A stretch of 64,000 nucleotides of DNA from Candidatus Nomurabacteria bacterium (GTDB taxonomy: Bacteria > Patescibacteriota > Minisyncoccia > Phycocordibacterales > SBAW01): positions 130,803 through 194,802 of the forward strand of contig CALQZS010000001.1 of the NCBI GenBank assembly GCA_943349945.1. The letters are read 5' to 3'. How positions within the stretch are numbered: the first letter of the stretch is position 1; each line of letters begins with the position of its first letter. The notes below the pieces were generated by a model. It was not told the origin of the DNA, made no database searches, and was given only the letters and a program-made list of their open reading frames with translations. This document shows, piece by piece, positions 1-64,000 of this stretch. The position numbers were made by a program, and so were the translations under genes.

Positions 1-483
1 CTTCCAGCTTACGGTCACCGTTACTGACTGCTCGTCCGTGTTGCTTGCTACAGAAGAAATAGTAACTTTGCGGGTAAAGATGGTTGGCTTAATCGTATCT
101 GTGGAGACCGTGGAGTCGTACGTGTACCAACTTTTTGTTTCGTTGTAGTTAAGTACAGGACACGTGCCGGTGCAAGCTACAATGGTATTTTCCCGAGAGT
201 CTACGCGGCAACCATCCGCCCCTGTGCATCCACCCATACCAGCCAAGTAGTCGAGATCTTTTAGTTTGTTAGTGTCGCGCACAAACCGCATATATTCCAC
301 TGCATCCTGCGCCAAGAAAAATGCGATGGTCTGGTCTTTAGCGATAAGTGCCGAGCTCATGGCCTTGGCCGCAATGGTCAAAGGCGCCGCCAAAGACACC
401 GCCAAAATAAGCACCGCGAGCAGTGTTTCAATAAGAGTGAATCCCCGTGCCGCACGCTCTGTATGTGTGTGATTAGAGATCAT
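1..483 (-). CDS. Prepilin-type minor pilin/pseudopilin; 3' end runs off the window
   Basis: Absent from the ORF track because there is no stop in the window. My reverse-complement translation from the ATG at 483..481 gives MISNHTHTERAARG|FTLIETLLAVLILAV... and stays open to position 1. The start overlaps the upstream stop by 11 nt. Confidence 0.8.
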   Translation of the reverse strand, partial: MISNHTHTERAARGFTLIETLLAVLILAVSLAAPLTIAAKAMSSALIAKDQTIAFFLAQDAVEYMRFVRDTNKLKDLDYLAGMGGCTGADGCRVDSRENTIVACTGTCPVLNYNETKSWYTYDSTVSTDTIKPTIFTRKVTISSVASNTDEQSVTVTVSWK

Positions 484-1078
484 AAATGCGTTGGGTCACA
501 CTTGTTTGTAAATTAAACCACGATCTTTGCGTCGACTTTATCACCACGTACGCCCGTACCAAAATAGTGACCTTGGGTTGCGTGGTGTCAGCCGACGCCG
601 CTTGCTTGGGCTCTGCACCGGTTACATAAAAGCTCAAGTTCTCGACCACAATGTCCGGAGCCGTCAGCGGCAAAAACACCGACGATGCACAGTTGGTACT
701 GAGCGACCCCGGAACACCTGCCTGTATCACTTGCCGCTTTATCGCCCCATCATCAAAACAGTAGGCAACCTTGGCACCATCTGCCGCAACAAACGCTATG
801 TAGGTACCCGGCGTGGTGCCGCTTGCCCCACCCGCACCACAGTCTTTGGGTGTCGCCAGGGTACCTCCGGTGGTGCAGTGGTAGTTAGTGCCGGTGCGCA
901 GTGCGCGCGACATACTGTCGAGCGCGAAGCTCACGTTGTTTATAGATGCATTCAGCAAGTCGGCTTTGCGATTTGCTTCAGAGAGCGAGAGTAGGGCGCC
1001 CAGTGCAATAACCATCACCACAGTAAACACTGCGGTCGACACCAAAAGTTCTATCAAAGTAAATCCGCGTTTTATCAT
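473..1078 (-). CDS. Prepilin-type N-terminal cleavage/methylation domain protein (minor pilin)
   Basis: N-terminus MIKRG|[18 protein letters not shown] is a class III signal peptide; the gene sits in the pilus operon. Confidence 0.85.
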   Translation of the reverse strand: MIKRGFTLIELLVSTAVFTVVMVIALGALLSLSEANRKADLLNASINNVSFALDSMSRALRTGTNYHCTTGGTLATPKDCGAGGASGTTPGTYIAFVAADGAKVAYCFDDGAIKRQVIQAGVPGSLSTNCASSVFLPLTAPDIVVENLSFYVTGAEPKQAASADTTQPKVTILVRAYVVIKSTQRSWFNLQTSVTQRIYDL

Positions 1079-1722
1079 ATAGGGTCGGTATTAGGCGCCA
1101 ACACACTCACCTGGCCTGTTGCATACACAAGTACGTTGCGGTAGGTGCCTTCATTGGAGCGTATCTGAATATATGCGCTTGCATACAACTCGCCAGGGAA
1201 TGCGCTTCCTCCTGCATTGAGCAGCAAAAACTGTGCATCAGGATTGGGACGTTTAAACAAAATCTGGAGCGACCCCACAGCACTGTCACCCGGCGAGCAG
1301 TGGTAGTTTGAGGCAAGTCGAGCGCACAACTTGCTGATGCGGTAGTTGTTGCCCAACGAAAATACTTTTATCTCTTCGCCCGCATCGTATCTGCCGTTTA
1401 CGGGAGCTTGGTCGGCAAACAGTGTGTAGTAGTCATTATCAGTTGCAGAAAAATGTACGCCGTATGCAGGGGCAAACGCGGTGTCGCTTGCGCCGGTACC
1501 CAGCACACTAGTGCCGTACACTTGCGCTTGCCGCACCGACAACGCGGTGCTGTAGGCCAAGCTGCGCAAAATGGTGGCACTATCAAACCGCGACTGCTGG
1601 AACAAAAACACCGCAGTCAAAATCATAATGATTGCCGCGACCACAAGCATCTCTATCAAGGTGAATCCGGCACAGACGGCGCGTTTACCAAAGAAGCGAG
1701 ATTGTTGAGAAGAAATTAACAT
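1075..1722 (-). CDS. Prepilin-type minor pilin; shortened from the 334-aa track ORF
   Basis: The internal start at 1722 gives MLISSQQSRFFGKRAVCAG|FTLIEMLVVAAIIM. The longer N-terminal extension overlaps pilD in another frame and is Cys/Arg-rich nonsense. Confidence 0.8.
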   Translation of the reverse strand: MLISSQQSRFFGKRAVCAGFTLIEMLVVAAIIMILTAVFLFQQSRFDSATILRSLAYSTALSVRQAQVYGTSVLGTGASDTAFAPAYGVHFSATDNDYYTLFADQAPVNGRYDAGEEIKVFSLGNNYRISKLCARLASNYHCSPGDSAVGSLQILFKRPNPDAQFLLLNAGGSAFPGELYASAYIQIRSNEGTYRNVLVYATGQVSVLAPNTDPI

Positions 1723-2503
1723 TGAAAAAATATACGAGCGCCGCACCAGCAGCCAAGAACGGTGCAAACGGTATCTCGCTCTTAATTGTAAGCTGCCCGC
1801 CAGGCAAATGAAAGGCTTTTTGTAGCCACACTGTGGAAGAGTGTTTGCTCTGTGCCAAACGCTGCAACGCCATGAGTAACAGTCCAGCAGCAGCCCCAAA
1901 CCACACCGCAAGCATGAGCGCAGTGAGCCCCATAGACAACCCAAGCAGCCAGCCCAAAGACAATTCAAACGCACTGTCCCCCCACCCCATCCACGTGCCG
2001 CGCGATACCAGCGAAAGCAGGAACAGGGGCAAAGCCAACAAAGGCCCGGCAAGCAGCGCCCACATGTCCGGCGCACCACCTACAAACAAAGACACGAACG
2101 CGACACCCATAAGCGTGAGCGAGAAGGTCCACGGTATTATGGTGTGCCGCAAATCATACACGCCAATAAACAGTATGGTGAGCCACGCAAACAAGAACAG
2201 CGTGTACAACCCTGGAGTCGGCGAGACGAAGTACACACCAACAGACAGTAGTGCGGCACACACTTCAACAAGCGGGTACTGAGGCGACAACTTTGCCCCG
2301 CAGTAGCGGCACTTGCCGCCAAGCCACACATACGAGAGCACCGGCACCAAGTCTTTGGCTGCAAGCGTATGCCCACAGCACATACACCGAGACCGTCCGC
2401 CCATGCCGCGGCCCGTGTTAAAGCGGAAAGACAGGGCGTTTAAAAAACTCCCCAGTATGGCGCCAAGTACCGCTGCCGCCACTACCAACAATGGGTCATG
2501 CAT
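1685..2503 (-). CDS. pilD: Prepilin peptidase (A24 family)
   Basis: Two Cys pairs (CMCCGH...CRYCG) lie near the N-terminus, followed by a polytopic membrane body typical of PilD. Confidence 0.9.
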   Translation of the reverse strand: MHDPLLVVAAAVLGAILGSFLNALSFRFNTGRGMGGRSRCMCCGHTLAAKDLVPVLSYVWLGGKCRYCGAKLSPQYPLVEVCAALLSVGVYFVSPTPGLYTLFLFAWLTILFIGVYDLRHTIIPWTFSLTLMGVAFVSLFVGGAPDMWALLAGPLLALPLFLLSLVSRGTWMGWGDSAFELSLGWLLGLSMGLTALMLAVWFGAAAGLLLMALQRLAQSKHSSTVWLQKAFHLPGGQLTIKSEIPFAPFLAAGAALVYFFNVNFFSTISLLW

Positions 2504-2511
2504 ACTAGTGG

Positions 2512-3114
2512 CTAGTTGGTTACGTCGTAGCAGGTCTCGGGATTAGTGGTGCCTGGTGCTGCTGCGCCCGCAGCACCCGAACACATCTTAGGCGTAGCGG
2601 TGTAGCTCAAGCCAGAAAAGTCGCTGTTTACGCTAGTCGAGCATTGCGAGTATGCAACACCGCCCACGGTTGGGTTTGCAGCCTGGTCGGCATCTTGCAG
2701 GAGACTCGCATTGTTAGACAACTCAAGCGAGGCGCCAAGGTGGTACCTGTCGGACAAAGAACAAGAGCCCCCCGCAGGAGAAAGCGCCGCATATATATAG
2801 CAACTTACTTGTGTACCGCTGGTACAAGCGGCACTACTGTTTGGGTCGCTAGGTACTGTAGCTAGATATACTGATGTTTTGTTGAGCGAGCCGTTGGCCG
2901 TGCCATATACGCTAGTTGGGTACGACAAGTTGTCGCTATAGTACGTCTCGAGCGCAAGCTGAATTGTTTTCACATCCACAATACGTCGCGCGTCGCGCGC
3001 CTTTTGTCGTGCAGTCACCAAAGACACCATCACCACCGAAGACAAGATGCCGATAATAGCAATTACCACCAGGAGCTCTATAAGAGTAAAACCTCTTTGC
3101 TTTTTTATACGCAT
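2512..3114 (-). CDS. Type IV pilin (PilA-like)
   Basis: The internal start gives MRIKKQRG|[20 protein letters not shown]; the C-terminal region is Cys-containing. Confidence 0.85.
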   Translation of the reverse strand: MRIKKQRGFTLIELLVVIAIIGILSSVVMVSLVTARQKARDARRIVDVKTIQLALETYYSDNLSYPTSVYGTANGSLNKTSVYLATVPSDPNSSAACTSGTQVSCYIYAALSPAGGSCSLSDRYHLGASLELSNNASLLQDADQAANPTVGGVAYSQCSTSVNSDFSGLSYTATPKMCSGAAGAAAPGTTNPETCYDVTN

Positions 3115-3195
3115 ATACATACCCACAAGTATACCCCCAAAATCAAAATCCCCACCGCAAGGGTGGGGATTTTGCATACACAAGAGTGCGAGTGC

Positions 3196-3723
3196 TTAGC
3201 AGCCAGCAACTACGCTGCCGCCAGTGCCGCTACTGACATGTACTGAGCCAAAAGTTGCTGCAGTACCTCCGTAAGTAACGTTACCTGCCTCTAGCACTGT
3301 GCAGATTTTGTAGTTTTGGGTTGTTGCACCTGCTGCAGGCGCTGCACCTACCGCTGTGTCTGTACCTATAACGTACTGACATGCTGCTGATGCAACTGCG
3401 CTACTTGCCGCTGGTGCACATGCTGTACCTGCTGTACCTACTGTTGGGTCTCCATATGCAGAGAAGCTTACAGGACTTGGGCCAGTACAGGTGTTTGCTT
3501 TTGCACTTGCGCCTGTGCAGGTTGCCAAGGCAACTGCGGGGTCAGTGTCGGCAAGCTGTATTGCCTTTGCCATTTCTTTAAGTGACGAGACGCGTTCTGC
3601 ATCACGTGCCTTGCCGCGAGCACTATTAAGAGAAACCAGCACAATAGATGCCAAGATACCGATGATGGCGATAACCACCAAGAGTTCTATAAGGGTGAAA
3701 CCTTTCGTAAACGTTTTGCGCAT
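3196..3723 (-). CDS. Type IV pilin (PilA-like)
   Basis: N-terminus MRKTFTKG|[22 protein letters not shown]; the C-terminal part is Ala/Gly/Thr-rich with Cys pairs. Confidence 0.85.
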
Positions 3724-3826
3724 AGAAATCTTCTATTTATTAATAATCTGCCATTAATAGTGACTCGCAGATATGCCGTAAGTATATCCTACCCCGCTTT
3801 GCCGCCAGGCCGCTTGTGTGGATAAG

Positions 3827-3872
3827 CCCACCCGCGGGTTAAACCCGCAGGTGGAATGTGTGGTGTAATATA
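3827..3872 (+). repeat. REP-like 46-nt repeat, copy 1 (hairpin plus AATGTGTGGTGTAATATA tail)
   Basis: Sequence cccacccgcgggttaaacccgcaggtggaatgtgtggtgtaatata. Hairpin CCACCCGCGGG/CCCGCAGGTGG. It matches the copy at 4572-4617 at 43/46 positions. Confidence 0.85.
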
Positions 3873-3875
3873 CTT

Positions 3876-4556
3876 ATGTCAAATCGGGCACCCATAGCCA
3901 CGGGCGAGTGGTACCATTGCTACACTCGCGGAGTGGACAAGCGTATCGTCTTTGAAACCCGATCTGACTATGAGCGTTTCTTGGCATACCTTTATATAGG
4001 AAACGGTACCAACCTGCTCCGTCTTTCAAACATACAAGACAAGCGTTTGGTGTCCGTACTCACCAATACACGTCTGCAGCGCGGAGAGCCCTTGGTCGAC
4101 ATAGGCGCATACACCCTTATGCCTAATCATGCGCATTTTATATTACGACAAACACACGACCAGGGCATCGCCACCTTTATGCAGCGAGTTTTTACTGGAT
4201 ATACACAATACTTCAACAACAAACACGAACGGACGGGAGCGCTCTTTTCAGGAACATACAAGTCGAAACACATACTGGACGACCGCTATCTAAAGCAAGT
4301 AACTGCCTATGTATTGCTAAACCCGGTGGAATTATTTGAACCCGCATGGAAAGAAGGAGTGGGCAACTTGAACCACATCGAAAAACAGGTTCGCACCTAT
4401 CCTTATTCTAGTCTCGTTGATTTTTATGGGTCACAGCGCCCAGAAAGCAGTATCACGACAAACACGCTGCACGCGTACTATGATCAGCGTCCTAGCCTTA
4501 CAGACATGCTTGCGGACGCGCAGGCATTTTATAGAGAACACGAGCCTAAAGCTTGA
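3876..4556 (+). mobile_element. IS200/IS605-like Y1 (HUH) transposase of the REP-associated (RAYT) type
   Basis: HUH motif LMPNHAHFIL and catalytic-Tyr region GALFSGTYKSK. Flanked by 46-nt direct repeats. The ATG at 3876 is preferred to the GTG at 3858, which lies inside the repeat. Confidence 0.8.
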
Positions 4557-4571
4557 AACACCGCCCGCTCC

Positions 4572-4617
4572 CCCACCTGCGGGTTAAACCAGCAGGTGAA
4601 ATGTGTGGTGTAATATA
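4572..4617 (+). repeat. REP-like 46-nt repeat, copy 2
   Basis: Sequence cccacctgcgggttaaaccagcaggtgaaatgtgtggtgtaatata, in the same orientation as copy 1. Confidence 0.85.
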
Positions 4618-4655
4618 TTTTGAGAAGTAAAAAGGGAGGGGTTGTTTGTGTTGTG

Positions 4656-5870
4656 CTAGATGCTGGTGGTGCTGCTGTAGATAGGGAGCAAGACTGCCGC
4701 CAACAAAAAGCCCACACCCACCGCAAGCGCCACAATAAGCACAGGTTCGATGAGCGACACCAAAGTGTCGACCGCTGCATTTACCTCGCGGTTATAGAAC
4801 TTGGCCATACGCTCCAAAATGTTGCCCAACTCGCCTGTTTCTTCACCGATCTGGAGCATCTGCACCATAATGGCTGGTATTTCGTCTGGATATTGCGCAA
4901 GCGTCTGCGACATAGGACTACCGGCCTTCACTCCTTCGAGCGCTTCGAGCAAAATGGTTTGGTAGACTGCGTTTTCTATAACTGACGAAGTGATTTCGAG
5001 TGAGCGTACTGCCGATATACCGGAAGACAACATCACATGCATGTTGTCTGCAAAGCGAGACAGGTAGAGTTTTTGGTAGAGTGTGCCCACGTACGGAATA
5101 GAGAGCTTTGCACGCGCCATACTAAGTCGTCCACGCGGCGTCTGGCTGTAGCGATACAAAAAGTATCCGCCGATAATAAGCGCCACGAACAAGAATATGC
5201 CATAGTCGGTCAAAAACGCACTAAAGCCAAGTATGACTTTGGTGTATACGGGCAACTCCTGCCCACTTTCCGACAAAATAGAACCTATTTTTGGAATAAC
5301 CACCGTAAGCATCAGCGTCATCACCGCAAAGAAAGTAAAGAGAATGAACGCCGGGTAGATGAGCGCATTGCGAGCCTTGGAAGTCAGCTCGTAGGAGCGG
5401 TCTATGTAGTCGGCCAAAAATTGGAAGGTCTGGTCGAGCTTGCCGGACTCCTCGCCTGCACGAACCATGTTGACATAAAAGTCAGAAAAAACTTTAGGGT
5501 GCTTTACCAGCGCTTTGGAGATGCTGTTACCCGCCTGCAAGTCGTCGCTTATTTCGGTAAGAACCGTGCGCAAGTAGGGCTTTTCTGCCTGCTCGGCCAA
5601 CAAACGGAAAATACGCAGTGCAGAAACTTGCGCCTCGAACAAGGTCGCCAACTGGCGAGAAAGGAGCACCACATCGCGGCCAGTTACGCCGCCAAAAAAT
5701 GGCAGCTGCACGGTCAAACCATGTAGTCCTTTTGGCGCATCGCTGGTGAGCGCCGTGATGGTAAATCCTTTGCGCTGCAGCGACTCAATAGCCGCGTCTT
5801 GTGTGGCAGCGTTTACTACACCGGCTTGTGCCTTTCCTGCTTGGTCGAGTGCTTCGTATTTAAATTCCAT
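4656..5870 (-). CDS. pilC: Type IV pilus platform protein (GspF/PilC family)
   Basis: 404-aa polytopic protein with the duplicated GspF-type architecture, next to the pilT/pilB ATPases. Confidence 0.9.
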   Translation of the reverse strand: MEFKYEALDQAGKAQAGVVNAATQDAAIESLQRKGFTITALTSDAPKGLHGLTVQLPFFGGVTGRDVVLLSRQLATLFEAQVSALRIFRLLAEQAEKPYLRTVLTEISDDLQAGNSISKALVKHPKVFSDFYVNMVRAGEESGKLDQTFQFLADYIDRSYELTSKARNALIYPAFILFTFFAVMTLMLTVVIPKIGSILSESGQELPVYTKVILGFSAFLTDYGIFLFVALIIGGYFLYRYSQTPRGRLSMARAKLSIPYVGTLYQKLYLSRFADNMHVMLSSGISAVRSLEITSSVIENAVYQTILLEALEGVKAGSPMSQTLAQYPDEIPAIMVQMLQIGEETGELGNILERMAKFYNREVNAAVDTLVSLIEPVLIVALAVGVGFLLAAVLLPIYSSTTSI

Positions 5871-5907
5871 AAATCTGTGCTAAGTGAGTGAAATAAACAT
5901 GCTTCGA

Positions 5908-6975
5908 TTATAACAGCCGCTCAAGGGTCTTTGGATTCCAACTAAGGTTGTATGCGCTCTCGACTGTTATCTCGCCTGCACGCACAAGTTCTGCAAGAGA
6001 GCGGTTCATGTCTATCATACCCTCTTCGGCACCGGTCTCTATCACCGTCTGGAGTTCGTGCGTGCGCTTTTCTCGGATAAGGTTGGCGACTGCGTTGTTG
6101 TTTATAAGCAGCTCGCACGCAGGCACCAGCCCGCCAGAAATGCGCGGCACCAAACGCTGCGAAAAGATACCTGCCAACGACCCCGCCAGCTGGATACGAA
6201 TTTGGTCTTGTTGCCCCGCGGGGAACGAGTCGATGATGCGGTCGATGGTTTGTGCTGCGTTGTTGGTGTGGAGTGTTGAAAACACCAAGTGCCCCGTCTC
6301 GGCGGCAGTTACGGCTGTGGCCATGGTCTCGGGCGTGCGCATCTCACCTATCATCAACACGTTTGCATCCTGACGAAACACCGAGCGCAGCGCCGAGTCA
6401 AAGTCGGCCGTGTCCACACGAACCTCGCGCTGGTCTATGAGTGACTTTTTATTTTCGAACAAGTATTCAATAGGGTCTTCTATGGTGACAATATGCTCGG
6501 TACGTTCGGTGTTTATCTTCTCGAGCAATGCAGCAAGTGTCGTAGTTTTACCCATACCCACCGGCCCCACCACCAAAAAGAACCCCTGTTTGCGTGACGC
6601 AAACGTCTCCAAAATTGGAGGCAACCCAAGCTCGCTGAGCGAGCGTATTACCTTGGGGATAAGACGCAGCGCCACGGCGACGTGCCCGCGCTCGACAAAC
6701 CCGTTGCCACGGAAGCGCGTTTTTTCTTGGTGCGAGTAGGAAAAGTCTATTTCTTGTGTCTCTAAAAAGCGTTTTTTGTGCTCGGGGCTCAACATCTCCG
6801 ATAACAGGCCGATAATTTCGTCGTTCGTTAAGACCGACTCAGACAAAATAGGTGTCAGCGCACCCGACACACGTATGATGGGTTGTGCACCCACAGACAA
6901 GTGCAAGTCCGAAGCACCTTGCGCGACCAACAAATCAACCAACTCTGCTACTTTCTTTTTAAAATCAGTTATCAT
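5908..6975 (-). CDS. pilT: Twitching motility retraction ATPase
   Basis: 355 aa with Walker A GPVGMGKTTT, and TIEDPIEY and STLHTN motifs typical of PilT. Confidence 0.9.
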   Translation of the reverse strand: MITDFKKKVAELVDLLVAQGASDLHLSVGAQPIIRVSGALTPILSESVLTNDEIIGLLSEMLSPEHKKRFLETQEIDFSYSHQEKTRFRGNGFVERGHVAVALRLIPKVIRSLSELGLPPILETFASRKQGFFLVVGPVGMGKTTTLAALLEKINTERTEHIVTIEDPIEYLFENKKSLIDQREVRVDTADFDSALRSVFRQDANVLMIGEMRTPETMATAVTAAETGHLVFSTLHTNNAAQTIDRIIDSFPAGQQDQIRIQLAGSLAGIFSQRLVPRISGGLVPACELLINNNAVANLIREKRTHELQTVIETGAEEGMIDMNRSLAELVRAGEITVESAYNLSWNPKTLERLL

Positions 6976-8846
6976 ACTTGGACTTCTTTTACATTTTCAT
7001 CAGGGATATCTTCTTCTCTTAGTGCTTCTGGCTTGGCGACAGGTTGTTCCAGTGGCGGAGCTTCATCTGCCAAGTCGTACTCGCCGCCGAGTGTGTTCAC
7101 TTCTTCAAACGGAATAACCCCTTTGGCTGATTTTATAATAGCATCTTCTTTCATTGTAAACATGCCACTTTTGCGCACTGTTGCGAACATCTCTTCTTCG
7201 GGTTTGTTGGCAAGTATGGCACGCTCAAGTTCTGGATTCATCTCAAATGCCTCAAACACCGCAATACGGCCCTTGGTACCCGTTGGGCAGTCGGCTGTAG
7301 GGTTTAGGCGATACACTTCGTCTAGTGGAGGAATATTTTTTTCGTATGCAGGAGGTAAGTCGGCAAACTCTTTTTTAAACATCTCTTGCATACTGGCATC
7401 GACCTTCATCTTTTTGCCACCGCCCGGGCACAAGGTGCGCACCAAACGCTGCGCCATGCCCAAAATAAGCACCGGAGGTATAAGGTAGGGCTCGATACCC
7501 ATGTCGAGCAAGCGAGGCACAATACCCACAGCGTTGTTGGTGTGGATGGTAGACAACACAAGGTGGCCGGTGAGCGCGGCTTGCACAGCCAAGTCTGCTG
7601 TCTCACTGTCGCGGATCTCGCCGACCATGATGATGTTTGGGTCTTGGCGGAGTGTAGTGCGGAGCCCTGTGGCAAACGTGTAGCCAATTTCGGGCCGCAC
7701 CTGACTTTGCGACACGCCGGGTATGGTGTATTCCACCGGGTCTTCAAGCGACAGCACGTTCTGCCTTTCTCGGTCTATCTCGTTCAAAATCGCATAGAGT
7801 GTGGTGGATTTACCCGAACCGGTTGGCCCCGACACCAGCACGAGCCCGTAGGGTTTTTTAATTGCTGCGCGTATAAGCGCCAAGTCGCGGTCAGAAAACC
7901 CAAGACTGTCCAACCGCAGGTCCTTTGCGGCCGAACCCAAAATACGCATCACCACCTTTTCGCCATAGTACGTGGGGAATGTGGATACACGGAAGTCTAC
8001 TTTGTTGCCGCCCACCCGGGCAGAAAAGCGGCCGTCTTGCGGTTTGCGTTTTTCGTCGAGTCGCATGTTGGAAAGCACCTTAATACGTGCCACCACCGAG
8101 CTGTGTACCTTGGACGGCAAGGTGATGTTGACTATGAGCACACCGTCGATACGAAACCGCACCCGTGTTTGGTCGACCATAGGCTCAATGTGGATGTCGG
8201 ACGCGCGCTGCTCGGCAGCATGGCGCAGCACCGTAGCCACAATCTTGGTTACCGGTGCGTCTTCGGTAATAGCGGCAGCTTCGGTGTCGGTTATCTGGTC
8301 TTCTTCGACCGATATGTTGCGTTTGTCATTCTTTCCCAGCTTCTTAGCGTCTACTCCTATTTCTGTCTCTAGCTCGCTCAGTGCTTTGCCCACTTCGCCC
8401 GAGAGACCTTTGTACTGTGTGAGCAGTTTTTCGAAGTCGGTTTCGTTTATCAAAAAAACTTTGTACGGCATGCCCACCTTGGCCGAAATAAAAGACAAGG
8501 CGTCCCGCGCCTCCAAGTTGTCTGGGTCGGTGACCCCAACCTCAAGCACGCCGTCGGCGAGCCCCAAAGGGGCGAGCCTGTAGTGCCGCGCCGACTCCTC
8601 GGGTATGTAGCCCAAAATATCAAACGGCACCGACCTGTCGCCCAACTCGCGCGTCGGCACACCAAAATAGTCTCCCTTGGCTTTAAGCAGCGCCGCCGGG
8701 GTAATACCCGCAGTTTCAAGCGCCAACTCTGTCTTAGCCGGAGAGTCCCCTGCCGCGGTTTTTGACTTACTTAAAGTGGCGCGCAGCTCGGTAGCCCGAG
8801 CTTTGTCCACGACGCCGCCTTCTTCCAAAACAGTTACCAGATCCAT
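6972..8846 (-). CDS. pilB: Type IV pilus assembly ATPase (GspE/PilB)
   Basis: 624 aa with Walker A GPTGSGKSTT, and SLEDPVEY and LSTIHTN motifs. Its stop overlaps the pilT start by 4 nt. Confidence 0.9.
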   Translation of the reverse strand: MDLVTVLEEGGVVDKARATELRATLSKSKTAAGDSPAKTELALETAGITPAALLKAKGDYFGVPTRELGDRSVPFDILGYIPEESARHYRLAPLGLADGVLEVGVTDPDNLEARDALSFISAKVGMPYKVFLINETDFEKLLTQYKGLSGEVGKALSELETEIGVDAKKLGKNDKRNISVEEDQITDTEAAAITEDAPVTKIVATVLRHAAEQRASDIHIEPMVDQTRVRFRIDGVLIVNITLPSKVHSSVVARIKVLSNMRLDEKRKPQDGRFSARVGGNKVDFRVSTFPTYYGEKVVMRILGSAAKDLRLDSLGFSDRDLALIRAAIKKPYGLVLVSGPTGSGKSTTLYAILNEIDRERQNVLSLEDPVEYTIPGVSQSQVRPEIGYTFATGLRTTLRQDPNIIMVGEIRDSETADLAVQAALTGHLVLSTIHTNNAVGIVPRLLDMGIEPYLIPPVLILGMAQRLVRTLCPGGGKKMKVDASMQEMFKKEFADLPPAYEKNIPPLDEVYRLNPTADCPTGTKGRIAVFEAFEMNPELERAILANKPEEEMFATVRKSGMFTMKEDAIIKSAKGVIPFEEVNTLGGEYDLADEAPPLEQPVAKPEALREEDIPDENVKEVQV

Positions 8847-8852
8847 AGGCGG

Positions 8853-9197
8853 CTAGTAGGCGTTAAGTGGCCGTATTGAAGAATTTGTTGGACCAACTGC
8901 CGTGTACGGCAAGAATGGATTTCGACGACCAATAGGCTCTTGCGGGATAACTACACCAAAGTCGCTCAAAGACATAAAGATTGGGTCTCTAAAAATGGCA
9001 TCATTGAGCTCTATAGAGCGCAAGTTCGACAGTGTAACCAGCAGCTCTTGCGTAACCGGTGATGCTCCGGTTACATCTGTCTCGGTCAAAAGCGAGTCTG
9101 TGCTGCTTGCGGCAAATACAAAGTAGTAGAGCAACACCCCAAGCCCCAGCACCGCTGCGCCTGAAAGTAGTTTGTTTTGTTTGATAAAATCAATCAT
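8853..9197 (-). CDS. Hypothetical single-TM protein in the pilus operon
   Basis: N-terminal TM segment (LLSGAAVLGLGVLLYYFVFAA). It sits between the pilO-like gene and pilB. I recognise no motif. Confidence 0.5.
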   Translation of the reverse strand: MIDFIKQNKLLSGAAVLGLGVLLYYFVFAASSTDSLLTETDVTGASPVTQELLVTLSNLRSIELNDAIFRDPIFMSLSDFGVVIPQEPIGRRNPFLPYTAVGPTNSSIRPLNAY

Positions 9198-9200
9198 ATA

Positions 9201-9752
9201 TTACTGTAGCCAATAGGTACGGATAGTAAATTCATAGCTATTGCGTATAGCGCTCTCTGCACTAAAGTTTACCTCTATCACATCCACGATGCGCAAACTG
9301 TGCTCGAGGTCTTGCAAAAATGCCAGGTAACCGTCGTAGTCTGCAAGCAAGGTAAAGCCCACTTCCACCGAGCCAATTGGATCCCCTGAAGATCCAACGG
9401 CGCCGTCTGCACGCGGTGCGCTGCGGTCTGATATCTCGCCAAGCGACACGTCGGTCAAGGTTAGGTTGTGTCGCACGGCAATGTTGTTGATGTCTATGAT
9501 GAGTCGGATGTTGTCGACGTTGTCGGGCAGCATGCGTTCAAGCTTGACCACATCGCTGTTGGCAAAGGCATTACGCTTTTGGAGCAAGGTGTCACGTACC
9601 GTCCGCAGCTCTTGCGCTTTGACCAGCGCGTCTTCATACGCGTCCGCCTGCACCGCCAAAGGCTGTGTGCTTTTGTACACCGGGTTGGTATACATCACAA
9701 AGAGGCCTATAGCGGCTATGACGAGTATGAGAGGTATAAAAAATCGTGCCAT
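9201..9752 (-). CDS. pilO: PilO-like pilus assembly protein
   Basis: N-terminal TM segment, then a coiled-coil and a C-terminal ferredoxin-like region. The call also rests on operon position after pilM and the pilN-like gene. Confidence 0.6.
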   Translation of the reverse strand: MARFFIPLILVIAAIGLFVMYTNPVYKSTQPLAVQADAYEDALVKAQELRTVRDTLLQKRNAFANSDVVKLERMLPDNVDNIRLIIDINNIAVRHNLTLTDVSLGEISDRSAPRADGAVGSSGDPIGSVEVGFTLLADYDGYLAFLQDLEHSLRIVDVIEVNFSAESAIRNSYEFTIRTYWLQ

Positions 9753-9758
9753 ATAATT

Positions 9759-10457
9759 TTATTGAAATGCTGATGATGTGGCCATGCTTGGGGTCGATGA
9801 CGAGACGGTAGTCTGTACTATTGGCGTCGTGGTTGCTTGTGGCTGCACCGCTGCCCCTGGCACCATATTAAGGTTTTTGCCGTAGTTAATAAGAGATGGG
9901 TCCACCGTTGCGGTTACGGTAAAGGTCACCTTGCCCTGTGGGTCGACGGCGATGTCTGAGAACACAATATCCTTGAGCGCTTTGCTTGCGGCAAACTGGT
10001 CGCTCTGTAGCGCCACAGTAGAAAAGCCCGCGGCAATACCCTCGAGCTCTACCTCAGCCGACCCGTCGTCTTGGAGTGCGTAGTTAAAGCTGGTGAATTG
10101 TAGGTTTTGGAGCGTCTGGAGCGAAAGGAAAGAGAATATAGCCGACGCTGCAACGTGGCGCTGCAACAAGGTACCCGCTTGTTTGATACGCAGGTCGATA
10201 CGCAGAAGGTTTTCTATAGCAGAGAGGTCGAAGGCTTCTTTTGTTTTTTGGAGTGAGGCGCTTTTGTCGGCGATAGATTTGACCAAGTATCCTTTGTAGG
10301 CAAAGGTAGCGCCCGCCGCAACGATGGATACTATAAATAGAAAGACACCGACCAAAAACAGTAAGCCTCCGAGCGCGCCGCTATTGCGCGCGCGAGCGCT
10401 AGTATCGAGCGACTTTTTTGGAATAAAAGATGCCGGCGTCTGCGGGTCCATGTACAC
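9759..10457 (-). CDS. PilN-like bitopic pilus assembly protein
   Basis: Short cytoplasmic N-terminus, a single TM segment (LGGLLFLVGVFLFIVSIVAAG) and a periplasmic domain; directly downstream of pilM. Confidence 0.5.
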   Translation of the reverse strand: MYMDPQTPASFIPKKSLDTSARARNSGALGGLLFLVGVFLFIVSIVAAGATFAYKGYLVKSIADKSASLQKTKEAFDLSAIENLLRIDLRIKQAGTLLQRHVAASAIFSFLSLQTLQNLQFTSFNYALQDDGSAEVELEGIAAGFSTVALQSDQFAASKALKDIVFSDIAVDPQGKVTFTVTATVDPSLINYGKNLNMVPGAAVQPQATTTPIVQTTVSSSTPSMATSSAFQ

Positions 10458-10528
10458 CTAGTATATACTCATTTTTTTGTCCACCAGTATAAAGTTGTGG
10501 CAGTGTGGGGACAAACTAAAAACAACAC

Positions 10529-11629
10529 TTACCCTATTTCTTGCAAACGACGGAGTGCCAAGCCCACTGCCACACAAAACTCTGGTCCTGCTTCTTTTAA
10601 AATCTCTTCCAAAAATGCGGGCGCCTCTGTTTTACCAAAAGGGTCTGCAAGACGGATTTCTGTTTGTATTTTGCCTTGTGCAAAAGCCTGCATACCTTTA
10701 AGCGTGGCGCCACCACCAGTCAAAATGAGCGCACTCAAAGACTGATTCATCCGCGCCTCGTATGCCGCCACCGTGCGCGAAATATCGGACAACAAAGGAG
10801 ACAGAGAAAGTTCGAGTGATTTTTGTAGCTCTGCCCAGCCGCCCGGGTCTGTAGCAGACCCACCACCAGTAAGCCCGAATTTGCGCTTGCGTTCTTCTGC
10901 TTCGGCAACAGAAATATTGAGCGCACGCGAAGCCGCAAGTGTAAGGTCTTGGCTGCCGTGGTTGATGATGTGACTCTCGTGTATAAGCCCGCGCTCGACG
11001 ACATAAAACTTGGTAGTGGCCGCACCCATGTCGACCACAGCCACCGGTGCTATGCCATGGTCGAGCGCGGCACGCACTGCACTAAAGACCTCTATCTCAA
11101 AAAATCCAGTAACCAACCCGGCGTCGCTAGATATAGTACGGAACTTGGCCAGTGTGTCGTTGTGTATAGCAACAAGCAAAACTTCTATTTTGTCGGATGG
11201 CTCGGCGCTTTTACCTCCGCCACCCACCACAAACCAGTCGAGCATTACCTCGTTAATAGGCACGGGGATGTATTTGCGCGCCTCAATAGGCACCACTTGC
11301 GCCAGCTGTTTTTCTACGGACGCAGGTAGGCGCAAAATTGAGATCAAGCTCGACGAGTATGGTATAGCGATGCCCGCGTCTGTGGTGGTTACGTTTGCCT
11401 CGCGTATGACGTCTTTAAGCGCCTCGGCGATTTTCTCAGCAGGAAGGGCAGTGGCGCGGCCAATTTCTATATCGGCATACGGCCCAAGCGCTATGGCGCC
11501 ATACGTCTCGAGTATCACCTTACCCCTATCGCGCCGCAGTTGTACAACCTTAATGGACGAGGTGCCAATGTCGACACCAAGTACACTTTTTTGCGGCTTA
11601 TTAAAGAATGTTGAAAAGGAAAATGCCAT
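10529..11629 (-). CDS. pilM: PilM actin-like ATPase of the type IV pilus
   Basis: The sequence VLGVDIGTSSIKVVQL is an actin/HSP70-fold phosphate-1 motif; 366 aa; first gene of the pilMNO block. Confidence 0.85.
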   Translation of the reverse strand: MAFSFSTFFNKPQKSVLGVDIGTSSIKVVQLRRDRGKVILETYGAIALGPYADIEIGRATALPAEKIAEALKDVIREANVTTTDAGIAIPYSSSLISILRLPASVEKQLAQVVPIEARKYIPVPINEVMLDWFVVGGGGKSAEPSDKIEVLLVAIHNDTLAKFRTISSDAGLVTGFFEIEVFSAVRAALDHGIAPVAVVDMGAATTKFYVVERGLIHESHIINHGSQDLTLAASRALNISVAEAEERKRKFGLTGGGSATDPGGWAELQKSLELSLSPLLSDISRTVAAYEARMNQSLSALILTGGGATLKGMQAFAQGKIQTEIRLADPFGKTEAPAFLEEILKEAGPEFCVAVGLALRRLQEIG

Positions 11630-11659
11630 ACTAGCTTACGTTTGTTACCATTATATACT

Positions 11660-12271
11660 ATGTGGGAATCTTTTTTATCTTCCCTACTCGACTACCTAGT
11701 ACTGCCGCGCAAAACAGACCAGATCGTGCGCACACTAACACTCGACGAGCTCTACTCGTTAGTGTTGCACTCTGAAGACCAGGGGCTGTTGCCCTACCAA
11801 GACGAGCGCGTGCGCGCCTTGGTGTGGGAGCTTAAATACTATGCAAATAAACACGCCGCAGCGCTTGCCGCCCTCGTCTTGCATGAAACCCTCATAACAA
11901 TAGCCTCAGAGGAGTTGGGCAAGCCACTACTTATCCCCGTCCCCATGCACAAGGCCCGCAGGCGCGCACGAGGCCATAACCAAACAGAGGTATTGTGTGA
12001 AGCGCTGCTCGCCCATGTGGGCGAGTTTTTTGTATACGCACCAGATGTGTTGGTGCGCCATATGCATACCGAGCAACAGCAGGGGCTGCAAAAAGATAGG
12101 CGGCTCAAAAATGTTGCGGGCTCTATGCACAGCAAGCCGCAGGTCCAAGGCCGCACGTGCGTGGTCGTAGACGACGTCACAACCACCGGTGCCACGTTTG
12201 CCGAGGCCACGCGCGCACTCAAAGAGGCCGGGGCACAGCGCGTGATATGCGTTGCTTTGGCAAAATCGTGA
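11660..12271 (+). CDS. comF: ComF-family phosphoribosyltransferase-domain protein
   Basis: C-terminal PRPP-binding motif VVVDDVTTTGATF. Divergent from pilM. The ATG at 11660 is preferred to the TTG at 11642. Confidence 0.75.
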   Translation: MWESFLSSLLDYLVLPRKTDQIVRTLTLDELYSLVLHSEDQGLLPYQDERVRALVWELKYYANKHAAALAALVLHETLITIASEELGKPLLIPVPMHKARRRARGHNQTEVLCEALLAHVGEFFVYAPDVLVRHMHTEQQQGLQKDRRLKNVAGSMHSKPQVQGRTCVVVDDVTTTGATFAEATRALKEAGAQRVICVALAKS

Positions 12272-12760
12272 CTAATTGGAAACTTGGAAGTATATATTCG
12301 ACCCGTTTGGTCCTGCAGCCGCGGCAGCAAATGCGCCTGTGCCGCCGCCCGGCGTAGGCGCGGTTATAGACAGCGTCGTAGGCGTCTCTGCTTTTTCTAA
12401 ATTGGTATAGAGCGCGCACGCGCTGCCCGACACCACATACCTGTAGTGCGTTTGCGTAGCGCTACCGATACTTGGGTCTTTGGGGACTTGTGCCAACTGT
12501 GCAGCATATTGTGGATATTTGGCCGCAAGTTCGGGCACCAAGTCTGCCAAGTCATAGTTGCCTGCACCCGCAACAGGCGTATAGCACGCCCCGGTGAGTA
12601 AACGCCCCATTTGCGACACTTCTGCTTTGCGGCGTGCATCACGTGCACCCTCGCGCGCACCACCAAGCGCCACAAACACAATCGAGGCCAAGATACCGAT
12701 AATAGCGATGACTACCAACAGCTCCACTAACGTGAATCCTTTATGAGAAATACGTTGCAT
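12272..12760 (-). CDS. Type IV pilin
   Basis: The internal start at 12760 gives MQRISHKG|[22 protein letters not shown]. The 41-aa upstream extension in the track ORF is implausible. Confidence 0.85.
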
Positions 12761-12865
12761 ATACATAACTATAGCTGCAAAATAGCATCTTCGTAAGAGA
12801 AGTTTGACACACACCACCCCATAGCGGACACTGGGCCTAGATGATCTTCGAAAGGAGACTTTATT

Positions 12866-13453
12866 ATGCCCAAAGGGGTACAAACAAGCCCACGCATAGA
12901 CTGGAACGACGACATTCTTGCCCGTCTGCGCCTACTATGGAGCCAAGGCCTGAGCACCGCAAAAATTGGCCGGCGCCTGGGAGTCAGCAAAAATGCCATA
13001 ATCGGCAAAGCTAAGCGGATCGGCCTGCCCGAACGCCAATCACCCATACGCCGCAGTAGCAATAAAGGAGCGCCCCGCACCCGCCAGACAAAAGCCCCCG
13101 CAACCCTGCCGCCACTGACAAGCTTGGCGCAGCCTGTCGTGCATCCAAAGCCCGCCCCCCTTGCGACAGAGCCCGAGGCGCCAGCGCCACCAGTGCTAAC
13201 GGCGGCGGAGATAGTACACGAAAATCCGCTACCTCCTCGCCCTATGTACGTGCCGCCCATCGAAAGTACACAGGCGGCCCACACCACTGAGCAACGCAGT
13301 TGTTGTTGGCCGCTGGGCGACGTGGGCACGCGGAGTTTCCGCTTTTGTGATGCACCAATAGCGACAAGGAAGCCGTATTGCAGCACACACGCCAAAGAAG
13401 CGTATGTAAAAGCACGTGACAGACGTGAGAACGCAGACGCTTTTATACAATAA
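12866..13453 (+). CDS. gcrA: GcrA-like cell-cycle regulator family protein
   Basis: N-terminal W-x-D...[34 protein letters not shown] HTH. C-terminal CCWPLGD...FC...PYCxxH block. AGGAG RBS 7 nt upstream. Confidence 0.8.
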
Positions 13454-13478
13454 GACCCCAACGGGTCTTATTTTTTTA
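13452..13478 (+). terminator. Rho-independent terminator after gcrA
   Basis: AAGACCC-caac-GGGTCTT followed by a T7 run. Confidence 0.8.
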
Positions 13479-13484
13479 TAGAAA

Positions 13485-14027
13485 TTAAACTTTTGAAGAC
13501 AAGAAATCTTTGAGTGCGGCGAAGGGTTTTATTTGCAAATATGTTTTTTCGTACTCAGCCTCGTTCATTTGCGCACGGGTTTGTGTGCAGCCGCTTGGAA
13601 TAAATATTTTGTCCCAGCCGTATCCTCCATCCCCCATTGGGGTTTGCGCTACCTCGCCGTCCATAGCACCTTCAAAAAGTTTGAGTGTCTCGCCGTCGTA
13701 ATATCCAAACACACACTTGGCCGTCGCTTTGCGGTTTTTGTCATTAAGCATCGAACAGATACTTTCAAACGAGAGGCGCTCGATAAAGAATTTTATAAAC
13801 GGCCCGGGCAAACCGCCCAACGCCTCAAACTCGAGCGACACGTCTTCGACAATAACGGGCGTCTTAATTTTCTCATACGCCTGCCGTACCTTGTGCCCCA
13901 CAATCTCTTTTAAATCCATCGATTGCAGCTCGTCCAAGTCGAGCTTTACATGGCTCACAGGCAACCCCAAATACCGGGCCAAGTAGTCGGCCTTTTTTTG
14001 GTTACCGGTGATGAAGGTGATTTGCAT
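13485..14027 (-). CDS. rdgB: Non-canonical purine NTP pyrophosphatase (HAM1/RdgB family)
   Basis: MQITFITGNQKK...VEDVSLEFEALGGLPGPFIKF matches HAM1 signatures. Confidence 0.85.
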   Translation of the reverse strand: MQITFITGNQKKADYLARYLGLPVSHVKLDLDELQSMDLKEIVGHKVRQAYEKIKTPVIVEDVSLEFEALGGLPGPFIKFFIERLSFESICSMLNDKNRKATAKCVFGYYDGETLKLFEGAMDGEVAQTPMGDGGYGWDKIFIPSGCTQTRAQMNEAEYEKTYLQIKPFAALKDFLSSKV

Positions 14028-14036
14028 TGTGGTAAA

Positions 14037-14474
14037 TTACATCTTCCTCGAGTCATACGCCCAATGCAACAGCGCTTGCCGCTGTTTTGGGCGACAAAAA
14101 ATATCTCCAGTTCTACAATTATTTTTGATTTGCATTATATGCCTACGCATAGCGAGCCACCTTTTTATTTGCTTCTCGTCATCATCGGTCCTACGACCCA
14201 TAAAATATCTGCAGTACCACTGAAACCACCCGCGCGGGTCTTGCGGATGTATCCAGCCTTTTGCCTGCCATACCGCAAGCGACTGACTCGCGTTTATGCC
14301 AAAGTAATTCAGCTCTTTGTGCCGCTTCCCATCGGGTGATAATTTTGCACTCTTCCACCAACCTTTTGGGAACTCCTTTGGCTTGTCAGAAAAATATAAT
14401 CCACCGAACACACCAAGCTCGAGCATCTCTTTTGGCGTCAGGTCCGGCGTAAAGCGCGGGTCGAATTTCGTCAT
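14037..14474 (-). CDS. Conserved-looking hypothetical protein
   Basis: 145-aa soluble Trp-rich ORF (GWWKSAKL, RGWFQWYCRYFMGRR); family not recognised. Confidence 0.5.
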   Translation of the reverse strand: MTKFDPRFTPDLTPKEMLELGVFGGLYFSDKPKEFPKGWWKSAKLSPDGKRHKELNYFGINASQSLAVWQAKGWIHPQDPRGWFQWYCRYFMGRRTDDDEKQIKRWLAMRRHIMQIKNNCRTGDIFCRPKQRQALLHWAYDSRKM

Positions 14475-14480
14475 AGTTTG

Positions 14481-15245
14481 TTATTTCCTCGGCAATGGGA
14501 TAAATATACTTGTTTTCCTTTTGTACTCTGCAAACTCAGGGTTCCCCTCCAGTTTCTTTTCAAGCATCGGAACGCCAGACACTTTCAAGATCAAAAAAGT
14601 TATAGTCATAGGCCCAACAATACCAAGCCAGGCGCCGGGTACAGAGAGAGCGATGAGCCACAGCCCCCACCACTGCACTACCTCGCCAAAATAATTTGGA
14701 TGACGAGTGTACGCCCACAACCCGCTTTGCATCAACTTTCCCTTGTTCTCTGGATTTTTAATAAACCGCGCAAGTTGTGCATCGCCCAAAGCTTCAAAAT
14801 AAAAACCAACAAGCCACACAGCTACGCCTAGAAAATCGAGCAGCACAAGACTCGGCCCAGCATTTTTGTTGATAAGCAGTACCGGCGAAACAATGAGGAA
14901 CAAAAACAGGCCTTGCAAAAGATACACTTGAAAATACGAACGGATATAAAACCACTTGCCCCATTCTTTCCTCCAAGCTAGATAGCGATAGTCCTCTGCT
15001 TTGCCTTTGTTGCGTCTGTGTATGTGCCACGCTAAACGCAAACCCCAAATACTTACCAACACTCCTACCAACATCCCTCGTATACCAGAATCACCGGAAA
15101 GAAAAAAGGATGCCCCTGTCATCAGTACAAACCCGAGCCCCCACGCCACATCGGCCACATCGTTTCTTTTCCTAATCAAAGAAACCACGAACCATAGGCT
15201 CATGTACACAAGCAGTATGGCGATAAGAGTTACAAAATAACTCAT
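14481..15245 (-). CDS. DUF1295 / steroid 5-alpha-reductase-like membrane protein
   Basis: Motifs ADVAWGLGF, YRYLAWRKEWG and GLWAYTRHPNYFGE. The start at 15245 (MSYFV) overlaps the upstream stop by 4 nt. Confidence 0.75.
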   Translation of the reverse strand: MSYFVTLIAILLVYMSLWFVVSLIRKRNDVADVAWGLGFVLMTGASFFLSGDSGIRGMLVGVLVSIWGLRLAWHIHRRNKGKAEDYRYLAWRKEWGKWFYIRSYFQVYLLQGLFLFLIVSPVLLINKNAGPSLVLLDFLGVAVWLVGFYFEALGDAQLARFIKNPENKGKLMQSGLWAYTRHPNYFGEVVQWWGLWLIALSVPGAWLGIVGPMTITFLILKVSGVPMLEKKLEGNPEFAEYKRKTSIFIPLPRK

Positions 15246-15640
15246 AAACCGATCTTGGTTGCGATGAAGTAGGTTACCGCAGAAACAGACGCCGCGAGCA
15301 CTGCACCCCACACTAAGTCAACGATGGTTACAAGAAGCGGCCAATCTTTGGTGACGGCAAGGTTAGTAAGGTCGTACGTTGCATAACAAACCAAACCAAA
15401 TAGCGCACCGAACAAAAGTGCGTGCGTCCATGAATTCTTCTCTATGGCCGGCATAATTACAAAAACCACAAGACCGACAACAAACAAAAGATAAAAGATA
15501 ATAGCCGCCGTCCAGTTTACATCTGGCTTTAGGAGCGGACCGATTTGTTTAGCGTAAAAACCCTTTGCAACGAGTCCAAGCCACACCATGTCGATGGCAA
15601 AGAAAACAGGGAGTGCTATTGCATAGAGTTTTATGAACAT
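15242..15640 (-). CDS. DUF2177-like small membrane protein
   Basis: 132 aa with four predicted TM segments, and AIDMVWLG and YATYDLTN motifs. Confidence 0.6.
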   Translation of the reverse strand: MFIKLYAIALPVFFAIDMVWLGLVAKGFYAKQIGPLLKPDVNWTAAIIFYLLFVVGLVVFVIMPAIEKNSWTHALLFGALFGLVCYATYDLTNLAVTKDWPLLVTIVDLVWGAVLAASVSAVTYFIATKIGL

Positions 15641-15651
15641 AAAAGATAGGA

Positions 15652-16302
15652 TTAATTAATAATTTCCACCAACACTTCATTGCGATACATCCACGGTGGA
15701 GTCCATGGTGCGCTGTATCCAGCGTATGCAGTGCTTCCCTTTGTCGCCACTCCATCACGGGCAAGTGCCGAAGCTAATTTTTCTTGCATGTCTTTTACCC
15801 GCGTATCCGAGCGATACCCCGAGAATTGCAGTACTGCATATTTCTTGGTAGGGATCATCACGATTTTCACTCTCGGATCATTTGGTGTCGGTAATGTTTC
15901 AAGGGTGTACGAGCGGGGCATACCAAAAGATATTATTTGCGAGTCACCATCAGTCGTCGCTACTACCGGTGCAGTCATAGCAATATTTTCTGATGTTTTT
16001 TCGCCTCCTACTTTTTGCGCGATGACTGGAACGGTCATCGCTATACTTTCTTTTTTTGTATTTCCGCCAAAGATATACCCAGCAACAATTCTAAAACCAT
16101 TATTCATAGATTCTCCATAAGAACCCTTTACCGTAGTCTGCGCTACGATATGTGCCGGATATTCTCGTATTTCATATCCATCTTTTATCTCAATGACAGT
16201 ATAGTCAGCTTGCTCAACACGCGAACCAAAAAATCCTGAGATAGACCAAAGCACCACAATAACAAGCAAAGCGATAAGTATAGTGCTCATATTTTTATTC
16301 AT
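15652..16302 (-). CDS. SOUL heme-binding family protein with N-terminal anchor
   Basis: YEIREYPAHIVAQT...FRIVAGYIFGGN...IAMTVPV...IAMTAPV pattern typical of SOUL/HBP. Confidence 0.75.
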   Translation of the reverse strand: MNKNMSTILIALLVIVVLWSISGFFGSRVEQADYTVIEIKDGYEIREYPAHIVAQTTVKGSYGESMNNGFRIVAGYIFGGNTKKESIAMTVPVIAQKVGGEKTSENIAMTAPVVATTDGDSQIISFGMPRSYTLETLPTPNDPRVKIVMIPTKKYAVLQFSGYRSDTRVKDMQEKLASALARDGVATKGSTAYAGYSAPWTPPWMYRNEVLVEIIN

Positions 16303-16393
16303 ATAGCTTTAGTATATAATAGTATATACTAAACTATAATAATATTAGTTTAGTATATGCATTAACAATATTTAATCAATTTAAAATAAATAT

Positions 16394-16795
16394 ATGCAAA
16401 ATATCGTAGAAACAGCTGTCGCAGCAGGATCATTTAAAACACTGGTCACTGCAGTGCAAGCGGCAGGATTAGTAGACACTCTATCTGGTGCAGGTCCCTT
16501 CACTGTATTTGCTCCAACTGATGAGGCTTTCGCCAAAATTCCAAAAGAGACTCTCGACGCAGTCCTTGCGGATAAAGCAAAGCTAACATCTATACTTACG
16601 TACCATGTGGTGGCAGGAAAAGTAATGGCTTCTGATGTAATGGGCCTGACTTCTGCAAAGACAGTACAAGGTGATGAAGTTAAAATAGAAACTGCAGATG
16701 GAGTTATGGTAAACGACGCCAAAGTAGTACAAACAGACATAGAATGCACAAACGGAGTAATCCATGTCATCGATTCAGTCTTGATGCCAAAATAA
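16394..16795 (+). CDS. Fasciclin (FAS1) domain protein
   Basis: Motifs [17 protein letters not shown] and [13 protein letters not shown]. Confidence 0.9.
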
Positions 16796-16813
16796 ATACA
16801 TCCGAAATAAAAA

Positions 16814-16850
16814 TAAAAAACTCTAACTTTTGTTAGAGTTTTTTATTTTT
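16814..16850. terminator. Bidirectional terminator between the convergent fasciclin and PCD genes
   Basis: A-run, then CTCTAAC-tttt-GTTAGAG, then a T-run. Confidence 0.8.
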
Positions 16851-16855
16851 ATTGA

Positions 16856-17245
16856 TTAGGCGTCTATTTTTGCCGCAAGAATAAAATCATTTTGAGAGAG
16901 TCCGTTAATTGCATGGGTGGACAGCGTGAGCTCTACAAATTTGTAGTTTTTCAGATATATGTCCGGATGATGCCCCTCTGATTCAGCCAAAACGCCAACC
17001 TTATTTACAAAAACAAGAGCTTCATTGAAGTCCTTAAAACTATATCGCTTGGCGATACTTTTAGCATCAAGCGAAATATCCCAGCCGGGAATTTGCTTGC
17101 ATAATATATCTGCCTCTATCTTTGAAAAAGGAATGACACCACCATCGCATGCCATGCATTTTTGTTGAGTCAGTGGCGAGTTAGTTTTAGGAGTAGGGGC
17201 CTGACTCTGTATAGTTGTATGTTCCATATGCTTGTAGTATAGCAA
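16856..17245 (-). CDS. Pterin-4-alpha-carbinolamine dehydratase (PCD/DCoH) with N-terminal extension
   Basis: The C-terminal ESEGHHPDIYLKNYKFVELTLSTH is the PCD signature. Confidence 0.8.
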   Translation of the reverse strand: MLYYKHMEHTTIQSQAPTPKTNSPLTQQKCMACDGGVIPFSKIEADILCKQIPGWDISLDAKSIAKRYSFKDFNEALVFVNKVGVLAESEGHHPDIYLKNYKFVELTLSTHAINGLSQNDFILAAKIDA

Positions 17246-17268
17246 AATTAAGAATGGCTACAAATTTT

Positions 17269-18939
17269 TTATTTCGTATCAATATGATTCCACGCAAAAC
17301 CCTTGTCTCCATACACTTTTTTACCTGGGTTTAAAATAGCAAGCGGGTCAAAAATATCTTTTGTCTTTTCAAAGAGACGTACGATCTCAGGGGTAAACAT
17401 CTGCGAAAGGTACGAGGTACGTAAAAGTCCGTCATTATGTTCTCCAGACATAGAACCTCCATACTGAAATACGAGAGTATAGACTTCATCCATGAGTGTA
17501 TGGAGAGTCTCAACTATTCCTTCTTTATGAATGTCAATAAGCGGAATAATATGAAAGTTTGCATCTCCCATATGTCCGGCCACAGTATAAATAAGATCAT
17601 ATTTCGAAAAAATAATTTCAAGTTTGGGAAGAAACTCCGGGAGATCTTTTGTGTGTACGACAATATCATCAATTGTGGGTGCCGTTCGATACCCTCGCAA
17701 CTTCTGGCGAAGCAGGTTGAAGCTTTCGCGCCTGAATGTCCAATACTTTTTTGCTTCTTGTTCCGAGTGCGTCAATGTAATAGGAAATCCGAATACCTTC
17801 ATCTCGTTATATGCTGACTGTACCTGCTCTGCAACTTCTTCTTCAGTATCCCCTGCAAATTCTGCCATGAGAATTATCTTTGGAACTCCGCCAGTGATTG
17901 CCATCCAAAACTCAGGCAAAAATTGGAACCCGAGCGTCAACATAGTACCCCCCATGCTTTTTGCAATTGAACCAAAGAATTTAATCGCTATTTTAAACGT
18001 ATGATCATCATAAGATTCGATGGTTTCAGGTGTATGTTTTAAAAGTCTTGGAATTATTTCTCCTAGTTGCGTTGTGGCTGGCAAAAACATAACGAGCATT
18101 CTGGAATGTTTTTTGGGGACAATTCCACTCAATGTCGCTTCAGTCACACAGGCAAGGGTTCCCTGACTGCCCACAACGAGCTTTGATAGGTCAAATACTC
18201 CTGATTCTTTATCGTAGACATTCCAAAGATAGTACCCTGAAGAATTTTTTGTTACTGTCGGTTTTGCTTGTTGCAGTACATCATAGTTGTCCTTTACAAG
18301 GGCAAATATCTCTCGATGAATGCGCCCGCTTTCAGTTTGTTCTTCGCATTTTGCGATAAGTTTCTCTGCATGAAGTGGTTCTAGAACATCTTCTTCTCCA
18401 TTTGCAAATACAACACGAAGCGAGCGAACATACTTTTCCGTCTTTCCATAGGTAAGTGTCTTTTCACCTCCTGAGTTATTAGAGACAATACCTCCAATCG
18501 CAGCCAAATCACGAGACGCCGGATAGCTTGGCAAAAGCCAGCCGTGCGCAAGAGTCTTTTTCTCAAAATCACTATAGTATACCCCCGGCTCTGTTATGGC
18601 TTCTGTGTCGGTGACAGAAAATACATGATTCATGTATCTCATTGTGTCTACGACGATGGATTCCGAAAGTGGGCCACCGGTCATACAGGTACCGGCGGCA
18701 CGCATGGTGAGGGATAACGGTACACCCTGATCTATATCTTTAGTTTTTTTTGCATGCACATAAGCAACAAGTTTTGCAATGTCTTCTTTACTTTTTGGGT
18801 AGACAACAATGCGGGGTTTTACATAAAAAAGGCTTGTGTCTCGCGCAGCTTTTTCTCGATCACTGTCTAAGATAGAAATATCTCCTTTGATTATTGTACG
18901 CAAATCACCAGCGACATCCGTATAAAAAATTTCATTCAT
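17269..18939 (-). CDS. FAD-linked oxidase (GlcD-like FAD-binding dehydrogenase)
   Basis: 556 aa with an N-terminal FAD-binding PCMH-type region (RAAGTCMTGG, IVSNNSGGEK). Confidence 0.75.
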   Translation of the reverse strand: MNEIFYTDVAGDLRTIIKGDISILDSDREKAARDTSLFYVKPRIVVYPKSKEDIAKLVAYVHAKKTKDIDQGVPLSLTMRAAGTCMTGGPLSESIVVDTMRYMNHVFSVTDTEAITEPGVYYSDFEKKTLAHGWLLPSYPASRDLAAIGGIVSNNSGGEKTLTYGKTEKYVRSLRVVFANGEEDVLEPLHAEKLIAKCEEQTESGRIHREIFALVKDNYDVLQQAKPTVTKNSSGYYLWNVYDKESGVFDLSKLVVGSQGTLACVTEATLSGIVPKKHSRMLVMFLPATTQLGEIIPRLLKHTPETIESYDDHTFKIAIKFFGSIAKSMGGTMLTLGFQFLPEFWMAITGGVPKIILMAEFAGDTEEEVAEQVQSAYNEMKVFGFPITLTHSEQEAKKYWTFRRESFNLLRQKLRGYRTAPTIDDIVVHTKDLPEFLPKLEIIFSKYDLIYTVAGHMGDANFHIIPLIDIHKEGIVETLHTLMDEVYTLVFQYGGSMSGEHNDGLLRTSYLSQMFTPEIVRLFEKTKDIFDPLAILNPGKKVYGDKGFAWNHIDTK

Positions 18940-18972
18940 ACATTTATTATAACATTATCGGACTCATTTTAC

Positions 18973-19445
18973 TTAGCGTTTGCTTCGAGTTTTTCTTCGC
19001 TGTATATACCAGTACACATAGAGAGAAAGTAGAAGGATTATATTCGGAATAAATATGATTGGTTGACCCCAGGATATTCCATTGATATGGAAGTCTGAAA
19101 TCGGCCACAAAAAAGGCGTTGGGAAAAAGGCAAAATCGTGTGTAGGTATATCAACTAAAATATGAAGTGGCCACGCGAGCGTAAGCTTGGCAAAATGCTT
19201 TTTGCCAAGAATAACGCATAAACGACCAAGCTATGAGTAATACCATAGACGGTGAAGACGTACGGCGGAATCGTTTCTAAGCTTGGCCGACCCATTGCGC
19301 CACCAGAAACTAGATTTATTATAAAAAGAGGCGCGAACGCCAAGAGGTCTGGCCCTATACCAAAGAGAAATGCAGTCACATAATCCCGCCTGCGCATGCG
19401 ACCAAATGCAACACCTCCATATAATCCGTGAGAGATAATGTCCAT
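18973..19445 (-). pseudogene. Membrane-bound metal-dependent hydrolase (DUF457/YdjM-like) split by a 1-nt frameshift
   Basis: The track ORF 19155..19445 stops at 19155. An adjacent frame continues open as ...KKHFAKLTLAWPLHILVDIPTHDFAFFPTPFLWP... to a stop at 18973-18975. The frames join at a homopolymer (T5 on plus, 19199-19203). Confidence 0.65.
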
Positions 19446-19473
19446 ACATTTATTATACTATTTGTATGTGAAA

Positions 19474-20934
19474 TTATTTTTTAGACAGATACTCCTTTGC
19501 AATTTTTAAATAATTTTCTTTTTTCTTTTTTTCCATCTTATCAAAAAGTCTCGGCATCATCGATAGTCGATGATTACTTGTGAAAAAGTCACGGTGACTA
19601 GCTATGAAATTCCAATACAGTGCAGTCCACTTCTCTTCCCAATCGCCACCAGTATAATCTGACATTTTTTTAATGTAATTGCTACCCGAGATATATGGTT
19701 TGGTAGCAAAAATACCACCATCAGCGAACTGACTCATCCCATATACATTTGGTACCATTACCCAATCATACGCATCAACATACATTGCCATAAACCATTG
19801 ATACACATAATCGGGATTAACCTGAGAAAGCAACATAAAGTTACCGATAACCATCAATCGTTCGATATGATGATTGTATCCATAGTGCAGAGCTTTCTTG
19901 ATAGCGCTGTCGACCGGAGCAATACCAGTATCTCCAGTCCAAAATCCTATTGGCAAGTTGCGGGAATGTTTCCAAAAATTCTTCGTGCGCATGACGGCAC
20001 CATCACACTCATAGGAAGCGCGCATAAACTCACGCCACCCAATGATCTGTCGTACAAAACCTTCGAGTGAATTTATAGGTATAGCGTGAGTATCTGCATA
20101 TACTATTGCACTATCGATTACCTGCCTTGGGTCGAGCAATCCAATATTTATGAGAGCTGACAATGTAGAATGAAAAAGCCGTACGCTTTTCGTAGAAAGC
20201 GCGTCCTCATACACACCAAAATCTGCAAAGCGGTCTTCTAAAAATACCTGCAAAAATTTTTTGGCATCCTTGTGTGTATATGGTAGCCAGCAGGCTATCT
20301 CTCCATATTTTTCAGCTTGTATTGTATCGAGCCACTTCTTCATTTTTGATACATCAAAATCATTTTCAAAAACAGTATCCTTGGGGAGAGTTGTATCTCG
20401 AGCAAGTTTTTTTCGATTGTCTGCATCAAAGCTCCACGCTCCCCATCTGGGCTTTCCATGTCCGTCCATCAAGATACCCAAGTCCACTCGAATTTTCTTG
20501 TAGAACATCGCCATATTTTTCTTTGAGCTTTTGTATCTTGCTATTGATTCCTCCTTTGGCAAAATAAAAAGTGGTGACTCATACCAAACCCGCTTTATCT
20601 TGGAAGCTGTTATAGCCCGCTCCAAATAGAAGTCAGTAGTATCGACAATATGAAGTTCTTGTATCCCTTCTTTTTTTAAATAATCAAAAATATCTTTCGT
20701 CTTCGGATACTGTTCAATCGTCAGGCATTTTACTTTGTACCCCTCTTTTTTCAAAAGCTCTGCATATGCGCCCATACTTAATTTGTGCAAAATTAGCTTT
20801 TGATAATGAATGGGGTTGTGCGACAGAATCAAGGGCTCTTCAATCAAAAAAATAATCCGTGCTTTTTGTATAGCCGGTGATTTTATAAAAAGTTGATGAG
20901 GATAGACCAATGTTGCTTCTTTCATAGTATTCAT
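19474..20934 (-). CDS. Cryptochrome/photolyase-family protein (photolyase-related, COG3046-like)
   Basis: 486 aa with an N-terminal LVYPHQLF start and a C-terminal W/Y-rich FAD-binding-like region. Confidence 0.7.
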   Translation of the reverse strand: MNTMKEATLVYPHQLFIKSPAIQKARIIFLIEEPLILSHNPIHYQKLILHKLSMGAYAELLKKEGYKVKCLTIEQYPKTKDIFDYLKKEGIQELHIVDTTDFYLERAITASKIKRVWYESPLFILPKEESIARYKSSKKNMAMFYKKIRVDLGILMDGHGKPRWGAWSFDADNRKKLARDTTLPKDTVFENDFDVSKMKKWLDTIQAEKYGEIACWLPYTHKDAKKFLQVFLEDRFADFGVYEDALSTKSVRLFHSTLSALINIGLLDPRQVIDSAIVYADTHAIPINSLEGFVRQIIGWREFMRASYECDGAVMRTKNFWKHSRNLPIGFWTGDTGIAPVDSAIKKALHYGYNHHIERLMVIGNFMLLSQVNPDYVYQWFMAMYVDAYDWVMVPNVYGMSQFADGGIFATKPYISGSNYIKKMSDYTGGDWEEKWTALYWNFIASHRDFFTSNHRLSMMPRLFDKMEKKKKENYLKIAKEYLSKK

Positions 20935-20937
20935 CTA

Positions 20938-21204
20938 TCAGGTTGATAGTATTAAAATCAAAATAGCGAAGTATACGATCAGATAAAAACGATAGAAATT
21001 AATCACCCGCAACTCTGCACTCTTCGTGCGCTGATGAAAGCCAAAAAGCACTTTGATCTCCTCCCAAAAAACGGGCTTTACATTAATCCACCAGCTATCA
21101 GTTTGATAGACCATCTTCCTAAATCGACTGCGAAACAATCCCAAAGGAAAACTCCAGATAAAAAACGCAACGATGGCAATCGTGTGTATGGTTATAGTAT
21201 CCAT
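20938..21204 (-). CDS. Hypothetical small membrane protein
   Basis: 88 aa with two hydrophobic segments. Its stop lies 3 nt upstream of the photolyase-like gene's start. Confidence 0.45.
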   Translation of the reverse strand: MDTITIHTIAIVAFFIWSFPLGLFRSRFRKMVYQTDSWWINVKPVFWEEIKVLFGFHQRTKSAELRVINFYRFYLIVYFAILILILST

Positions 21205-21325
21205 TTATGCCTCTTCAGTCCTTACTTCTATTATAAACTTTATTCTCTCAAGAGCTACCATTCCCTCCCCCTCCTTTTTGCGAACCTCGACCTTCAGGGG
21301 CAAAAGATACTTTGGCCATAAATTT

Positions 21326-22225
21326 TTACTCCACCGGACAGGTGTTTTTGCCCATCGCGGCGTAGAACCCACACCAGCTAAATATTGCTTCAAAGAATGC
21401 AAGGCCGGAGAAGAAGATGAGGATGGGGCTCCAGGTGGTGGTGATGGCCCATAGGAGCAATGCAATGCCAATGGCGAGGCGGACGAGTCGGTCGGACTTG
21501 CCGATATTTTTAGCAACTCCACGCACAGAGTTTTTAGCAACCTTTTTCAAAATCGCGCGGTAGACGAAGCCCACGATGAACGCAAGAATATATATAATGA
21601 CAATCAGTCCCCACCCAAAGGGCGAGAGGATAAAGCCGATTGGCGATTCGTTAAAAAAATCCTTTTTAATCTGCGGGATGAGCGTGAGTGCGTTTAAGCC
21701 TTCTTTGCCGTCAAACTTCTCTATCTCACCGATGGCGAGCGAGTACTTGCTGTCGTTGTTGGGGCTTGTCACACGGATCTCGTAGATGCCTACATCAGCA
21801 CGCGCTTTATACTCTGGTCCTTGCCAGTAGGTGTCGTAGCCAAATGGTTCAAAAAACTGTTTCCATGCAAATGTCGCGCCATCGAGCACGGCGATTTGCT
21901 TGCCGTCTTTTAGTACCACAGCGGAGACATCTTTCTTTTGCCCTGCAATGTCTGGCACCAAGACTCCGACATACAGATTAAACGCTTGCTTCGCATCTAT
22001 AGTATATACATCCGGCTCGCCCATGAGCTTGCCATAATATGCTTTGGAAACTTCGGGGTCAGTAACTGATGTAAGTCTATCCTCTGTAATTCGAGGCTGA
22101 TGTGCGGAAGCCAAGCTCGGAGTCAACGTAAATATAGAGACAAACAACGCAAGCAGCGTGAGTGATAGTAGTTTGGAATTTATGTTATATCCGAAAACGT
22201 TCAAGATGCACCTAGTATACAGCAC
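21326..22225 (-). CDS. Secreted/membrane protein with a C-terminal DUF2892 (YgaP-like) domain
   Basis: Signal peptide, an extracytoplasmic domain, TM segments, and a C-terminal ...RLAIGIALLLWAI...WCGFYAAMGKNTCP. Confidence 0.6.
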   Translation of the reverse strand: MLYTRCILNVFGYNINSKLLSLTLLALFVSIFTLTPSLASAHQPRITEDRLTSVTDPEVSKAYYGKLMGEPDVYTIDAKQAFNLYVGVLVPDIAGQKKDVSAVVLKDGKQIAVLDGATFAWKQFFEPFGYDTYWQGPEYKARADVGIYEIRVTSPNNDSKYSLAIGEIEKFDGKEGLNALTLIPQIKKDFFNESPIGFILSPFGWGLIVIIYILAFIVGFVYRAILKKVAKNSVRGVAKNIGKSDRLVRLAIGIALLLWAITTTWSPILIFFSGLAFFEAIFSWCGFYAAMGKNTCPVE

Positions 22226-22230
22226 CTAGT

Positions 22231-22599
22231 CTAGAAGTAAGGGATGAGTAAACTAAGTCCCTTCCCCATCAGAAAGCTGTATATCAGCAACCCAATGAAC
22301 GGTAGAGGCACCAGCCATAAAAACCATCTTGGATGGTCAGGTTTTTTTGAAAAAACCATGTACCAATTCAACGCAAATATAAGAGGTGTACAAATTGACA
22401 AGAGAGCACTTGTACCAAAACCGAGCAGTCCAAACACTTCCCCACTACTCCATACGAAAGAGTCGTCCTGCACAATAAACAAAAAGGCTACGCTCGACCA
22501 AACAACAGCTATTAGAAACACCTTTACTAAAAGCGCTTCGTAAATTCCAATAGCAGCCAAAACTATTTTTACAGGCGTGTTGATGGTGAATCTATGCAT
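22231..22599 (-). CDS. Hypothetical polytopic membrane protein
   Basis: The start at 22599 (MHRFTINTPVKIV...) was chosen because the longer track ORF would overlap a tRNA. Confidence 0.5.
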   Translation of the reverse strand: MHRFTINTPVKIVLAAIGIYEALLVKVFLIAVVWSSVAFLFIVQDDSFVWSSGEVFGLLGFGTSALLSICTPLIFALNWYMVFSKKPDHPRWFLWLVPLPFIGLLIYSFLMGKGLSLLIPYF

Positions 22600-22627
22600 G
22601 TAGGTAATTATATACCCATAACCGTTG

Positions 22628-22714
22628 CGGAGAGAGCGAGATTCGAACTCGCGGGCCCAATTAAGGGCCGACAGTTTAGTAAACTGTTGATTTAAACCAC
22701 TCATCCATCTCTCC
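22628..22714 (-). tRNA. Type II tRNA-Ser; anticodon reads ACU by hand folding
   Basis: Fold: GGAGAGA-TG-GAT-GAGTGGTTTAA-ATC-A-ACAGT-TTACTAA-ACTGT-C-GGCCC-TTAATT-GGGCC-C-GCGAG-TTCGAAT-CTCGC-TCTCTCC-G. It has a long variable arm and a G73 discriminator. Confidence 0.8.
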
Positions 22715-22926
22715 ATATATTCGCACTGCTCAAATGGAGCTGCTCGGCGCAGATCGATGGAATCGTGGTCGGCACATGGTGCCGGCTTGAGAAGAAGCAG
22801 TTCTTCTCTTCGCCCATCTCATCCATCTCTCCTTGCCCTTGAGGATACTACAGTATATAGAGGAGCTCAATTAAAGCCTTTTTGAGCGTGTAAAGTAGCC
22901 CCTATTATGGTACTGTGGCGTGTATT

Positions 22927-23011
22927 GGAGACGTGTCAGAGTGGTCGAATGTGCCTCCTTGCTAAGGAGGTAGGGCGCAAGCCCTCGTGGGTTCGAATCC
23001 CACCGTCTCCG
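22927..23011 (+). tRNA. tRNA-Ser (GCU)
   Basis: Acceptor GGAGACG...CGTCTCC, anticodon arm CCTCC-TTGCTAA-GGAGG, long variable arm, T arm GTGGG-TTCGAAT-CCCAC. Confidence 0.9.
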
Positions 23012-23298
23012 CAAAGCTAAATTTTGATATATTCTCCTATCTAAATTTTGCTTATGTGTGAACGGGAGAGGGATTCGAAGGACGGAAGAAAAGCTCTGGG
23101 AGAGCTTTTCTGAGTCGGGGTCGCGAGATTTTTCAGCAGAAAAATACTTGTGACCGAATCCCACTGTCCACAAATACTACGCGGCGTAGAATTGAGTCGA
23201 AGCCGAATCGTTTTAATCGTCTCCGCTTAGTTTTTTGTAGTGTTCTACTGTAGAGCATTTTATGTGGTATAAACAAGCCATATCATTAATTTTTTAAT

Positions 23299-23931
23299 AT
23301 GTCTCGACAAACGATATTAATATTAGTCCTTATTGTTTTGGTGGTTGGCGTAAGCGGGTATTGGTATTTTAGTCACCAAAGCAAGGTTACCGACGTACCT
23401 ACAGAGGTGGTTGCAACGACAAATACTACCCATGTAGAAGAAGTAAAGGTGGAAAATAATCGAAAAAGTGCCGTAACGTCTAATGGTTTGGAATTTGACC
23501 CGGCTAAGGTACAGCCCGGGGAAAAATTCGGTGCGTTTACAGTTATTGCTTCGAGCGCTTATACGATTGGCGATGAACACTCTTACTCAGTAAGTTTCAA
23601 AGGACCTGTAAATATCCAGGGTGTATTAAACAATTTTGAGCCTAGTATGTGTGGTGCAGTACTGGAGATTTCTACATCAACTTCCGAAACCTTGCCTAGA
23701 GTGAGCGGTGAAAAGGTGGGGAGCATGAATGTATACCTTGACCTAGATGGTTTGCCAGAGGCAGAGCGTGTTACTTATACGAGCGCCGGTTTTACAACCC
23801 CTTCCGGGCAACTACTCCAAGAGGGTGATGTGTTAGAAGTAACTGTTGATACGTTTTTGGCTTCGCACCAAGGGAAAGATTGTAGCGGCAAGAGGATACA
23901 GGTCACCTCATTTAAGAAGCTTTCTATCTAA
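23299..23931 (+). CDS. Hypothetical membrane-anchored extracytoplasmic protein
   Basis: N-terminal TM segment (ILILVLIVLVVGVSGYWYF); no motif recognised. Confidence 0.55.
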   Translation: MSRQTILILVLIVLVVGVSGYWYFSHQSKVTDVPTEVVATTNTTHVEEVKVENNRKSAVTSNGLEFDPAKVQPGEKFGAFTVIASSAYTIGDEHSYSVSFKGPVNIQGVLNNFEPSMCGAVLEISTSTSETLPRVSGEKVGSMNVYLDLDGLPEAERVTYTSAGFTTPSGQLLQEGDVLEVTVDTFLASHQGKDCSGKRIQVTSFKKLSI

Positions 23932-24075
23932 CTGCGCAGCAAAATAGAAAACTTCGCCTCAGTACATATTTGTGACCGAGTCTCACTCTCTCTCCGCCAT
24001 ACATATACAACTTTTTTAAGAGTTGATATCCGCATTGACAATATCAACTAAACAGTATAAACTGTTGACATTCAT

Positions 24076-25257
24076 ATGAGCAACATCAATAGACCAAAAA
24101 TAGGTCGCTACGTAGCCCAAAAAGAGGGGTTCAAATCCTTCACCCCTTATGACTTTCCACCCAAGGAAGGCTTTGTTATTAGTCCTAAATTGTATAAAAA
24201 ACTTGAGGATGCGATTCGACTAGTCGGCAAGCTTGACGGTATCACTCGCCTGCTACCCGACAAAGACTTCTTTCTTCTTATGTTCATCAAAAAGGACGCC
24301 GCCTATTCAAGTCAAATAGAAGGCACCAAAGCTACCCTACAGGATGCCGTGGCGGCACCAGTTACAGAAGAAAAATCACGTCGACATCCTGATGTAGATG
24401 ACATAGTCCATTATGTTGAGGCCGTAAACTATGGCATCAAACGAAGCGAGACACTCCCTATTTCTCTGCGGTTAGTACGAGAGATACACGAGAAGTTAAT
24501 GACAGGTGCACGCGCCACACAACATGCCTATCCTGGCGAATTTAGACGTTCCCAAAATTGGATTGGGGGTAAAATTCCTCAAGATGCCTCCTTTGTGCCA
24601 CCTGCGCCGCACGATATGGACAAATCACTGGATGATTTGGAAAAATTCATCCATGCAAAAGATGATTACCCCTCACTTATAAAAGCGGGTCTTTTGCATG
24701 CCCAATTCGAAACAATTCACCCATTTACAGACGGCAACGGACGTACAGGACGCATGCTTATTGCTATGTACATGCACCACACAAAACTTCTTGAATTACC
24801 TATATTGTATCTATCTAGTTACTTCAAAAAGTATCAAAAACTCTACTACCAAAAGCTTCAGAATTACCATGAGGAAGATTCCGATATAGAAGGTTGGCTA
24901 GAGTTCTTTCTTGAAGGTGTTGCTGAAATTGCTGAATCTTCAATCGAAACCTGTACTAATATCACAGCCCTTCGAGACCGAGACTTTGCGAAAATGCAAA
25001 AACTTGGCAAACAGTCTGCTGAATCAACACTCGAAGTGGTGCGCAAACTCTTCAGCCAACCAATAGTCGGGGTTGCAGAAATAATAAATTGGACTGGGTT
25101 TAGCCCACAAGGGGCGTACAACATGATTGAGCGACTTAAAGCTCTAGGAATTCTAGAGCCTCTTGGTGATGCAGAATATGGACAAAAATACATCTATGCA
25201 GACTACTACAGGCTCTTTGATGATACTTTTAATACAACAAAAGTAAGCAAAAAATAG
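24076..25257 (+). CDS. fic: Fic family AMPylase, class II (N-terminal inhibitory helix)
   Basis: Active-site HPFTDGNGRTGR and an N-terminal SSQIEG that fits the (S/T)xxxE(G/N) inhibitory motif; C-terminal wHTH-like tail. Confidence 0.9.
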   Translation: MSNINRPKIGRYVAQKEGFKSFTPYDFPPKEGFVISPKLYKKLEDAIRLVGKLDGITRLLPDKDFFLLMFIKKDAAYSSQIEGTKATLQDAVAAPVTEEKSRRHPDVDDIVHYVEAVNYGIKRSETLPISLRLVREIHEKLMTGARATQHAYPGEFRRSQNWIGGKIPQDASFVPPAPHDMDKSLDDLEKFIHAKDDYPSLIKAGLLHAQFETIHPFTDGNGRTGRMLIAMYMHHTKLLELPILYLSSYFKKYQKLYYQKLQNYHEEDSDIEGWLEFFLEGVAEIAESSIETCTNITALRDRDFAKMQKLGKQSAESTLEVVRKLFSQPIVGVAEIINWTGFSPQGAYNMIERLKALGILEPLGDAEYGQKYIYADYYRLFDDTFNTTKVSKK

Positions 25258-25258
25258 T

Positions 25259-25828
25259 ATGAAAAAACTCATCCTCGCTTCTACATCACCCCGACGCAAG
25301 GAGGTGCTCGAGAAAACAGGCCTATCGTTTGAGATTGTGCCAAGCGACTACGAAGAAGACATGACCCTCGACATGCCGCCCGAGGAGTTGGCCGAGTATC
25401 TTTCGGCTGGCAAGGCGCGGGCCGTTGCGGCCAAAAACCCAGGAGCCGTAGTTATTGCGGCCGACACCTTTGTAGTGCACGAGCATCATCGCCTGGGCAA
25501 GCCACACACCAACGAGCGCGCAAAAGAGATGCTAGAGATGCTCAGCGGCAAAGCACACTATATAGTAACCGGTGTGACTATTGTCGCTGGCGACCAAGTG
25601 TGCTCCTTCCACGAAAAGACTTCGGTGCACATGGCAGAGTTGTCGGAAGCGTTAATAGAGCAATATATAGCCACCGGCGAGCCACTCGACAAAGCTGGCG
25701 CCTATGCGCTGCAAGAGCTGGGCGCTATGCTTATAGAAAAAACAGAGGGTGACTTTTTTAATGCCATGGGCCTGCCGCTCCGCCGGCTTGTGCACGAGCT
25801 CCGGGCCTTTGGGGTGGAGGTTTTGTAA
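25259..25828 (+). CDS. maf: Maf-like nucleoside triphosphate pyrophosphatase
   Basis: The N-terminus LILASTSPRRKEVL and GAYALQELG are Maf signatures. Confidence 0.9.
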   Translation: MKKLILASTSPRRKEVLEKTGLSFEIVPSDYEEDMTLDMPPEELAEYLSAGKARAVAAKNPGAVVIAADTFVVHEHHRLGKPHTNERAKEMLEMLSGKAHYIVTGVTIVAGDQVCSFHEKTSVHMAELSEALIEQYIATGEPLDKAGAYALQELGAMLIEKTEGDFFNAMGLPLRRLVHELRAFGVEVL

Positions 25829-25927
25829 GACAGAACATAACCTCTTGCGGTACTTATAATGCATGGTACTGTATCGCCAGTAGCCGTGCGTATTCCATTA
25901 CCCACAAAAGTTGGAGAGGAACGATCC

Positions 25928-26149
25928 ATGAACAGCGCGCACATCTCCGGCTCGCAACACACTCCTACGACAGTAGGCGGGGGCACGCTCCACGACATCG
26001 CCGAGGACACGGTCTCATCTACCAACGACCCTTCCTTATTTCCTCGGTCTGTAACAGGCTCCACCTTCACCTGCGACCATGGAAATTGCGGGTGCATGGT
26101 GCAAATCGTGTTCAGGACGGTCACCCGAAACAACCCCTTCGACAACTGA
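25928..26149 (+). CDS. Hypothetical 73-aa protein
   Basis: GGAGAGG RBS 7-8 nt upstream of the ATG at 25928. The ORF ends just before the terminator at 26155-26187. C-terminal CDHGNCGC. Confidence 0.35.
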   Translation: MNSAHISGSQHTPTTVGGGTLHDIAEDTVSSTNDPSLFPRSVTGSTFTCDHGNCGCMVQIVFRTVTRNNPFDN

Positions 26150-26154
26150 CCCAC

Positions 26155-26187
26155 CGCCGGCCCACAAGCCGGCGTTTCTTTTTTTGT
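26155..26187 (+). terminator. Rho-independent terminator
   Basis: CGCCGGC-ccacaa-GCCGGCG followed by TTTCTTTTTTT. Confidence 0.8.
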
Positions 26188-26188
26188 A

Positions 26189-27643
26189 TTAAAACTCGAT
26201 CTTTCTATATTCAGGTTTAAACGCACACCCTGCACATGCCACGTCGGACACAGCAGCACCTTGCGCAATCGCCTCGCCCAACCAGCCGGTAAGCCGCGTC
26301 GTGTCTTCCGTATAGTCACTCGAGCGCAACACAATAACCGCCACTCTGTGTTTTTCTGGCCCGTTTGATACGGTAAATACCGACACCATGGTCTCGCCTG
26401 CCGCAGTCGTCTGCCCCACCTTGCCGCCCACAAAGCTTTTTTCGCCCGAAAAGATATTGAGGTTTTGGAGCGCATATACCGCGCCATCGTTTGCTTTAAT
26501 CGTCTTGGCCGGAGCGCGCGTAATATCCCACACAAACGACTTTTTATTTGCCAAGTACATAGCTAAACGAAACAGATCGTCGGGAGTTGATTTGTTGTAT
26601 GGCGACATGCCGCTTGGGTCGGCAAACTGGGTCGCAGTCATCCCCAGTGCCTCTGCGGTAGTATTCATCCATTCTACAAAACCCTTCGTACCATAAAAAC
26701 TGGCCAACATGTCGGCCACGTGGTTGTTAGACTCCATCAAAAGTGGGTACAGCAAGTCGCCGATAAAAAATCTTTTCTGCTCTGTACTGCTTGCAAGCGC
26801 GCGCGACAGCTCCCCTTCCCGCACGGGCACCTCCTTTTCAAAACTGATTATCTCGCTGGCCACCAGTGCGGTCATGAGCTTGGCTACAGACGCCACAGGC
26901 ATCTCTCGGTCTGCGTTGCGCTCGAGGTACACATCGCCGGAGTCTATGTCGGCCACCAAGTAGGCTTCGGCCGAAACAAGCGGCGCTTCCAACTGTGCCA
27001 ACACCCACGGCGTAGTAGACGCCGCCCCATGCGCATCATAGACAAACAATCCCGTACCCTTGTCGGCAAAAGCAAAAATCTCTTGTGCATCTTCGGTCGA
27101 GAGCCGTATGCACCCACCCGAGAATGTCGAGGCCACCGGCGTGCCGTCTGGATAGGTTGGCCACCCATGGATAAAGTAGTTGCCATAAAACTGCATGCTG
27201 TAGGGCATGTTGACGCTCCCTATGGTCGAGAAGTGATTCTCTTCTTTTGTTTGTACCGAATAAAATCCGCTTGGCGTCTCCCACGGCGTCCCCGGCTTGC
27301 CTTTGGTCAAAATGGGGTACGTGGCGGTGGTGGTGCCATTTTCATACAAAGACACCTGCATAGCATCCAGGTCGGCGACCACAAACTTGCCTGTGTGCGG
27401 CACCACCTGTGCAATAGACAGCGCGTTAATTACCCGCTTGGGTGTGCGCGGCGTTATTACGGGTGTGGACGTCGCAAGCGGCACTTCCGCAACAGTCGCC
27501 ACAGATTGTGTGTTTGGCCATGTTTGCAAGTACAGCAGCCCCGCACGCCCACCCAACCCCACCACAAGCACTAGCGCCACAAAAATACCCACAAAGTACA
27601 AACCTCGCTTGTCGACTGCATGCTCTATACCACCGTACTCCAT
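26189..27643 (-). CDS. Fusion of an L,D-transpeptidase (YkuD) domain and a serine D-Ala-D-Ala carboxypeptidase (S11) domain
   Basis: N-terminal TM segment. YkuD catalytic block FIHGWP...SGGCIRL. Then an S11-like VASVAKLMTALV (SxxK) domain and a C-terminal domain. Confidence 0.8.
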   Translation of the reverse strand: MEYGGIEHAVDKRGLYFVGIFVALVLVVGLGGRAGLLYLQTWPNTQSVATVAEVPLATSTPVITPRTPKRVINALSIAQVVPHTGKFVVADLDAMQVSLYENGTTTATYPILTKGKPGTPWETPSGFYSVQTKEENHFSTIGSVNMPYSMQFYGNYFIHGWPTYPDGTPVASTFSGGCIRLSTEDAQEIFAFADKGTGLFVYDAHGAASTTPWVLAQLEAPLVSAEAYLVADIDSGDVYLERNADREMPVASVAKLMTALVASEIISFEKEVPVREGELSRALASSTEQKRFFIGDLLYPLLMESNNHVADMLASFYGTKGFVEWMNTTAEALGMTATQFADPSGMSPYNKSTPDDLFRLAMYLANKKSFVWDITRAPAKTIKANDGAVYALQNLNIFSGEKSFVGGKVGQTTAAGETMVSVFTVSNGPEKHRVAVIVLRSSDYTEDTTRLTGWLGEAIAQGAAVSDVACAGCAFKPEYRKIEF

Positions 27644-27644
27644 A

Positions 27645-28472
27645 CTATATATGTGGCTGCAGCACAGGCACCAAAGCGCCCTCTGGGGTTATGTCGTAGG
27701 TGATGCCCAACGGGTCTTGCGGCAGCTCGCGCAACACACCCGCCCGCACCAAGTCTTCTAGAGTACTTGGGTACGCCCCCACAGCGCTGTGGTATTGCTC
27801 GACCGCCTGCTCCAGCATGCTGCGCAGCTCTATATGCAGCACATTATGTAGCGCCTGGGCGCGCACCACCTCGTCGGCAGAGTTTTCATAAATAGCTATC
27901 CAGATTTGTTTTGTCTCTTCTCGGATGTCACCCCGCAACCCATAGTTGTGCGCAGACAGTTTGATACCCTCGGGCACGCCCGGGGTGTTTGCAGCGATGT
28001 TCATATACAGTGCTGCATTTGTTGAGTCTTTGAGCGCCAGATGGTACGCAGTGGCTACGTAGTATGGTATGCGCCAGTCGCCCAAGTTTTGTGCGACTCC
28101 TTGCCGGCCAATGGCTATGGCGCGCTCTGTTGCCTCTTGGTCGTTGTGCGGCGCCATCAAAGTTACAAAAGCATACAGGTAGCTAAACTGCGGGTCCAGA
28201 GCCACCATGGCCGCTATGCGCATGGCCGCACTGTCGAGCGCCGCGCCGCCTGTGCCGCCTATGTCTTGTATGAGCCCGAGCCAAAGCAGCGACGCCATAG
28301 CCGAAGACAAACCCAGCGTAGCGCCACGCAACACCGGGGCCGGGAGTGGCTGGTGCGGTTGGTATGGCACCGACGTTTGGTATTTGTCGTGTACCAGCTG
28401 CACAGCAGCCACCGCACACAAGAGTGCCACCAGCACTGCGCCGCATATGGTTTGTATATGCCACTTTGCCAT
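27645..28472 (-). CDS. Hypothetical membrane-anchored helical-repeat protein
   Basis: N-terminal TM segment then an alpha-helical-looking body; 1-nt gap to the downstream gene. Confidence 0.5.
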   Translation of the reverse strand: MAKWHIQTICGAVLVALLCAVAAVQLVHDKYQTSVPYQPHQPLPAPVLRGATLGLSSAMASLLWLGLIQDIGGTGGAALDSAAMRIAAMVALDPQFSYLYAFVTLMAPHNDQEATERAIAIGRQGVAQNLGDWRIPYYVATAYHLALKDSTNAALYMNIAANTPGVPEGIKLSAHNYGLRGDIREETKQIWIAIYENSADEVVRAQALHNVLHIELRSMLEQAVEQYHSAVGAYPSTLEDLVRAGVLRELPQDPLGITYDITPEGALVPVLQPHI

Positions 28473-28475
28473 AGG

Positions 28476-29246
28476 CTATAGTTCGCGCTTACCCAGCAAA
28501 AGCGACGCGCCAAACAAAAGCACCCCCGCGTAGAGCACCGCGTAGGCAACAGTGGTGAGCATGTGCGCCGTGGTGGGCACCCCGCCGTACAGCACCAACT
28601 CGCGCACGTTAAACTTTTCGAGGTTGGGCAATATGTAGTAGAGGCTCGTCAGCACCGGCTGCAGCGCGGCAGGCGCCGACAGCGCCGGCAAGAGCGACAA
28701 AGAATGCCCGATGTATAAACAGACAATAGTGTAGACCGTGGACGCAAGCGGCCGCGCAAAGGTAGAAAAAAATATAGCCAACGCGATGATGAGCCCTAGC
28801 TCCAACAATTCGTACCCCACGGCAAACATAGCCCCCGTATCTACCCCGCCGCCGCCGTACCACACCAGCCCCAGGTATACCGCGAGCATCCCCGCCACCG
28901 ACACCGCCACGCTGGCAAGCAGGCCACTAAACTTGCCCACCACCATTTGCCAACGGCTCACCGGCTTGGACAAAATAAAGTATGCGGTTTTTCTTTCGAG
29001 CTCTTTAAACACCAAGGACGTCGCCAAAAAGATGGTGATGAGCAAGCCAAAGAGATACATCCCCGCCAACCCCAAACTCCGCACTATGTGCAAGTTTTCG
29101 CCCAGCGATATCGAACCCAAAAACAGCGTAAAGGTGCTAAAGATAAACGCAAAAATCCAGATGCCGTACAGCACCTTGTCGCGCACATTTTCTATAAACG
29201 TGCTCTGCATCAATACAAACAGGGTATGTGCTATGCGGGATATCAT
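28476..29246 (-). CDS. ABC-2 type transporter permease
   Basis: 256 aa with about 6 TM segments; overlaps the ATPase gene by 4 nt. Confidence 0.75.
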   Translation of the reverse strand: MISRIAHTLFVLMQSTFIENVRDKVLYGIWIFAFIFSTFTLFLGSISLGENLHIVRSLGLAGMYLFGLLITIFLATSLVFKELERKTAYFILSKPVSRWQMVVGKFSGLLASVAVSVAGMLAVYLGLVWYGGGGVDTGAMFAVGYELLELGLIIALAIFFSTFARPLASTVYTIVCLYIGHSLSLLPALSAPAALQPVLTSLYYILPNLEKFNVRELVLYGGVPTTAHMLTTVAYAVLYAGVLLFGASLLLGKREL

Positions 29247-29953
29247 GCTGTTTTGGTTATGGCGGTAATGGTGTCTACAAACTGCTCTTCGAGCGAGCGT
29301 CCGTGGGTAAACGCGTCGACCGCCCCCGCATACACCAGTGAACCCCGGTGCAAGATGCCTATCTGGTCGCAGATTTCTTCCATATCAAACAAAATATGCG
29401 AGTTAAAGAAAACTGTTTTGCCTTGTGCCTTGAGGTCGAGGATTATTTTTTTTAATTCCAAGCGGCCAATAGGGTCCAAGCCGTCGAGCGGCTCATCCAA
29501 AAAGATATAGTCGGGGTCGTTGACTATTGCTTGGGCAAACCCCAGGCGCTGCTTCATACCTTTGGAGTAGTCGGCTATGGTGAGGTCGCGCGCCTCGTAT
29601 ATCCCCACCCGCTCTAACAACTCGCCGCAGGCCTGTTTTGTTTTAGGGTAGCGAAAGAGGTGCGAACAAAAACACAAAAACTCTAGACCCGTCAGGTGGC
29701 CATAGTAGTGCGGCGTCTCGGGCATAAAGCCGATGCGCTCGCGCACCGAGCGGTGCGTCGGCGCCACTTTGTCTATCAAAATAGAGCCTGCATTTGGCTG
29801 GTTGAGCCCCACCAGCATTTTGATGGTGGTGGTTTTGCCCGCGCCGTTTTGCCCCAAAAAACCAAACACCGTGCCTTGCGGCACGGTAAACGAAACGTTA
29901 TCGATCACAACTCGACCAAGGATTTTTTTGTGTATACCCTGCACTTCTAGCAT
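29243..29953 (-). CDS. ABC transporter ATP-binding protein
   Basis: Walker A GQNGAGKTTT, signature YSKGMKQR, Walker B IFLDEP. Confidence 0.9.
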   Translation of the reverse strand: MLEVQGIHKKILGRVVIDNVSFTVPQGTVFGFLGQNGAGKTTTIKMLVGLNQPNAGSILIDKVAPTHRSVRERIGFMPETPHYYGHLTGLEFLCFCSHLFRYPKTKQACGELLERVGIYEARDLTIADYSKGMKQRLGFAQAIVNDPDYIFLDEPLDGLDPIGRLELKKIILDLKAQGKTVFFNSHILFDMEEICDQIGILHRGSLVYAGAVDAFTHGRSLEEQFVDTITAITKTA

Positions 29954-29985
29954 AGAGCTATTATACGCAGTGCAGGTGCCCCGTG

Positions 29986-31104
29986 CTAGTCATTGTCTGG
30001 CAGCAAATCAATATCGCCCACGCGTGGCAGCGCGCCATCAAAGCGTCGCTCCGCCTTGAGGTACGTCTCGAGTTCTACAGCGCTCTGCAGCGCAGTATCA
30101 AACTGCACCACCGCCGTGTCATAGTCGGCTGCACCAAAGGCAGTGTCGCCCGCACTCATCAGCACGCTGGTCGAAGCAAGCACGGTTTGGACATACTCTG
30201 CCAATTTTTCATCTTTTAGAGAAAGAGCGTGGATACGCCCAAGCACCAAACGCGTACGCGCCTTCAATTGTGCTGCAACAGCTTGGCCACTAAGCGACCC
30301 TTCGTCTGGCGCCGGCGCAGCCACCTGCGGCACTGGCTCGCTGGTTGTTGCCGCTATGGACATCACTTTGGCTGCTTTTGCAGCCACTGCCACAGGCTCG
30401 CTCCGGCGCTCCAAGACCACACGCTTACTTTCTTTGACAGGCTTGTTTGCCTCTGCTGCTGCGGTGGCGTGCATCCGCACCCGTACCGCAAACTTTCGCG
30501 ATGTGTTTTTTGTTTCTTCGTCGGGACTTTGTTCGCCCAAGTGGCTCAACACTGCATCGTTGACCGCCAAGGACGACGCGAGTTGCGTGCTAATTTGTGC
30601 TGCGGCACCTGGGTCCTCTATCTCGAGCACCTCTGTCAAAGACTGCGCTGCCGCCACATGCTCGTCGAGCTGCAGCTGCAGCTGCTCTGCCACGGTGGTC
30701 GTAAACTTGCCCTGCGAGGCAAGATCTTGTGCCTCTTCTACGCGACGCTCGGCCAATACTGCTTGCGCCTCGGCTTTGGCGGTGGGCGTTGTGGCAAGTG
30801 CTATTTCTACAAACTCGTTTACGTGGATCTTCACCGCGTACAGCAAGTCGCCAGGCAATGCGGTTTGTGCCGCGTAGCTGGTGCCGCCGCCGCTACCCGC
30901 TACAAACACAAACAATATGAGTGCCGCGAAGGTACGCTGCAATACTACATGGTTGAATATAAAAAAGTGATACGGACTTTGCACCAAGGGAGACGCGGGG
31001 TTAAGCGCCATGCGCTCGCTCAGGCGGGCACGCAAAGTAGCCTTCTCTTGTACAGTAAGGCGGACACGCAAACCTTCGTTTTTAAATTCTTCGGTAAATT
31101 TCAT
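29986..31104 (-). CDS. DUF5667-like membrane protein (putative anti-sigma partner)
   Basis: Single TM segment, then a PGDLLYAVK motif and a long Ala-rich helical region. Overlaps the ECF sigma gene by 4 nt. Confidence 0.65.
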   Translation of the reverse strand: MKFTEEFKNEGLRVRLTVQEKATLRARLSERMALNPASPLVQSPYHFFIFNHVVLQRTFAALILFVFVAGSGGGTSYAAQTALPGDLLYAVKIHVNEFVEIALATTPTAKAEAQAVLAERRVEEAQDLASQGKFTTTVAEQLQLQLDEHVAAAQSLTEVLEIEDPGAAAQISTQLASSLAVNDAVLSHLGEQSPDEETKNTSRKFAVRVRMHATAAAEANKPVKESKRVVLERRSEPVAVAAKAAKVMSIAATTSEPVPQVAAPAPDEGSLSGQAVAAQLKARTRLVLGRIHALSLKDEKLAEYVQTVLASTSVLMSAGDTAFGAADYDTAVVQFDTALQSAVELETYLKAERRFDGALPRVGDIDLLPDND

Positions 31105-31637
31105 GATTGTGCTTCTGGTTCCATGAGCGTACGGAGCTTTTTGAGCCCGCGGTGTATCCGCACCGATACCACATTTTCGCTCTCTTCTATCGACTCTGCA
31201 ATCTCTTTTGGACTAAAGCCCTCTATATAGCGCAGCGCCAACACCTCGCGGTATGGGTCGGCCAACTTGGCCAGCGCCGCGAGCGCGCGCTTGCCGTCGA
31301 AGCGGTCCATAGCAGCTTCGAGCGCGTTTGTCTCGTCGGCAGGTAAAAGGGACTCCACCGTCTCGCCGCCCTCGCCGCTTTCGACCATCTGTTCGAGCGA
31401 TGTGGTTTTGTGCTTGCGGTACTCGTCGACAATAAGGTTATGTAGCGTGCGGTAAAAGAAGGGACGGTAGTCGTGGATTTCTTCGCCGCGCGAGACATAG
31501 GCCCACGCACGCAGAAAAGTCTCTTGCGTCAAGTCGAGCGCCCGCTCCCTGTCGGAGAGCCTGAGTGTCGCATGCCGGAAAAGCTCGTCGGCATACCGCT
31601 CAAAGGCAGCAGTAAATTGTTTTTCTGTGTCTACCAT
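31101..31637 (-). CDS. ECF-type sigma-70 family RNA polymerase sigma factor
   Basis: Region 2 (DLTQETFLRAW) and region 4 (SPKEIAESIEESENVVSVRIHRGLKKL). Confidence 0.9.
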   Translation of the reverse strand: MVDTEKQFTAAFERYADELFRHATLRLSDRERALDLTQETFLRAWAYVSRGEEIHDYRPFFYRTLHNLIVDEYRKHKTTSLEQMVESGEGGETVESLLPADETNALEAAMDRFDGKRALAALAKLADPYREVLALRYIEGFSPKEIAESIEESENVVSVRIHRGLKKLRTLMEPEAQS

Positions 31638-31712
31638 ATATAGAGACGGATGAGAGCCTCTACTCTTTCATCGCCTACCTATTCTACCCTATACAACCCG
31701 TACACTAGACGC

Positions 31713-31745
31713 AAAAACACCACCCCTAAACAGGGTGGTGTTTTT
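31713..31745 (-). terminator. Terminator (bidirectional shape) closing the orphan minus-strand unit
   Basis: On minus: AAAAA-CACCACCC-tgtttag-GGGTGGTG-TTTTT. Confidence 0.8.
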
Positions 31746-31865
31746 AAACATCCATAGGGCCACGAGCCATGCACAGTGGTTAGAGGAGAGAGTTTTTTGC
31801 TCCGTCTTGGCTAGTGCAATTTGGAGCTTCTCACACAGCGTGACTCATGACCCTATAGAGATTTT

Positions 31866-31920
31866 TACCTTTTCGTCCTTTTGGACTCATCAGCCCGGGC
31901 ACACACCCGAGGAAAGTCGG
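31866..31920 (-). ncRNA. Type III hammerhead self-cleaving ribozyme motif
   Basis: Minus strand: CCGACUUUC^CUCGGG-UGUGUG-CCCGGG-CUGAUGA-GUCC-AAAA-GGAC-GAAA-AGGUA. The full conserved core is present, and helices I, II and III are all formable. Confidence 0.8.
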
Positions 31921-32009
31921 ACGACACGCAGCGTTGTTGCGCCGTGTCGCCCGTTAGCCCCGGACTAGCCGGGGCGGCCGGGGATGATTTTGCGGTAATC
32001 ATCCTGTTG

Positions 32010-32402
32010 TTAGGTGCCGCATATAGCGGCCACGAACTGCTTCGCAAGTTCTTGGCGATTCAGTTCTGACGCCCGATCGTCGCTGGGGACGCACGGGGAC
32101 TTAGTTAACCCGTACGCCAAAGAAGCGTAACTCACCGCCATCGACGGATTGTAACCGCCCCAAAAGCGAGCGGCCTCAGCCGCTGCCAGAACGGCGAACT
32201 TCTTCGCCGCCTGTGAGTCCTCAATGGACACATCGAATGGTCGGTCAGCGTGACCGAAAACCCCAAAAAGGGCCCTTTCGATTTCATAGAGTACCCGCTC
32301 TGAAATCTCTCCACCCACTATCATCCATTGGACGACCTGTGGGTTGGGCATCCACAGCCCAGCGACAACAAGCGCTGCCATTCGCGCATGTACTATTGTC
32401 AT
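32010..32402 (-). CDS. Hypothetical 130-aa protein (orphan)
   Basis: GGAG RBS 7 nt upstream of the ATG; no recognisable motif. Sits between the structured leader and the hammerhead. Confidence 0.55.
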   Translation of the reverse strand: MTIVHARMAALVVAGLWMPNPQVVQWMIVGGEISERVLYEIERALFGVFGHADRPFDVSIEDSQAAKKFAVLAAAEAARFWGGYNPSMAVSYASLAYGLTKSPCVPSDDRASELNRQELAKQFVAAICGT

Positions 32403-32767
32403 TTTACTCTCCGTTTTTTTGAGCGTTGGATTTTGCCAACGCTCGGGTTTAGAACATCAGGGTGCAATTTCTTGCGATCCCTCTTGCCGCACCGAGCATT
32501 AGAGTGCATCCATCTGCACTAGGCAGACAGGCTCATGACTCGGTAAGGCGAAGAGGAACAACAAAGGTGATCTTTCGATCGTTTGTTATTTCCCGACGCC
32601 AATATTTGGGTCGGGATCCCGACTTTGCGGGATCTATTCGCTATTCTTTTGTCAAAGAATGTCTCTCTTTCGAGAGAAGTCGGATGGCAAAATGGGCCAA
32701 ATATAAAAGATGTGCCTTTTGCCGTCCGGCTTCTCCCTACGACTCTCTCCTCTAAGAGGTAATCGTT
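32403..32767 (-). ncRNA. Unclassified, highly structured leader RNA of about 365 nt
   Basis: At least seven hand-verified hairpins, for example 32662-32677, 32643-32660, 32615-32634, 32682-32727, 32479-32556, 32561-32586 and 32421-32444. No credible ORF. Confidence 0.5.
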
Positions 32768-32773
32768 AAACCC

Positions 32774-32802
32774 ATTATACCCCCTTATTCCGAGTTTGTC
32801 AA
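32774..32802 (-). promoter_or_regulatory. Consensus sigma-70 promoter TTGACA-17 nt-TATAAT
   Basis: Minus strand ttgacaaactcggaataagggggtataat; both hexamers are perfect and the spacer is 17 nt. Confidence 0.75.
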
Positions 32803-32889
32803 GTAGTTCGAGGCGCTCATAACCAAACAGGCAAAATAGCCCTATACATAAGGCTTTTTAGGCACTCTAGAGCCTGCCTTGCTTTGTAG

Positions 32890-34056
32890 CTACCGCACAG
32901 CCTTTGCAACCGCCTCCATGACCCCTTTGTCGAAGGGCCCAGGGATTATTTTGTCTGCCGTAGGCTTTTTGACCAGCGCAGCCAAGTTGTGGGCGGCAGC
33001 CAACTTCATCTTGTCGGTGATTTTGGTGACCTTGTGGTCGAGCGCTCCGCGGAAGATGCCGGGGAATGCTAGCGAATTGTTGATTTGGTTTGGGAAGTCG
33101 CTCCGCCCTGTGGCCACCACAGCTGCCCCTCCCCGCATAGCATCGCCCGGCATAATTTCGGGAGTCGGGTTGGCAAGCCCAAAAACAATCGCACGCGGTG
33201 CCATCATTTGCACGTGCCGCGCCTGCATCAGCCCCGGGCCAGAAACCCCCACCACAGCGTCCGCCCCCGCAAGCGCATCTTCTAAACCTCCCTGTATCTT
33301 GCGTGGGTTTGTGTGTTTGGCCAGCGCCTGCTTGTGCGGCTCGTTACTATTCACCGTGATGATTCCTTTACTGTCGAGGACGATTACATCTTTAACACCC
33401 GCCAAGAGCAGCAGCTTGGTTACGGCGGTGCCTGCAGCACCCGCGCCAGCCACTACTACTTTTAATTTCTTTAGATCTTTCTTTACCACCTTTGCTGCGT
33501 TAATGAGCGCTGCGAGCACCACAATTGCTGTGCCGTGCTGGTCGTCGTGCATCACGGGGATGTTGAGCGCCGCCTTTACCCTGTCTTCTATCTCAAAACA
33601 ATTGGGCGCAGTAAAGTCTTCGAGGTTGATGCCACCGAATGCGGGCGCAATGCGCACAATAGTCTCGACAATCTCGTCGACGTTTTGTGTATCGAGCACA
33701 ATCGGGAATGCGTCTACGTCTGCAAACGACTTAAACAGCGCAGCCTTACCCTCCATAACCGGCAGCGCACCATAGGGCCCGATGTTGCCCAACCCCAACA
33801 CTGCCGAGCCGTCGGAGATAACCGCGACCATGCGTTTTTTTATTGTGTATTCTTTTGCGAGCGTCTCTTGTTTTTTTGTTGGGTGGAGTTTGCCTTTAGT
33901 GCCCGCGACAAGTGTCGACACCGCCGCCACGCCCGGCGTGTATACCAAACTCAAGTCGTCTCTGTTTGTAACGGGCGCTGCTGCCTGGATGCGAATTTTA
34001 CCCCCGAGTTTTTTGTGTAATGCAATTGCCTTTGCTGCGGTGTCGTTTTTTGCCAT
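32890..34056 (-). CDS. NAD(P)-dependent malic enzyme (short form)
   Basis: VYTPGVA, VISDGSAVLGLGNIG and GAGAAG Rossmann motifs. The start at 34056 avoids overlap with recG. Confidence 0.85.
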   Translation of the reverse strand: MAKNDTAAKAIALHKKLGGKIRIQAAAPVTNRDDLSLVYTPGVAAVSTLVAGTKGKLHPTKKQETLAKEYTIKKRMVAVISDGSAVLGLGNIGPYGALPVMEGKAALFKSFADVDAFPIVLDTQNVDEIVETIVRIAPAFGGINLEDFTAPNCFEIEDRVKAALNIPVMHDDQHGTAIVVLAALINAAKVVKKDLKKLKVVVAGAGAAGTAVTKLLLLAGVKDVIVLDSKGIITVNSNEPHKQALAKHTNPRKIQGGLEDALAGADAVVGVSGPGLMQARHVQMMAPRAIVFGLANPTPEIMPGDAMRGGAAVVATGRSDFPNQINNSLAFPGIFRGALDHKVTKITDKMKLAAAHNLAALVKKPTADKIIPGPFDKGVMEAVAKAVR

Positions 34057-34116
34057 GCGGTTGGTCAGATAAATGGATATGCCTTTATTGTAGCAAGCTT
34101 TTGGTATGATTGTTGC

Positions 34117-36378
34117 ATGGAGCTTGCCGACCTGCTTACCCAACACTTCCGCCTGAGCGAGCCACACAGGCAAGCGCTGCACAAGCTCGGCATACACAGC
34201 ATTGGCGACCTTGTGCACCACTTCCCCTCTCGCTATGAGGCGCCAGGCAATGAGTCGGCCATTGCGGGGCTCACTCTTGGCATGGACGCAGCCGTTACCG
34301 GGGTACTAGAAAAATTGGAGACAAAAAAGTCGTGGAAGCGGCGCATCCCCGTGTCGGAAGGATATTTGCGTGACAGCAGCGGACACATCAAGCTGATGTG
34401 GTTTAACCAGCCATACATAGCCAAGATGTATATGGACGGCACGACGGTGCGTGCCACGGGCAAAGTGTCGGGCTCGGCCGGAAAACTCTACCTCGCCAAC
34501 CCGCAGCTGGAAAAAGTTTCTGCTACAGAAGACGAATTGTTTACGGAGCAGCAGCATCCTGAAGAAAATGGTCTGGCCTCGCTTGCCCGACGTCCCGGCT
34601 CGCCGGGACTTGCGGGCGACGAGGAGAACCGAGGACCTTTTCGGAAGGATGCTGCTGCGAAGTTGTTCGCCGTCTATCCCGAAAGCCGCGGGGTTACATC
34701 GCTGTGGCTACGGCACGCAATACAAAAAATACTCTCCCACTCTGTACAAGGGTTACCCTTGGTAGAGCAGGTGCAAGACCCCATCCCGCCCGAGATTTTA
34801 AAACGCTACAACCTCCCCACCCTTAAAGCCGCTTTGGTGTGGATCCACACCCCCGAAAAACAAAAAGACGCCGACGCGGCGCGCAAGCGCTTTGCCTTTG
34901 AAGAAGTTTTTTTGATCCAGCTCGAGCGCAGGCAAGAGCGCATGCGCGCACTGCACGAGCAAAGCTTTGCGGTGGATGCACCGCCCCAGGCAATTGCCGA
35001 GTTTATGCAGACCTTCCCCTTTGCGGCAACGGGTGCGCAGCAGCGCGCGGTCGAACATATATTGACCGACATGCGCTCCGGCCAACCTATGTCGCGCCTG
35101 CTCGAGGGCGACGTAGGCAGCGGCAAAACTGCAGTAGCCGCCACCGCCGCATACGCGGCGGTACGCACACGCCCCACAAACCAAAACTTCGGCACACTCC
35201 AAGTAGCCTACATGGCGCCCACCGAGATTTTGGCCAAGCAACATTTCGAGTCGTTTATAAAATATTTTGTCCCCTTCCCCATAAACATCGGACTCATCAC
35301 CGGCTCGGGCTGTTTTAAATTCCCCTCTAAAGCGAGGCGAGGCGAAGCCACCACCATCTCGCGCACGCAACTGCTCAAGTGGGTGGCGGGGGGCGAAATT
35401 CCAATTTTAATTGGCACGCATGCACTTATTGAAAAGGCAGTGCAGTTTAAACACCTGAGTCTGGTGGTGATAGACGAGCAGCATCGCTTTGGCACCAACC
35501 AGCGCAAAAAGCTTGCCCGCAAAAACGGCGACGCGCGGATCCCCCACCTTCTTTCTATGACCGCCACCCCAATACCCCGCACCTTGGCGCTGACCGCCTA
35601 CGGCGACCTAGACCTGACGCTACTCGACGAGATGCCCGCAGGCCGCAAACCAATTATTACGGAAATTGTAAAACCCACAGAGCGTTCGCGAGCGTACGCA
35701 AAAATGCACGAGCAGCTGGCGGAAGGTCGCCAAGCGTATGTGATTTGCCCGCGCATAGACGAACCAGACCCAGAAAAAGCATTCGCTCTTCAAGCCAAGT
35801 CTGTCACCGCCGAGGCCAAGCGACTTAAAAAAGAGGTCTTCCAACAATATGAACTTGCGATATTACACAGCAAGATGACCCCAAAAGAAAAAGACGAGGT
35901 TATGGCGCGCTTTGCCCGGCACGAGATAGACATCCTGGTGGCCACGTCTGTGGTCGAGGTGGGGGTCAACGTGCCCAACGCGACTATGATCTTTATCGAA
36001 GGTGCCGAGCGTTTTGGCCTAGCCCAGCTGCACCAGCTGCGCGGGCGCGTGGTACGCTCCAACCACCAGGCATACTGTTTTGTCTGCCCCGAAAGCCGCG
36101 GAGAACATACACTCGCAAGACTCAAAGCCTTGGTAACGGCAAAAAATGGGTTCGAGTTGGCCGAGCAGGACTTGATGCAGCGCGGCCCCGGCGAACTTTC
36201 GGGCCGCAAACAATGGGGCATCTCGGACATCGGCATGGAAGCGCTTAAAAATATAAAACTGGTAGAAGCGGCACGCACTGAAGCGCTCAACATAATAGAA
36301 ACAGATGCCGAGCTTGGGCACTACCCACTCCTTAAAGAGGCACTTGCCCTAAGGGCCAAGGCACTACATTTCGAGTGA
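34117..36378 (+). CDS. recG: ATP-dependent DNA helicase RecG
   Basis: Wedge domain plus SF2 motifs (GDVGSGKT, DEQHRFG, TATPIPR, QLHQLRGRVVR). Confidence 0.9.
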   Translation: MELADLLTQHFRLSEPHRQALHKLGIHSIGDLVHHFPSRYEAPGNESAIAGLTLGMDAAVTGVLEKLETKKSWKRRIPVSEGYLRDSSGHIKLMWFNQPYIAKMYMDGTTVRATGKVSGSAGKLYLANPQLEKVSATEDELFTEQQHPEENGLASLARRPGSPGLAGDEENRGPFRKDAAAKLFAVYPESRGVTSLWLRHAIQKILSHSVQGLPLVEQVQDPIPPEILKRYNLPTLKAALVWIHTPEKQKDADAARKRFAFEEVFLIQLERRQERMRALHEQSFAVDAPPQAIAEFMQTFPFAATGAQQRAVEHILTDMRSGQPMSRLLEGDVGSGKTAVAATAAYAAVRTRPTNQNFGTLQVAYMAPTEILAKQHFESFIKYFVPFPINIGLITGSGCFKFPSKARRGEATTISRTQLLKWVAGGEIPILIGTHALIEKAVQFKHLSLVVIDEQHRFGTNQRKKLARKNGDARIPHLLSMTATPIPRTLALTAYGDLDLTLLDEMPAGRKPIITEIVKPTERSRAYAKMHEQLAEGRQAYVICPRIDEPDPEKAFALQAKSVTAEAKRLKKEVFQQYELAILHSKMTPKEKDEVMARFARHEIDILVATSVVEVGVNVPNATMIFIEGAERFGLAQLHQLRGRVVRSNHQAYCFVCPESRGEHTLARLKALVTAKNGFELAEQDLMQRGPGELSGRKQWGISDIGMEALKNIKLVEAARTEALNIIETDAELGHYPLLKEALALRAKALHFE
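34548..34658. repeat. 111-nt imperfect palindrome embedded in-frame in recG
   Basis: A perfect 13-bp outer stem (34548-34560 with 34646-34658) plus inner stems centred on CCCGGCtcGCCGGG. It encodes E144-A181. Confidence 0.75.
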
Positions 36379-36531
36379 CAAGAAGAAAGGGATTTCCCCT
36401 TACAGGGGCAGTACAGGTCTCGTATCGCACTTCATAAACTTTATGCGATATACTCGACCTTTTCAATCCCTGCACATACAGTGCATAGGCACTGTATTCG
36501 CGCCAATACTCGCTATGCTCGTTCTATTGTG

Positions 36532-36603
36532 TGGGCGCGGCAGGGATTGAACCTGCGACCAGTCGTGTATAAGACGACCGCTCTACCACTGAGCTACGCG
36601 CCC
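36532..36603 (-). tRNA. tRNA-Ile with UAU anticodon
   Basis: Fold: GGGCGCG-TA-GCTC-AGTGGTA-GAGC-G-GTCGT-CTTATAC-ACGAC-TGGTC-GCAGG-TTCAATC-CCTGC-CGCGCCC-A. Confidence 0.85.
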
Positions 36604-36681
36604 GTGCTTCATACTCTATCTCAAACTAGGTCTTCATGCTATCCTGCCGGAGGTATCAACAGTACACAAGGAGGACTACCC

Positions 36682-37599
36682 ATGAAAGCTCCAAAAAGGC
36701 GTCTCCAGCACGTCCTCGAAGCGCAGCAGTTCGGGAATGACCCAGAGTTGCTGGGCGAAGTCTTCAAGTTGGCCCAATTCTTCCAAAAAGGAGGAGAGAG
36801 CGACTGCATGCGGGGTAGAATACTCGCGTCGCTCTTTTATGAGCCCAGCACGCGGACAAGACTCTCTTTCGAATCTGCTGCACTCAGACTGGGCGGCGGT
36901 GTCATCGGCACAGAAAGTGCCGAGCAATTCTCCTCGGTCGTCAAAGGCGAATCGCTACCTGACACTATCCGCATTATAAGTGCGTATGCGGATGTTATCG
37001 CACTGCGACACAAAGACAACAACGCCGCAGAAGATGCCGCTCGGGTAGCCACCGTACCCATCATCAACGCCGGCTCCGGTGCACACCAACACCCGACCCA
37101 AGCCCTGCTCGACTTGTACACCATCGAGCAGGAATGCGGTACGTTTGAAGGACTCACCGTAGCCTTTGTGGGCGACCTCAAACACGGTCGCACAGTGCGG
37201 TCGCTGGCGTACTTGCTGGGCAAGTTCCCGCAAAGAAAAATCGTCTTCTCTTCACCTGTGGACTTGCGTATTGGCAAAGACATCAAAGACTATCTCGACG
37301 AGAGAGGCGTCCAGTATGTCGAGACGGACATACTGGGTACCGAAGTACTACAAGCAGACGTGGTCTACATGACCCGCATGCAGACAGAGCGGCACGCCAG
37401 CACACACAACAGAGACTACAGCCAGTTCCATTTGACTGGCCGGGTAGCTCGGTCTGTGCGAGGCGCCATACTGCACCCGCTGCCGCGCAATAGCGAACTC
37501 GACCCGGTGATAGACACTCGCCCGAATGCAGCGTACTTTCGCCAAGCGCGAAACGGACTCTACGTCCGGATGGCGCTACTGCACATCCTCTTCGCCTAA
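36682..37599 (+). CDS. pyrB: Aspartate carbamoyltransferase catalytic subunit
   Basis: STRTRLSFE and HPTQALLD motifs. AAGGAGGA RBS before the ATG at 36682. The upstream part of the track ORF covers the tRNA. Confidence 0.9.
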   Translation: MKAPKRRLQHVLEAQQFGNDPELLGEVFKLAQFFQKGGESDCMRGRILASLFYEPSTRTRLSFESAALRLGGGVIGTESAEQFSSVVKGESLPDTIRIISAYADVIALRHKDNNAAEDAARVATVPIINAGSGAHQHPTQALLDLYTIEQECGTFEGLTVAFVGDLKHGRTVRSLAYLLGKFPQRKIVFSSPVDLRIGKDIKDYLDERGVQYVETDILGTEVLQADVVYMTRMQTERHASTHNRDYSQFHLTGRVARSVRGAILHPLPRNSELDPVIDTRPNAAYFRQARNGLYVRMALLHILFA

Positions 37600-37619
37600 A
37601 CTGTGGCCTTGTGCCACAA

Positions 37620-37650
37620 CCCGCCTCACAATGAGGCGGGTATTTTTTAT
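37620..37650 (+). terminator. Terminator after pyrB
   Basis: CCCGCCTCA-caa-TGAGGCGGG followed by TATTTTTTAT. Confidence 0.8.
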
Positions 37651-37709
37651 CGCACAATATTTTTTGCTATGGTAGGCTTTTGGGCAGACGAACAACCCAG
37701 GAGCAGAAC

Positions 37710-38714
37710 ATGATACTGCGCAACATCGACTTTGGCCCCTGCTTGGATGCAGCCGGCACGAGGGGATTTTTTGGCCGGGGATATCCAGCGCATCGGATCC
37801 CGGTCTTAGGACCTTGGCTGTGGAACTTTACCGGCTCGACCTTTGTGGCGAAGACCACGACCACGCCCATACAGTACGGCAATATGCCGCTCAGGGGCAG
37901 CGAGTATGACTTCGAGCCCGAAGGTTGGTTCCCTCAGTGCATTTGGTCAGACATGCAGGACCAAATAGCACTAAACGCGGTCGGCCTCTCGGGCCCAGGC
38001 GCGTACCAACTGATGGCGCAGCAAAAATGGCAAAAGCATAAAGAGCCATTTATGGTGTCGTGGGCGCCCGTGGGGCCAGAAAAGGAGTGGGAGGCTCAAG
38101 CGCGGAAGTTTGCATACAACTGGGACATATACATGTCCGGGCAAAAGCTACAGGTCGGGCTGCAGGTCAACATAAGCTGCCCCAACACAGGCACAGACCT
38201 TGCAAGACTTGTGCAACAAACACACGTGCTGCTCGATATCTTGCGCAAACTCTGCATACCACTTGTCGTCAAGCTGAATTTGCTTGTCGACCCTGCCCGC
38301 GCAGTCGAGATCTCAGAGCACCCTGCGTGCGACGCTCTGTGTGTCTCGAACACCATACCCTTTGGGGAGTTGCCCAATGAGATAGATTGGGATCAATTCT
38401 TCCCTATCGGCTCGCCGCTCGTACGACGCAACCCCGCCTTTGGTAACGGTGGACTCTCGGGCAAGCCGTTGTTGCCGTTGGTTATCGAGTGGCTGCGGCA
38501 CGCTTTTGACGCCGGGCTCAAAAAGCCAGTCAACGCCGGCGGCGGCATACTCGAAGCCAACGACGTCGACTTTTTGGTCGAAAACGCATCTCTTCGACCA
38601 GGCATCGACTCGATATTTATTGGGTCGATAGCAATACTCAACCCGCTGGGCATCCGCTCGACCATACGCCGTGCACACAAACTGCTTGGATCACAAAAAC
38701 CCGCCTCAACATGA
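37710..38714 (+). CDS. pyrD: Dihydroorotate dehydrogenase-family protein
   Basis: NISCPNTG and GGLSGKPL motifs; AGGAG RBS before the ATG at 37710. Confidence 0.7.
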   Translation: MILRNIDFGPCLDAAGTRGFFGRGYPAHRIPVLGPWLWNFTGSTFVAKTTTTPIQYGNMPLRGSEYDFEPEGWFPQCIWSDMQDQIALNAVGLSGPGAYQLMAQQKWQKHKEPFMVSWAPVGPEKEWEAQARKFAYNWDIYMSGQKLQVGLQVNISCPNTGTDLARLVQQTHVLLDILRKLCIPLVVKLNLLVDPARAVEISEHPACDALCVSNTIPFGELPNEIDWDQFFPIGSPLVRRNPAFGNGGLSGKPLLPLVIEWLRHAFDAGLKKPVNAGGGILEANDVDFLVENASLRPGIDSIFIGSIAILNPLGIRSTIRRAHKLLGSQKPAST

Positions 38715-38733
38715 GGCGGGTAATTTTTTATAT
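38700..38733 (+). terminator. Terminator after the pyrD-like gene (same hairpin module as 37620)
   Basis: CCCGCCTCA-aca-TGAGGCGGG followed by TAATTTTTTAT; the stop codon lies inside the hairpin. Confidence 0.8.
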
Positions 38734-38747
38734 ATTGAGAGAAAGGT

Positions 38748-40727
38748 TTAGAAATCGACCACCACCGGCTTTGGTTCTATGTCTTGCTTCTTTTTTGGGG
38801 TGATGCCGTGGGCTATGAGTATAGTCTCAAACTCCTCGCGCTCGAGCGTCTCTACTTCTACCAAGCGCTCGGCTATAGCATCCAGTACTTTGCGCTGGTG
38901 GGTAATGATGTCGTGCGCTTTTTTGTATGCACCGTCTATGATGTGCTTGACCTCTGCATCAATCTCGCCCGACACCTTTTCGGAATACTCGCGGCCATCC
39001 ACCCCCGCACCAAACATAGCGCGGCCGCCGTCGCCCACCAACGCAATAGTGCCCACTTTGTCGGACATACCCCAACGGGTCACCATGTTGCGTGCCAAGT
39101 TGGTAAGCACCTGTATGTCGTTTGAAGGGCCAGTGGTGACGTCGCCAAAGACCTCTTTTTCGGCAACATAGCCACCAAGCGACATCGCGATATCATCCAA
39201 AAACTCTTTTTTGCTCTGCATGCGCTTGTCTTCGAATGGGAGCTTGAGGGTGTAGCCCGCTGCGCGGCCACGAGAGATGATGGAGATTTTGTGCACAGGG
39301 TCGGCGTAGGGCAACACGGACGCAACGAGCGCGTGCCCTGCTTCGTGGTATGCGGTTATCTCTTTCTCGCGGGCGTTCATCACGTTGGTCTTGCGCTCGG
39401 GGCCAAGCATCACCTTTTCTATAGAGCGGATGAGGTCGAACTGTGCGACGGTTTTGCGGTTTTCGCGTGCTGCAAGGATGGCAGCCTCGTTCATCAGGTT
39501 GGCCAAGTCGGCGCCACTAAACCCAGGCGTGCGCTCGGCTATGACGGCCAAGTTTACATCTTCGGCCAGTGGCTTTTTGCGCGCATGGATGTGCAAAATC
39601 TCGACGCGGTCTTGGCGGTCGGGCAGGTCTATCATCACGCGACGGTCAAAGCGGCCCGGGCGCACCAGCGCTGGGTCCAAAACGTCGGGGCGGTTGGTTG
39701 CAGCCATCACAATTACCTTTTCGTTTGGCTCAAAGCCGTCCATCTCGACCAGTATTTGGTTGAGTGTCTGCTCGCGTTCGTCGTTGCCCCCGCCTACACC
39801 CGTGCCGCGCACGCGGCCCACGGCATCAATTTCGTCGACAAAGATAATAGCGGGTGCTGCGCGCTTGGCTGTCAAAAAGAGGTCGCGCACACGACTTGCG
39901 CCCACACCCACAAACATCTCGACGAACTCCGAACCCGAGATAGAGAAGAAGGGCACCCCCGCCTCGCCCGCCACCGCGCGCGCAAGCAAGGTCTTGCCTG
40001 TGCCGGCTGAGCCCATCAACAAAATACCCTTGGGGATGCGTGCACCAATGTCCAGAAACTTCTTTGGGTTTTTAAGAAAGTCGACAATCTCCAAAAGCTC
40101 TATCTTTGCTTCTTTGGCGCCTGCAACATCTTTAAAGGTTACGCGCGAGCCCTTGTCGTTGGGGTCGGTTACTTTGGGGCGGCTTTGCCCAAACGAGAAT
40201 GCCTGCATCCCCGCCCCCTTTACTTGGCGCGAGAGATACCAGACAAAAAACGCAATCAAAAGTAGCGGCACCAAAAACGGCGCAAGCGCGGTGAGCCAAA
40301 ACTGCCACGAGCTTTGGCGCTTGATAGTAACCTCTACTTTGTCGAGTGCCTCTTTAGAGACGCTGTAGTTGGTGAGTGTTTGCGACAGCGCGGCGTCTGG
40401 CTCTTTTTTGGATACCTTTTCTATTGCCTCGGCGCCCTCGGATTCGGGGACATAAGTGATGGTGAGGTCGTTACCGTCGACAAGCACCTTGGACACAGTG
40501 CCTGCTTGGATGTCGGCCGCCAATTGCGAGATAGGTATGTCGACGGGCTTTTTTTCATCGCTAACAAAGTAGGTGTACGCACCCGCCAAGAGCATCAGCA
40601 CCAACACGCTGCTGGCCAAGTTGACCCAAAACGAATCACCCTGGGGCATCTGCGGCATAGGCATGCGCGGTCCACCCTTTTTTTGCTGAGGAGATTTTTG
40701 TTCGGCCATTGCTTTACATACTAGCAT
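38748..40727 (-). CDS. ftsH: ATP-dependent zinc metalloprotease FtsH
   Basis: AAA+ Walker [12 protein letters not shown] region, HEAGH zinc motif. The start could instead be 40709. Confidence 0.95.
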
Positions 40728-40777
40728 CTACCCTGCGGTGGAGCAAAAAGAATTTCTAATCGTGGTATATTCAGCTC

Positions 40778-41239
40778 GTGAGCCTTATAGAAAGTAAAAA
40801 AGCCCGGCTAAACTATGACATCCTCGAGGAATTTGAGGCGGGGTTGGAATTGGTGGGTAGCGAGGTAAAGAGTGTCCGCGCCGGCCACGGCAAGCTCGAC
40901 GGTGCACATATTATTGTGCGCCCCACCGCGCGCGCAGGGGGCCTAGAGGCATACGTGGTGGGCATGTCTGTGCCTCCATACCAAGCCACCAACACCCCCG
41001 CCGACTACGAACCCGAGCGCACACGCAAACTCCTGCTGACTAAAAAAGAATTGCAAACGTTGGCCGGGTTTGAAAAGCAGAGCGGCTTGACAATAGTGCC
41101 ACTTTCGGTGTATAATAAAGGGAGAGTACTGAAGCTGCGTTTGGCGGTAGCCCGCGGCCGTAAGAAATACGACAAGCGCGCCGTCTTAAAGGAAAGAGAC
41201 ACCAAGCGCGACATACAAAGGCTAAAACGACAATTATGA
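40778..41239 (+). CDS. smpB: SsrA-binding protein SmpB (GTG start)
   Basis: EAGLELVGSEVKS and the C-terminal KKYDKR...DIQR tail. Confidence 0.9.
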   Translation: MSLIESKKARLNYDILEEFEAGLELVGSEVKSVRAGHGKLDGAHIIVRPTARAGGLEAYVVGMSVPPYQATNTPADYEPERTRKLLLTKKELQTLAGFEKQSGLTIVPLSVYNKGRVLKLRLAVARGRKKYDKRAVLKERDTKRDIQRLKRQL

Positions 41240-41325
41240 AATTTGTCGTTCGCCCGACAAATAGCTATGCTATTTGTTTAGGGACTTTGAAAAAAGAATA
41301 AACAGACCTGGCCGTCGCCTAAAAT

Positions 41326-41586
41326 ATGTCTTGGACTGTATATATCCTATATAGCTTAAAAGATAAGAGGTTGTATGTAGGCTGTACTTCTGATCTTGAG
41401 AAAAGGATTGGGAGGCACAGCAAAGGATATGTATTAGCCACTTCTCATCGAAGACCTTTGGTTTTGATTCATTCAGAATTATTCAAACAAAAAGGAGAAG
41501 CTTTTCAACGAGAGAGATTTTTGAAAAGCCTTTGGGGAGCACGAGAAAAGAAAAAGATTCTAAAAAAGTACTTAGAATCAGAATGA
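41326..41586 (+). CDS. Small GIY-YIG nuclease-family protein
   Basis: VYILYS...LYVGCTSDLEKRIGRH is a GIY-YIG motif variant; 86 aa. Confidence 0.8.
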   Translation: MSWTVYILYSLKDKRLYVGCTSDLEKRIGRHSKGYVLATSHRRPLVLIHSELFKQKGEAFQRERFLKSLWGAREKKKILKKYLESE

Positions 41587-41652
41587 ATTGGGCTAAAACG
41601 ATTACCATGCAATCGTTCGCCCGAACAAATCTTGGCACAAGATTTGTTTTAG

Positions 41653-42018
41653 GGGGATGCCAGGCCTAGACAATGAAGACGCCTGTTGAATGCGCGCAGT
41701 AGAAGTCTGGACCTTCTTAAAAATCCGGAAACAATAACTGCAAAAAACAGTGTTTCGCCGTATTTCGCGGCGAACGACTTCCAGTTCGCGTTCGCGCGAG
41801 CGTAAGTCGCATCTACCCTTCCTCTCTCTTGCGGGTTGGGATAGGTGTTATATAGCAAGAGTATAGTTGCAAGAGCCGCTCTGACTTGCATCCGAACATA
41901 AGAGCTGCAGGAAGTTATGATTTCGTTTGCTTTGCCCATAACAGCCTAAAGAAACAACAAGCGAACTACACTACGTAGAAGCTTCAGCAGCACTTCATTG
42001 CACGGCGGTTCAATTCCG
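41653..42018 (+). ncRNA. ssrA: tmRNA
   Basis: The 5' GGGGATG pairs with the 3' CATCTCC, including G3:U. T arm GGCGG-TTCAATT-CCGCC. Internal tag ORF GCA AAA AAC ... GCG TAA. Downstream of smpB. Confidence 0.85.
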
Positions 42019-42032
42019 CCCATCTCCACATA

Positions 42033-42060
42033 AAAATAAAACGCGCCCATAGTTGGGTGC
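42033..42060 (+). terminator. Terminator after ssrA
   Basis: GCGCCCA-tagt-TGGGTGC followed by TTTTTATTTT. Confidence 0.75.
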
Positions 42061-42319
42061 TTTTTATTTTCCCTGTCACCTCTGCCCCACTCGGCGAGTT
42101 GTCATAAGTGTCTAGCAATAAAACAAACACACCATGGAACACTTGAGTTAAGCCGAGGAGGCTGCCACCCCAAGGGGACGCGGCCTCCTCGGCGCACATG
42201 GTGCGTTTTGCACCCCTGTTTTTTGCATATGCACACAGATGGTGGTATGTTCAAAAAACGTACAGCGTTTGTTTGTTACGTACTGCACGTCCTAACTCAA
42301 GACTATTTGGGGAAAGCCG

Positions 42320-42496
42320 TTGAAAATCATACTAGCAAAGGGTGTAGCGGCAGGTATTGCCCTGCTACTCATACCCACAAGTACATCCAAAGCTGGCCAA
42401 GTGTGGCCAAGCCAAACACCCCTGATCCTTGCAGGCGGGGTGCTGTTGATCTTTCTATTGACGATATTACTAGGCCACCGGCGCAACAAGCGCTAG
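42320..42496 (+). CDS. Possible 58-aa membrane/secreted peptide (TTG start)
   Basis: My translation: (M)KIILAKGVAAGIALLLIPTSTSKAGQVWPSQTPLILAGGVLLIFLLTILLGHRRNKR. Followed by the hairpin AATCCCCCTA...TAGGGGGATT plus a T-run at 42503-42535. Confidence 0.3.
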   Translation: MKIILAKGVAAGIALLLIPTSTSKAGQVWPSQTPLILAGGVLLIFLLTILLGHRRNKR

Positions 42497-42532
42497 CGAC
42501 CAATCCCCCTACCGCTGCAGTAGGGGGATTTT

Positions 42533-43039
42533 TTATAACTCCCCTTTTATCTTTTCTATCAAAGGCCCCGGCTCCAAGCGGATAATAAGCCCGCTGGGCA
42601 GTGTGATGTCGTGCGTGGTGTGGTGCGGGCGCTCCACGTGGACAAGCTGCTCGCCCCCTTTCTGTAGCAAGTCCACCAACATGTCGTACGTAGTAGGCGC
42701 CACAGGGTAGAGTTCGAGGTGGTCCAGCCCGCTGCTTTGGCTGCCATCTGGCTTTTGGTCTGAAAGTTCGACAAACCACACATCCCCCAAACCGGTTGGC
42801 AATGGGGCCGCCAACTTTACATAGGCAATGCGCCGGCCCGATATAGTTGCCTGGTGCATATATGCAGCACCTTTCTCTAATATGGCACGCACTTCTTCAA
42901 ACTCCTTGGCCGAGCCGCACTTGTAGCACACATGGTCTGCCAAAGCCAAACCGCCAAGCCCGTGTTTTTTAAAAAAGAGGTCAAAGTGCTCGGTGGCCTC
43001 TTTTGCCTGCGCATAAAAGCTCAATAGGTCGTCTACCAT
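42533..43039 (-). CDS. YecM/VOC-superfamily-like protein
   Basis: 168 aa with ADHVCYKC...HLELY...HHTTHDITL metal-ligand-like histidines; the assignment is tentative. Confidence 0.5.
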   Translation of the reverse strand: MVDDLLSFYAQAKEATEHFDLFFKKHGLGGLALADHVCYKCGSAKEFEEVRAILEKGAAYMHQATISGRRIAYVKLAAPLPTGLGDVWFVELSDQKPDGSQSSGLDHLELYPVAPTTYDMLVDLLQKGGEQLVHVERPHHTTHDITLPSGLIIRLEPGPLIEKIKGEL

Positions 43040-43083
43040 ACATATATTGTATCACCTACACAAAAAGTCGATACTCTGGTATA

Positions 43084-43614
43084 GTGTTGGCAACCGCTTT
43101 GGATACCACCCGCATTAATCACCAGATCCGCGCAACAGAAGTGCGCGTCATAGGCCCCGAGGGGGAGAATTTTGGCGTTTTAGCCGTATCTGAGGCTATT
43201 GCCAAGGCAGAGGAGCTGGGGTTCGACCTTATTGAAATATCCCCTGGCGCCGTCCCACCAGTTGCAAAAATAATGGAATATGGTAAATTCCAATACGAGC
43301 AGGAGAAGAAACGCCGAGAAATAAAGGCCAAATCCCACACTACGGAGACCAAAAGTGTCCAGGTAAAGATAGGCACCGGCGAAAACGACCTTAATTTGAA
43401 GGCAAAAAGGGCGGCAGCGTGGCTCAAAGAGGGGCACCGGGTCAAAATAGACCTTTTTCTGTGGGGGCGATACAAGTACATGGAGTTTGGCTTCCTAAAA
43501 GAGCGTTTGGAGCGATTTTTGAAACTTATCCCCGAGGAATACAAGATAGGCGACCCTATAGCCAAAAGCCCCAAAGGCCTGACCACCGTTATCGAGCGCG
43601 CAGCTAAAAAGTAA
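43084..43614 (+). CDS. infC: Translation initiation factor IF-3
   Basis: INHQIRATEVRVIGPEGE...VAKIMEYGKFQYE. The start codon is uncertain (GTG at 43084 chosen; the longer track ORF overlaps the divergent gene). Confidence 0.85.
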   Translation: MLATALDTTRINHQIRATEVRVIGPEGENFGVLAVSEAIAKAEELGFDLIEISPGAVPPVAKIMEYGKFQYEQEKKRREIKAKSHTTETKSVQVKIGTGENDLNLKAKRAAAWLKEGHRVKIDLFLWGRYKYMEFGFLKERLERFLKLIPEEYKIGDPIAKSPKGLTTVIERAAKK

Positions 43615-43623
43615 GAAATTACC

Positions 43624-43824
43624 GTGAAAACAAATAAATCATTTACGAAACGTCTCAAACTTACCCGCAACGGCAAGGTTATTGCGCGCAAGCCAGGACA
43701 GAACCATTTCAACGCAAAGGAGGACCGCTCGGGCCAGATGAGCACACGCCGCACCCAGCTCCTCACCCTCACCAAAAAGGTCTCTCAACGTTTTATCAAG
43801 ACAGTAACGCCCTCAAAGCGCTAA
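43624..43824 (+). CDS. rpmI: 50S ribosomal protein L35
   Basis: 66-aa basic protein between infC and rplT. Confidence 0.85.
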   Translation: MKTNKSFTKRLKLTRNGKVIARKPGQNHFNAKEDRSGQMSTRRTQLLTLTKKVSQRFIKTVTPSKR

Positions 43825-43847
43825 CTTAATCGACTTATCACACCACT

Positions 43848-44216
43848 ATGGCACGCGTAAAAGGAGGAACAACCGCGCTCAAGCGCCGCAAAAACATCTT
43901 GGCGATGACCAAGGGCTACCGCTTTGGCCGCTCGACCAAGACCAAGCAAGCTAAAGAGGCTATATTCCACGCAGGTAAGTACGCCTTTGCACACCGCAAA
44001 GACAAAAAGAACGACTTCCGCCGCCTGTGGAATGTACGCATCAACGCAGGTCTCGACACCTCGGGCGCACTCGCCTCAACAGGCAAGCCACTTTCGTACA
44101 GCCGCCTTATAAACGCGCTCAAAACAGCAAACATCACCCTCAACCGCAAAATGCTCGCAACGCTTGCCGAGCAGTCCCCCGCAACGTTTGATCGTATTGT
44201 TAAAAAAGTATCATAG
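43848..44216 (+). CDS. rplT: 50S ribosomal protein L20
   Basis: MARVKGGTTALKRRKNIL...GYRFGRS. Confidence 0.95.
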   Translation: MARVKGGTTALKRRKNILAMTKGYRFGRSTKTKQAKEAIFHAGKYAFAHRKDKKNDFRRLWNVRINAGLDTSGALASTGKPLSYSRLINALKTANITLNRKMLATLAEQSPATFDRIVKKVS

Positions 44217-44274
44217 TTAATCCCGACGTTTCAGTCGGGACCCCGACCAAAGCGTCGGGGAAAGGTCTCCTAAC

Positions 44275-44304
44275 AAAAAACTCCCTACGGGGAGTTTTTT
44301 GTTT
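44275..44304. terminator. Bidirectional terminator
   Basis: AAAAAA-CTCCC-tacg-GGGAG-TTTTTTGTTTT between convergent genes. Confidence 0.8.
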
Positions 44305-44306
44305 TA

Positions 44307-44969
44307 CTACTCTGTGGGCTGCACAAACCGGAATGACGCCCGGTTTATTTTGTCTTTTTGTACCAGCTCTATCACCCGCTCTACCAGTGCCTTTGGGTCC
44401 GAGTCGAACACGATACGGTCGTTGGGGCGATGGCCACTTTTGAGTATCCCTTTAATGACCTCGTCCGTCTCCCAATCTGCCTCTAAAATGCCAATAGGCT
44501 TTTTGTCTTCAAACGCGATAGTAAATTCGTGTATGGTCCCTATGCGTCCGCAGCCAAAAAGCAGCGCGTCAGACGACCGGGTAAAAATCAGGTCCCGCCC
44601 AGGGAAGCCAAACCCCGTGTACACAATAACGTCCATGTATTCCACCGGTAGGTTATACATCTCGATGTGCTCTTTTTCTGAGTTAGCAGGAGAAAACCCA
44701 ACGGACACCCCGCCCAATTCCTTGGCGCCCATAGCCGACCACAAGGGGAAGCCCGTAGTCGCCCCCGTTACAAGCACCGCGCCGTGGCGTGCCACTTCGC
44801 GGCCCAGCTCCAAACCTTTGTCGTACGCATCAATGCCGCAGTGGCCTGTTTCTGCCGCGCCCGAGACACCCAACTTTATCTGCAGATGCGGATGATTAGG
44901 CGACATAGGCTGCACAGTACCTGCTTCTTTTGTCTCTGGAGCAGGCGCAGTAGTAGTGGTCATATGCAC
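44307..44969 (-). CDS. LOG/TIGR00725-like Rossmann-fold protein
   Basis: LVTGATTGFP and GCGRIGTIHEF resemble the LOG-family PGGxGTxxE region. Confidence 0.6.
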   Translation of the reverse strand: MHMTTTTAPAPETKEAGTVQPMSPNHPHLQIKLGVSGAAETGHCGIDAYDKGLELGREVARHGAVLVTGATTGFPLWSAMGAKELGGVSVGFSPANSEKEHIEMYNLPVEYMDVIVYTGFGFPGRDLIFTRSSDALLFGCGRIGTIHEFTIAFEDKKPIGILEADWETDEVIKGILKSGHRPNDRIVFDSDPKALVERVIELVQKDKINRASFRFVQPTE

Positions 44970-44979
44970 TATTCTAGCA

Positions 44980-46371
44980 TTAGAAATTAATTATCGCGCT
45001 GTCCCCAGCTTCGGGTGCGGTGGCTTTTACCCCCAAGTAGTCGCGCACCCGCTGCACCAAAAACCCCGACGCTGCTGGCTCCCCCATCACCACAAACGCC
45101 TGCTCAAGCACGCCGCCTCCTTGCGGTGGGTTGGCCACACTGTTTACAAACTCAAGCAGCTGTTCGCTGTCCATGTGTGCCGAATAGCCATACATAGCAG
45201 CTACGGTGCAGCGCACCGCCACTTCCTCGCCCCGGATTTCTACTTTTTTTGCACCCTCGATGAGCTTGCGGCCCAAACTCCCCGCAGACTGGTAGCCCAC
45301 AATAAGCAGCGTCGAGTGCTCGTCGGGCAAGAGCGCCGCCTCGTGCGCCACAACCCGGCCGCCGTTGCTCATACCCGAGCCTGCCAAAATAATCTTCGGC
45401 CCCGGTTTGTTACGCATGTTTTCCGACTCGGCAGCACCTTCGACAAACTGCAACTCAGGAAAGTCGAAAATATGCTCGCCTCCTGCAATGCGCTTTTGCA
45501 TCTCGTCGCTAAAGTATTGGGGATGTGCCAGGTAGGCAGCGGTGATTTTTTGTGCCAAGGGTGAGTCCAGATACACCGGCATAGACGGCACGCGTTTTTC
45601 TAAAAAGAGCGAGCGGATTTCAAACAGCAAGTCTTGCGTACGCTCGGTCGAAAACGCAGGGATAAGCAGCGTGCCGCCTTTTGCAGCCACGTTTTCTATA
45701 TGGTTTTCCAATATATCACGCCTGTGTGCATCCTCTTGCCGCACACGGTCTCCGTACACACTCTCGACCACCAGGTGGGCTATGTCCCCCGGGACCTCTG
45801 TCTTGGCCAACAGCGGCGAGTTACCCCCGCCCAAGTCGCCCGTAAAGGCCACCTTGCTGCTGTCTGGCTGCGCCTTGCGGCTGAGCACCGCTATGGCCGA
45901 GCCCAAGATGTGCCCCGCATCAAACAGCTCCAAGGTTACCCCGCCGCCCACATCCTCGAGCTGGTGGTAGGGTATCCCCTTCCATTGCCGCATAGCCTGT
46001 GCGATATCTTTTTCTGTATACAAAGGCTCTTTGCCCAAGCGCTCTGCAGTGCGCGCAGCAAGCTCCATAGCGTCCAGCAAGAGCGGCTCCGCGAGCGCGC
46101 GGGTAGCCTCGGTGGATATAATGGGCCCCCGGAAACCGTCTTTTACTAGTTTGGGGATACGGCCAATATGGTCGATGTGTGCGTGCGTGTTTATAAGCAC
46201 CGACACTTCTGCCGGGTTATACGGAAAAGGGTCCCAGTTGGTGTTTTCGAAAGAGTGCTTGCCCTGGAAGAGCCCACAGTCGACGGCAATTTTGACCTCT
46301 CCTGTATCGAGCAAAAAGTTAGACCCCGTTACCGACCCTGCCCCGCCGTAAAAGTATATGGTTGATTGCAT
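44980..46371 (-). CDS. MBL-fold beta-CASP ribonuclease
   Basis: HAHIDHIG metallo-beta-lactamase motif near the N-terminus; 463 aa with beta-CASP-like layout. Confidence 0.75.
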   Translation of the reverse strand: MQSTIYFYGGAGSVTGSNFLLDTGEVKIAVDCGLFQGKHSFENTNWDPFPYNPAEVSVLINTHAHIDHIGRIPKLVKDGFRGPIISTEATRALAEPLLLDAMELAARTAERLGKEPLYTEKDIAQAMRQWKGIPYHQLEDVGGGVTLELFDAGHILGSAIAVLSRKAQPDSSKVAFTGDLGGGNSPLLAKTEVPGDIAHLVVESVYGDRVRQEDAHRRDILENHIENVAAKGGTLLIPAFSTERTQDLLFEIRSLFLEKRVPSMPVYLDSPLAQKITAAYLAHPQYFSDEMQKRIAGGEHIFDFPELQFVEGAAESENMRNKPGPKIILAGSGMSNGGRVVAHEAALLPDEHSTLLIVGYQSAGSLGRKLIEGAKKVEIRGEEVAVRCTVAAMYGYSAHMDSEQLLEFVNSVANPPQGGGVLEQAFVVMGEPAASGFLVQRVRDYLGVKATAPEAGDSAIINF

Positions 46372-46418
46372 CAGTGCATTATACGTTTTTTACTACCCTT
46401 CGACTATTCTTTAGGCAC

Positions 46419-46578
46419 AAAAAAACCCGCACCAGGAGCCCGGTGCGGACTTTTTTCGGACTCCGGAAGCAAGTGTCTACCGTGTATTAGGTGGGTGCTC
46501 TAAGCGGTACACCACGGTGCCCCGCCACAGCGAGCTCCCGGTAGATTCACTTAAGGACATTTGCCTCCGGGGTCCTGC
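46419..46578 (-). ncRNA. Candidate long-hairpin ncRNA of about 160 nt, unclassified
   Basis: An extended -10 (TGaTACAAT, 46583-46591 on minus). A closing helix 46563-46575 with 46458-46470 (12/13 pairs) plus inner helices. Terminator CCGCACC...GGTGCGG followed by T7. Confidence 0.5.
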
Positions 46579-46620
46579 CGCTATTGTATCAAATTTTTAC
46601 TACAATCCCCCACCCCTTCT

Positions 46621-46645
46621 AACCCACAAGTCTGACTTGTGGGTT
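46621..46645. repeat. 25-nt palindromic REP, copy 1 (central T)
   Basis: aacccacaagtcTgacttgtgggtt. Confidence 0.9.
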
Positions 46646-46675
46646 TAGGTTTTACCCGAGCTATAATCTATAGAC

Positions 46676-47539
46676 TTATTTTGTCACAGCAGCCTTTCGC
46701 ATATATACAGAGACGTCTCCATATACGCCCCCAAGCAATGCTCCATCTTTTCCTGATGCCACCAGAAGTTCTATGTTTTTATCTTTAAGGGCAGCAAGAA
46801 TTGCATCGCCACGCACATCTCCCAGTGTGGCGTACATGCGACGAAATGCCTCAAAATCTTTAATAAAACAATCGCCCCCAGCCCCACGTCCTCCACTATG
46901 TACAGGGTTAGTGTGGCTAGCACCGACACGAGGGTCATGCACCAACGCATCGCGCACTCCTTCCCAGTCTCCTCCTTTCGCTTGCACCAGGTCATAGAGC
47001 AAGTTAGTAAACATGACTTTGGTGTATAAAAAACAATTGCCTGCATATTTGACCAACTCTGCATCACAGGCCAAAAGTATACGCGCGTACGGCGCCTCAG
47101 GCAGCACACTAAGCACTGCGCGGGCTTTTTCTTGGTACACAGCAGAGTCTACGGGGATTCCTACAATATTACGATGAGGGTGCGCTGCATCATGCGCCGC
47201 CGTAGCCTCGGTCAAAAACTCAGGGCTGTGTAGCACAAAAATGTCAGGGTATATTTGCTGAAACATCTCTGTCGTGCCTGGCAGTATGGTTGACTTAATG
47301 ACCGCCACTTTTCCTTTGCCCACAAGAGGCAGTACGCGCGCAATAATGGAGCTGTCGAACCCCTCTGGAGTGGTAGGGGTTGGCACCGCAATAAACACAA
47401 TGTCGCACCGGGCTATACGATCTTTGTTTGCTCGATATGGCTCTTCAAGCGCGTAACGTACAACCGTATAGCCACGGTTTTCAAAATCATCTGCATAATG
47501 TCTGCCGATCCACCCCTGCCCAATAAATCCTATGTGCAT
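46676..47539 (-). CDS. UDP-glucose/GDP-mannose dehydrogenase-family protein (short)
   Basis: N-terminal GFIGQGWIG Rossmann motif and GGDCFIKD catalytic-Cys motif. Confidence 0.6.
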   Translation of the reverse strand: MHIGFIGQGWIGRHYADDFENRGYTVVRYALEEPYRANKDRIARCDIVFIAVPTPTTPEGFDSSIIARVLPLVGKGKVAVIKSTILPGTTEMFQQIYPDIFVLHSPEFLTEATAAHDAAHPHRNIVGIPVDSAVYQEKARAVLSVLPEAPYARILLACDAELVKYAGNCFLYTKVMFTNLLYDLVQAKGGDWEGVRDALVHDPRVGASHTNPVHSGGRGAGGDCFIKDFEAFRRMYATLGDVRGDAILAALKDKNIELLVASGKDGALLGGVYGDVSVYMRKAAVTK

Positions 47540-47596
47540 TCCCTAGTAACTCGACGACTGAACACAAAGTTACTCGTCGACACCAAACCAGTGTCC

Positions 47597-47621
47597 AACC
47601 CACAAGTCAGACTTGTGGGTT
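47597..47621. repeat. 25-nt palindromic REP, copy 2 (central A)
   Basis: aacccacaagtcAgacttgtgggtt, 1 nt from the RAYT stop. Confidence 0.9.
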
Positions 47622-47622
47622 A

Positions 47623-48321
47623 TTATTCCAGAATCGCCAAACTGCTCAATTCTGGCACACGTCCCAAGATTAAATCTTGAGCATTCGTACGAAAATCTGC
47701 CGGTGAACAAAATATTTCTGCGAGAATATCCTTTTCAACAACTGCCGCATATATAGAGTTTTCTCCAGCATACTCTTTTAAGCTCGAAAAAGGATACGTA
47801 TCGACAGCCCACTTCCACGCCTCATTAAAATTTTTTGCAGCAGTCACATATCCCCCTGGATATAATTCGAACACATTTTTTACTACTATATACGGGACCA
47901 CGTAACGCAAATGTCGGTCTGTCTCAACTGTACGACTACGATATGCACCTTGGAAAATACTACCTCGCTCACTATATTTTTCGTTAAAATATCGGGACAT
48001 ACTGCCACAAACACTTTGCATAAATCGCGCCACCCCTCTTTCTTGAGTTTCTTTAAGCAAAAGGTGGAAATGGTTCGGCATCAACGTCCAAGCAAGTACC
48101 TTTACTAATGGTCGACGTTCTGGCCAAACAGCAGGGCGTTCAAACATTCCCAGATCACAAATATCTCTCTCCCAAAAATCGGAGCGATGTTCGTCGTTTA
48201 AATAATAAAGGAGTTTTACAAAACGCCGCTTATCAGCCTCATCACGAGTGATAGGCATGCCGCGCGCTCCGCGTTTAACAACATGAACAAAAGAACCCAC
48301 TTCATGAGGTTCCACTCTCAT
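47623..48321 (-). mobile_element. IS200/IS605-like Y1 (HUH) transposase of the RAYT type, second copy
   Basis: LMPNHFHLLL HUH motif and GSIFQGAYRSR Tyr motif; bracketed by palindrome copies 2 and 3. Confidence 0.8.
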
Positions 48322-48346
48322 ACCCTTATAGTAGCCCCAAAATCTA

Positions 48347-48370
48347 AACCCACAAGTCAGACTTGTGGGT
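48347..48370. repeat. Palindromic REP, copy 3 (central A)
   Basis: aacccacaagtcAgacttgtgggt. Confidence 0.9.
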
Positions 48371-48377
48371 GCAAAAA

Positions 48378-48977
48378 CTACTCGTCGATGCCGAAGCGCT
48401 TGTACTTGAAGATGGTTTGTTTACCAAACCAGTGCTCGATTTCGTGCTTTGCTTCCTCTGGAGTCTCAGACGCATGGACCAAGTTGTAGACTGCGCGTTT
48501 TTCGATGTTTGCAGAAATAGCAGAGTCTGCCGAGTAGTCGCCGCGGATGGTGCCCATCTCTGCCAAGTACGGCATAGTAGGCCCCACGATTTTGCGCACC
48601 ATGTCCACCGCGTGCACGCCCTGCACCACCATCTTGACCATAGGGGCCGAGATCATAAAGTCGATAAGCCAGCCGCGTACCACTTTACCAATTTTAAGAA
48701 GGTCGTCGGTACCAAAGTCTTTTTTCACATCATGTCCGTACTTTTGGTAGGTGCCGGTTGTCTTTTCGCCAATGCGCTTGAGCCACGCCTCGTCTTTGGG
48801 ATAGTGTTTGTCCATCTCGGCCTTAGACGGCTGGAACATCTCTAGAGCTACGACTTTGAGGTCGCGCTGCTCCATGCGTTTAATGATCTCGCCCGTGAGC
48901 CCTTTGCGTACGCCGTCGGGCTTTATGAGCACAAAAGTTTTTTCCTCCTTGGGATGTTGCATGCGAGCACTATACAA
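48378..48977 (-). CDS. ndk: Nucleoside diphosphate kinase (with an internal insertion)
   Basis: FVLIKPDGV and NLVHASE motifs. Confidence 0.8.
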   Translation of the reverse strand: MYSARMQHPKEEKTFVLIKPDGVRKGLTGEIIKRMEQRDLKVVALEMFQPSKAEMDKHYPKDEAWLKRIGEKTTGTYQKYGHDVKKDFGTDDLLKIGKVVRGWLIDFMISAPMVKMVVQGVHAVDMVRKIVGPTMPYLAEMGTIRGDYSADSAISANIEKRAVYNLVHASETPEEAKHEIEHWFGKQTIFKYKRFGIDE

Positions 48978-48999
48978 TAGTATGTAAGATTTTGCAATA

Positions 49000-49764
49000 T
49001 CAAAACGGCGTCAACACCTCGCACCCGTCTTTTGTCACCATCAGCGTTTGCTCAAACTCAGTACTGCGCAAACCGTCGCGCGTGTGGTAGGTCCACTCGT
49101 CTTTTGCCAAGGTGATGTGCGGCTTACCCTCGCAAAAAATAGGCTCTATGGCGATGATTAACCCTTCTTTAAGAATCTCCCCCGTGCCCGCCTCCCCTTC
49201 GTTTGGTATGTAGGGTTTTTCGTGCGGGACTTTACCCAGCGCGTGGCCCCCTAGGTCTTTTGCAATAGTAAAGTTGTATTTGCGGGCAACACGCTCGATA
49301 GCCGCACCGATGTCGCCCACATGCGCACCCGCTTTGACCACCTTGAGCGCCTCGGCAAGCGCCTCGCGCGAGGCATTAAGGAGCTTCATCCCCTCTGCAT
49401 CTACCGCGCCCACCGGCACCGTCAGCGCTGCGTCGGCAAAAAAGCCATTGTAAGAAACCCCAAGGTCGAGCATCACCAAGTCGCCGTCTTTGACTACCTT
49501 GTCTTCTGTGGGGATGCCGTGCACCACTTCGTCGTTTATAGAAACACACAGCACGGCAGGAAACGGGTACGCAGCCCCGCTTGGTTTGTAGTTTAAAAAC
49601 GCGGGCTTGCCACCCTGCTCTTGTATGATGCGCTCGGCAGCCAAGTCGAGCTCCGCAGCAGTGACCCCAGGCACCACCAGCTTTGCCGTCTCGGTGAGCG
49701 CATGCGCCAAGATGCTGCCTGCTTTGCGCAAATTATCTATGTCTGACTGGGCGGTTGCTATCAT
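49000..49764 (-). CDS. map: Methionine aminopeptidase type I
   Basis: Metal-ligand pattern VHGIP...DLGV...GHALG...IAIEP. Confidence 0.9.
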   Translation of the reverse strand: MIATAQSDIDNLRKAGSILAHALTETAKLVVPGVTAAELDLAAERIIQEQGGKPAFLNYKPSGAAYPFPAVLCVSINDEVVHGIPTEDKVVKDGDLVMLDLGVSYNGFFADAALTVPVGAVDAEGMKLLNASREALAEALKVVKAGAHVGDIGAAIERVARKYNFTIAKDLGGHALGKVPHEKPYIPNEGEAGTGEILKEGLIIAIEPIFCEGKPHITLAKDEWTYHTRDGLRSTEFEQTLMVTKDGCEVLTPF

Positions 49765-49767
49765 AGT

Positions 49768-50367
49768 CTACGCGAGCCCTAGTTTGGCCAAAATGTCGGC
49801 GTGGATTGCTTCGACAGTGCGCTCGCCGTCTATGTCGACCACACGGTACAGTGGGTTTGCACGGAACCACTCGATGTTAGGCATCGTATCTTTGCGCGAC
49901 CAAGCAAGCCGTTTGCGGATACTCTCTTCGGTGTCGTCATGGCGGCCGCGCTTAAGCAGCCGGGCAACTGCCTCGTCGTCCGAAATGTTGATGCACACCA
50001 CCGTAGGCATGTCGCGTTTATAAAACTCCACCAAGGCCGAGTCCAGCGTAGGCACCTGTGTGGCCGTGCGCGGAAAGCCGTCGATGATCAAATCCTCCTC
50101 TCCGGTGTGCATAGTGTCCATCAGATATTGTGCAAACAAACTTGCACTTATGGCGTACGGTATCAAACCACCCTGCTGCAATATTTCATTCGTTAGCCGC
50201 CCCGTGTAGTCGTCTTTTGTAGCAAGCTCGCGCAGCTGTTTGCCCATCTCGAAGTGGACTATTTTGCGCGTCGCATCTTGCGCCACCATTGCCTCTTTAA
50301 GCAGCTGTATTTGCGTCCCCTTGCCCGAGCCTTGTGGCCCTAAAAAAATTGCAGTGAGTTTGTTCAT
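49768..50367 (-). CDS. adk: Adenylate kinase
   Basis: GPQGSGKGTQ P-loop; no Zn lid; overlaps gmk by 4 nt. Confidence 0.9.
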   Translation of the reverse strand: MNKLTAIFLGPQGSGKGTQIQLLKEAMVAQDATRKIVHFEMGKQLRELATKDDYTGRLTNEILQQGGLIPYAISASLFAQYLMDTMHTGEEDLIIDGFPRTATQVPTLDSALVEFYKRDMPTVVCINISDDEAVARLLKRGRHDDTEESIRKRLAWSRKDTMPNIEWFRANPLYRVVDIDGERTVEAIHADILAKLGLA

Positions 50368-50966
50368 GCGTGTATATTGTACCCTTCTTTTTCAAGAATA
50401 GAGATCGTTGCCAGGACGGCATCTTCTAATTTACCGTTTGCGTTTACGACCTCATAATCATAAAAAGATCGCTCATCGCGCACCTCACTCACTGCATTTT
50501 CGTATCTTTTTGCGATTTCCTCCTCCGACATTTCTGGATTGCGGGCACGAAGCCGTGCTGGCAACTCATTTAAATCACCTGGCAAAATAAAAATGGTAGT
50601 TGCGTTGTAGCGCTCTTTATAAAACTTCGCCCCTACAATATCAGGGTTCACTAGGACAATGTTTCCTTTTGCTAATTTATCTGCCAAATCTGGCCCATAG
50701 GCGCCGTAGTACGTATCTCGATTTTCAATATACGTTACTTCAAGTATCTCTCCTGCTTGCTGTTTTTGTAAAAAATCTTCTTTGCTAAAAAAATAGTAGT
50801 CTTTACCATGTTCTTCTCCGGCGCGAGGAGTGCGCGTGGTTGCCGTAACTAGTCGGGCAGCATTTGGGCATCTATCGATTATCGCTTTTGTGATAGTGCT
50901 CTCGCCGCTCCCGGTCGGCCCTGCTATCACCGCAATCTGTTTTGGTTTAGCAGTAGGAATAGTCAT
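50364..50966 (-). CDS. gmk: Guanylate kinase-like protein
   Basis: GPTGSGEST P-loop and TTRTPRAGEEHGKDYYF. Confidence 0.8.
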   Translation of the reverse strand: MTIPTAKPKQIAVIAGPTGSGESTITKAIIDRCPNAARLVTATTRTPRAGEEHGKDYYFFSKEDFLQKQQAGEILEVTYIENRDTYYGAYGPDLADKLAKGNIVLVNPDIVGAKFYKERYNATTIFILPGDLNELPARLRARNPEMSEEEIAKRYENAVSEVRDERSFYDYEVVNANGKLEDAVLATISILEKEGYNIHA

Positions 50967-50976
50967 GACAATAGTG

Positions 50977-52248
50977 TTAGTACTCCCGGATGGAGATTTG
51001 CGCGTCGATACGACGCGAGAGGTCGAGCACCACCGACACTACGATGAGCAGCGCGGTACCGCCCAAGGTAAGCGACTGGATGCCTGTGAGTGACTGCATA
51101 GCGATTGGCAAGACAGCGATAAGACCCAAGAAGAATGCTCCTACGAAGGTGATGCGGGTGATGACTTTGCTCAAGTGGTCGACCGTCGAGCTGCCTGGTC
51201 GGACACCTGGCACAAAGGCGCCGTTTTTCTGCAAGTTTTCTGCTATTTGGTGCGGGTCGAAGGTTACTGCGGTGTAGAAGTACGTAAAGAAGAACACCAA
51301 GGTAAAGTATAGGAGTCCGTAGATGCCTAGGTGCTGCAAGGCTTGAAGTACAAAATTGGCAGCCTGCGCCACCCACACCAAAGATGAGGTAGCAAAAAAG
51401 GTAGCCACCATTTGCGGCACCAACAAAAGCGACAAGGCGAAGATGATTGGGATAACGCCAGCCTGGTTAAGGCGCAGTGGCAAGTAAGTTGCAGAGCCGC
51501 CAAAAGTCTTCATCCCGCGTACCTGCTTGGCGTACGTAACAGGGACAGGACGCTCTGCTTCGGTAACCACCACCACAGCGGCCACCACGGCCACTGCAGC
51601 CGCTATAAACGCCAAGTATATAGGCAGCTGTGACGGTACAAAAGAGAACAGCGCTTGGCTCACGGTACTTGGCAAGCTTGCGACGATGCCGCCGAAGATA
51701 ATAACCGAGACACCATTGCCCAACCCAAATTCAGAAATAAGCTCGCCCAGCCACATTAGGAACATCGACCCTGCCACCACCACCAAGAGGTTAACCCCAA
51801 ATTGGAAGGCGCTGAGGTCTGGCAACACGCCTTGGCGCTCCAAAATAAGCAAAAAGCTGATGCCTTGCAGCACCGCGAGCGGCAACGACAGCATGCGTGT
51901 GTATTGGCTAAAGCGTTGGCGTCCTGCCTCACCCTCTTCTTGATAGAGCTGTTTGAGGCGCGGCACCATGATGGTCGACACCTGCATGATGATGGACGCG
52001 GTGATGTATGGCCCAACGCCAAGCAGCACTATAGACAAGTTGGCGAGCCCACCGCCAGAGAATAGGTTAAGTAGGCCAAAAAATTGGTTGCTTGCAAAAA
52101 AAGCTTGGAGCTGCAGTGTGTCTATACCTGGCACTGGCATTGCCGCCAACAGACGAAACACGGCGAGTACTCCCACCACAAACAGCAATCGGTTGCGGAG
52201 TGACCGGTCTGCAAACAAGAGTTTGAGTTTTTGACTAAAAGTACCCAT
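50977..52248 (-). CDS. secY: Preprotein translocase SecY
   Basis: 423-aa 10-TM protein in the canonical position after rplO. Confidence 0.95.
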   Translation of the reverse strand: MGTFSQKLKLLFADRSLRNRLLFVVGVLAVFRLLAAMPVPGIDTLQLQAFFASNQFFGLLNLFSGGGLANLSIVLLGVGPYITASIIMQVSTIMVPRLKQLYQEEGEAGRQRFSQYTRMLSLPLAVLQGISFLLILERQGVLPDLSAFQFGVNLLVVVAGSMFLMWLGELISEFGLGNGVSVIIFGGIVASLPSTVSQALFSFVPSQLPIYLAFIAAAVAVVAAVVVVTEAERPVPVTYAKQVRGMKTFGGSATYLPLRLNQAGVIPIIFALSLLLVPQMVATFFATSSLVWVAQAANFVLQALQHLGIYGLLYFTLVFFFTYFYTAVTFDPHQIAENLQKNGAFVPGVRPGSSTVDHLSKVITRITFVGAFFLGLIAVLPIAMQSLTGIQSLTLGGTALLIVVSVVLDLSRRIDAQISIREY

Positions 52249-52277
52249 TAGATATTGGTGGGGCCAGTGACCCCGAA

Positions 52278-52718
52278 CTATGCTACCGAACCGCCCGCTG
52301 CTTCTATCTTTGTCTTTGCACTTGCCGACACCACACAGCCCGAGATGTTTAGTTTTTTGGCAAGCTCGCCATCGCCCAAGATCTTAACGACTGGTGCAGA
52401 TTTTTTCGGCGTACGCACCAACCCACGTTCTACCAAAACACTAGGAGTTATAGTATCACCTGCAGCGAATGCTGCATTAAGAGCCGCCACGTTTACTACC
52501 AATGGCTTGTTTTGGATACTTATCAAACCTTGGATACCACGACCACGGAGTTTAGGAATCTTCTTGAGCTGCTCGCGGATGTCTGGGCGGATAGAGTGGC
52601 CTGCGCGCGCCTTCTGACCCTTGGTGCCGCGACCCGAAGTCTTACCACGCCCACCACCGCGGCCCACGCGCTTTGCGGTTTTGTTTGGGGTTGCTCGTTT
52701 AAGTTCGTGAAGTTGCAT
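52278..52718 (-). CDS. rplO: 50S ribosomal protein L15
   Basis: KRVGRGGGRGKTSGRGTKGQ. Confidence 0.95.
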   Translation of the reverse strand: MQLHELKRATPNKTAKRVGRGGGRGKTSGRGTKGQKARAGHSIRPDIREQLKKIPKLRGRGIQGLISIQNKPLVVNVAALNAAFAAGDTITPSVLVERGLVRTPKKSAPVVKILGDGELAKKLNISGCVVSASAKTKIEAAGGSVA

Positions 52719-52727
52719 ATAAATTTT

Positions 52728-53360
52728 TTACGCCTTGAGTTTTTTAAGCGCCTCAATTGCTGCACGCGCGTTGTTGAGTCCGTTTTTACTGCCCGAGTGG
52801 ACTTTCGCAACCACGTTGGTTACACCCGCAAGCTCAAGCACTGGACGCACCGACGAACCTGCCACCAAACCGCGACCATGCGCTGGCATCATAGAGATGC
52901 GTGCGGCGCAGTACTTTGCCTCGGTTTCGTGTGTGATTGAGTTGTCCTTGGTAAGCGCCACAGTGATCATGTGCTTTTTTGCATCACGCACTGCTTTGTC
53001 TATAGCCAAGGTAGTGTCCCCTGCTTTGCCAAGACCCACACCTACTTTGCCTTTTTTGTTGCCGATAATAATCGCAACCGAGAAAGAGAAGCGGCGACCG
53101 CCGGCGACCACACGCGACACGCGACGGATGGTGATCATCTTTTGGTCAAACTCGCTGCGCGCACGTGGAGGGCGAGACGAGGCACGGTTTGGACGGCCAC
53201 CACGCTCGCCGCCGCGGCCACGCAAAGGGCGGTTTGCACCACGGCGGTCTTCTGGGGCTGCAGGTGCTGCAGGCACAGCCGCAGCCTCTGCCACAGCAGC
53301 AGGCTCCGCGGCAAGCGGTGCAGTCTCTTCGATTATGTCTTTTTCTGTTTCCATATGCAT
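52728..53360 (-). CDS. rpsE: 30S ribosomal protein S5 (Ala/Pro/Arg-rich N-terminal extension)
   Basis: RRVSRVVAGGRRFSF...GVGLGKA core. Confidence 0.95.
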   Translation of the reverse strand: MHMETEKDIIEETAPLAAEPAAVAEAAAVPAAPAAPEDRRGANRPLRGRGGERGGRPNRASSRPPRARSEFDQKMITIRRVSRVVAGGRRFSFSVAIIIGNKKGKVGVGLGKAGDTTLAIDKAVRDAKKHMITVALTKDNSITHETEAKYCAARISMMPAHGRGLVAGSSVRPVLELAGVTNVVAKVHSGSKNGLNNARAAIEALKKLKA

Positions 53361-53719
53361 TAAAATTTCAACCCGCCCTCTCGTGCTGCCTCTGCTACTG
53401 CTGCAACTCGGCCAGTATAGCGGAAACCGCCTCGGTCGAACACCACCGACTCAATACCTGCAGCTTTTGCCTTTTTGGCCAACTCCGCACCAAGCGCTTT
53501 TGCAGCTTCGCCTTTTTTTGCGGCCACCTTTGCACCTACCTCTTTGGTGCTGCCTGCTACCAAGGTTTTGCCTGCAGCGTCGTCGATAATTTGCGCATGA
53601 ACGTAGCGGTTAGACTTGTATACCGCCAAACGTGGGCGCGCTGCCGTACCCACCACGCTCTTGCGGATGCGGTTGTGTCGACGCTCTCGTCCTAATTGTT
53701 TTTTGCTTGCGGTATTCAT
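53360..53719 (-). CDS. rplR: 50S ribosomal protein L18
   Basis: [17 protein letters not shown]...[12 protein letters not shown]. Confidence 0.95.
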
Positions 53720-53725
53720 ACTAGT

Positions 53726-54259
53726 TTATGCGGTCTTTTTACCTTGTTTGCGGCGGATAACCTCGCCATCATAGCGGATGCCTTTACCTTTGTACGGCTC
53801 TGGTTTTTTGAGTGCGCGCACATTTGCAGCAAACTGCCCGACCATCTCTTTGTCAAAGCCCGAAATAGTAAGTGCGTTCTTCTCGGCAACCACGGTCAAT
53901 CCTTCTGGGATTGCCATAGTTACGGGGTGAGAAAACCCAAGAGACAAATTAAGTGTCTTGCCCGACACATCCCACTTAAAGCCCACACCTTCGACAATGA
54001 GCTTTTTTGCAAAACCCTCTGTAACCCCGTGCAACATGTTGCGCACGTGTGATGCGTAGGTGCCCAAGGCTGCACGCGCTTCGATAGAGGTGCCTTTAGG
54101 GCTCACCTGCACGCCTTCTGGAGTCACCTCGATAGCAATAAGGCGGTGACCACGCTTCTCTAGCGTGCCTTTAGGGCCTTTGACGCGGATGTCCCCTTCC
54201 GAAACGGTAATTTCGGCTTGTTTGGGAATTGCGATTGGTCGTTTTGCTAAGCGTGACAT
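53726..54259 (-). CDS. rplF: 50S ribosomal protein L6
   Basis: The start at 54259 gives MSRLAKRPIAIP; PEPYKGKGIRY motif. Confidence 0.95.
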   Translation of the reverse strand: MSRLAKRPIAIPKQAEITVSEGDIRVKGPKGTLEKRGHRLIAIEVTPEGVQVSPKGTSIEARAALGTYASHVRNMLHGVTEGFAKKLIVEGVGFKWDVSGKTLNLSLGFSHPVTMAIPEGLTVVAEKNALTISGFDKEMVGQFAANVRALKKPEPYKGKGIRYDGEVIRRKQGKKTA

Positions 54260-54266
54260 ATATTTT

Positions 54267-54656
54267 TTACCAAATTTCAAACAGGGCTTCTCCGCCAACG
54301 CGCTTTATCTGCGCCTCTTTGCCTGTGGCTATACCCGCTGGAGTCGAGAGCACCAACAGACCGTGGCCGCGCTTGACTGGGCGCACATCGCGCACACCCA
54401 TGTAGATGCGGCGAGATGGCTTGGAGATGCGCTTTACGCCTTGGATAGTTGGCTTGCCGTCTTTGTAGGCAAGGACCACAGACAACACGCCACCTTTTTT
54501 AGACTTTTTGTCGACCGAAGCGATGTAGCCTTCGCGCTCCAAGATTTCGGCTATCGCAAACTTCATTTGAGAAAACGGCAAAGAAACAGTCTCTTTGCCC
54601 GCGCGAGACGCGTTTTGGAGGCGGATTATAAAGTCTGAAATTGAGTCAGTTACCAT
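54267..54656 (-). CDS. rpsH: 30S ribosomal protein S8
   Basis: [13 protein letters not shown]...GGEALFEIW. Confidence 0.95.
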
Positions 54657-54835
54657 GATGATTTACGGACGCCCGGGATAAGCCCTTCGTTGGCTGCCTC
54701 GCGGAAGCAGGCGCGGCACATACCGAAGTCGCGCATAAAGGCGCGCTTACGGCCGCAGCGGAAACAACGACGAACAACACGCGAAGCGAACTTCGGTGTT
54801 TTGTTAGAGCGAGCTATAGTGGATTTTTTGGCCAT
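54650..54835 (-). CDS. rpsN: 30S ribosomal protein S14, Zn-ribbon type
   Basis: The start at 54835 gives [10 protein letters not shown]; CFRCGR...CRAC zinc ribbon. Confidence 0.9.
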
Positions 54836-55007
54836 TATTGAATGGTTACTCCCCATGCCTTGGGAGTTACGATTCTGTCGGTTTGCCTCGCCTTGCGACT
54901 AAGCGGCACCTAACAGAAAAAAGGAGCCCTATGGGGCTAGAGGGATACTAGCACAGCCCCCCTTGGGGTGCAAGCAAAGGGCCAAAAACGCCTAGCTTAG
55001 GAGGATA

Positions 55008-55035
55008 ATTGACAAAGCTGTGCGTAATGCTATAA
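55008..55035 (+). promoter_or_regulatory. Near-consensus promoter TTGACA-16 nt-TATAAT for the rlpA-like gene
   Basis: ttgacaaagctgtgcgtaatgctataat. Confidence 0.65.
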
Positions 55036-55101
55036 TTAATAAAAGAGGAGGCGTGCGGCGAAATACTCGCATCTTCCCCACCACTGCAAGGACGTCGGTT
55101 A

Positions 55102-55521
55102 ATGAAGTCTGTACTAGTACTTATCGCTTTTGCACTGGCCACGCTACCCAGCCTCGCTAGGGCAGCATGTCCACTACAAGAGGGAGTACTGGTTGCGCGT
55201 GCAACCTACTACAACCTGCCGGGCAAACAGATGGCCAATGGCCGCAAGTTTGACCCAAAAAACAGTGCCATGGCAGCAACTCCAAAGAATTTCTTTCCTT
55301 TGGGGACAGTGCTGCTTGTCACCAACCCGTCGACCAGCAAATCTATCATTGTCCGCGTGACTGATAGGATGCCAAAAATACAGAGGTGGCGCATGCCCCC
55401 AAAAGCACAGCACATTACAACCAAGCAACGTCTAGACTTAACGCCACGCGGCGCGGACATCTTAGGGTTTTACCCGACCCAAGGTGTCGCCTGCGTCGAA
55501 GTCCGACCCCTTAGGGGGTAA
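55102..55521 (+). CDS. rlpA: RlpA-like (DPBB) secreted protein
   Basis: Signal peptide MKSVLVLIAFALATLPSLARAAC, then ATYYNLPGKQMANGRKF...VVRVTDR DPBB motifs. Confidence 0.8.
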   Translation: MKSVLVLIAFALATLPSLARAACPLQEGVLVARATYYNLPGKQMANGRKFDPKNSAMAATPKNFFPLGTVLLVTNPSTSKSIIVRVTDRMPKIQRWRMPPKAQHITTKQRLDLTPRGADILGFYPTQGVACVEVRPLRG

Positions 55522-55523
55522 TT

Positions 55524-55556
55524 AAAAAGCCGTCGCAATTGCGACGGCTTTTCCCT
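55524..55556. terminator. Bidirectional terminator
   Basis: AAAAA-GCCGTCGCAATTGCGACGGC-TTTT, a perfect 20-nt palindrome. Confidence 0.85.
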
Positions 55557-55582
55557 TTAAATACATAGGCCGGGCCTATGTA

Positions 55583-56122
55583 TTATTTTTTGAATGGGAG
55601 CCCCAAGTGCGCCAAGTAGGCGTGCGCTTGTTTTTTGCCTTTTGCAGTAGTAACGATAGTTACCGCCATGCCGAATACGTCCTTAAGCTCTTCGTCTGCA
55701 GTCTCGGGGAACACTGAGTGCTCGCGGATACCTAGGGTGTAGTTGCCCATCTCGTCGATTGCGGTTGCAGAGATGCCTTTAAAGTCTTTGGTGCGAGGAA
55801 GTGCCACGTGTATGAGGCGGTTAAGGAAGTCTTGTGCGCGTTTACCGCGGAGTGTTACTTGGTAGCCTACGCGGTCGCCGATACGTGTCTTGTAGGTAGC
55901 GATGGACTTCTTTGCACCGCGAGTCACCGGCTTTTGGCCAGTAATGGTTGCAAGACGCTTTGCCACCAGCTCGACTTTTTGCTTGTCCTTTGCCATCTTA
56001 CCCACACCCACAGAGACAACCACCTTGGCTACCTTAGGTACTTGCATGACGTTCTTCCACCCAAAGTCGGCTTTGAGCGCATCAAATGTTGTTTTTTGCT
56101 GTTCTTGTAAAAGGTTTGCCAT
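55583..56122 (-). CDS. rplE: 50S ribosomal protein L5
   Basis: Canonical L5 sequence and position. Confidence 0.95.
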   Translation of the reverse strand: MANLLQEQQKTTFDALKADFGWKNVMQVPKVAKVVVSVGVGKMAKDKQKVELVAKRLATITGQKPVTRGAKKSIATYKTRIGDRVGYQVTLRGKRAQDFLNRLIHVALPRTKDFKGISATAIDEMGNYTLGIREHSVFPETADEELKDVFGMAVTIVTTAKGKKQAHAYLAHLGLPFKK

Positions 56123-56125
56123 ATA

Positions 56126-56410
56126 CTATTTTGTCTTAGCCGCTTTCTTACTGCCTGCCTGCGCAGACAGGCGCTCTTTGTGTGCTGCTGCGAGCATGAC
56201 CTTGCTTGCGCTGATAGGGTGCTGCTTGTCTATCACTTGGCCCTGCTGTCCTTCGCGACGAGGCTTTTGGTGCTTTTTGCGCATCCCTACCCCCTCCACA
56301 AGCACCATGCCAGTTTTTGGAAATACTTCCGTAACCTTGCCGGTCTTGCCCTTTTCGTTGCCCGAAAGGACGACCACCGCATCACCTTTTTTAATGTGTA
56401 GAGTATTCAT
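56126..56410 (-). CDS. rplX: 50S ribosomal protein L24
   Basis: IKKGDAVVVLSGNEKGKTGKV KOW motif. Confidence 0.95.
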   Translation of the reverse strand: MNTLHIKKGDAVVVLSGNEKGKTGKVTEVFPKTGMVLVEGVGMRKKHQKPRREGQQGQVIDKQHPISASKVMLAAAHKERLSAQAGSKKAAKTK

Positions 56411-56421
56411 ATTGGTATGCG

Positions 56422-56802
56422 TTACACGACTTCTGGTGCGCGAGAGATAATAGTCTGGTAACCAAGCTCTTGCAGCTCGCGAGGTATTGGGCCAAAGATG
56501 CGACCTGCCTTTGGCTCTTTAGGACCCTTGCCGGTACCTTCGATAATAACCACGGCATTGTCGTCGAAGCGCAAGTACGAACCGTCTTTGCGACGAAATG
56601 GCTTGCGCTGGCGCACCACCACAGCCTTAAGCACGTCTTTTTTCTTGACCGCTTTGCGAGGCTCTGCAGTCTGCACAGACAACACCACTATCTCGCCTAT
56701 CTCTGCGTAGCGTTTCTTAGAACTTCCGGGAATCTTGAAAATGCGTCCAATCTTGGCGCCTGAGTTATCTGTAACTACAACGAGTGAGCGATCTTGAATC
56801 AT
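56422..56802 (-). CDS. rplN: 50S ribosomal protein L14
   Basis: MIQDRSLVVVTDNSGAK. Confidence 0.95.
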   Translation of the reverse strand: MIQDRSLVVVTDNSGAKIGRIFKIPGSSKKRYAEIGEIVVLSVQTAEPRKAVKKKDVLKAVVVRQRKPFRRKDGSYLRFDDNAVVIIEGTGKGPKEPKAGRIFGPIPRELQELGYQTIISRAPEVV

Positions 56803-56808
56803 ATAATT

Positions 56809-57054
56809 TTATGCAAACACAATTTCAAACGACTTACGCTTGGACAGCGGGCGGCACGAGCGGATGGTCACCTTCTCCCCTTCCTTGGCACGGTTGCCCG
56901 GGTTGTGCGCGTGGTATCGCTTGGTCTGGCGCATGTACTTTTTGTACTTAGGGTGCTTCACATAGCGCATCACCGACACCACAGCAGTATCCTGCATCTT
57001 GTCAGATACCACAGTGCCTTGGAGTGTTTTTTTGTTTGGGGTAGTTTTTTCCAT
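56809..57054 (-). CDS. rpsQ: 30S ribosomal protein S17
   Basis: LQGTVVSDKMQDTAVV...HPKYKKY. Confidence 0.95.
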   Translation of the reverse strand: MEKTTPNKKTLQGTVVSDKMQDTAVVSVMRYVKHPKYKKYMRQTKRYHAHNPGNRAKEGEKVTIRSCRPLSKRKSFEIVFA

Positions 57055-57055
57055 A

Positions 57056-57256
57056 TTACTTTGTGTCGACTGGGCGCAGCTGCAGCTCGGTCAAGCCTCG
57101 CGCAATGGTTTTGCGGAGAGTCCGAGCAAGCTTCACATTGCGATTTTTACTCCCTGCGACGGAAAAACGCAAGGTGCGCAGTTCTTCACGCTTGGCAGCA
57201 ACCAAGGTTTGTATGTCTTGTGGAGTATGCTTTTTGAGTGTTGTTTTTTTAGTCAT
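57056..57256 (-). CDS. rpmC: 50S ribosomal protein L29
   Basis: The start at 57256 gives MTKKTTLKKHTPQDIQTLVAAKREELRTLRF. Confidence 0.9.
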   Translation of the reverse strand: MTKKTTLKKHTPQDIQTLVAAKREELRTLRFSVAGSKNRNVKLARTLRKTIARGLTELQLRPVDTK

Positions 57257-57263
57257 GATGGTA

Positions 57264-57689
57264 TTAGTGGCCCGAGCGAGAAACAACTTTAGCCTTAAGT
57301 GGCAGCTTTTTAGCCGCACCTACAAGCGCTTTGGTAGCCACCGCGTCAGATACGCCGTCCACCTCGAACAAAACGCGGCCTGGCCAAATGTCTACCTCGT
57401 AGCCCACTGGGTCGCCCTTGCCTTTGCCGAGCTTAACCTCTGGAGGCTTCTGGGTAAAGGGCTTGTCTGGGAAGATGCGCACCCATGACTTGCCGGTTTT
57501 GCCCAAGTTGCGGGCAATAACCTTGCGGGCGCTCTCTATCTGGTTAGACCGCAAACGTGCGTGTGTTACCGCCTTGAGCGCATGGCTACCGAAGGCCACC
57601 GTAATACCACGAGACGCCACCATGTCTCGCTTGGGGTTGCGGCGCATAGTGTGCCATTTTCTAAATTTTACTTTTTTGGGGAATAACAT
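57264..57689 (-). CDS. rplP: 50S ribosomal protein L16
   Basis: MLFPKKVKFRKWH. Confidence 0.95.
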   Translation of the reverse strand: MLFPKKVKFRKWHTMRRNPKRDMVASRGITVAFGSHALKAVTHARLRSNQIESARKVIARNLGKTGKSWVRIFPDKPFTQKPPEVKLGKGKGDPVGYEVDIWPGRVLFEVDGVSDAVATKALVGAAKKLPLKAKVVSRSGH

Positions 57690-57706
57690 ACGGTTTTATA
57701 GATCGC

Positions 57707-58375
57707 TTACTCGTCCTTGCTGCCGGCAGCAAATACCTCGCCGCGGTAGATCCACACCTTGATGCCTATAACACCAAGCGGTAGGTTTGCGCGCTCGCGA
57801 GCATAGTCGATGTCTGAGCGGAAGGTTTGTAGCGGGATGCGGCCTTTCTTGAGCTCTTCTTTGCGTGACATAGAGCCGCCGCCGAGCATACCGCCCAAAG
57901 AGATACGCACACCCTTAACGTCGCGGTTTGCCATCACTTTTTCGATAGTCTGCTTGAGCACGCGGCGGAAAGGCATACGCTTTTCAAGCCCTTCGGCCAC
58001 CATGTAGGCCACAATAGCGGCGTTACTCTCGGGCGAGCGGATCTCTTCGATATCAAGCTTGATTTCCGGAGTTGGAAGTTTGCGTTTTGTAAGAAAAGAG
58101 ACGATTTTGTTTTTGAGCTTGAGTGAGCCCTCGCCTGAGCGGCCGATGATGAGGCCCGGGCGAGAGGTTTGTATCATGATGCGGAGTGTTTTTTCATTGC
58201 GCTCTATCTCGATGCCGCCAATGTGCATACCGCGAAGGTCTTTTTGCAAAAATTCACGGAGCAGGATGTCTGCTTTGAGATTCTGTTGGTACTTCTCGCC
58301 CACCGCAAACCAGCGATGACGCCAGTCACGCAAAATTCCTAAACGGTGTGCAAATGGGTGTACGATTTTAGACAT
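57707..58375 (-). CDS. rpsC: 30S ribosomal protein S3
   Basis: KH domain and C-terminal S3 core. Confidence 0.95.
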   Translation of the reverse strand: MSKIVHPFAHRLGILRDWRHRWFAVGEKYQQNLKADILLREFLQKDLRGMHIGGIEIERNEKTLRIMIQTSRPGLIIGRSGEGSLKLKNKIVSFLTKRKLPTPEIKLDIEEIRSPESNAAIVAYMVAEGLEKRMPFRRVLKQTIEKVMANRDVKGVRISLGGMLGGGSMSRKEELKKGRIPLQTFRSDIDYARERANLPLGVIGIKVWIYRGEVFAAGSKDE

Positions 58376-58379
58376 AATA

Positions 58380-58760
58380 TTATTTATCCTCCTCTGGCTG
58401 TGCCACAGAGGTTTTTGCTGCTTTTTTAGGCGCCTTTGGCCCTACGGTCAAAGTGATTTTGCTGCTCTTTTTGCGGATAGCCGATGCGCGACCGCGTGCG
58501 CGAGGCATCGAACGACGAAACACTACCCCACTGTTTACCTCGATAGTGGAGATAACCAGGTTTCGTGCGCCGCCCTCTATCCCAGCGTTTGCAACTGCAG
58601 ACTGGATGAGTTTTGCCATAGGCTCTGCGGCGCGCTTGGGCAAAGCAGAAAGCAGCGCGAGTGCGTGCTCCGCAGTTTTACCACGAACCAAGTCAGCAAC
58701 CAAGCGCACCTTGCGGGGCGACTGACGGTAGTTTTGAAGTGATGCGGTTGCGGTTGCCAT
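58380..58760 (-). CDS. rplV: 50S ribosomal protein L22
   Basis: YRQSPRKVRLVADLVRGK. Confidence 0.95.
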   Translation of the reverse strand: MATATASLQNYRQSPRKVRLVADLVRGKTAEHALALLSALPKRAAEPMAKLIQSAVANAGIEGGARNLVISTIEVNSGVVFRRSMPRARGRASAIRKKSSKITLTVGPKAPKKAAKTSVAQPEEDK

Positions 58761-58763
58761 AAA

Positions 58764-59120
58764 TTATTTCTTCTTTGCAGCGTCCTTGGTGCTTGCGGCA
58801 GCCTTGGCAGCCTGGGCTGAAGCAATTTCAGACTCCTTGGCCTTTTGCTCCATCTCTTTCTGCATTTTACCGCCGTGACGTACGAACTTCTTGGTAGGAG
58901 AAAATTCGCCCAAACGGTGGCCTACCATGTCTTCCGATACCAAGACCTCGACGTGTACGCGGCCGTTGTAGACCCCAAATTTAAAGCCAACCATCTCTGG
59001 GGCAATCTGGGAGCGGCGTGCCCACGTCTTAATAACCGCTGCGGTTTGCGGCTTTTGCCCCTCAAGCTTTTTGAGGAGTTTTTCATCTACGTATGGGCCT
59101 TTTTTGAGACTGCGTGCCAT
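58764..59120 (-). CDS. rpsS: 30S ribosomal protein S19 (Lys/Ala-rich C-terminal tail)
   Basis: The start at 59120 gives [18 protein letters not shown]. Confidence 0.9.
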
Positions 59121-59226
59121 GTTTTCGAAAATAAAACCCGCCAAGCGGGATTGGTGAGATAGTACAGGAAAGGGATTGAAGAGTCAACTAAAATGCAAAA
59201 CCCGGCTTTTTGCCGGGTTTTGTTTG

Positions 59227-60075
59227 TTACTGCTTCTTGCTTCGTTTGCCAACTTTGCGACGAGAGACGATAAGGTAGTTTGAATATTTCTTTGGAGAAC
59301 GGGTTTTTTGGCCCTTGCCCGATGGCTTACCCCAAAGGGTCTTTGCCCGGCGGAGACCGCGGCCCTGGCGGCCTTCACCGCCGCCGTGTGGGTGGTCTAC
59401 AGGGTTCATAGCGGTACCGCGCACAGTAGGGCGGATGCCCTTCCAGCGCGAGCGTCCTGCCTTGCCGAGTGTCACCAAGTGATGCTCGTCGTTGGACACC
59501 TCGCCCACTGTTGCCCAGCAAGTCTCCAACACTTTGCGTACCTCGCTGGATGGCATTTTGAGGTCTACATAGCCATTGTCGCGGGCAATAACCTCGATGT
59601 GTGTACCTGCCGAACGGCCAAGCTTGCCGCCGTTGCCGGGCTTGAGCTCGACGTTGTAGACAAAGCCACCGATAGGGATATTTTTAAGCTGTGTGCGGTT
59701 GCCGGGTGCAATTGGCGCATCCTCTGCAGTCACAATAGTGCTGCCGGCAATAACGGTGCCCGGGAGCAGTGCGTAGCGGCGCTCGCCGTCTTTGTAGAGC
59801 AAGAGGCCGATAAAGCCCGAGCGGTTTGGATCGTATTCGACAGTCTCCACAACTGCTGGGACGAGTTTTTTGTATGTAAAGTCTACCGCACGGTAGAGGC
59901 GTTTGTGTCCGCCGCCTTTGTGGCGCACGGTGATGCGGCCCGCGTTGTTGCGGCCCATGTAGCGTTTGCCGCCCTGGGTAAGGGCTTTGTGCGGCTCTGA
60001 CGCAGTCAGCTTGTCTTTAAAGCTGATGGTCGTCATGTGCCGACGTGATTTTGTGTATGGTTTGTATTTTTTCAT
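59227..60075 (-). CDS. rplB: 50S ribosomal protein L2
   Basis: GRNNAGRITVRHKGGGHKR...HPHGGGEG. Confidence 0.95.
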   Translation of the reverse strand: MKKYKPYTKSRRHMTTISFKDKLTASEPHKALTQGGKRYMGRNNAGRITVRHKGGGHKRLYRAVDFTYKKLVPAVVETVEYDPNRSGFIGLLLYKDGERRYALLPGTVIAGSTIVTAEDAPIAPGNRTQLKNIPIGGFVYNVELKPGNGGKLGRSAGTHIEVIARDNGYVDLKMPSSEVRKVLETCWATVGEVSNDEHHLVTLGKAGRSRWKGIRPTVRGTAMNPVDHPHGGGEGRQGRGLRRAKTLWGKPSGKGQKTRSPKKYSNYLIVSRRKVGKRSKKQ

Positions 60076-60082
60076 ACGATTA

Positions 60083-60370
60083 TTACACTACTTCAATAGT
60101 CTCTCCTTTTTTGAGGTAGACGTAGGCTTTTTTGCCACCAGCAGTTTGCCCCATGCGGTTACTCCCGCGTGCGCGCACCTGTTTGCGAGGCAAAGTAACC
60201 ATGCGCACCAGACGAGGCATCACCTTGTACAGTTCATGTACTGCTGCAGCCACCTCAAACTTGTTTGCGCCAGGAGCTACGTTAAATACGTACGCACCTT
60301 GTGCAGACAGGTAGGCACCCTTTTCGGTAATGCGTGGCGAGAGGATAATTTTTCCAGTGTGTTTTTGCAT
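60083..60370 (-). CDS. rplW: 50S ribosomal protein L23
   Basis: Position and a typical L23 sequence. Confidence 0.9.
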   Translation of the reverse strand: MQKHTGKIILSPRITEKGAYLSAQGAYVFNVAPGANKFEVAAAVHELYKVMPRLVRMVTLPRKQVRARGSNRMGQTAGGKKAYVYLKKGETIEVV

Positions 60371-60374
60371 AGTA

Positions 60375-61088
60375 TTATTGCGCCTTTACTATCTTTTTCT
60401 TCGACAGCGTCTCAAACGCAGCCTCAGGGTTGGCGATGATGAGGTACTTGGTGGAAAGGACGCTGAGTGGGTTTAGGTTACGCACCTCTTCCACCACTAC
60501 GTTACCGATGTTACCAAAGCTCTTCATGGTTGGGATATGTGCTACTGGCAAGGCCAGCAATGCTGCGTTGCGCTTTTTGTCGAGCGCAAACCCTGCCTTA
60601 GACAAGCCATGCATGATGTTTTTTGCCTGTGCAGTCTTTGGCACCTCAAGTTCGAGAGAGTCAACAAAAATAATCTCTCCGTCTTTTGCTTTGCGCGACA
60701 ACACCACGAGCAATGCCTTTTGGCGTGCCTGGCGGTTTATCTTTTGTGCGTAAATCTTTTCGTTGCGAGGACCGTGTGTCATACCGCCGCCCTTCCAAAT
60801 TGGAGAACGTGATGAACCATGGCGGGCACGGCCGGTGCCTTTTTGCTTCCAAGGCTTTTTGCCGCCGCCTTGCACCTCGCCACGGTCTTTGGTGTGCGCA
60901 ATAGGGCCGCGTGCATTTGCCTGCATCGCAGTGGTGGTCAAGTGCACCAAGTCAGCATTCCAAGGAAGGCCGAAGATGCTCTCGGGCAAGTCCACTGTCC
61001 CCTTCTGTACACCAGCACTGGTGTACAGTGGCGCTTGAAGCGCACCTGTAGGCATTTTTTCTTTTTTTGTTTTAGTAGTCTTTTCCAT
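60375..61088 (-). CDS. rplD: 50S ribosomal protein L4
   Basis: GGGKKPWKQKGTGRARHGS. Confidence 0.95.
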   Translation of the reverse strand: MEKTTKTKKEKMPTGALQAPLYTSAGVQKGTVDLPESIFGLPWNADLVHLTTTAMQANARGPIAHTKDRGEVQGGGKKPWKQKGTGRARHGSSRSPIWKGGGMTHGPRNEKIYAQKINRQARQKALLVVLSRKAKDGEIIFVDSLELEVPKTAQAKNIMHGLSKAGFALDKKRNAALLALPVAHIPTMKSFGNIGNVVVEEVRNLNPLSVLSTKYLIIANPEAAFETLSKKKIVKAQ

Positions 61089-61102
61089 AAAAATATTCTG
61101 GT

Positions 61103-61729
61103 CTAGCCACGCACTTCGACAAGCGTGCCTGGGCGACCAGGTATTGCCCCCGCTATCACCAGCTCGTTTGTGCCAGGATGCACCTGCAGCACACGCAAAT
61201 TGCGCACTGTTACTTTGTCGCTACCCATGCGGCCTGCCATGCGCATACCCTTGGCCACACGACCGCCGGCACGACCACCGCCGCCGCCGATAGAACCAGG
61301 CGAGCGCTCGGAGTGCTTTTGACCGTGGGAGCGTGGGCCGCCGTGGAATCCATGGCGCTTTATAACACCTTGGAAGCCTTTACCTTTGGAGGTTGCCGAC
61401 ACCGTAACGGTGTCCCCTTCTGCAAAAGCCGACACATCGACTGTTGCACCTGCTTCAACGCCTGCAGGCAGTTGACCGTCGCGCTGGCGCATTTCTTTAA
61501 AGTGTTTGAGCGCTTTGCCCTTAGCGTGGCCAAGCTGTGCTTTGTTGACACGGACGTCTTTTGTTTCGACTGCGCCAATTTGCACCGCGTTGTAGCCGTC
61601 TTTTTCGACTGTTTTGACTTGAGTCACCAAAACGGGTGCTGCCACCACCACGGTTGCAGCAAAAGCCCGGCCGTCTTCTGTAAAGACGGTCGTCATTTTA
61701 CCTTTTGTGCCAAGTATAAATTTAACCAT
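61103..61729 (-). CDS. rplC: 50S ribosomal protein L3
   Basis: The start at 61729 gives MVKFILGTKGKMTTVF; FQGVIKRHGF motif. Confidence 0.9.
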   Translation of the reverse strand: MVKFILGTKGKMTTVFTEDGRAFAATVVVAAPVLVTQVKTVEKDGYNAVQIGAVETKDVRVNKAQLGHAKGKALKHFKEMRQRDGQLPAGVEAGATVDVSAFAEGDTVTVSATSKGKGFQGVIKRHGFHGGPRSHGQKHSERSPGSIGGGGGRAGGRVAKGMRMAGRMGSDKVTVRNLRVLQVHPGTNELVIAGAIPGRPGTLVEVRG

Positions 61730-61845
61730 GTTGTCTATTGGTCCCTTCTGGGCAAGCGCCCGGGACATGGATCAACTCTATGTGAGAGTCCAAGAGACTA
61801 TACACCAGGGCAATTTAGTATGCAAGGCCACGGGGCACACACAAC

Positions 61846-61874
61846 AAAACCCACCAAAATGGTGGGTTTTGTTG
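61846..61874 (-). terminator. Intrinsic terminator/attenuator hairpin inside the leader upstream of rplC
   Basis: CCCACC-n5-GGTGGG flanked by an A-run and a T-run; on minus it is followed by TTTTGTTG. Confidence 0.65.
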
Positions 61875-62038
61875 TAGAAATTTCTTTTATTGGTACTCGA
61901 TGCCACGACGTCCACCTTGGAAACCCTAAGAAAGACGTACCCTCGGGCTGTTTGAGACCCAATAAAAAAATCCGAGACATTCTCTCAGACGAAATTCTGA
62001 CTTGCTCGTGATCACGAACTAATGAGCAACTTTTATTG

Positions 62039-62066
62039 AGTATACAGCAAACCATACATGTTGCAA
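62039..62066 (-). promoter_or_regulatory. Candidate promoter TTGCAA-16 nt-TATACT for the rplC operon
   Basis: Minus strand ttgcaacatgtatggtttgctgtatact. Confidence 0.55.
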
Positions 62067-62067
62067 A

Positions 62068-62097
62068 CAAAAAACTCCGCCAAAGCGGAGTTTTTTG
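62068..62097. terminator. Terminator after rpsJ (bidirectional shape)
   Basis: AAAAAA-CTCCGC-caaa-GCGGAG-TTTTTT. Confidence 0.8.
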
Positions 62098-62111
62098 TGG
62101 ATAGAGGTTAC

Positions 62112-62483
62112 TTAGACCATTTTGACATCAATCGTCACACCCGATGGGAGCGACAAGTTTGTCAGCGCTTCAATAACTTTTGGCGCTGGGTCTAGGATGT
62201 CTATCAATCGTTTATGAATGCGCATCTCAAACTGCTCGCGTGCGTCTTTGTAGACGAAGGTTGAGCGGTTTACGGTGTACTTTTTTATCTCTGTAGGAAG
62301 CGGTATCGGGCCTGCAATTTTGGCATCATAGCGGAGCGCCGTGTCCATGATTTGGCGCACTGACGTATCAAGCACCTTGTGCTCGTAGGCACGTACTTTG
62401 ATGCGCAGACGCTGTACTTGGGCAGGAGCTGCTGCCTTGCGAGGCCGCTTTACGGGAGTCTTTTTTGTTTCTTCGGTAGCCAT
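62112..62483 (-). CDS. rpsJ: 30S ribosomal protein S10 (N-terminal extension)
   Basis: RLRIKVRAYEHKVLD...PLPTEIKKYTV. Confidence 0.95.
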   Translation of the reverse strand: MATEETKKTPVKRPRKAAAPAQVQRLRIKVRAYEHKVLDTSVRQIMDTALRYDAKIAGPIPLPTEIKKYTVNRSTFVYKDAREQFEMRIHKRLIDILDPAPKVIEALTNLSLPSGVTIDVKMV

Positions 62484-62588
62484 ATTTTTTATTGAGTCTA
62501 GTTCTCTCCGACCTTGCGGAGTAACCTATACCCGGTTAGCTTACTCACTAATAACAGTACGCAACTTCTATTTAATTTAAAATAGTCG

Positions 62589-63788
<1,200 letters not shown>

Positions 63789-64000
63789 ATACTAACTACT
63801 TCTAAATCGATTAATAAGTGCCGAGATTAAACCCTTCGTTTGCCATACATCCGCCCCAAGGGAGCTAGATTTCTGAACAAACAAACAGGGCAAACAAAGG
63901 AAAACCACGCACGGATGCGTTCTCGCCATGATAGCAAACCCACACAAAGAGTCAATGCGCCCACCCCTATCCGGGAGTAGGCGCATCGCGCTTTTTAGAG

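Follow-up and report, generated by a model that had tools for sequence, protein, structure and literature searches.

The recG locus and its palindromic insert

The window analysed in this work, a 64-kb stretch of DNA considered at its full length, contains a recG gene that carries a 111-nt palindromic element in frame. The features at this locus and a possible relative located upstream are as follows.

34117..36378, + strand: host gene recG, an ORF of 753 aa, with the element in the linker that joins the wedge domain to the helicase core
34548..34658, + strand (orientation set by the asymmetric core): whole palindromic element, 111 nt, supported by the hairpin fold and covariance model R1
34548..34564, + strand: left outer arm GCAGCAGCATCCTGAAG, copy-specific, pairing with the right arm save for a 3x3 internal loop
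34565..34576, + strand: conserved core on the 5' side, AAAATGGTCTGG, in which a T is bulged after AAAA, identical or nearly identical in all family members
34577..34628, + strand: G+C-rich apical hairpin, 52 nt in the subtype present in the window, from the fold and family comparison
34629..34641, + strand: conserved core on the 3' side, CCGAGGACCTTTT, whose unpaired GAG faces the T of GTCTGG, from family comparison
34642..34658, + strand: right outer arm CGGAAGGATGCTGCTGC, from the repeat arms, the fold and outer-stem covariation
34544..34548 and 34658..34662, + strand: flanking pentamers CGGAG and CGAAG, an imperfect direct repeat and possible target-site duplication
32674..32735, no strand assigned: intergenic hairpin of 62 nt, GAGAAGTCGGATGGCAAAATGG..CCTTTTGCCGTCCGGCTTCTC, possibly a degenerate relative, from R1 and the fold

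The RecG product has the Pfam domains RecG_wedge (residues 18-137), DEAD (307-490), Helicase_C (535-648) and RecG_dom3_C, and it matches the PDB RecG chain 1gm5 with E = 8e-117. The palindrome occupies codons 144-181. Relative to E. coli RecG, the product has 37 extra residues, with an unaligned segment of 66 aa in the query versus 29 aa in the chain. Among orthologues this linker is hypervariable in both length and sequence. The AlphaFold model of RecG, which is only moderate as a whole (pLDDT 63), shows pLDDT values of 28-38 and no secondary structure at residues 138-201, and the wedge-helicase linker that holds the palindrome is predicted on this basis to be disordered. In other genomes, different palindromes ('families E and F') were observed in the same recG linker. 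The first-pass annotation had described an in-frame element of 37 codons, quoted its peptide, placed it as an insertion between the wedge and the helicase core of a typical RecG and proposed modelling it as a possible surface loop; all of these points agree with the present results.

Hairpin structure of the window copy

The inverted-repeat arms of the element (34548-34568 and 34638-34658) are 21 nt long and 86% complementary, and their outermost 13 bp pair perfectly. When folded as RNA, positions 34548-34658 form a single unbranched hairpin of 45 pairs at -72.2 kcal/mol, compared to a mean of -40.2 +/- 4.0 for shuffled sequences (z = -8.1, with none of the 200 shuffles equal to the element). 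The z-score is -7.4 with DNA parameters and -8.4 for the opposite strand. Both the repeat arms and the fold agree with the palindrome and the perfect 13-bp outer stem originally proposed. The inner stems listed with it were also recovered, with the exception of the apical stem, which lies one base off in the minimum free energy structure, at 34592-34598 and 34603-34609 around a 4-nt loop.

A known RNA family was rejected as an explanation, as the Rfam 15 scan of 34400-34800 yielded no match at the gathering score and only chance-level hits (E > 1). A hammerhead or kink-turn at the CUGAUGA/CUGAAGA internal loop was also dropped, since a three-way junction is missing, the presumed G.A pairs are in fact Watson-Crick pairs, and the loop varies between copies.

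Against covariance model R1 the window element scores 68.3 bits (E = 4e-14). No second close copy was found by blastn within the 64-kb window. A weak R1 match at 32665-32744 (27.3 bits, E = 3.7e-4; fold z = -6.1) corresponds to the hairpin at 32674..32735, which is not covered by any long ORF and has no GTCTGG/CCGAGGAC, and its membership in the family is uncertain.

Dispersal of the element among genes and genomes

A search of metagenome contigs with the core pattern AAAAYRGTCTGG ... CCGAGGACYTTTT matched at least 120 contigs. Among the matches listed, recG holds 7 of the 122 copies and other loci the remaining 115; 89 of the 122 are contained in ORFs of at least 150 aa, and ten hosts were confirmed by Pfam: PolA, RecJ, UvrC, MnmA, Tgt, TsaD, Dus, ParB, LepA and a methyltransferase. 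Copies inside ORFs occur in both orientations and in several frames. Some copies are intergenic and terminator-like, and several contigs contain two to three copies. The source names of the RecG homologues, together with GTDB record titles, point to Patescibacteria (Adlerbacteria, Paceibacterota, Kaiserbacteria), not Rickettsia or Rickettsiales.

In its hosts the whole palindrome is extra sequence, adding 26 aa to TsaD, 34 aa to LepA and 37 aa to RecG in comparison with solved homologues. The insertion sites fall between Pfam domains in PolA, LepA, UvrC and RecG, and in alignment gaps relative to solved structures in TsaD, TGT and LepA. Since the extra length equals the whole palindrome with both arms included, the idea that the arms are inverted duplications of the host target was rejected; L207, in which both arms are missing, speaks against it too. 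A regulatory hairpin specific to recG had been considered because nearly all expanded RecG linkers fold, and was discarded as 115 of the 122 listed matches lie outside recG. A phage origin was likewise rejected, with no matches in viral contigs that were scanned twice for the element. One candidate, L092, proved to be a false positive: it is a native LigA motif that has no arms and is unmatched by the model.

A model search of 1.38 Mb flanking recG in 80 genomes found copies confined to the recG linker except in L070, which points to low copy number in many lineages. Sliding-window folding of 1.45 Mb returned mostly convergent tRNA pairs and terminators rather than additional elements. Some element sites look long-lived rather than freshly hit. 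Six copies from AT-rich contigs (GC 31-36%) are alike over the whole element, arms included, while the contigs have no other homology.

Conserved core and covarying arms

Family members are about 85-125 nt long and follow a common plan, in which the 5' core, a variable apical hairpin and the 3' core are enclosed by an outer stem of 15-20 bp. The apical hairpin ranges from 16 to 52 nt across subfamilies. The sequence of the outer stem differs from copy to copy while its complementarity is kept. Over 101 copies, 86% of outer-stem cells are paired versus 65% in shuffled sets, and covariation reaches 0.544 versus 0.161 after shuffling (0 of 500 shuffles attain the observed value), with slid controls at 0.11-0.19. 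For pairs of copies that agree at 97% or more of the inner module, the median arm identity is 45%, compared to an all-pair background of 37.5%. Arms common to several loci were found in a single AT-rich lineage only.

The 77-nt inner module of the window copy is identical to that of L003 at 76 of 77 positions, whereas the two recG genes share only 53% identity at their 4-fold sites. Among recG genes in general, the inner module is 92-99% identical versus 53-63% at 4-fold sites, even when it is inverted. With respect to the host gene, 57 copies lie in the opposite and 33 in the same orientation. G.T mismatches outnumber A.C mismatches on the element's own strand by 174 to 76, counts that are phylogenetically non-independent; the ratio is 87:33 in copies opposite to the host gene, so the excess tracks the strand of the element.

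Turnover among close relatives

RecG orthologues that are 87-94% identical contain the element in forward or inverted orientation, a one-arm remnant of it, or no element at all, and a clade at 55-58% identity has a short linker that lacks it. For instance, the window copy is forward and the copy in L208 is inverted (63 bits on the minus strand). One-arm remnants were recorded in L207 and L209, although L207 is given as having neither arm in the comparison with L206. In that comparison, L206 equals L207 plus 114 nt, and the insert is flanked by GCGGAG, which is single in the shorter allele. This one filled/empty pair could equally represent a precise deletion between direct repeats. Flanks resembling CGGAG/CGRAG were seen by eye in many copies; an automated count gave no dominant pentamer, and the automated census of flanks and target-site duplications is too noisy because arm indels and internal loops blur the ends. 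The RecG-linker 'families B, C and D', initially kept apart, proved to be copies of this element in inverted orientation or in another frame.

The first-pass annotation had proposed to check whether the segment is an indel among RecG orthologues and whether further copies occur. Both checks bear it out, as close orthologues differ exactly at this segment, and coding and intergenic copies are found in related genomes outside the window. The peptide is not conserved, as other frames and the other orientation of this DNA are used elsewhere, and the existence of other copies together with a symmetry well above the shuffled level also agrees with what had been proposed.

Peptides encoded by the element

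The same DNA encodes different peptides depending on its host, such as ..ENGLxE..RGPF.., ..EKVLGS..PDHF.., ..KKSSGRL..GQTIF.. or ..SGRPEGGDPRTFS.. Each copy has about four of six frames open (modal value), versus about two in shuffles. Most frames of the element lack stop codons and the frame of its host is kept, which indicates that it is translated through; this predicted ribosomal read-through is the simplest reading. The element is not a protein-level feature, and its conservation is at the nucleotide level.

Interpretation and alternative explanations

Copies lie in either orientation at numerous loci that are unrelated, and close relatives have gained, lost or inverted them. We consider it likely that the hairpin in the window is a resident copy of a dispersed non-coding palindromic family of Paceibacteria-type Patescibacteria, a selfish or commensal mobile DNA resembling the Rickettsia palindromic elements (RPEs), MITEs and REPINs. 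A hairpin family located in frame within many housekeeping genes of these ultra-small Patescibacteria (CPR) is previously undescribed, and the searchable literature contains no account of such elements in Patescibacteria/CPR.

As mobile DNA, the element would behave selfishly or at most as a commensal. It may spread, or be homogenised, via a folded single-strand hairpin or a cruciform, with a trans-acting enzyme that probably recognises the asymmetric core, i.e. the bulged T and the unpaired GAG. Genic copies would persist only where the peptide is tolerated by the host protein, in disordered loops like the RecG wedge-helicase linker, and the 37-aa RecG peptide would be a passenger and no functional domain. 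Recombination or template switching between the arms could account for both the in-place flips and the complementarity of the arms. No transposase or partner gene for the element was identified; a phmmer search over the 12,464 ORFs of the collected DNA returned a single Y1_Tnp (IS200-like), in L009. This IS200-like element was rejected as the parent IS, as its end hairpins differ and show no convincing match to the core.

A conserved centre with variable termini needs arm-to-arm copying, gene conversion of the centre, or selection. It is possible, and we put it forward tentatively, that the family is no ordinary MITE and forms a self-maintaining hairpin replicator. Directed gene conversion, renewed insertion at hairpin tips, or selection for recognition of the folded ssDNA by a dedicated enzyme would keep its central module near-identical across sites, orientations and genomes. 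The arms would drift yet stay complementary through arm-to-arm copying, and in-place flips would yield two alternative linker peptides in RecG, PolA, MnmA, Tgt and others. Such a family would be the Patescibacteria counterpart of the RPEs, which at one time were described as unique to Rickettsia, and mechanistically distinct from them.

The strongly conserved inner module at orthologous sites is also compatible with a nucleic-acid signal useful to the host. By this account, a structured signal (folded ssDNA, cruciform or RNA) is held at each site by purifying selection and its genic location is a tolerated side effect; possible roles include cleavage by a nuclease or RNase III-type enzyme, termination or stabilisation, and priming or segregation. 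The 76 of 77 identical positions at the orthologous recG site against 53% identity at 4-fold sites argue for it, as do the conservation in more distant orthologues, the strong arm covariation and the G.T excess on the element strand (174:76, from phylogenetically non-independent counts). Arms also tend to be site-specific and common to orthologous sites, e.g. MnmA in L095/L108/L145, and intergenic copies often lie in terminator-like settings of an A-run, stem and T-run. However, orientation relative to the host gene is mixed (57 opposite, 33 same), and this, together with a G.T excess that follows the element strand and not the mRNA strand, makes a role at the mRNA level unlikely. Moreover, RecG genes that are 87-94% identical differ in whether they have the element and in whether it is inverted or truncated, the position of the element relative to gene starts and ends is not fixed, and the AT-rich lineage has whole-element copies at non-homologous loci. 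Overall, we regard a host signal as rather unlikely.

The remaining explanations were judged far less probable. Retention of the open frame and the presence of ..ENGL..RGPF.. in several RecG orthologues would suit an adaptive protein insertion, in which the hydrophilic 37-aa segment is a linker or interaction motif of RecG and its palindromy is incidental. Close relatives, however, encode a wholly different peptide (inverted in L208: EKVLGSPRRPQAPASQDSGQARPDHF) or none, other hosts use other frames, synonymous positions are conserved, and the predicted structure is disordered across the segment, which leaves this reading very improbable. A local quasi-palindrome, created by replication template switching in an unconstrained linker and unrelated to other loci, is compatible with the hypervariability of the recG linker and with the palindromes of 'families E and F' there, but a 25-nt core and its architecture that recur at more than 100 unrelated loci or genes, with the core conserved far above neutral, make it extremely unlikely. 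Errors of MDA or assembly are able to create palindromes; given the in-frame element in well over 100 independent assemblies (ENA, JGI, NCBI, Logan) with consistent orthologous flanks, the chance that a chimeric inverted repeat arose here as an artefact is close to nil.

Comparison with known systems

With mobile palindromic DNA as the preferred reading, the closest parallels are found among several groups of small repeats. Like MITEs, the present elements are small (85-125 nt), hairpin-forming and non-autonomous, contain no transposase ORF, and are dispersed, with some copies inside genes and fused in frame; a short target-site duplication may also exist, given the GCGGAG that borders the insert in the L206/L207 pair. 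MITEs, in contrast, retain the conserved terminal inverted repeats of a parent IS, whereas here the termini vary and a parent IS was not found. A conserved centre with variable arms and flips at orthologous sites is unexpected from classical MITE biology.

REPs and REPINs are mobilised by RAYT (Y1/HUH) transposases, and the ends of IS200/IS605 elements are hairpins. The present family shares with REP/REPINs an imperfect hairpin whose strand is set by extrahelical bases, and with REPINs two inverted half-sites forming a long hairpin whose pairing is preserved over the long term. REPs are extragenic and have GTAG or CGTC heads (PMC3733652), whereas the family described here is mostly genic and its core AAAAYRGTCTGG / CCGAGGACYTTTT has neither GTAG nor CGTC. 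At least one member of the clade, L009, has a Y1 transposase gene; no RAYT was linked to the family.

Fungal mitochondria harbour mobile G+C clusters, double-hairpin elements and 'byp' elements, which are also short mobile palindromes that invade essential coding regions in reduced genomes. These are organellar, and byp elements are bypassed by the ribosome, whereas the frame is open in the present family.

RPE-1 to RPE-10 (Ogata et al. 2000, 2002) are described, in PMC10969869 and PMC3184786, as palindromic repeats without a transposase. The RPE-like reading already offered in the first-pass annotation is supported as an analogy of behaviour. Both families are transposase-free palindromes (about 100-150 bp in RPEs) with many copies in frame in unrelated housekeeping genes, where the extra peptide is compatible with the host fold, and with intergenic copies as well; in both cases the hosts are reduced-genome, host-dependent bacteria. 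The host phylum differs, being Patescibacteria here, and so does the architecture: in the present family an asymmetric centre is conserved, the outer arms are mostly copy-specific and covary, either orientation at one site gives alternative peptides, and the copies in each genome seem to be few in many lineages. The frequency of in-frame RPEs in Rickettsia is considered unusually high, and their counterparts in other prokaryotes have only been speculated upon (PMC10969869).

The element accounts for part of the puzzling variation in length among CPR housekeeping proteins and for part of their low-complexity inserts. Covariance model R1 provides a concrete marker for annotating such inserts, which should not be taken for functional domains. 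The family also offers a tractable case for how hairpin repeats move, flip and stay paired and, if the replicator reading is true, the flips would give housekeeping proteins two alternative linker peptides. To our knowledge, large-scale documentation of in-frame palindromic selfish DNA in essential proteins is essentially confined to Rickettsia. Patescibacteria are a reduced-genome lineage, and an independent, widespread family in this group suggests that such insertion is a repeated feature of small genomes in host-dependent bacteria.

The palindromic element in recG

The 111-nt imperfect palindrome that the first-pass annotation had placed in-frame in recG is genuine, with a perfect outer stem of 13 bp.

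Features of the window
34117..36378, + strand: recG, 753 aa, wedge, DEAD, Helicase_C and RecG_dom3_C domains intact
34548-34658: palindromic element, codons 144-181 of recG
32674-32735: 62-nt intergenic hairpin GAGAAGTCGGATGGCAAAATGG..CCTTTTGCCGTCCGGCTTCTC downstream of the malic-enzyme gene, possible relative (27 bits, z = -6.1)

The arms of the element extend up to 21 nt with 86% complementarity. As RNA, it folds into a single hairpin without branches, with 45 pairs and a free energy of -72.2 kcal/mol, versus a mean of -40.2 +/- 4.0 for dinucleotide shuffles (z = -8.1; 0/200 as stable); the z-scores equal -7.4 with DNA parameters and -8.4 for the complementary strand. All stems proposed earlier were found, but the apical one had been set off by one base and lies at 34592-34598/34603-34609 with a 4-nt loop. 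The suspected insertion relative to typical RecG proteins was confirmed by an unaligned stretch of 66 aa versus 29 aa in the E. coli RecG chain, the 37-aa excess being the length of the element. In an AlphaFold model with 30 orthologues as input (moderate overall quality, pLDDT 63), residues 138-201 are predicted at pLDDT 28-38 without secondary structure, in agreement with a surface loop.

Besides this copy, which is certain, the window contains a weak candidate (model match 32665-32744), the intergenic hairpin, possibly a decayed copy from which GTCTGG/CCGAGGAC was lost. An AT-rich palindrome at 16774-16885 (arms of 54 nt, 76% complementary, 4-nt spacer) lies within a low-GC stretch (14000-26000; GC 0.39-0.46 versus 0.50-0.56 elsewhere), possibly an island of foreign origin.

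The RecG linker across orthologues

The RecG homologues carry source names from Patescibacteria (Adlerbacteria/Paceibacterota), which assigns the window to that group. In the 30-orthologue alignment, the linker is bounded by 'LEKVSAxExxLF' and 'LFAVYPESRG' and remains hypervariable at 87-94% protein identity. At the DNA level, sampled at five loci first and then at 66, nearly all expanded linkers fold as a single long hairpin, while the clade at 55-58% RecG identity has a short linker without a hairpin. These hairpins have a common nucleotide core, GAAAAYRGTCTGG ... CCGAGGACYTTTTC, and outer stems of wholly different sequence with complementarity kept. The linker peptides EKVLGSP..RPDHF and KKSSGRL..GFQTF were rejected as separate families, being the same element inverted.

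Other hairpins occupy the same linker. One type, in which the loop CCTTAACTCARGG..AAGG is conserved and the stems covary, was noted in the nearest species representative to the window (L006, 10400-10504) and in L033, L046 and L047, and yet another, CCTGCRARAGGGAG, in L025 and L028; the linker thus seems to collect several palindrome families. The strongest folds near recG at L059:6781, L065:5851, L068:1201 and others are convergent tRNA pairs with a common bidirectional terminator, not elements.

Copies in other genes and genomes

A scan of JGI/ENA metagenome contigs with the core pattern AAAAYRGTCTGG-N(16-46)-CCGAGGACYTTTT matched at least 120 contigs. By tblastn with the window RecG, recG is the site of only 7 of the 122 matches listed; the other 115 include both coding and intergenic copies, such as the first-pass annotation had proposed to look for. 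Among the matches listed, 89 fall within stop-to-stop ORFs (minimum 150 aa, either strand), and about a quarter appear intergenic, often in a terminator-like context of A-run, stem and T-run. Ten hosts were confirmed by Pfam (TsaD, Dus, MnmA, TGT, SAM methyltransferase, PolA, RecJ, ParB, LepA and UvrC), the PolA copy lying between the 5'-3' exonuclease and the polymerase; IleS, ValS and a MutY-like protein were added by eye. Compared with solved homologues, TsaD (+26 aa) and LepA (+34 aa) contain the entire palindrome with both arms as the excess, and TGT has a larger gap of 51 aa enclosing the element. Orientation and frame determine the encoded peptide, which varies by host: ..(E/Q)NGLxE..TRGPF.., ..SGRPEGGDPRTFSQ.., ..EKVLGS..PQPDHF.. 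or ..KKSSGRL..GQTIF... Most often four of the six frames are open per copy, versus about two in shuffled copies.

Two to three copies per contig were detected by the covariance model in L146, L157, L186, L194, L196, L199, L109, L135 and L156, and six AT-rich contigs (GC 31-36%) have the entire element including arms in common and no other shared sequence. When the model was run over 1.38 Mb of recG surroundings from 80 species representatives, every copy found lay in the recG linker except for two outside recG in L070 (15669-15781 and 17987-18099), so copy number is modest in many lineages. Since L070, with GC of 36-42% and RecG identity of 58%, is a low-GC genome of the distant clade, the family reaches beyond the Adlerbacteria-like clade and over a wide GC range. 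The pattern match at L092:7585-7644 was rejected as a chance match to a native DNA ligase motif (KSPRWAIAFKF..AQTVL), with no arms and no covariance-model match.

Covariation and turnover

In an alignment of 101 copies with gap-free flanks and the hairpin register i+j = 133 imposed, 86% of cells pair, and column shuffles give 65%. Covariation scored 0.544, versus 0.161 in shuffles, 0/500 of which reached it; slid controls gave 0.11-0.19. Pairs 9-24 show four to six pair types each, and core pair 30-104 switches cleanly between A-U (59 copies) and G-C (41), with G-U in one. A bulged T that follows AAAA, together with an unpaired GAG, makes the core asymmetric and thereby defines the orientation of the element.

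Turnover was compared among RecG genes 82-87% identical in nucleotides outside the linker.

Linker states at the orthologous recG site
Element forward: window, L001, L003, L206
Element inverted: L208 (63 bits, minus strand)
Left-arm remnant alone: L207
Right-arm remnant alone: L209
Other hairpin: L006

L206 differs from L207 by exactly 114 extra nt, placed between copies of GCGGAG, which L207 has once, and the window copy is flanked by CGGAG and CGAAG. Such flanks resemble a target duplication of 5-6 bp; the L206/L207 difference may instead be due to precise deletion between direct repeats. By eye, CGGAG-like pentamers adjoin many copies; the automated count gave no one dominant pentamer. At the orthologous sites of MnmA (L095/L145 versus L108) and Tgt (L096 versus L169), the element occurs in opposite orientations with the same arms.

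In L001 (2238-2320), L003 and L206, the full forward element is preceded by a fragment, ..GAAAAGGTCATC.., that encodes the peptide SEKVI and corresponds to the left arm of an inverted copy; L207 (10400-10489) has this fragment alone. Such fragments point to repeated events at one spot. In L117, copies at 1595-1700 (+) and 3163-3267 (-), identical including flanks, are inverted 1.5 kb apart, suggesting either that a larger region was duplicated in inverted form or that the element bounds a composite unit. In different genomes, a UvrC-like gene carries one copy at each of two shared positions (L157:5732-6108 and L194:4217-4611), and the apical parts of the two copies are more alike within a genome than between orthologous copies, suggesting concerted evolution.

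Conserved centre, variable arms and rival explanations

The inner module, comprising the core and apical hairpin, is identical at 76 of 77 nt between the window and L003, versus 53% identity at 4-fold sites in their recG genes, and is 93.5% identical in the inverted L208 copy. Even in orthologues at 72-77% amino acid identity, with 4-fold sites 35-48% identical, the 25-nt core still fits the search pattern. Its conservation is far above the neutral rate. In contrast, median arm identity is 45% in 201 pairs with inner modules at least 97% identical, versus an all-pair background of 37.5%, and two copies in L146 combine an identical 38-nt centre with unrelated arms. Three readings fit this two-layer pattern: the centre may be refreshed by gene conversion or re-insertion, it may be a recognition site under selection, or drifting arms may be kept paired by arm-to-arm template switching (quasi-palindrome correction).

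We consider the element to be probably a non-autonomous palindromic mobile repeat, functionally RPE-like (Rickettsia palindromic element). It would be propagated or homogenised via a folded hairpin recognised by a putative enzyme, and genic copies would be kept only where the passenger peptide lands in a disordered loop. The main rival, in which the conserved module is a folded-DNA or RNA signal useful to the host, appears unlikely. Mismatches on the element's own strand favour G.T over A.C (174 versus 76, counts that are phylogenetically non-independent). The excess is greater where a copy runs antisense to the host gene (87:33) than where it runs sense (47:28; likewise non-independent), which counts against selection on the host mRNA and hints at a strand-specific folded-DNA form. 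Dispersal, covariation, turnover and conservation together essentially exclude in-place template switching without a link to other loci, an adaptive protein insert and an assembly artefact.

Comparison with known elements

The element has no match in Rfam, and our literature search found no account of such elements in Patescibacteria. An IS200-like element (L009:5180-5800; tnpA, Pfam Y1_Tnp E = 5e-42) with flanking hairpins ACTCCGGACT/AGTCCGGAGT lies ~4.3 kb upstream of a recG without the palindromic element; it was rejected as the parent IS, since its end hairpins have no convincing match to the palindrome's core, and its Y1 transposase was the only one seen in the clade. REP/REPIN sequences are extragenic with a GTAG/CGTC head (PMC3733652), and the element differs in both respects. 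It also lacks the conserved terminal repeats of MITEs, and no parent IS was found. The nearest known elements are the Rickettsia palindromic elements (PMC10969869, PMC3184786), and the earlier RPE-like reading holds as an analogy: the behaviour is the same, whereas the phylum and conservation pattern differ. While classical MITEs and RPEs have conserved ends, the Patescibacteria element has a conserved centre and variable arms, and we rate it as a new family of atypical architecture, from a phylum new for such elements and comparable to RPEs by behaviour.

Follow-up and report, generated by a model that had tools for sequence, protein, structure and literature searches.

A candidate miniaturised 6S RNA gene, conserved across Paceibacteria

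Introduction

6S RNA (Rfam RF00013), which imitates an open promoter and restrains RNA polymerase, is itself well known, and the Ms1 RNA of Actinobacteria, about 300 nt long, is a 6S-like rod. Ms1 binds RNA polymerase, as the core enzyme and not the holoenzyme, and is restricted to Actinobacteria (PMC9130861). For the characterised 6S cycle see PMC8876501 and PMC10578484; the 6S RNAs described are ~200 nt long (PMC10578484). In vitro, engineered truncated 6S-1 RNAs are bound by sigma-A RNA polymerase, serve as templates for product RNA and are then set free (Ganapathy et al. 2022, PMC8876501). When cut to the bubble and two short arms, 6S-1 goes through the full cycle in vitro with ~10-fold lower affinity (PMC8876501). 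Bacillus 6S RNAs are matured and degraded by RNase J1, a beta-CASP enzyme (PMC10578484).

A literature search found nothing relevant on 6S RNA in the candidate phyla radiation (CPR), Patescibacteria or Parcubacteria. To our knowledge, few regulators are known in the CPR lineage, with its very small genomes. Here we describe a small RNA gene within a 64-kb stretch of DNA, the whole of which was analysed and is called the window below. The RNA most resembles 6S RNA, especially the 6S-1 type of Bacillus subtilis. What would be new is a naturally miniaturised form that lies below database thresholds and is apparently general in Paceibacteria.

Results and Discussion

The features of the locus are collected in Table 1. 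The extended -10 promoter lies where an initial annotation of this DNA had placed it, and transcription is predicted to start at A46576 or G46575, 7-8 nt past TGATACAAT; the first base of the hairpin (GGACC..., from 46575) is 7 bases past the -10 box. A simple sigma-70 scan found no -35/-10 pair at the RNA promoter, which fits a promoter relying on the TG extension. The rod measures 118 nt, with a closing helix of ~19 bp, a central bubble of ~16 + 15 nt and a short terminal arm. Within the closing helix, the annotated pairing of GGACCCCGGAGGC (46575-46563) with GCUUCCGGAGUCC (46470-46458) holds at 12 of 13 positions, with one G-U pair and one C/A mismatch. The 5' bubble strand contains the nearly invariant GUCCUUAA, and the 3' bubble strand opens with the conserved ACYU of CACCCACYU and is able to fold locally into a small hairpin. 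The rod's own 3' strand (...GGAGUCC) ends at 46458 and is followed by a 7-base spacer, GAAAAAA (46457-46451), whose six A's belong to the terminator A-tract. The terminator stem CCGCACC-n8-GGUGCGG was also found as annotated (46448-46427), followed by G and then by U7 at 46425-46419; the transcript reaches 158 nt only with this hairpin counted. The claim that the interval holds no ORF stands, as none of at least 60 aa was found and the short plus-strand ORFs (42-45 aa) lack support. Folding of the 162-nt stretch gave -77.7 kcal/mol, against -56.0 +/- 4.0 kcal/mol in 200 dinucleotide shuffles (z -5.5), none of them as good.

Table 1. Positions of the RNA gene, its elements, its neighbours and other RNA genes in the window.
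Feature	Positions	Strand	Basis or remark
Extended -10 promoter TGATACAAT	46591-46583	-	read directly; TGnTAnAnT kept in homologs
Predicted primary transcript, 158 nt (6S-like rod and terminator hairpin)	46576-46419	-	sequence and folding
Closing (downstream-like) helix, 5' strand GGACCCCGGAGGCAAAUGUC	46556-46575	-	covariation; predicted product-RNA template
Central bubble, 5' strand CUUAAGUGAAUCUACC	46540-46555	-	homologs align to Rfam 6S model positions 38-58
Terminal (upstream-like) arm: GGG-A-GCUC / GAGC-A-CCC, internal loop, variable apical hairpin	46493-46539	-	covariation
Central bubble, 3' strand ACCUAAUACACGGUA	46478-46492	-	aligns to 6S model CCCACCUgg
Closing helix, 3' strand GACACUUGCUUCCGGAGUCC	46458-46477	-	ground-state consensus fold, covariation
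Alternative-pairing segment GGUAGACACUU	46481-46471	-	can pair with 5' bubble strand AAGUG..UCUACC
Intrinsic terminator: A-tract, stem CCGCACC / GGUGCGG, loop of 8, U7	46419-46456	-	
beta-CASP metallo-beta-lactamase ribonuclease, 463 aa	44980-46371	-	downstream of the RNA
SLOG/LOG-like protein	44307-44969		further downstream
Truncated UDP-glucose dehydrogenase ORF	46676-47539		upstream of the RNA
Y1 (REP-associated-type) transposase	47623-48321		upstream of the RNA
ndk	48378-48977		upstream of the RNA
map	49000-49764		upstream of the RNA
tmRNA	41653-42031	+	Rfam, 101.9 bits
tRNA	36532-36603	-	Rfam gathering threshold
tRNA	22628-22714	-	Rfam gathering threshold
tRNA	22927-23011	+	Rfam gathering threshold

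The locus encodes a real, conserved structured RNA, far beyond chance. It was present in 33 of 33 related loci examined, from Adlerbacteria, Nomurabacteria, Kaiserbacteria and other Paceibacteria. These loci came from three collections, assembled by protein synteny (9 genome loci), by an RNA-only metagenome pattern (19 loci) and by a protein-only choice (5 loci). An RNA homolog was found in all nine genome loci that have a beta-CASP relative (63-76% identity) together with its upstream region. The RNA-only pattern, built from invariant bases, was run over the metagenome collection and matched 103 stretches, 80 of which were listed as loci. A covariance model made from the first ten sequences (R1) picked out 19 true homologs among these 80 listed loci, at 74-123 bits with antisense scores far lower. 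The other 60 listed matches were attributed to chance, as was a weak model match of 18.7 bits (L014), which lies inside a 160-aa ORF. The protein-only loci, including a Kaiserbacteria genome and a 750-kb contig, yielded the RNA in five of five cases (53-100 bits). For the window rod, R1 gave 132.2 bits on the minus strand versus 41.9 bits on the plus strand and found a single copy in the 64 kb; sense-strand scores far exceeded antisense scores across the homolog collections.

Covariation in homologous loci had been proposed as a check in the initial annotation, and the RNA proved to be conserved and covarying in every related locus examined. Over 26 distinct aligned sequences, 92.4% of base-pair cells were paired, compared with 38-45% when the 3' partners were slid by 1-3 columns. 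Compensatory changes were seen at 21 pairs, with both sides changed in 105 cells, and none of 500 column shuffles reached any of five covariation measures. RNAalifold gave a rod-shaped consensus fold. Helix 1 (closing) has 19 pairs, with 93% of cells paired and 8 pairs changed on both sides. Helices 3 and 4 of the terminal arm were paired in 99% and 89% of cells and contributed 13 compensatory pairs. The outer closing helix and the apical hairpin covary freely, the hairpin also varying in length, and the inner part of the closing helix, GCAAAUGUC, is nearly invariant. Over 30 sequences GCAAAUGUCCUUAAGUG, GGGAG, (R)CACCCACYU and AGACACUUGCUU are nearly invariant; GUCC and GAC/GGAC, like GGGAG and CACCCACYU, are invariant or nearly so.

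Two short helices had been drawn inward of the closing helix in the initial annotation. Both sequences are present, but AAGUG/CACUU and UCUACC/GGUAGA are incompatible with the inner closing helix (UGUC/GACA, GCAA/UUGC) and belong to an alternative conformer, not to the ground-state rod. Fused into one, they form an alternative helix that excludes the inner closing helix. When template bases were blocked in silico, the best fold paired UAAGUG-AA-UCUACC of the 5' bubble with GGUAGACACUUG of the 3' strand. This helix reaches -12.5 kcal/mol in the window (z -4.2 versus shuffles) and -8 to -16 kcal/mol in about 26 of 30 sequences, and it beats shuffles of the 5' strand with z scores of -3.3 to -5.8. 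Its variable half is compensatory between lineages (CUACC/GGUAG, UUUUGC/GCAAGA, UUUUGCA/UGUAAGA, CUUCC/GGGAG), and its strands fit within a lineage and not across lineages. In B. subtilis 6S-1 the corresponding helix is the central bubble collapse helix (PMC8876501). The alternative helix is absent from L117 and L011, which have a strong 3'-bubble hairpin instead; this hairpin, of the CCUGG/CCAGG type, also occurs in L010, L054, L076 and L078. The Paceibacteria RNA has two sub-types, with either a cross-strand collapse helix or a strong 3'-bubble hairpin, a division that recalls the two modes of release of 6S RNAs, one of the E. coli type and one of the Bacillus type.

At the Rfam gathering threshold, a scan of the whole window returned no 6S RNA and only the tmRNA and three tRNAs of Table 1. 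At E<=10 the window RNA locus gave no 6S match, only terminator look-alikes (Leu and Thr leaders), and none of the copies scanned reached the RF00013 gathering score of 46.4 bits. Three homologs did match RF00013, however. The match of L010 (23.2 bits, E 0.0037) covered the model end to end from 1 to 187, that of L117 from Kaiserbacteria scored 20.7 bits (E 0.014), and that of L011 scored 10.6 bits (E about 4). For L010 and L117, 6S was the best of 4227 families. No 6S match at E<=10 was obtained for L034, nor any in a pooled scan of L078, L054 and L076, where weak matches were probably lost to a larger search space and to stricter filters. Rfam, proposed earlier as a check, speaks through relatives and not through the window copy, and these sub-threshold yet specific matches support the 6S-like layout that had been suggested for the locus. 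No Ms1 match appeared in any focused Rfam scan.

The alignments of these homologs tell more than their scores. The invariant GUCC, GGGAG, CACCCACCU / (G)CACCCACCUGG and GGAC of the family occupy 6S positions written in upper case (the most conserved ones) to either side of the central bubble, with GGGAG and CACCC aligned to conserved positions 59-63 and 126-131. Around the bubble the 6S consensus reads GAgCC-(5' bubble)-GGGagccc ... gggcaCCCACCUgg-aAcagCa-GGuUC, and the Paceibacteria RNA reads GUCC-(5' bubble)-GGGAGcuc ... gagCACCCACCUGG-...-CCAGGAC. Side by side, these readings place the family's invariant bases on the most conserved bases of 6S, in the same structural places. The CCUGG..CCAGG hairpin, first seen independently in some lineages, falls on the 3'-bubble hairpin of 6S. 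In the alignment of L010 to the 6S model, ~40 closing-arm positions and ~27 terminal-arm positions are deleted.

Several structural features are shared with 6S RNA, above all with the 6S-1 type. Both are stand-alone rods with a closing helix, a large central bubble and a terminal arm, a fold that covariation maintains in the Paceibacteria RNA. On its terminal side the bubble is bordered by GGG/CCC (GGG...CCCACCU), and on its closing side by G-CC/GG-C. The 3' bubble strand begins with CACCCACCU, after which some lineages have a small 3'-bubble hairpin, and the distal part of the 5' bubble strand can pair with the 3' strand of the closing helix, as in the collapse helix. The capacity to rearrange, through a 3'-bubble hairpin or a central bubble collapse helix, was found in silico. 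There are also differences. 6S RNAs are ~185-200 nt, whereas both arms of the Paceibacteria RNA are cut down; its rod is ~60-70 nt shorter than described 6S RNAs and falls below a length of ~160-200 nt; the transcript comes to 158 nt only with the terminator hairpin counted. Scores against the 6S model are 0-23 bits. Only the Paceibacteria RNA has a nearly sequence-invariant inner closing helix, and only there does the terminator hairpin remain on the predicted primary transcript. Since truncated 6S-1 completes its cycle in vitro, a ~120-nt rod is mechanistically plausible and small size is no obstacle in principle. Those truncated RNAs are laboratory constructs, of which the Paceibacteria RNA would be a natural, conserved counterpart with predicted activity.

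From the transcription signals, the covarying rod, the invariant bases matching the 6S consensus and the lineage-matched alternative helix, we conclude with a probability of roughly 70% that the locus is a miniaturised, diverged 6S RNA (ssrS-type) gene of Paceibacteria, its product predicted by analogy to bind RNA polymerase. Outside the loci examined, genomes of the clade may still hold a canonical 6S RNA. The strongest competing explanation is a lineage-specific structured RNA with another job, whose likeness to 6S is superficial; it might act as a decoy or partner of an RNA-binding protein or a ribonuclease, or by base-pairing through the invariant CCUUAAGUG loop. This would agree with the position of every 6S match below the gathering score, with the silence of the window copy and with a rod much shorter than known 6S RNAs. 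The near-invariance of GCAAAUGUCCUUAAGUG and AGACACUUGCUU over the 30 sequences also suits sequence-specific recognition, and an inner closing helix so unusually invariant could point to a different sequence-reading partner. We nevertheless consider another job unlikely, because in three homologs that diverged separately the conserved bases, and the places they hold in the structure, are those of the conserved 6S core, with 6S at the top of 4227 families in two of the three. The lineage-matched alternative helix is moreover a rearrangement known for 6S (PMC8876501), and no candidate target or protein partner emerged.

As a miniaturised 6S RNA, the transcript would start at a sigma-70-type extended -10 promoter and end at a terminator, both its own. 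The rod would mimic an open promoter and sit in the active-site channel of RNA polymerase in its housekeeping holoenzyme form, with the 5' strand of the closing helix serving as template for a product RNA. Unzipping of the inner closing helix would free the 3' strand GGUAGACACUU to pair with the remaining 5' bubble strand (AAGUG..UCUACC), whereupon the central bubble would collapse and the polymerase would be released. We infer polymerase binding, product-RNA synthesis, the product start site and the release step from the likeness to 6S RNA. In E. coli 6S RNA the product RNA starts at U44, three bases past GAGCC. This analogy, together with the need for a purine start, suggests a start opposite U46554 or U46553. 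The predicted product RNA is 5'-A(A)GGACAUUUGCCUC; its 5' end, 5'-A(A)GGACAUUUGCC, would be identical to the plus strand from 46553/46554 upward.

The RNA occupies the same place in all loci, after ndk and before the beta-CASP RNase gene, with insertions on either side, and the ancestral gene order as read from these loci is secY-adk-map-ndk-[RNA]-betaCASP-SLOG. The beta-CASP RNase of the window is a generic aCPSF/Cas14-like protein that scores below every NCBIfam cut-off and is not RNase J. It is identical in GCA_943353435, its relatives are labelled Candidatus Nomurabacteria, Adlerbacteria, Kaiserbacteria and Paceibacterota, and beta-CASP homologs number in the thousands. The proteins flanking the RNA place the DNA in the Paceibacteria/Parcubacteria of the CPR. 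This neighbour is suggestive because RNase J1 acts on Bacillus 6S RNAs. The RNA might be something other than simply a small 6S, either forming a module with the neighbouring aCPSF-type beta-CASP RNase or representing a separate, Paceibacteria-wide 6S-convergent class with a different partner, both of which we regard as improbable. In the module version, maturation or degradation of the RNA, or of its product RNAs, would fall to the RNase. A functional link between the two is speculation, as the whole gene block is syntenic in the clade and the pair is split by a DUF2238 gene in several lineages.

Transcription signals and insertions support an independent gene, neither leader nor 3' UTR. Nearly all homologs keep TGnTAnAnT, at a distance of 6-7 nt from the base with which the closing helix starts. 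Most relatives have a -35 element, TTGACG, inside the last codons of ndk, with TGnTAnAnT 17 nt further; in the window this ancestral -35 was removed by a 1.8-kb insertion. The terminator stem differs in sequence between lineages with its pairing kept, and stem and U-tract occur in the homologs. Insertions on the ndk side measure 1.8 kb in the window, 1.4 kb in L009 and ~0.5 kb in L080 and L089, and on the RNase side a DUF2238 gene stands between the RNA and the beta-CASP gene in L011, L076, L118 and L120. In most beta-CASP genes a TATAAT/TATACT box precedes the start codon by 5-8 nt (window: TATAAT 46383-46378, ATG 46371). The annotated stand-alone ncRNA of ~160 nt is borne out by the conserved promoter, the covarying terminator, the two-sided insertions and the separate downstream -10 box. 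A 3' UTR element of ndk was rejected, as the RNA keeps its own -10 box across the 0.5-1.8 kb insertions of the window, L009, L080 and L089. A link to the nearby Y1 transposase was also set aside, since that gene occurs only in the window's own lineage and within the later insertion.

The same evidence bears on whether the RNA is a cis-acting leader (a riboswitch, an attenuator or an autoregulatory RNase target) controlling the beta-CASP gene through the terminator. The order of promoter, structured RNA, terminator and gene is kept in most loci, as a leader would have it. L008, L084, L017 and L075 lack a clear -10 box, their weaker terminator (UUUUCUGU) is ~20 nt from the start codon, and some read-through into the RNase gene may occur there. 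We judge a leader very unlikely all the same. The terminator arm has no conserved sequence in common with the rod, and no conserved anti-terminator or other alternative pairing involving the terminator was seen. The DUF2238 insertions part the RNA from the RNase gene in four lineages, against the constant co-transcription with the regulated ORF that a leader would call for. The -10 box of most RNase genes fits a leaderless mRNA, whose start codon a read-through transcript would bury. The RNA is also equally close to ndk in most loci, starting 20-40 nt after the ndk stop codon.

Another universal rod-shaped RNA, chiefly small SRP (4.5S) RNA, can be dismissed: one long hairpin, ~115-120 nt in length, whose internal loops are asymmetric and which occurs once in the window, would suit it, yet six focused scans gave no SRP family match at E<=10, and the apical hairpin, the expected site of domain IV with its conserved symmetric and asymmetric loops and GNRA tetraloop, is the most variable part of the RNA and carries insertions. 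An RNase P fragment, 5S rRNA, a T-box, a K-turn and known ribozymes were, like SRP RNA, discarded for want of a model or motif match.

If confirmed, the miniaturised 6S RNA would be the shortest natural one as far as we found. It would mean that evolution, and not only truncation in vitro, can strip both helical arms down to the bubble core, and it would provide a natural test case for the minimal requirements of 6S function. It would further be a housekeeping regulatory RNA across Paceibacteria, implying growth-phase control of RNA polymerase there. Current Rfam thresholds miss the whole clade, and the alignment made here could seed a sub-family model.

Several further features of the window and related loci were recorded. 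The insertion between ndk and the RNA gene is REP/RAYT-like and ~1.8 kb long; homology of the window to L004 breaks at 48379 and resumes at 46593. A 21-nt palindrome, CCCACAAGTC(A/T)GACTTGTGGG, is present in three exact copies (46623-46643, 47599-47619 and 48349-48369; 0.01 expected by chance), which bracket the Y1 transposase and the truncated UDP-glucose dehydrogenase ORF. On the RNase side, L029 and L034 (6000-6125) each have a short element, ending in long inverted repeats, in the interval that separates the RNA terminator from the start codon of the RNase gene; the L029 insert is flanked by duplicated ATG(C/A)AATC and resembles a miniature transposable element. The DUF2238 gene, which encodes a small membrane protein, lies at 2600-3000 in L011, 2113-2496 in L118 and 2104-2493 in L120, and is also found in L076.

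The terminator hairpin is lengthened by pairing of its A-tract with its U-tract, in the window (46419-46456) and in all homologs. Its flanks covary (ACAGAG..UUCUGU, ACAUA..UAUGU, ACUAAA..UUUAGU, GCAAAAA..UUUUUGC), and selection therefore seems to act on terminator pairs beyond the usual termination point. The extended pairing could serve bidirectional termination or provide a 3' protective hairpin. The TATAAT/TATACT box of the beta-CASP gene also occurs in L004, L005, L069, L080, L033, L054 and others with no Shine-Dalgarno sequence, which suggests a leaderless beta-CASP mRNA conserved across many Paceibacteria. Elsewhere in the window, two of the three tRNAs have long variable arms. Both lie in a stretch at about 14000-24000 with a G+C content of 0.39-0.46, compared with ~0.52 elsewhere; this stretch may represent an island or a gene cluster of different composition.

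Follow-up and report, generated by a model that had tools for sequence, protein, structure and literature searches.

To our knowledge, nearly all work on REP/RAYT systems concerns Proteobacteria. The closest described relatives of the locus analyzed here are the REPtrons, the TnpA-REP (RAYT) systems of E. coli and Pseudomonas (Nunvar 2010, PMC2817692; Bertels & Rainey 2011, PMC3116915; structure 4ER8; Quentin 2018, PMC6006769), and a high frequency of the flanking repeat, taken as 16-mers, is a core RAYT feature (Bertels 2017, PMC5581495). The Quentin 2018 survey (PMC6006769) also describes RAYT-like genes with atypical hairpins that lack the GT[AG]G tag, assigned to TnpA-Y1 subclasses 2.6 and 3, and genomes that hold two different RAYT/hairpin pairs. 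Short palindromes within genes are represented by intragenic REPs, for which in-frame positions have already been reported, and by the Rickettsia palindromic elements (Di Nocera 2013, PMC3733652, and references therein). A term search of PMC6006769 returned no mention of Parcubacteria or Patescibacteria, and the literature searched, that term search included, yielded no description of a REP/RAYT system in the Candidate Phyla Radiation (CPR).

The locus lies in a 64-kb stretch of DNA, all of which was analyzed and is referred to here as the window. We consider it likely to be a REPtron-like REP/RAYT module of a Patescibacteria (Paceibacteria-type) genome, in which the transposase, RAYT2, is cognate to a 25-nt hairpin. 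Such a module would be fairly ordinary, though its host has received little study, and what chiefly sets it apart is that its gene is outside the usual slot. The RAYT2 gene (47623..48321, minus strand) is an intact open reading frame encoding 232 aa, which matches Pfam Y1_Tnp (PF01797; E, 2e-9) and carries an HUH motif, N83-H84-F85-H86, as well as a candidate catalytic tyrosine, Y144, within Y-I-V-V-K-N; the motif residues and Y144 were invariant in an alignment of 27 family sequences. The protein also has a conserved HxxKRGxRG segment in its N-terminal part and is extended by helices at the C terminus. Its best and only NCBIfam match was to REP_Tyr_transpos (NF047646), at 37.7 bits against an equivalog cut-off of 80, and the NCBIfam IS200 model gave no match at an E of <= 0.01. 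When the PDB was searched by sequence with either the protein or the 27-sequence profile, ISDra2 TnpA alone was reached, weakly (E, 0.015 to ~0.02), and 4ER8 was not; a fold search was needed. For the AF2 model of RAYT2 (pLDDT 83.8), the top 22 PDB matches of the predicted fold were all Y1 transposases, among which 4ER8, the E. coli RAYT in complex with a REP hairpin, ranked first both in query TM-score (0.42) and in alignment length, with the matches to IS608, ISDra2, and IS200 TnpA being equally significant. A second RAYT with a hairpin of its own had been predicted in the window, and this held on alignment: the product of the open reading frame at 3876..4556 (plus strand), RAYT1, is 30% identical to RAYT2, matches Y1_Tnp (E, 1e-5) and NF047646 (38.3 bits, likewise under the 80-bit cut-off), and is encoded between a pair of 49-nt direct repeats of its own (3827-3875 and 4572-4620) that bear a different hairpin. 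In a search of 557 kb of loci, which are mostly from other organisms and therefore carry little weight here, the RAYT1 hairpin was found only in the window.

Three copies of the palindrome AACCCACAAGTC-N-GACTTGTGGGT(T), beginning at 46621, 47597, and 48347, were confirmed at the coordinates predicted for them. The chance expectation is none, since dinucleotide-preserving shuffles gave 0.00 matches to the 25-nt pattern AACCCACAAGTCNGACTTGTGGGTT versus the 3 observed, and no further copies were found in the 64-kb window. The copies at 46621-46645 (center T) and 47597-47621 (center A) had 0 mismatches, and that at 48347-48371 (center A) had 1, its final base G. As single-stranded DNA, each folds into an 11-bp stem (10 bp in the third copy) with a 3-nt loop, with a dG of approximately -10 to -11 kcal/mol and a z of approximately -6. 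The copy upstream of RAYT2, REP3 (48347..48371, minus strand), is palindromic in 24 of its 25 bases, with the ndk stop codon 6 nt before it and the RAYT2 start (48319-48321) 25 nt after it; its tail on the minus strand is TTAGATTTT (48339-48346), and it scored as terminator-like on that strand. REP2 (47597..47621, no strand assigned) is 1 nt past the RAYT2 stop codon (47623-47625), just as had been described. The solo copy REP1 (46621..46653, plus strand) consists of the hairpin at 46621-46645 and the tail TAGGTTTT, lies between a dehydrogenase (DH) gene and a small-RNA promoter, had a terminator-like score on the plus strand, and is absent from relatives. It is an inverted duplicate of REP3, center base and tail included (hairpin plus TAGRTTTT): positions 46622-46653 and 48339-48370 form 32-nt inverted repeats that are 97% complementary, and the inversion proposed for the copy beyond the DH gene is thus visible in the flanks as well as in the center base. 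The center base does not, as had been suggested, mark orientation as a rule, since that of REP2 is polymorphic and flipped in a 98% identical strain (L006) and since most RAYT2 orthologues have flanking copies with opposite centers, the commonest state being T upstream and A downstream. No GT[AG]G tag was present at the foot of the hairpin, and the flanks of 36 palindrome site clusters showed only A/T stem extension; a TAGR motif 1 to 2 nt past the stem was seen only at RAYT-adjacent copies and REP1. Rfam searches of the window and of 46350-46680 returned only tmRNA, tRNAs, and terminator-like noise.

RAYT2 orthologues (53 to 75% identical) were found in eight lineages, all in one slot, hyp427-RAYT-L31-RF1, and these lineages are distinct from one another, with <=86% nucleotide identity and genes that diverge by 14 to 30% in nucleotides. 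The orthologues are flanked by the same hairpin core in these other genomes: exact-core palindromes ~744 nt apart surround them in L010, L025, L038, L057, L061, L063, L035, and L049, and the bracketing core is an identical 21 nt in at least eight lineages. The orthologues of L066 and L067 (60 to 64% identity) have variants with the same inner core, ACAAGTC-N-GACTTGT, and the downstream hairpin abuts the RAYT stop codon in all orthologues. Judged by sequence and position, RAYT2 orthologues are evidently single-copy, fixed-position, vertically inherited genes in related lineages, and the RAYT2 gene of the window would be a relocated exception.

The palindrome also occurs beyond the locus. Contigs from genomes and metagenomes gave 36 site clusters, ~27 of which do not adjoin a RAYT and belong to other Patescibacteria; about half of these ~27 are in frame within housekeeping genes, the core being carried in this way by at least 10 different genes, and in other genomes many of the solo copies are flanked by runs of A and of T. 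A genome-contig scan for the 23-nt palindrome, which covered species representatives other than the window's own genome, gave five single matches, one of which, in TrpB (DPQVRLVG), is probably native coding sequence that happens to match. In the metagenome scan, three contigs of 265 to 333 kb had one match-bearing stretch each and one of 588 kb had two, both beside its RAYT, while metagenome Ga0209542 held ~30 palindrome loci over several genomes. In the 64-kb window and the metagenome contigs, then, the copy number looks low, a handful and not hundreds. The window contains no intragenic copies, and viral contigs gave no match, so there was no sign of a phage vector.

An apparently inserted cassette of 784 nt (47594..48377, minus strand), which comprises TTTTTG, REP3, the RAYT2 gene, REP2, and GGA, sits between two copies of the ndk 3' end. 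Copy A (48378..48434, minus strand) comprises the final 57 nt of ndk, which is intact (HWFGKQTIFKYKRFGIDE-stop). Copy B (47570..47593, minus strand) is a relic of 24 nt that reads HWFG/VDE-TAA and is without 33 nt between the near-repeats TTYGGY; after it come a 30-nt spacer (47540-47569) and the start of the DH gene. The relic aligns both to the ndk 3' end of L071 plus downstream bases (as a third HSP) and to the ndk-DH junction of L083, GACGAGTAACTT. This L083 junction lacks the RAYT cassette, the order there being Map-NDK-30 nt-DH-...-bCASP (beta-CASP), and both RAYT and palindrome are absent from the ndk-bCASP junction of L068 to L079, which have the order Map-NDK-bCASP and an NDK 95 to 97% identical to that of the window. 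Compared to strain L006, the tract 47558-48413 has only 3 differences (the cassette is 99.7% identical), whereas the flanking genes differ by 2.5 to 4.7% (95 to 97.5% identical). From these alignments, it appears that the final 57 nt of ndk were duplicated, and since the relic of the ndk 3' end is still 30 nt upstream of the DH gene, the unit inserted at the ndk 3' end appears to be REP3-RAYT-REP2 and not one that carries DH. Parsimony is the basis for the direction of this presumed event, a gain here as opposed to a loss elsewhere. The 1.78-kb difference from L071 does not represent one insertion: it is composed of the DH gene, which is ancestral and was lost in the L071 group, and the RAYT cassette. 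The end of the ribosomal cluster, where map is followed by ndk and beta-CASP and not by infA-rpmJ-rpsM, is common to relatives without a RAYT here; the RAYT locus is not its cause, and the proposal that it marks a break in ribosomal synteny was not supported.

The statement that the palindromes bracket the DH gene is literally true, and it invites the reading that REP1 through REP3 (46621-48371) constitute a composite REP-bounded mobile unit with DH as cargo. The outer copies do form the 32-nt inverted repeats described above, and the closest relatives (L068 to L073) have neither DH nor RAYT between ndk and beta-CASP, but we regard this reading as most improbable and the bracketing as misleading. 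The DH gene (46676..47539, minus strand) encodes a short protein (287 aa) of the UDP-glucose/GDP-mannose dehydrogenase family that has the N-terminal and central domains only. It is not a truncated pseudogene, as it belongs to a large, conserved family of 280- to 290-aa proteins (>100 clusters in Patescibacteria, 65 to 77% identity) and its changes relative to L006 comprise 15 synonymous and 5 nonsynonymous ones. The check for this gene in relatives placed it at the same locus both in L083, directly after ndk, and in L080 to L082, upstream of bCASP. Its identity to the L083 DH is 77%, which equals that of SecY and SLOG from the same genomes (78%) and is as expected for vertical descent, and its divergence from L006 is normal (97.5% identical), unlike that of the RAYT cassette. 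The ndk stop codon and 30-nt spacer are retained before DH in the window, and DH was never next to a RAYT in the loci of the orthologues examined. On this evidence, DH is best taken as a conserved Patescibacteria gene, the native neighbor of ndk, and outside the mobile unit.

A less improbable alternative, though still an unlikely one, is that the cassette is an IS200-like insertion sequence that is autonomous, has tnpA as its sole gene (~0.78 kb), and entered the ndk 3' end by single-strand "peel and paste." Elements such as IS200, IS608, and ISDra2 share with the cassette the fold and motifs of Y1 HUH enzymes, a tnpA gene on its own, a similar size, and hairpins at both ends, of which the upstream one looks terminator-like; their TnpA proteins also match the RAYT2 fold as significantly as the E. 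coli RAYT does. Relatives lack the cassette, and between two strains it has diverged far less than the sequences flanking it. However, IS200/IS605 elements have distinct left and right subterminal hairpins with guide sequences and a specific target tetra- or pentanucleotide, which is not duplicated, whereas the cassette has the same perfect palindrome at both ends and a 57-nt target duplication. It is present as a single copy in the window and has no tnpB, its protein is scored best by the RAYT model, the hairpins occur alone at ~27 other sites, and the orthologues keep one syntenic slot in eight lineages despite their nucleotide divergence, which is housekeeping-like, vertical behavior. It seems to us very improbable that the palindromes are just transcription terminators acting in both directions, or structural motifs conserved by chance, and have no enzymatic link to the transposase. 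The scores of REP1 and REP3 (hairpin plus T-rich tail) and the A- and T-runs beside many solo copies elsewhere would fit such a role, but terminators are normally not conserved in sequence across genes and genomes, whereas the 21-nt core is identical around RAYT orthologues whose genes have diverged widely, and it is found in frame within housekeeping genes, where a terminator would harm.

The REP/RAYT module that we favor agrees with the REPtrons in several respects: one Y1 HUH transposase gene lies between copies of a cognate hairpin, which is found at other sites too; in most lineages the position of the gene is fixed and inherited vertically; and the predicted RAYT2 fold matches 4ER8. The co-occurrence of two RAYT/hairpin pairs in one genome also follows the pattern given in PMC6006769. 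The identification of RAYT2 as a RAYT-like Y1 HUH transposase tightly bracketed by its cognate palindrome was upheld. Unlike in REPtrons, the hairpin lacks the GT[AG]G tag and forms a perfect palindrome of 25 nt, its copies are apparently few, and RAYT2 is longer, with its N-terminal segment and C-terminal helices, and falls under the NCBIfam RAYT cut-off. The TnpA-Y1 subclasses 2.6 and 3 of PMC6006769 are alike in having flanking structures without the tag and copies elsewhere in the genome, but unlike RAYT2 they are described mainly in Bacteroidetes and other phyla.

By this account, RAYT2 would be a Y1 HUH single-strand DNA endonuclease/transposase with the hairpin of the 25-nt palindrome as its putative substrate. 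Judging by IS608/ISDra2 TnpA and E. coli TnpA-REP, it may bind and cleave the hairpin by means of Y144 and an HUH-bound metal and so copy or maintain hairpins, and REP3 and REP1 may double as transcription terminators. The hairpin-gene-hairpin cassette would have been placed at the ndk 3' end, upstream of the native DH; the 57-nt duplication would have kept ndk intact, with a decayed relic remaining on the other side, and the upstream hairpin, together with 8 nt of its tail, would have been copied in inverted orientation to a place beyond DH, as REP1. A point against this account is that a 57-nt duplication is not a product of Y1 transposition; by the same analogies, the cassette may have arrived through recombination or template switching at the hairpins and not by classical transposition. 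More tentatively, and with more doubt than confidence, we suggest that in Patescibacteria the mobile unit is a single perfect hairpin of 21 to 25 nt and not a REPIN doublet, that it inserts in frame into essential genes, the loops of other copies, and RAYT genes, and that the RAYT gene can relocate as a hairpin-bounded cassette by hairpin-primed copying that duplicates tens of target bases. If true, this relocation would be a route of RAYT mobility undescribed for classical REPtrons.

The locus leaves the basic picture of RAYTs and REPs unchanged, and it offers a clean natural experiment, in which eight lineages keep the RAYT family in a constant slot and a single lineage has it at a new location. 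With the filled site, ancestral-like junctions, and a target relic all at hand, whether a RAYT gene can move, and how, becomes directly addressable. The family-level data suggest that in these tiny, gene-dense genomes hairpins survive mostly inside genes, which matters for the annotation and protein alignments of CPR organisms. Like intragenic REPs and the Rickettsia elements, these are short palindromes in frame inside intact genes, often as dimers; unlike those elements, they occur in Patescibacteria, are only 21 to 25 nt, add 4 to 8 codons per unit, and share sequence with RAYT-flanking hairpins. When the transketolases of L034 and L061 (74% amino acid identity) were compared as an empty-site test of an intragenic palindrome, the loop proved variable, with a net difference of 12 nt.

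The proteins encoded by RAYT2 (47623..48321, minus strand, 232 aa) and by the first RAYT gene of the window, RAYT1 (3876..4556, plus strand), were 30% identical, and both matched the Pfam family Y1_Tnp (E values of 2e-9 and 1e-5, respectively). In NCBIfam searches, the RAYT equivalog NF047646 was the sole match for each protein, scoring 38 bits where the cut-off is 80, and neither matched any IS200 model. The N-H-F-H (HUH) motif and Y144 in Y-[IV]-x-V-K-N were invariant in an alignment of 27 family members. When an AlphaFold model of RAYT2 (pLDDT 83.8) was compared to the PDB, only Y1 transposases were matched; 4ER8, the E. coli RAYT-REP complex, ranked first by query TM-score (0.42) and by alignment length, with similar E values for IS608, ISDra2, and IS200 TnpA, and a search by sequence alone reached just ISDra2 TnpA, weakly. 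RAYT1 lay between two 49-nt direct repeats that share 92% identity (3827-4620), each an 11-bp hairpin with a TTAAA loop plus a 23-nt tail, and the end of the upstream repeat reached the RAYT1 start codon. The whole RAYT1 cassette measured 794 nt, approximately the size of the RAYT2 cassette, and no additional copy of it or its repeat was found within the window.

A pattern search of the 64-kb window for AACCCACAAGTC-N-GACTTGTGGGTT returned three occurrences. The hairpins at 46621-46645 (REP1, centre T) and 47597-47621 (REP2, centre A) were exact matches, and that at 48347-48371 (REP3, centre A) had G in place of T at its last base. No further matches were detected within the window with up to three mismatches allowed, and the chance expectation from dinucleotide-preserving shuffles was 0.00. 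Folded as single-stranded DNA, each copy formed a stem of 10 to 11 bp closed by a 3-nt loop, with dG values of -10 to -11 kcal/mol and z of approximately -6. REP1 and REP3 each consisted of the hairpin and a tail, TAGRTTTT, and formed 32-nt inverted repeats (46622-46653 and 48339-48370, 97% complementary) that took in the central base as well as the 8-nt tail, with no similarity past the outer stem edge; a copied "hairpin plus tail" unit would look like REP1. Terminator-like scores were obtained for REP1 on the plus strand and for REP3 on the minus strand, directly after ndk. REP2 lacked the tail. Its centre base differed between the window and a strain approximately 98% identical to it (L006), which argues against the earlier proposal that this base marks orientation. 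Among eight RAYT loci, the commonest centre state was T upstream and A downstream, so the copies on the two sides of a RAYT usually have opposite orientations.

The 21-nt core was located at 54 loci when metagenome contigs were scanned. Palindrome pairs approximately 744 nt apart bracketed RAYT2 orthologues 57 to 65% identical to the window protein, the downstream hairpin lying 0 to 3 nt from the stop codon in every pair, and the same layout was observed in orthologues fetched via the protein database. One of these loci had the exact core by a RAYT2 orthologue (L063), and two (L066 and L067) had hairpin variants, often with an upstream doublet, that retained the inner core ACAAGTC-N-GACTTGT. 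The exact core was also retained in lineages whose RAYT genes were 14 to 30% apart in nucleotide sequence. Taken together, these comparisons indicate that the hairpin belongs to the RAYT2 protein family; with the Y1 motifs and fold, they support the original prediction of a RAYT with its cognate palindrome and of two RAYT/hairpin pairs in this genome. In eight distinct lineages, the gene order was transketolase - PfkB - L25 - 430-aa protein - RAYT - L31 - RF1, a fixed slot; such single-copy, vertical inheritance is what has been described for RAYTs (PMC5581495). RAYT2 of the window is the exception.

Instead, RAYT2 lies beside ndk (48378..48962, minus strand). Relatives with NDK proteins 95 to 97% identical (L068-L079) had the order S8...L15-SecY-Gmk-Adk-Map-NDK-[small RNA]-bCASP-SLOG-L20-IF3, bCASP being a beta-CASP gene, and at their Map-NDK-bCASP locus RAYT, the palindrome, and the dehydrogenase gene DH were all absent. 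These relatives without RAYT end the ribosomal-protein cluster alike after map; this end is therefore ancestral and unrelated to RAYT, and the earlier remark that tied the synteny break to this locus does not hold. A guanylate kinase gene between secY and adk (50364-50966 in the window; L068-L074) and ndk, not infA-rpmJ-rpsM, after map were common to all relatives examined.

DH (46676..47539, minus strand), a UDP-glucose/GDP-mannose dehydrogenase-family ORF, has the N-terminal and central domains, lacks the C-terminal domain, and is a member of a large family of approximately 283 aa that is conserved in Patescibacteria. It had been regarded as possible cargo of the RAYT. More distant genomes did carry it at this position: the order was Map-NDK-30 nt-DH-DUF6159-bCASP in L083, and DH was likewise upstream of bCASP in L080-82. 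Identity to these genomes was 77% for DH and 78% for SecY and SLOG, as expected under vertical descent. In addition, a 24-nt ndk relic (47570-47593) precedes the DH start by 30 nt. Translated as (H W F G)(V D E stop), it aligns with the 3' end and stop codon of ndk in relatives, including the L083 junction GACGAGTAACTT, and lacks the 33 nt separating two TTYGGY near-repeats; the full 57-nt end of the intact ndk is at 48378-48434. The L083 order, the relic, and the vertical-like identity all argue against cargo.

From the ndk side, the order was complete ndk - TTTTTG - REP3 - 25 nt - RAYT - 1 nt - REP2 - GGA - ndk relic, followed by 30 nt - DH - 30 nt - REP1 - 27 nt - small-RNA promoter. We read this arrangement as a 784-nt hairpin-gene-hairpin cassette that probably entered the 3' end of ndk, duplicating 57 nt and keeping ndk intact. 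Gain in the window is favoured over loss everywhere else on grounds of parsimony and because the orthologues share a canonical slot. Compared to L006, ndk, map, bCASP, and DH were 95.3 to 97.5% identical in nucleotide sequence, the differences (2.5 to 4.7%) being almost all synonymous, whereas the RAYT gene was 99.7% identical (2 of 699 bases changed) and the tract holding the cassette and both ndk 3' copies (47558-48413) had 3 differences in 856 nt, one of them the REP2 centre. The cassette thus seems younger than its surroundings, which suggests recent spread within the population; this evidence is supportive, not decisive, because divergence is patchy along the region. The locus represents a REP/RAYT module from a little-studied phylum and is of interest for its clean evidence of RAYT cassette relocation.

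The enzymes of IS608 and ISDra2 and E. coli TnpA-REP serve as the model for RAYT2, which would recognise the hairpin on single-stranded DNA and would cut and rejoin at its foot by means of Y144 and the metal bound to the HUH motif. Such chemistry does not produce the 57-nt duplication. We favour, with no preference between the two, either a recombination or template-switch event at hairpins or the integration of a circle that carried an ndk 3' segment.

The palindrome was dispersed: in collections of genome and metagenome contigs other than the window's own genome, matches formed 36 site clusters, approximately 27 of them without an adjoining RAYT. About half of these 27 were in frame within long ORFs, encoding THKSDLWV, PQVRLVG, or PTS(Q/L)TCG according to frame, and a stop codon arises in 1 of the 12 frame and centre-base combinations. 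Pfam-confirmed hosts were TrmD, class-V aminotransferase, TopA, MnmA, and GatB (doublets in the last three), MurC, ArgRS, ValRS, a PurL linker, and ThrC; transketolase and Ddl were added by eye. The intragenic loci (L001, L002, L005/L058, L009, L011/L056, L012/L040/L053, L015, L017, L019/L021/L031/L041/L043, L022/L024, L034, L036, and L045) were from other Patescibacteria, with single or doublet 21- to 25-nt palindromes in intact housekeeping genes, including a cysteine desulfurase-like gene. Intragenic REPs, often dimers, and in-frame Rickettsia palindromic elements are already known (PMC3733652), and the in-frame palindromes here are a new instance of this phenomenon. The exact core was kept at orthologous sites at 57 to 83% protein identity, a figure biased by a search that demanded exact matches.

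The same palindrome flanks a distant RAYT (L026:2170-2975, also L050 and L062; L030:997) that is 26% identical to RAYT2 and 35% to RAYT1. In L026 and L030, a third copy lies in frame within the gene itself, directly after the HUH motif (PNHFHLYVTF-SHKSDLW-AENS). Elsewhere, one palindrome sits exactly within the loop of another (L052:8521-8557 and L059:8773-8809; CCACAAGT-C[CCACAAGTCTGACTTGTGG]G-ACTTGTGG), with a RAYT2-like gene approximately 200 nt away, and the loop may be a target or cleavage site. Copy number looks low: the metagenome scan gave one match-bearing stretch in each of three 265- to 333-kb contigs and two in a 588-kb contig, both by its RAYT.

A structured RNA of approximately 118 nt (46458-46575, minus strand) is encoded between ndk/DH and the RNase J-like beta-CASP gene, with its own extended -10 box (TGnTAyAmT; promoter approximately 46583-46593), an intrinsic terminator (46419-46456), and eight covarying base pairs among seven sequences. 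A search of Rfam gave no match. This RNA is nearly identical in relatives with coding genes approximately 84% identical and stands upstream of beta-CASP regardless of the preceding gene. A separate small repeat, which resembles a terminator in having a T-run after its hairpin (AACCCGCCTCA-N-TGAGGCGGGT), occurs as 31-nt copies at 37618-37648 and 38698-38728 (90% identical), and a 54-nt inverted repeat, 76% complementary with a 4-nt spacer, lies within AT-rich sequence at 16774-16885.
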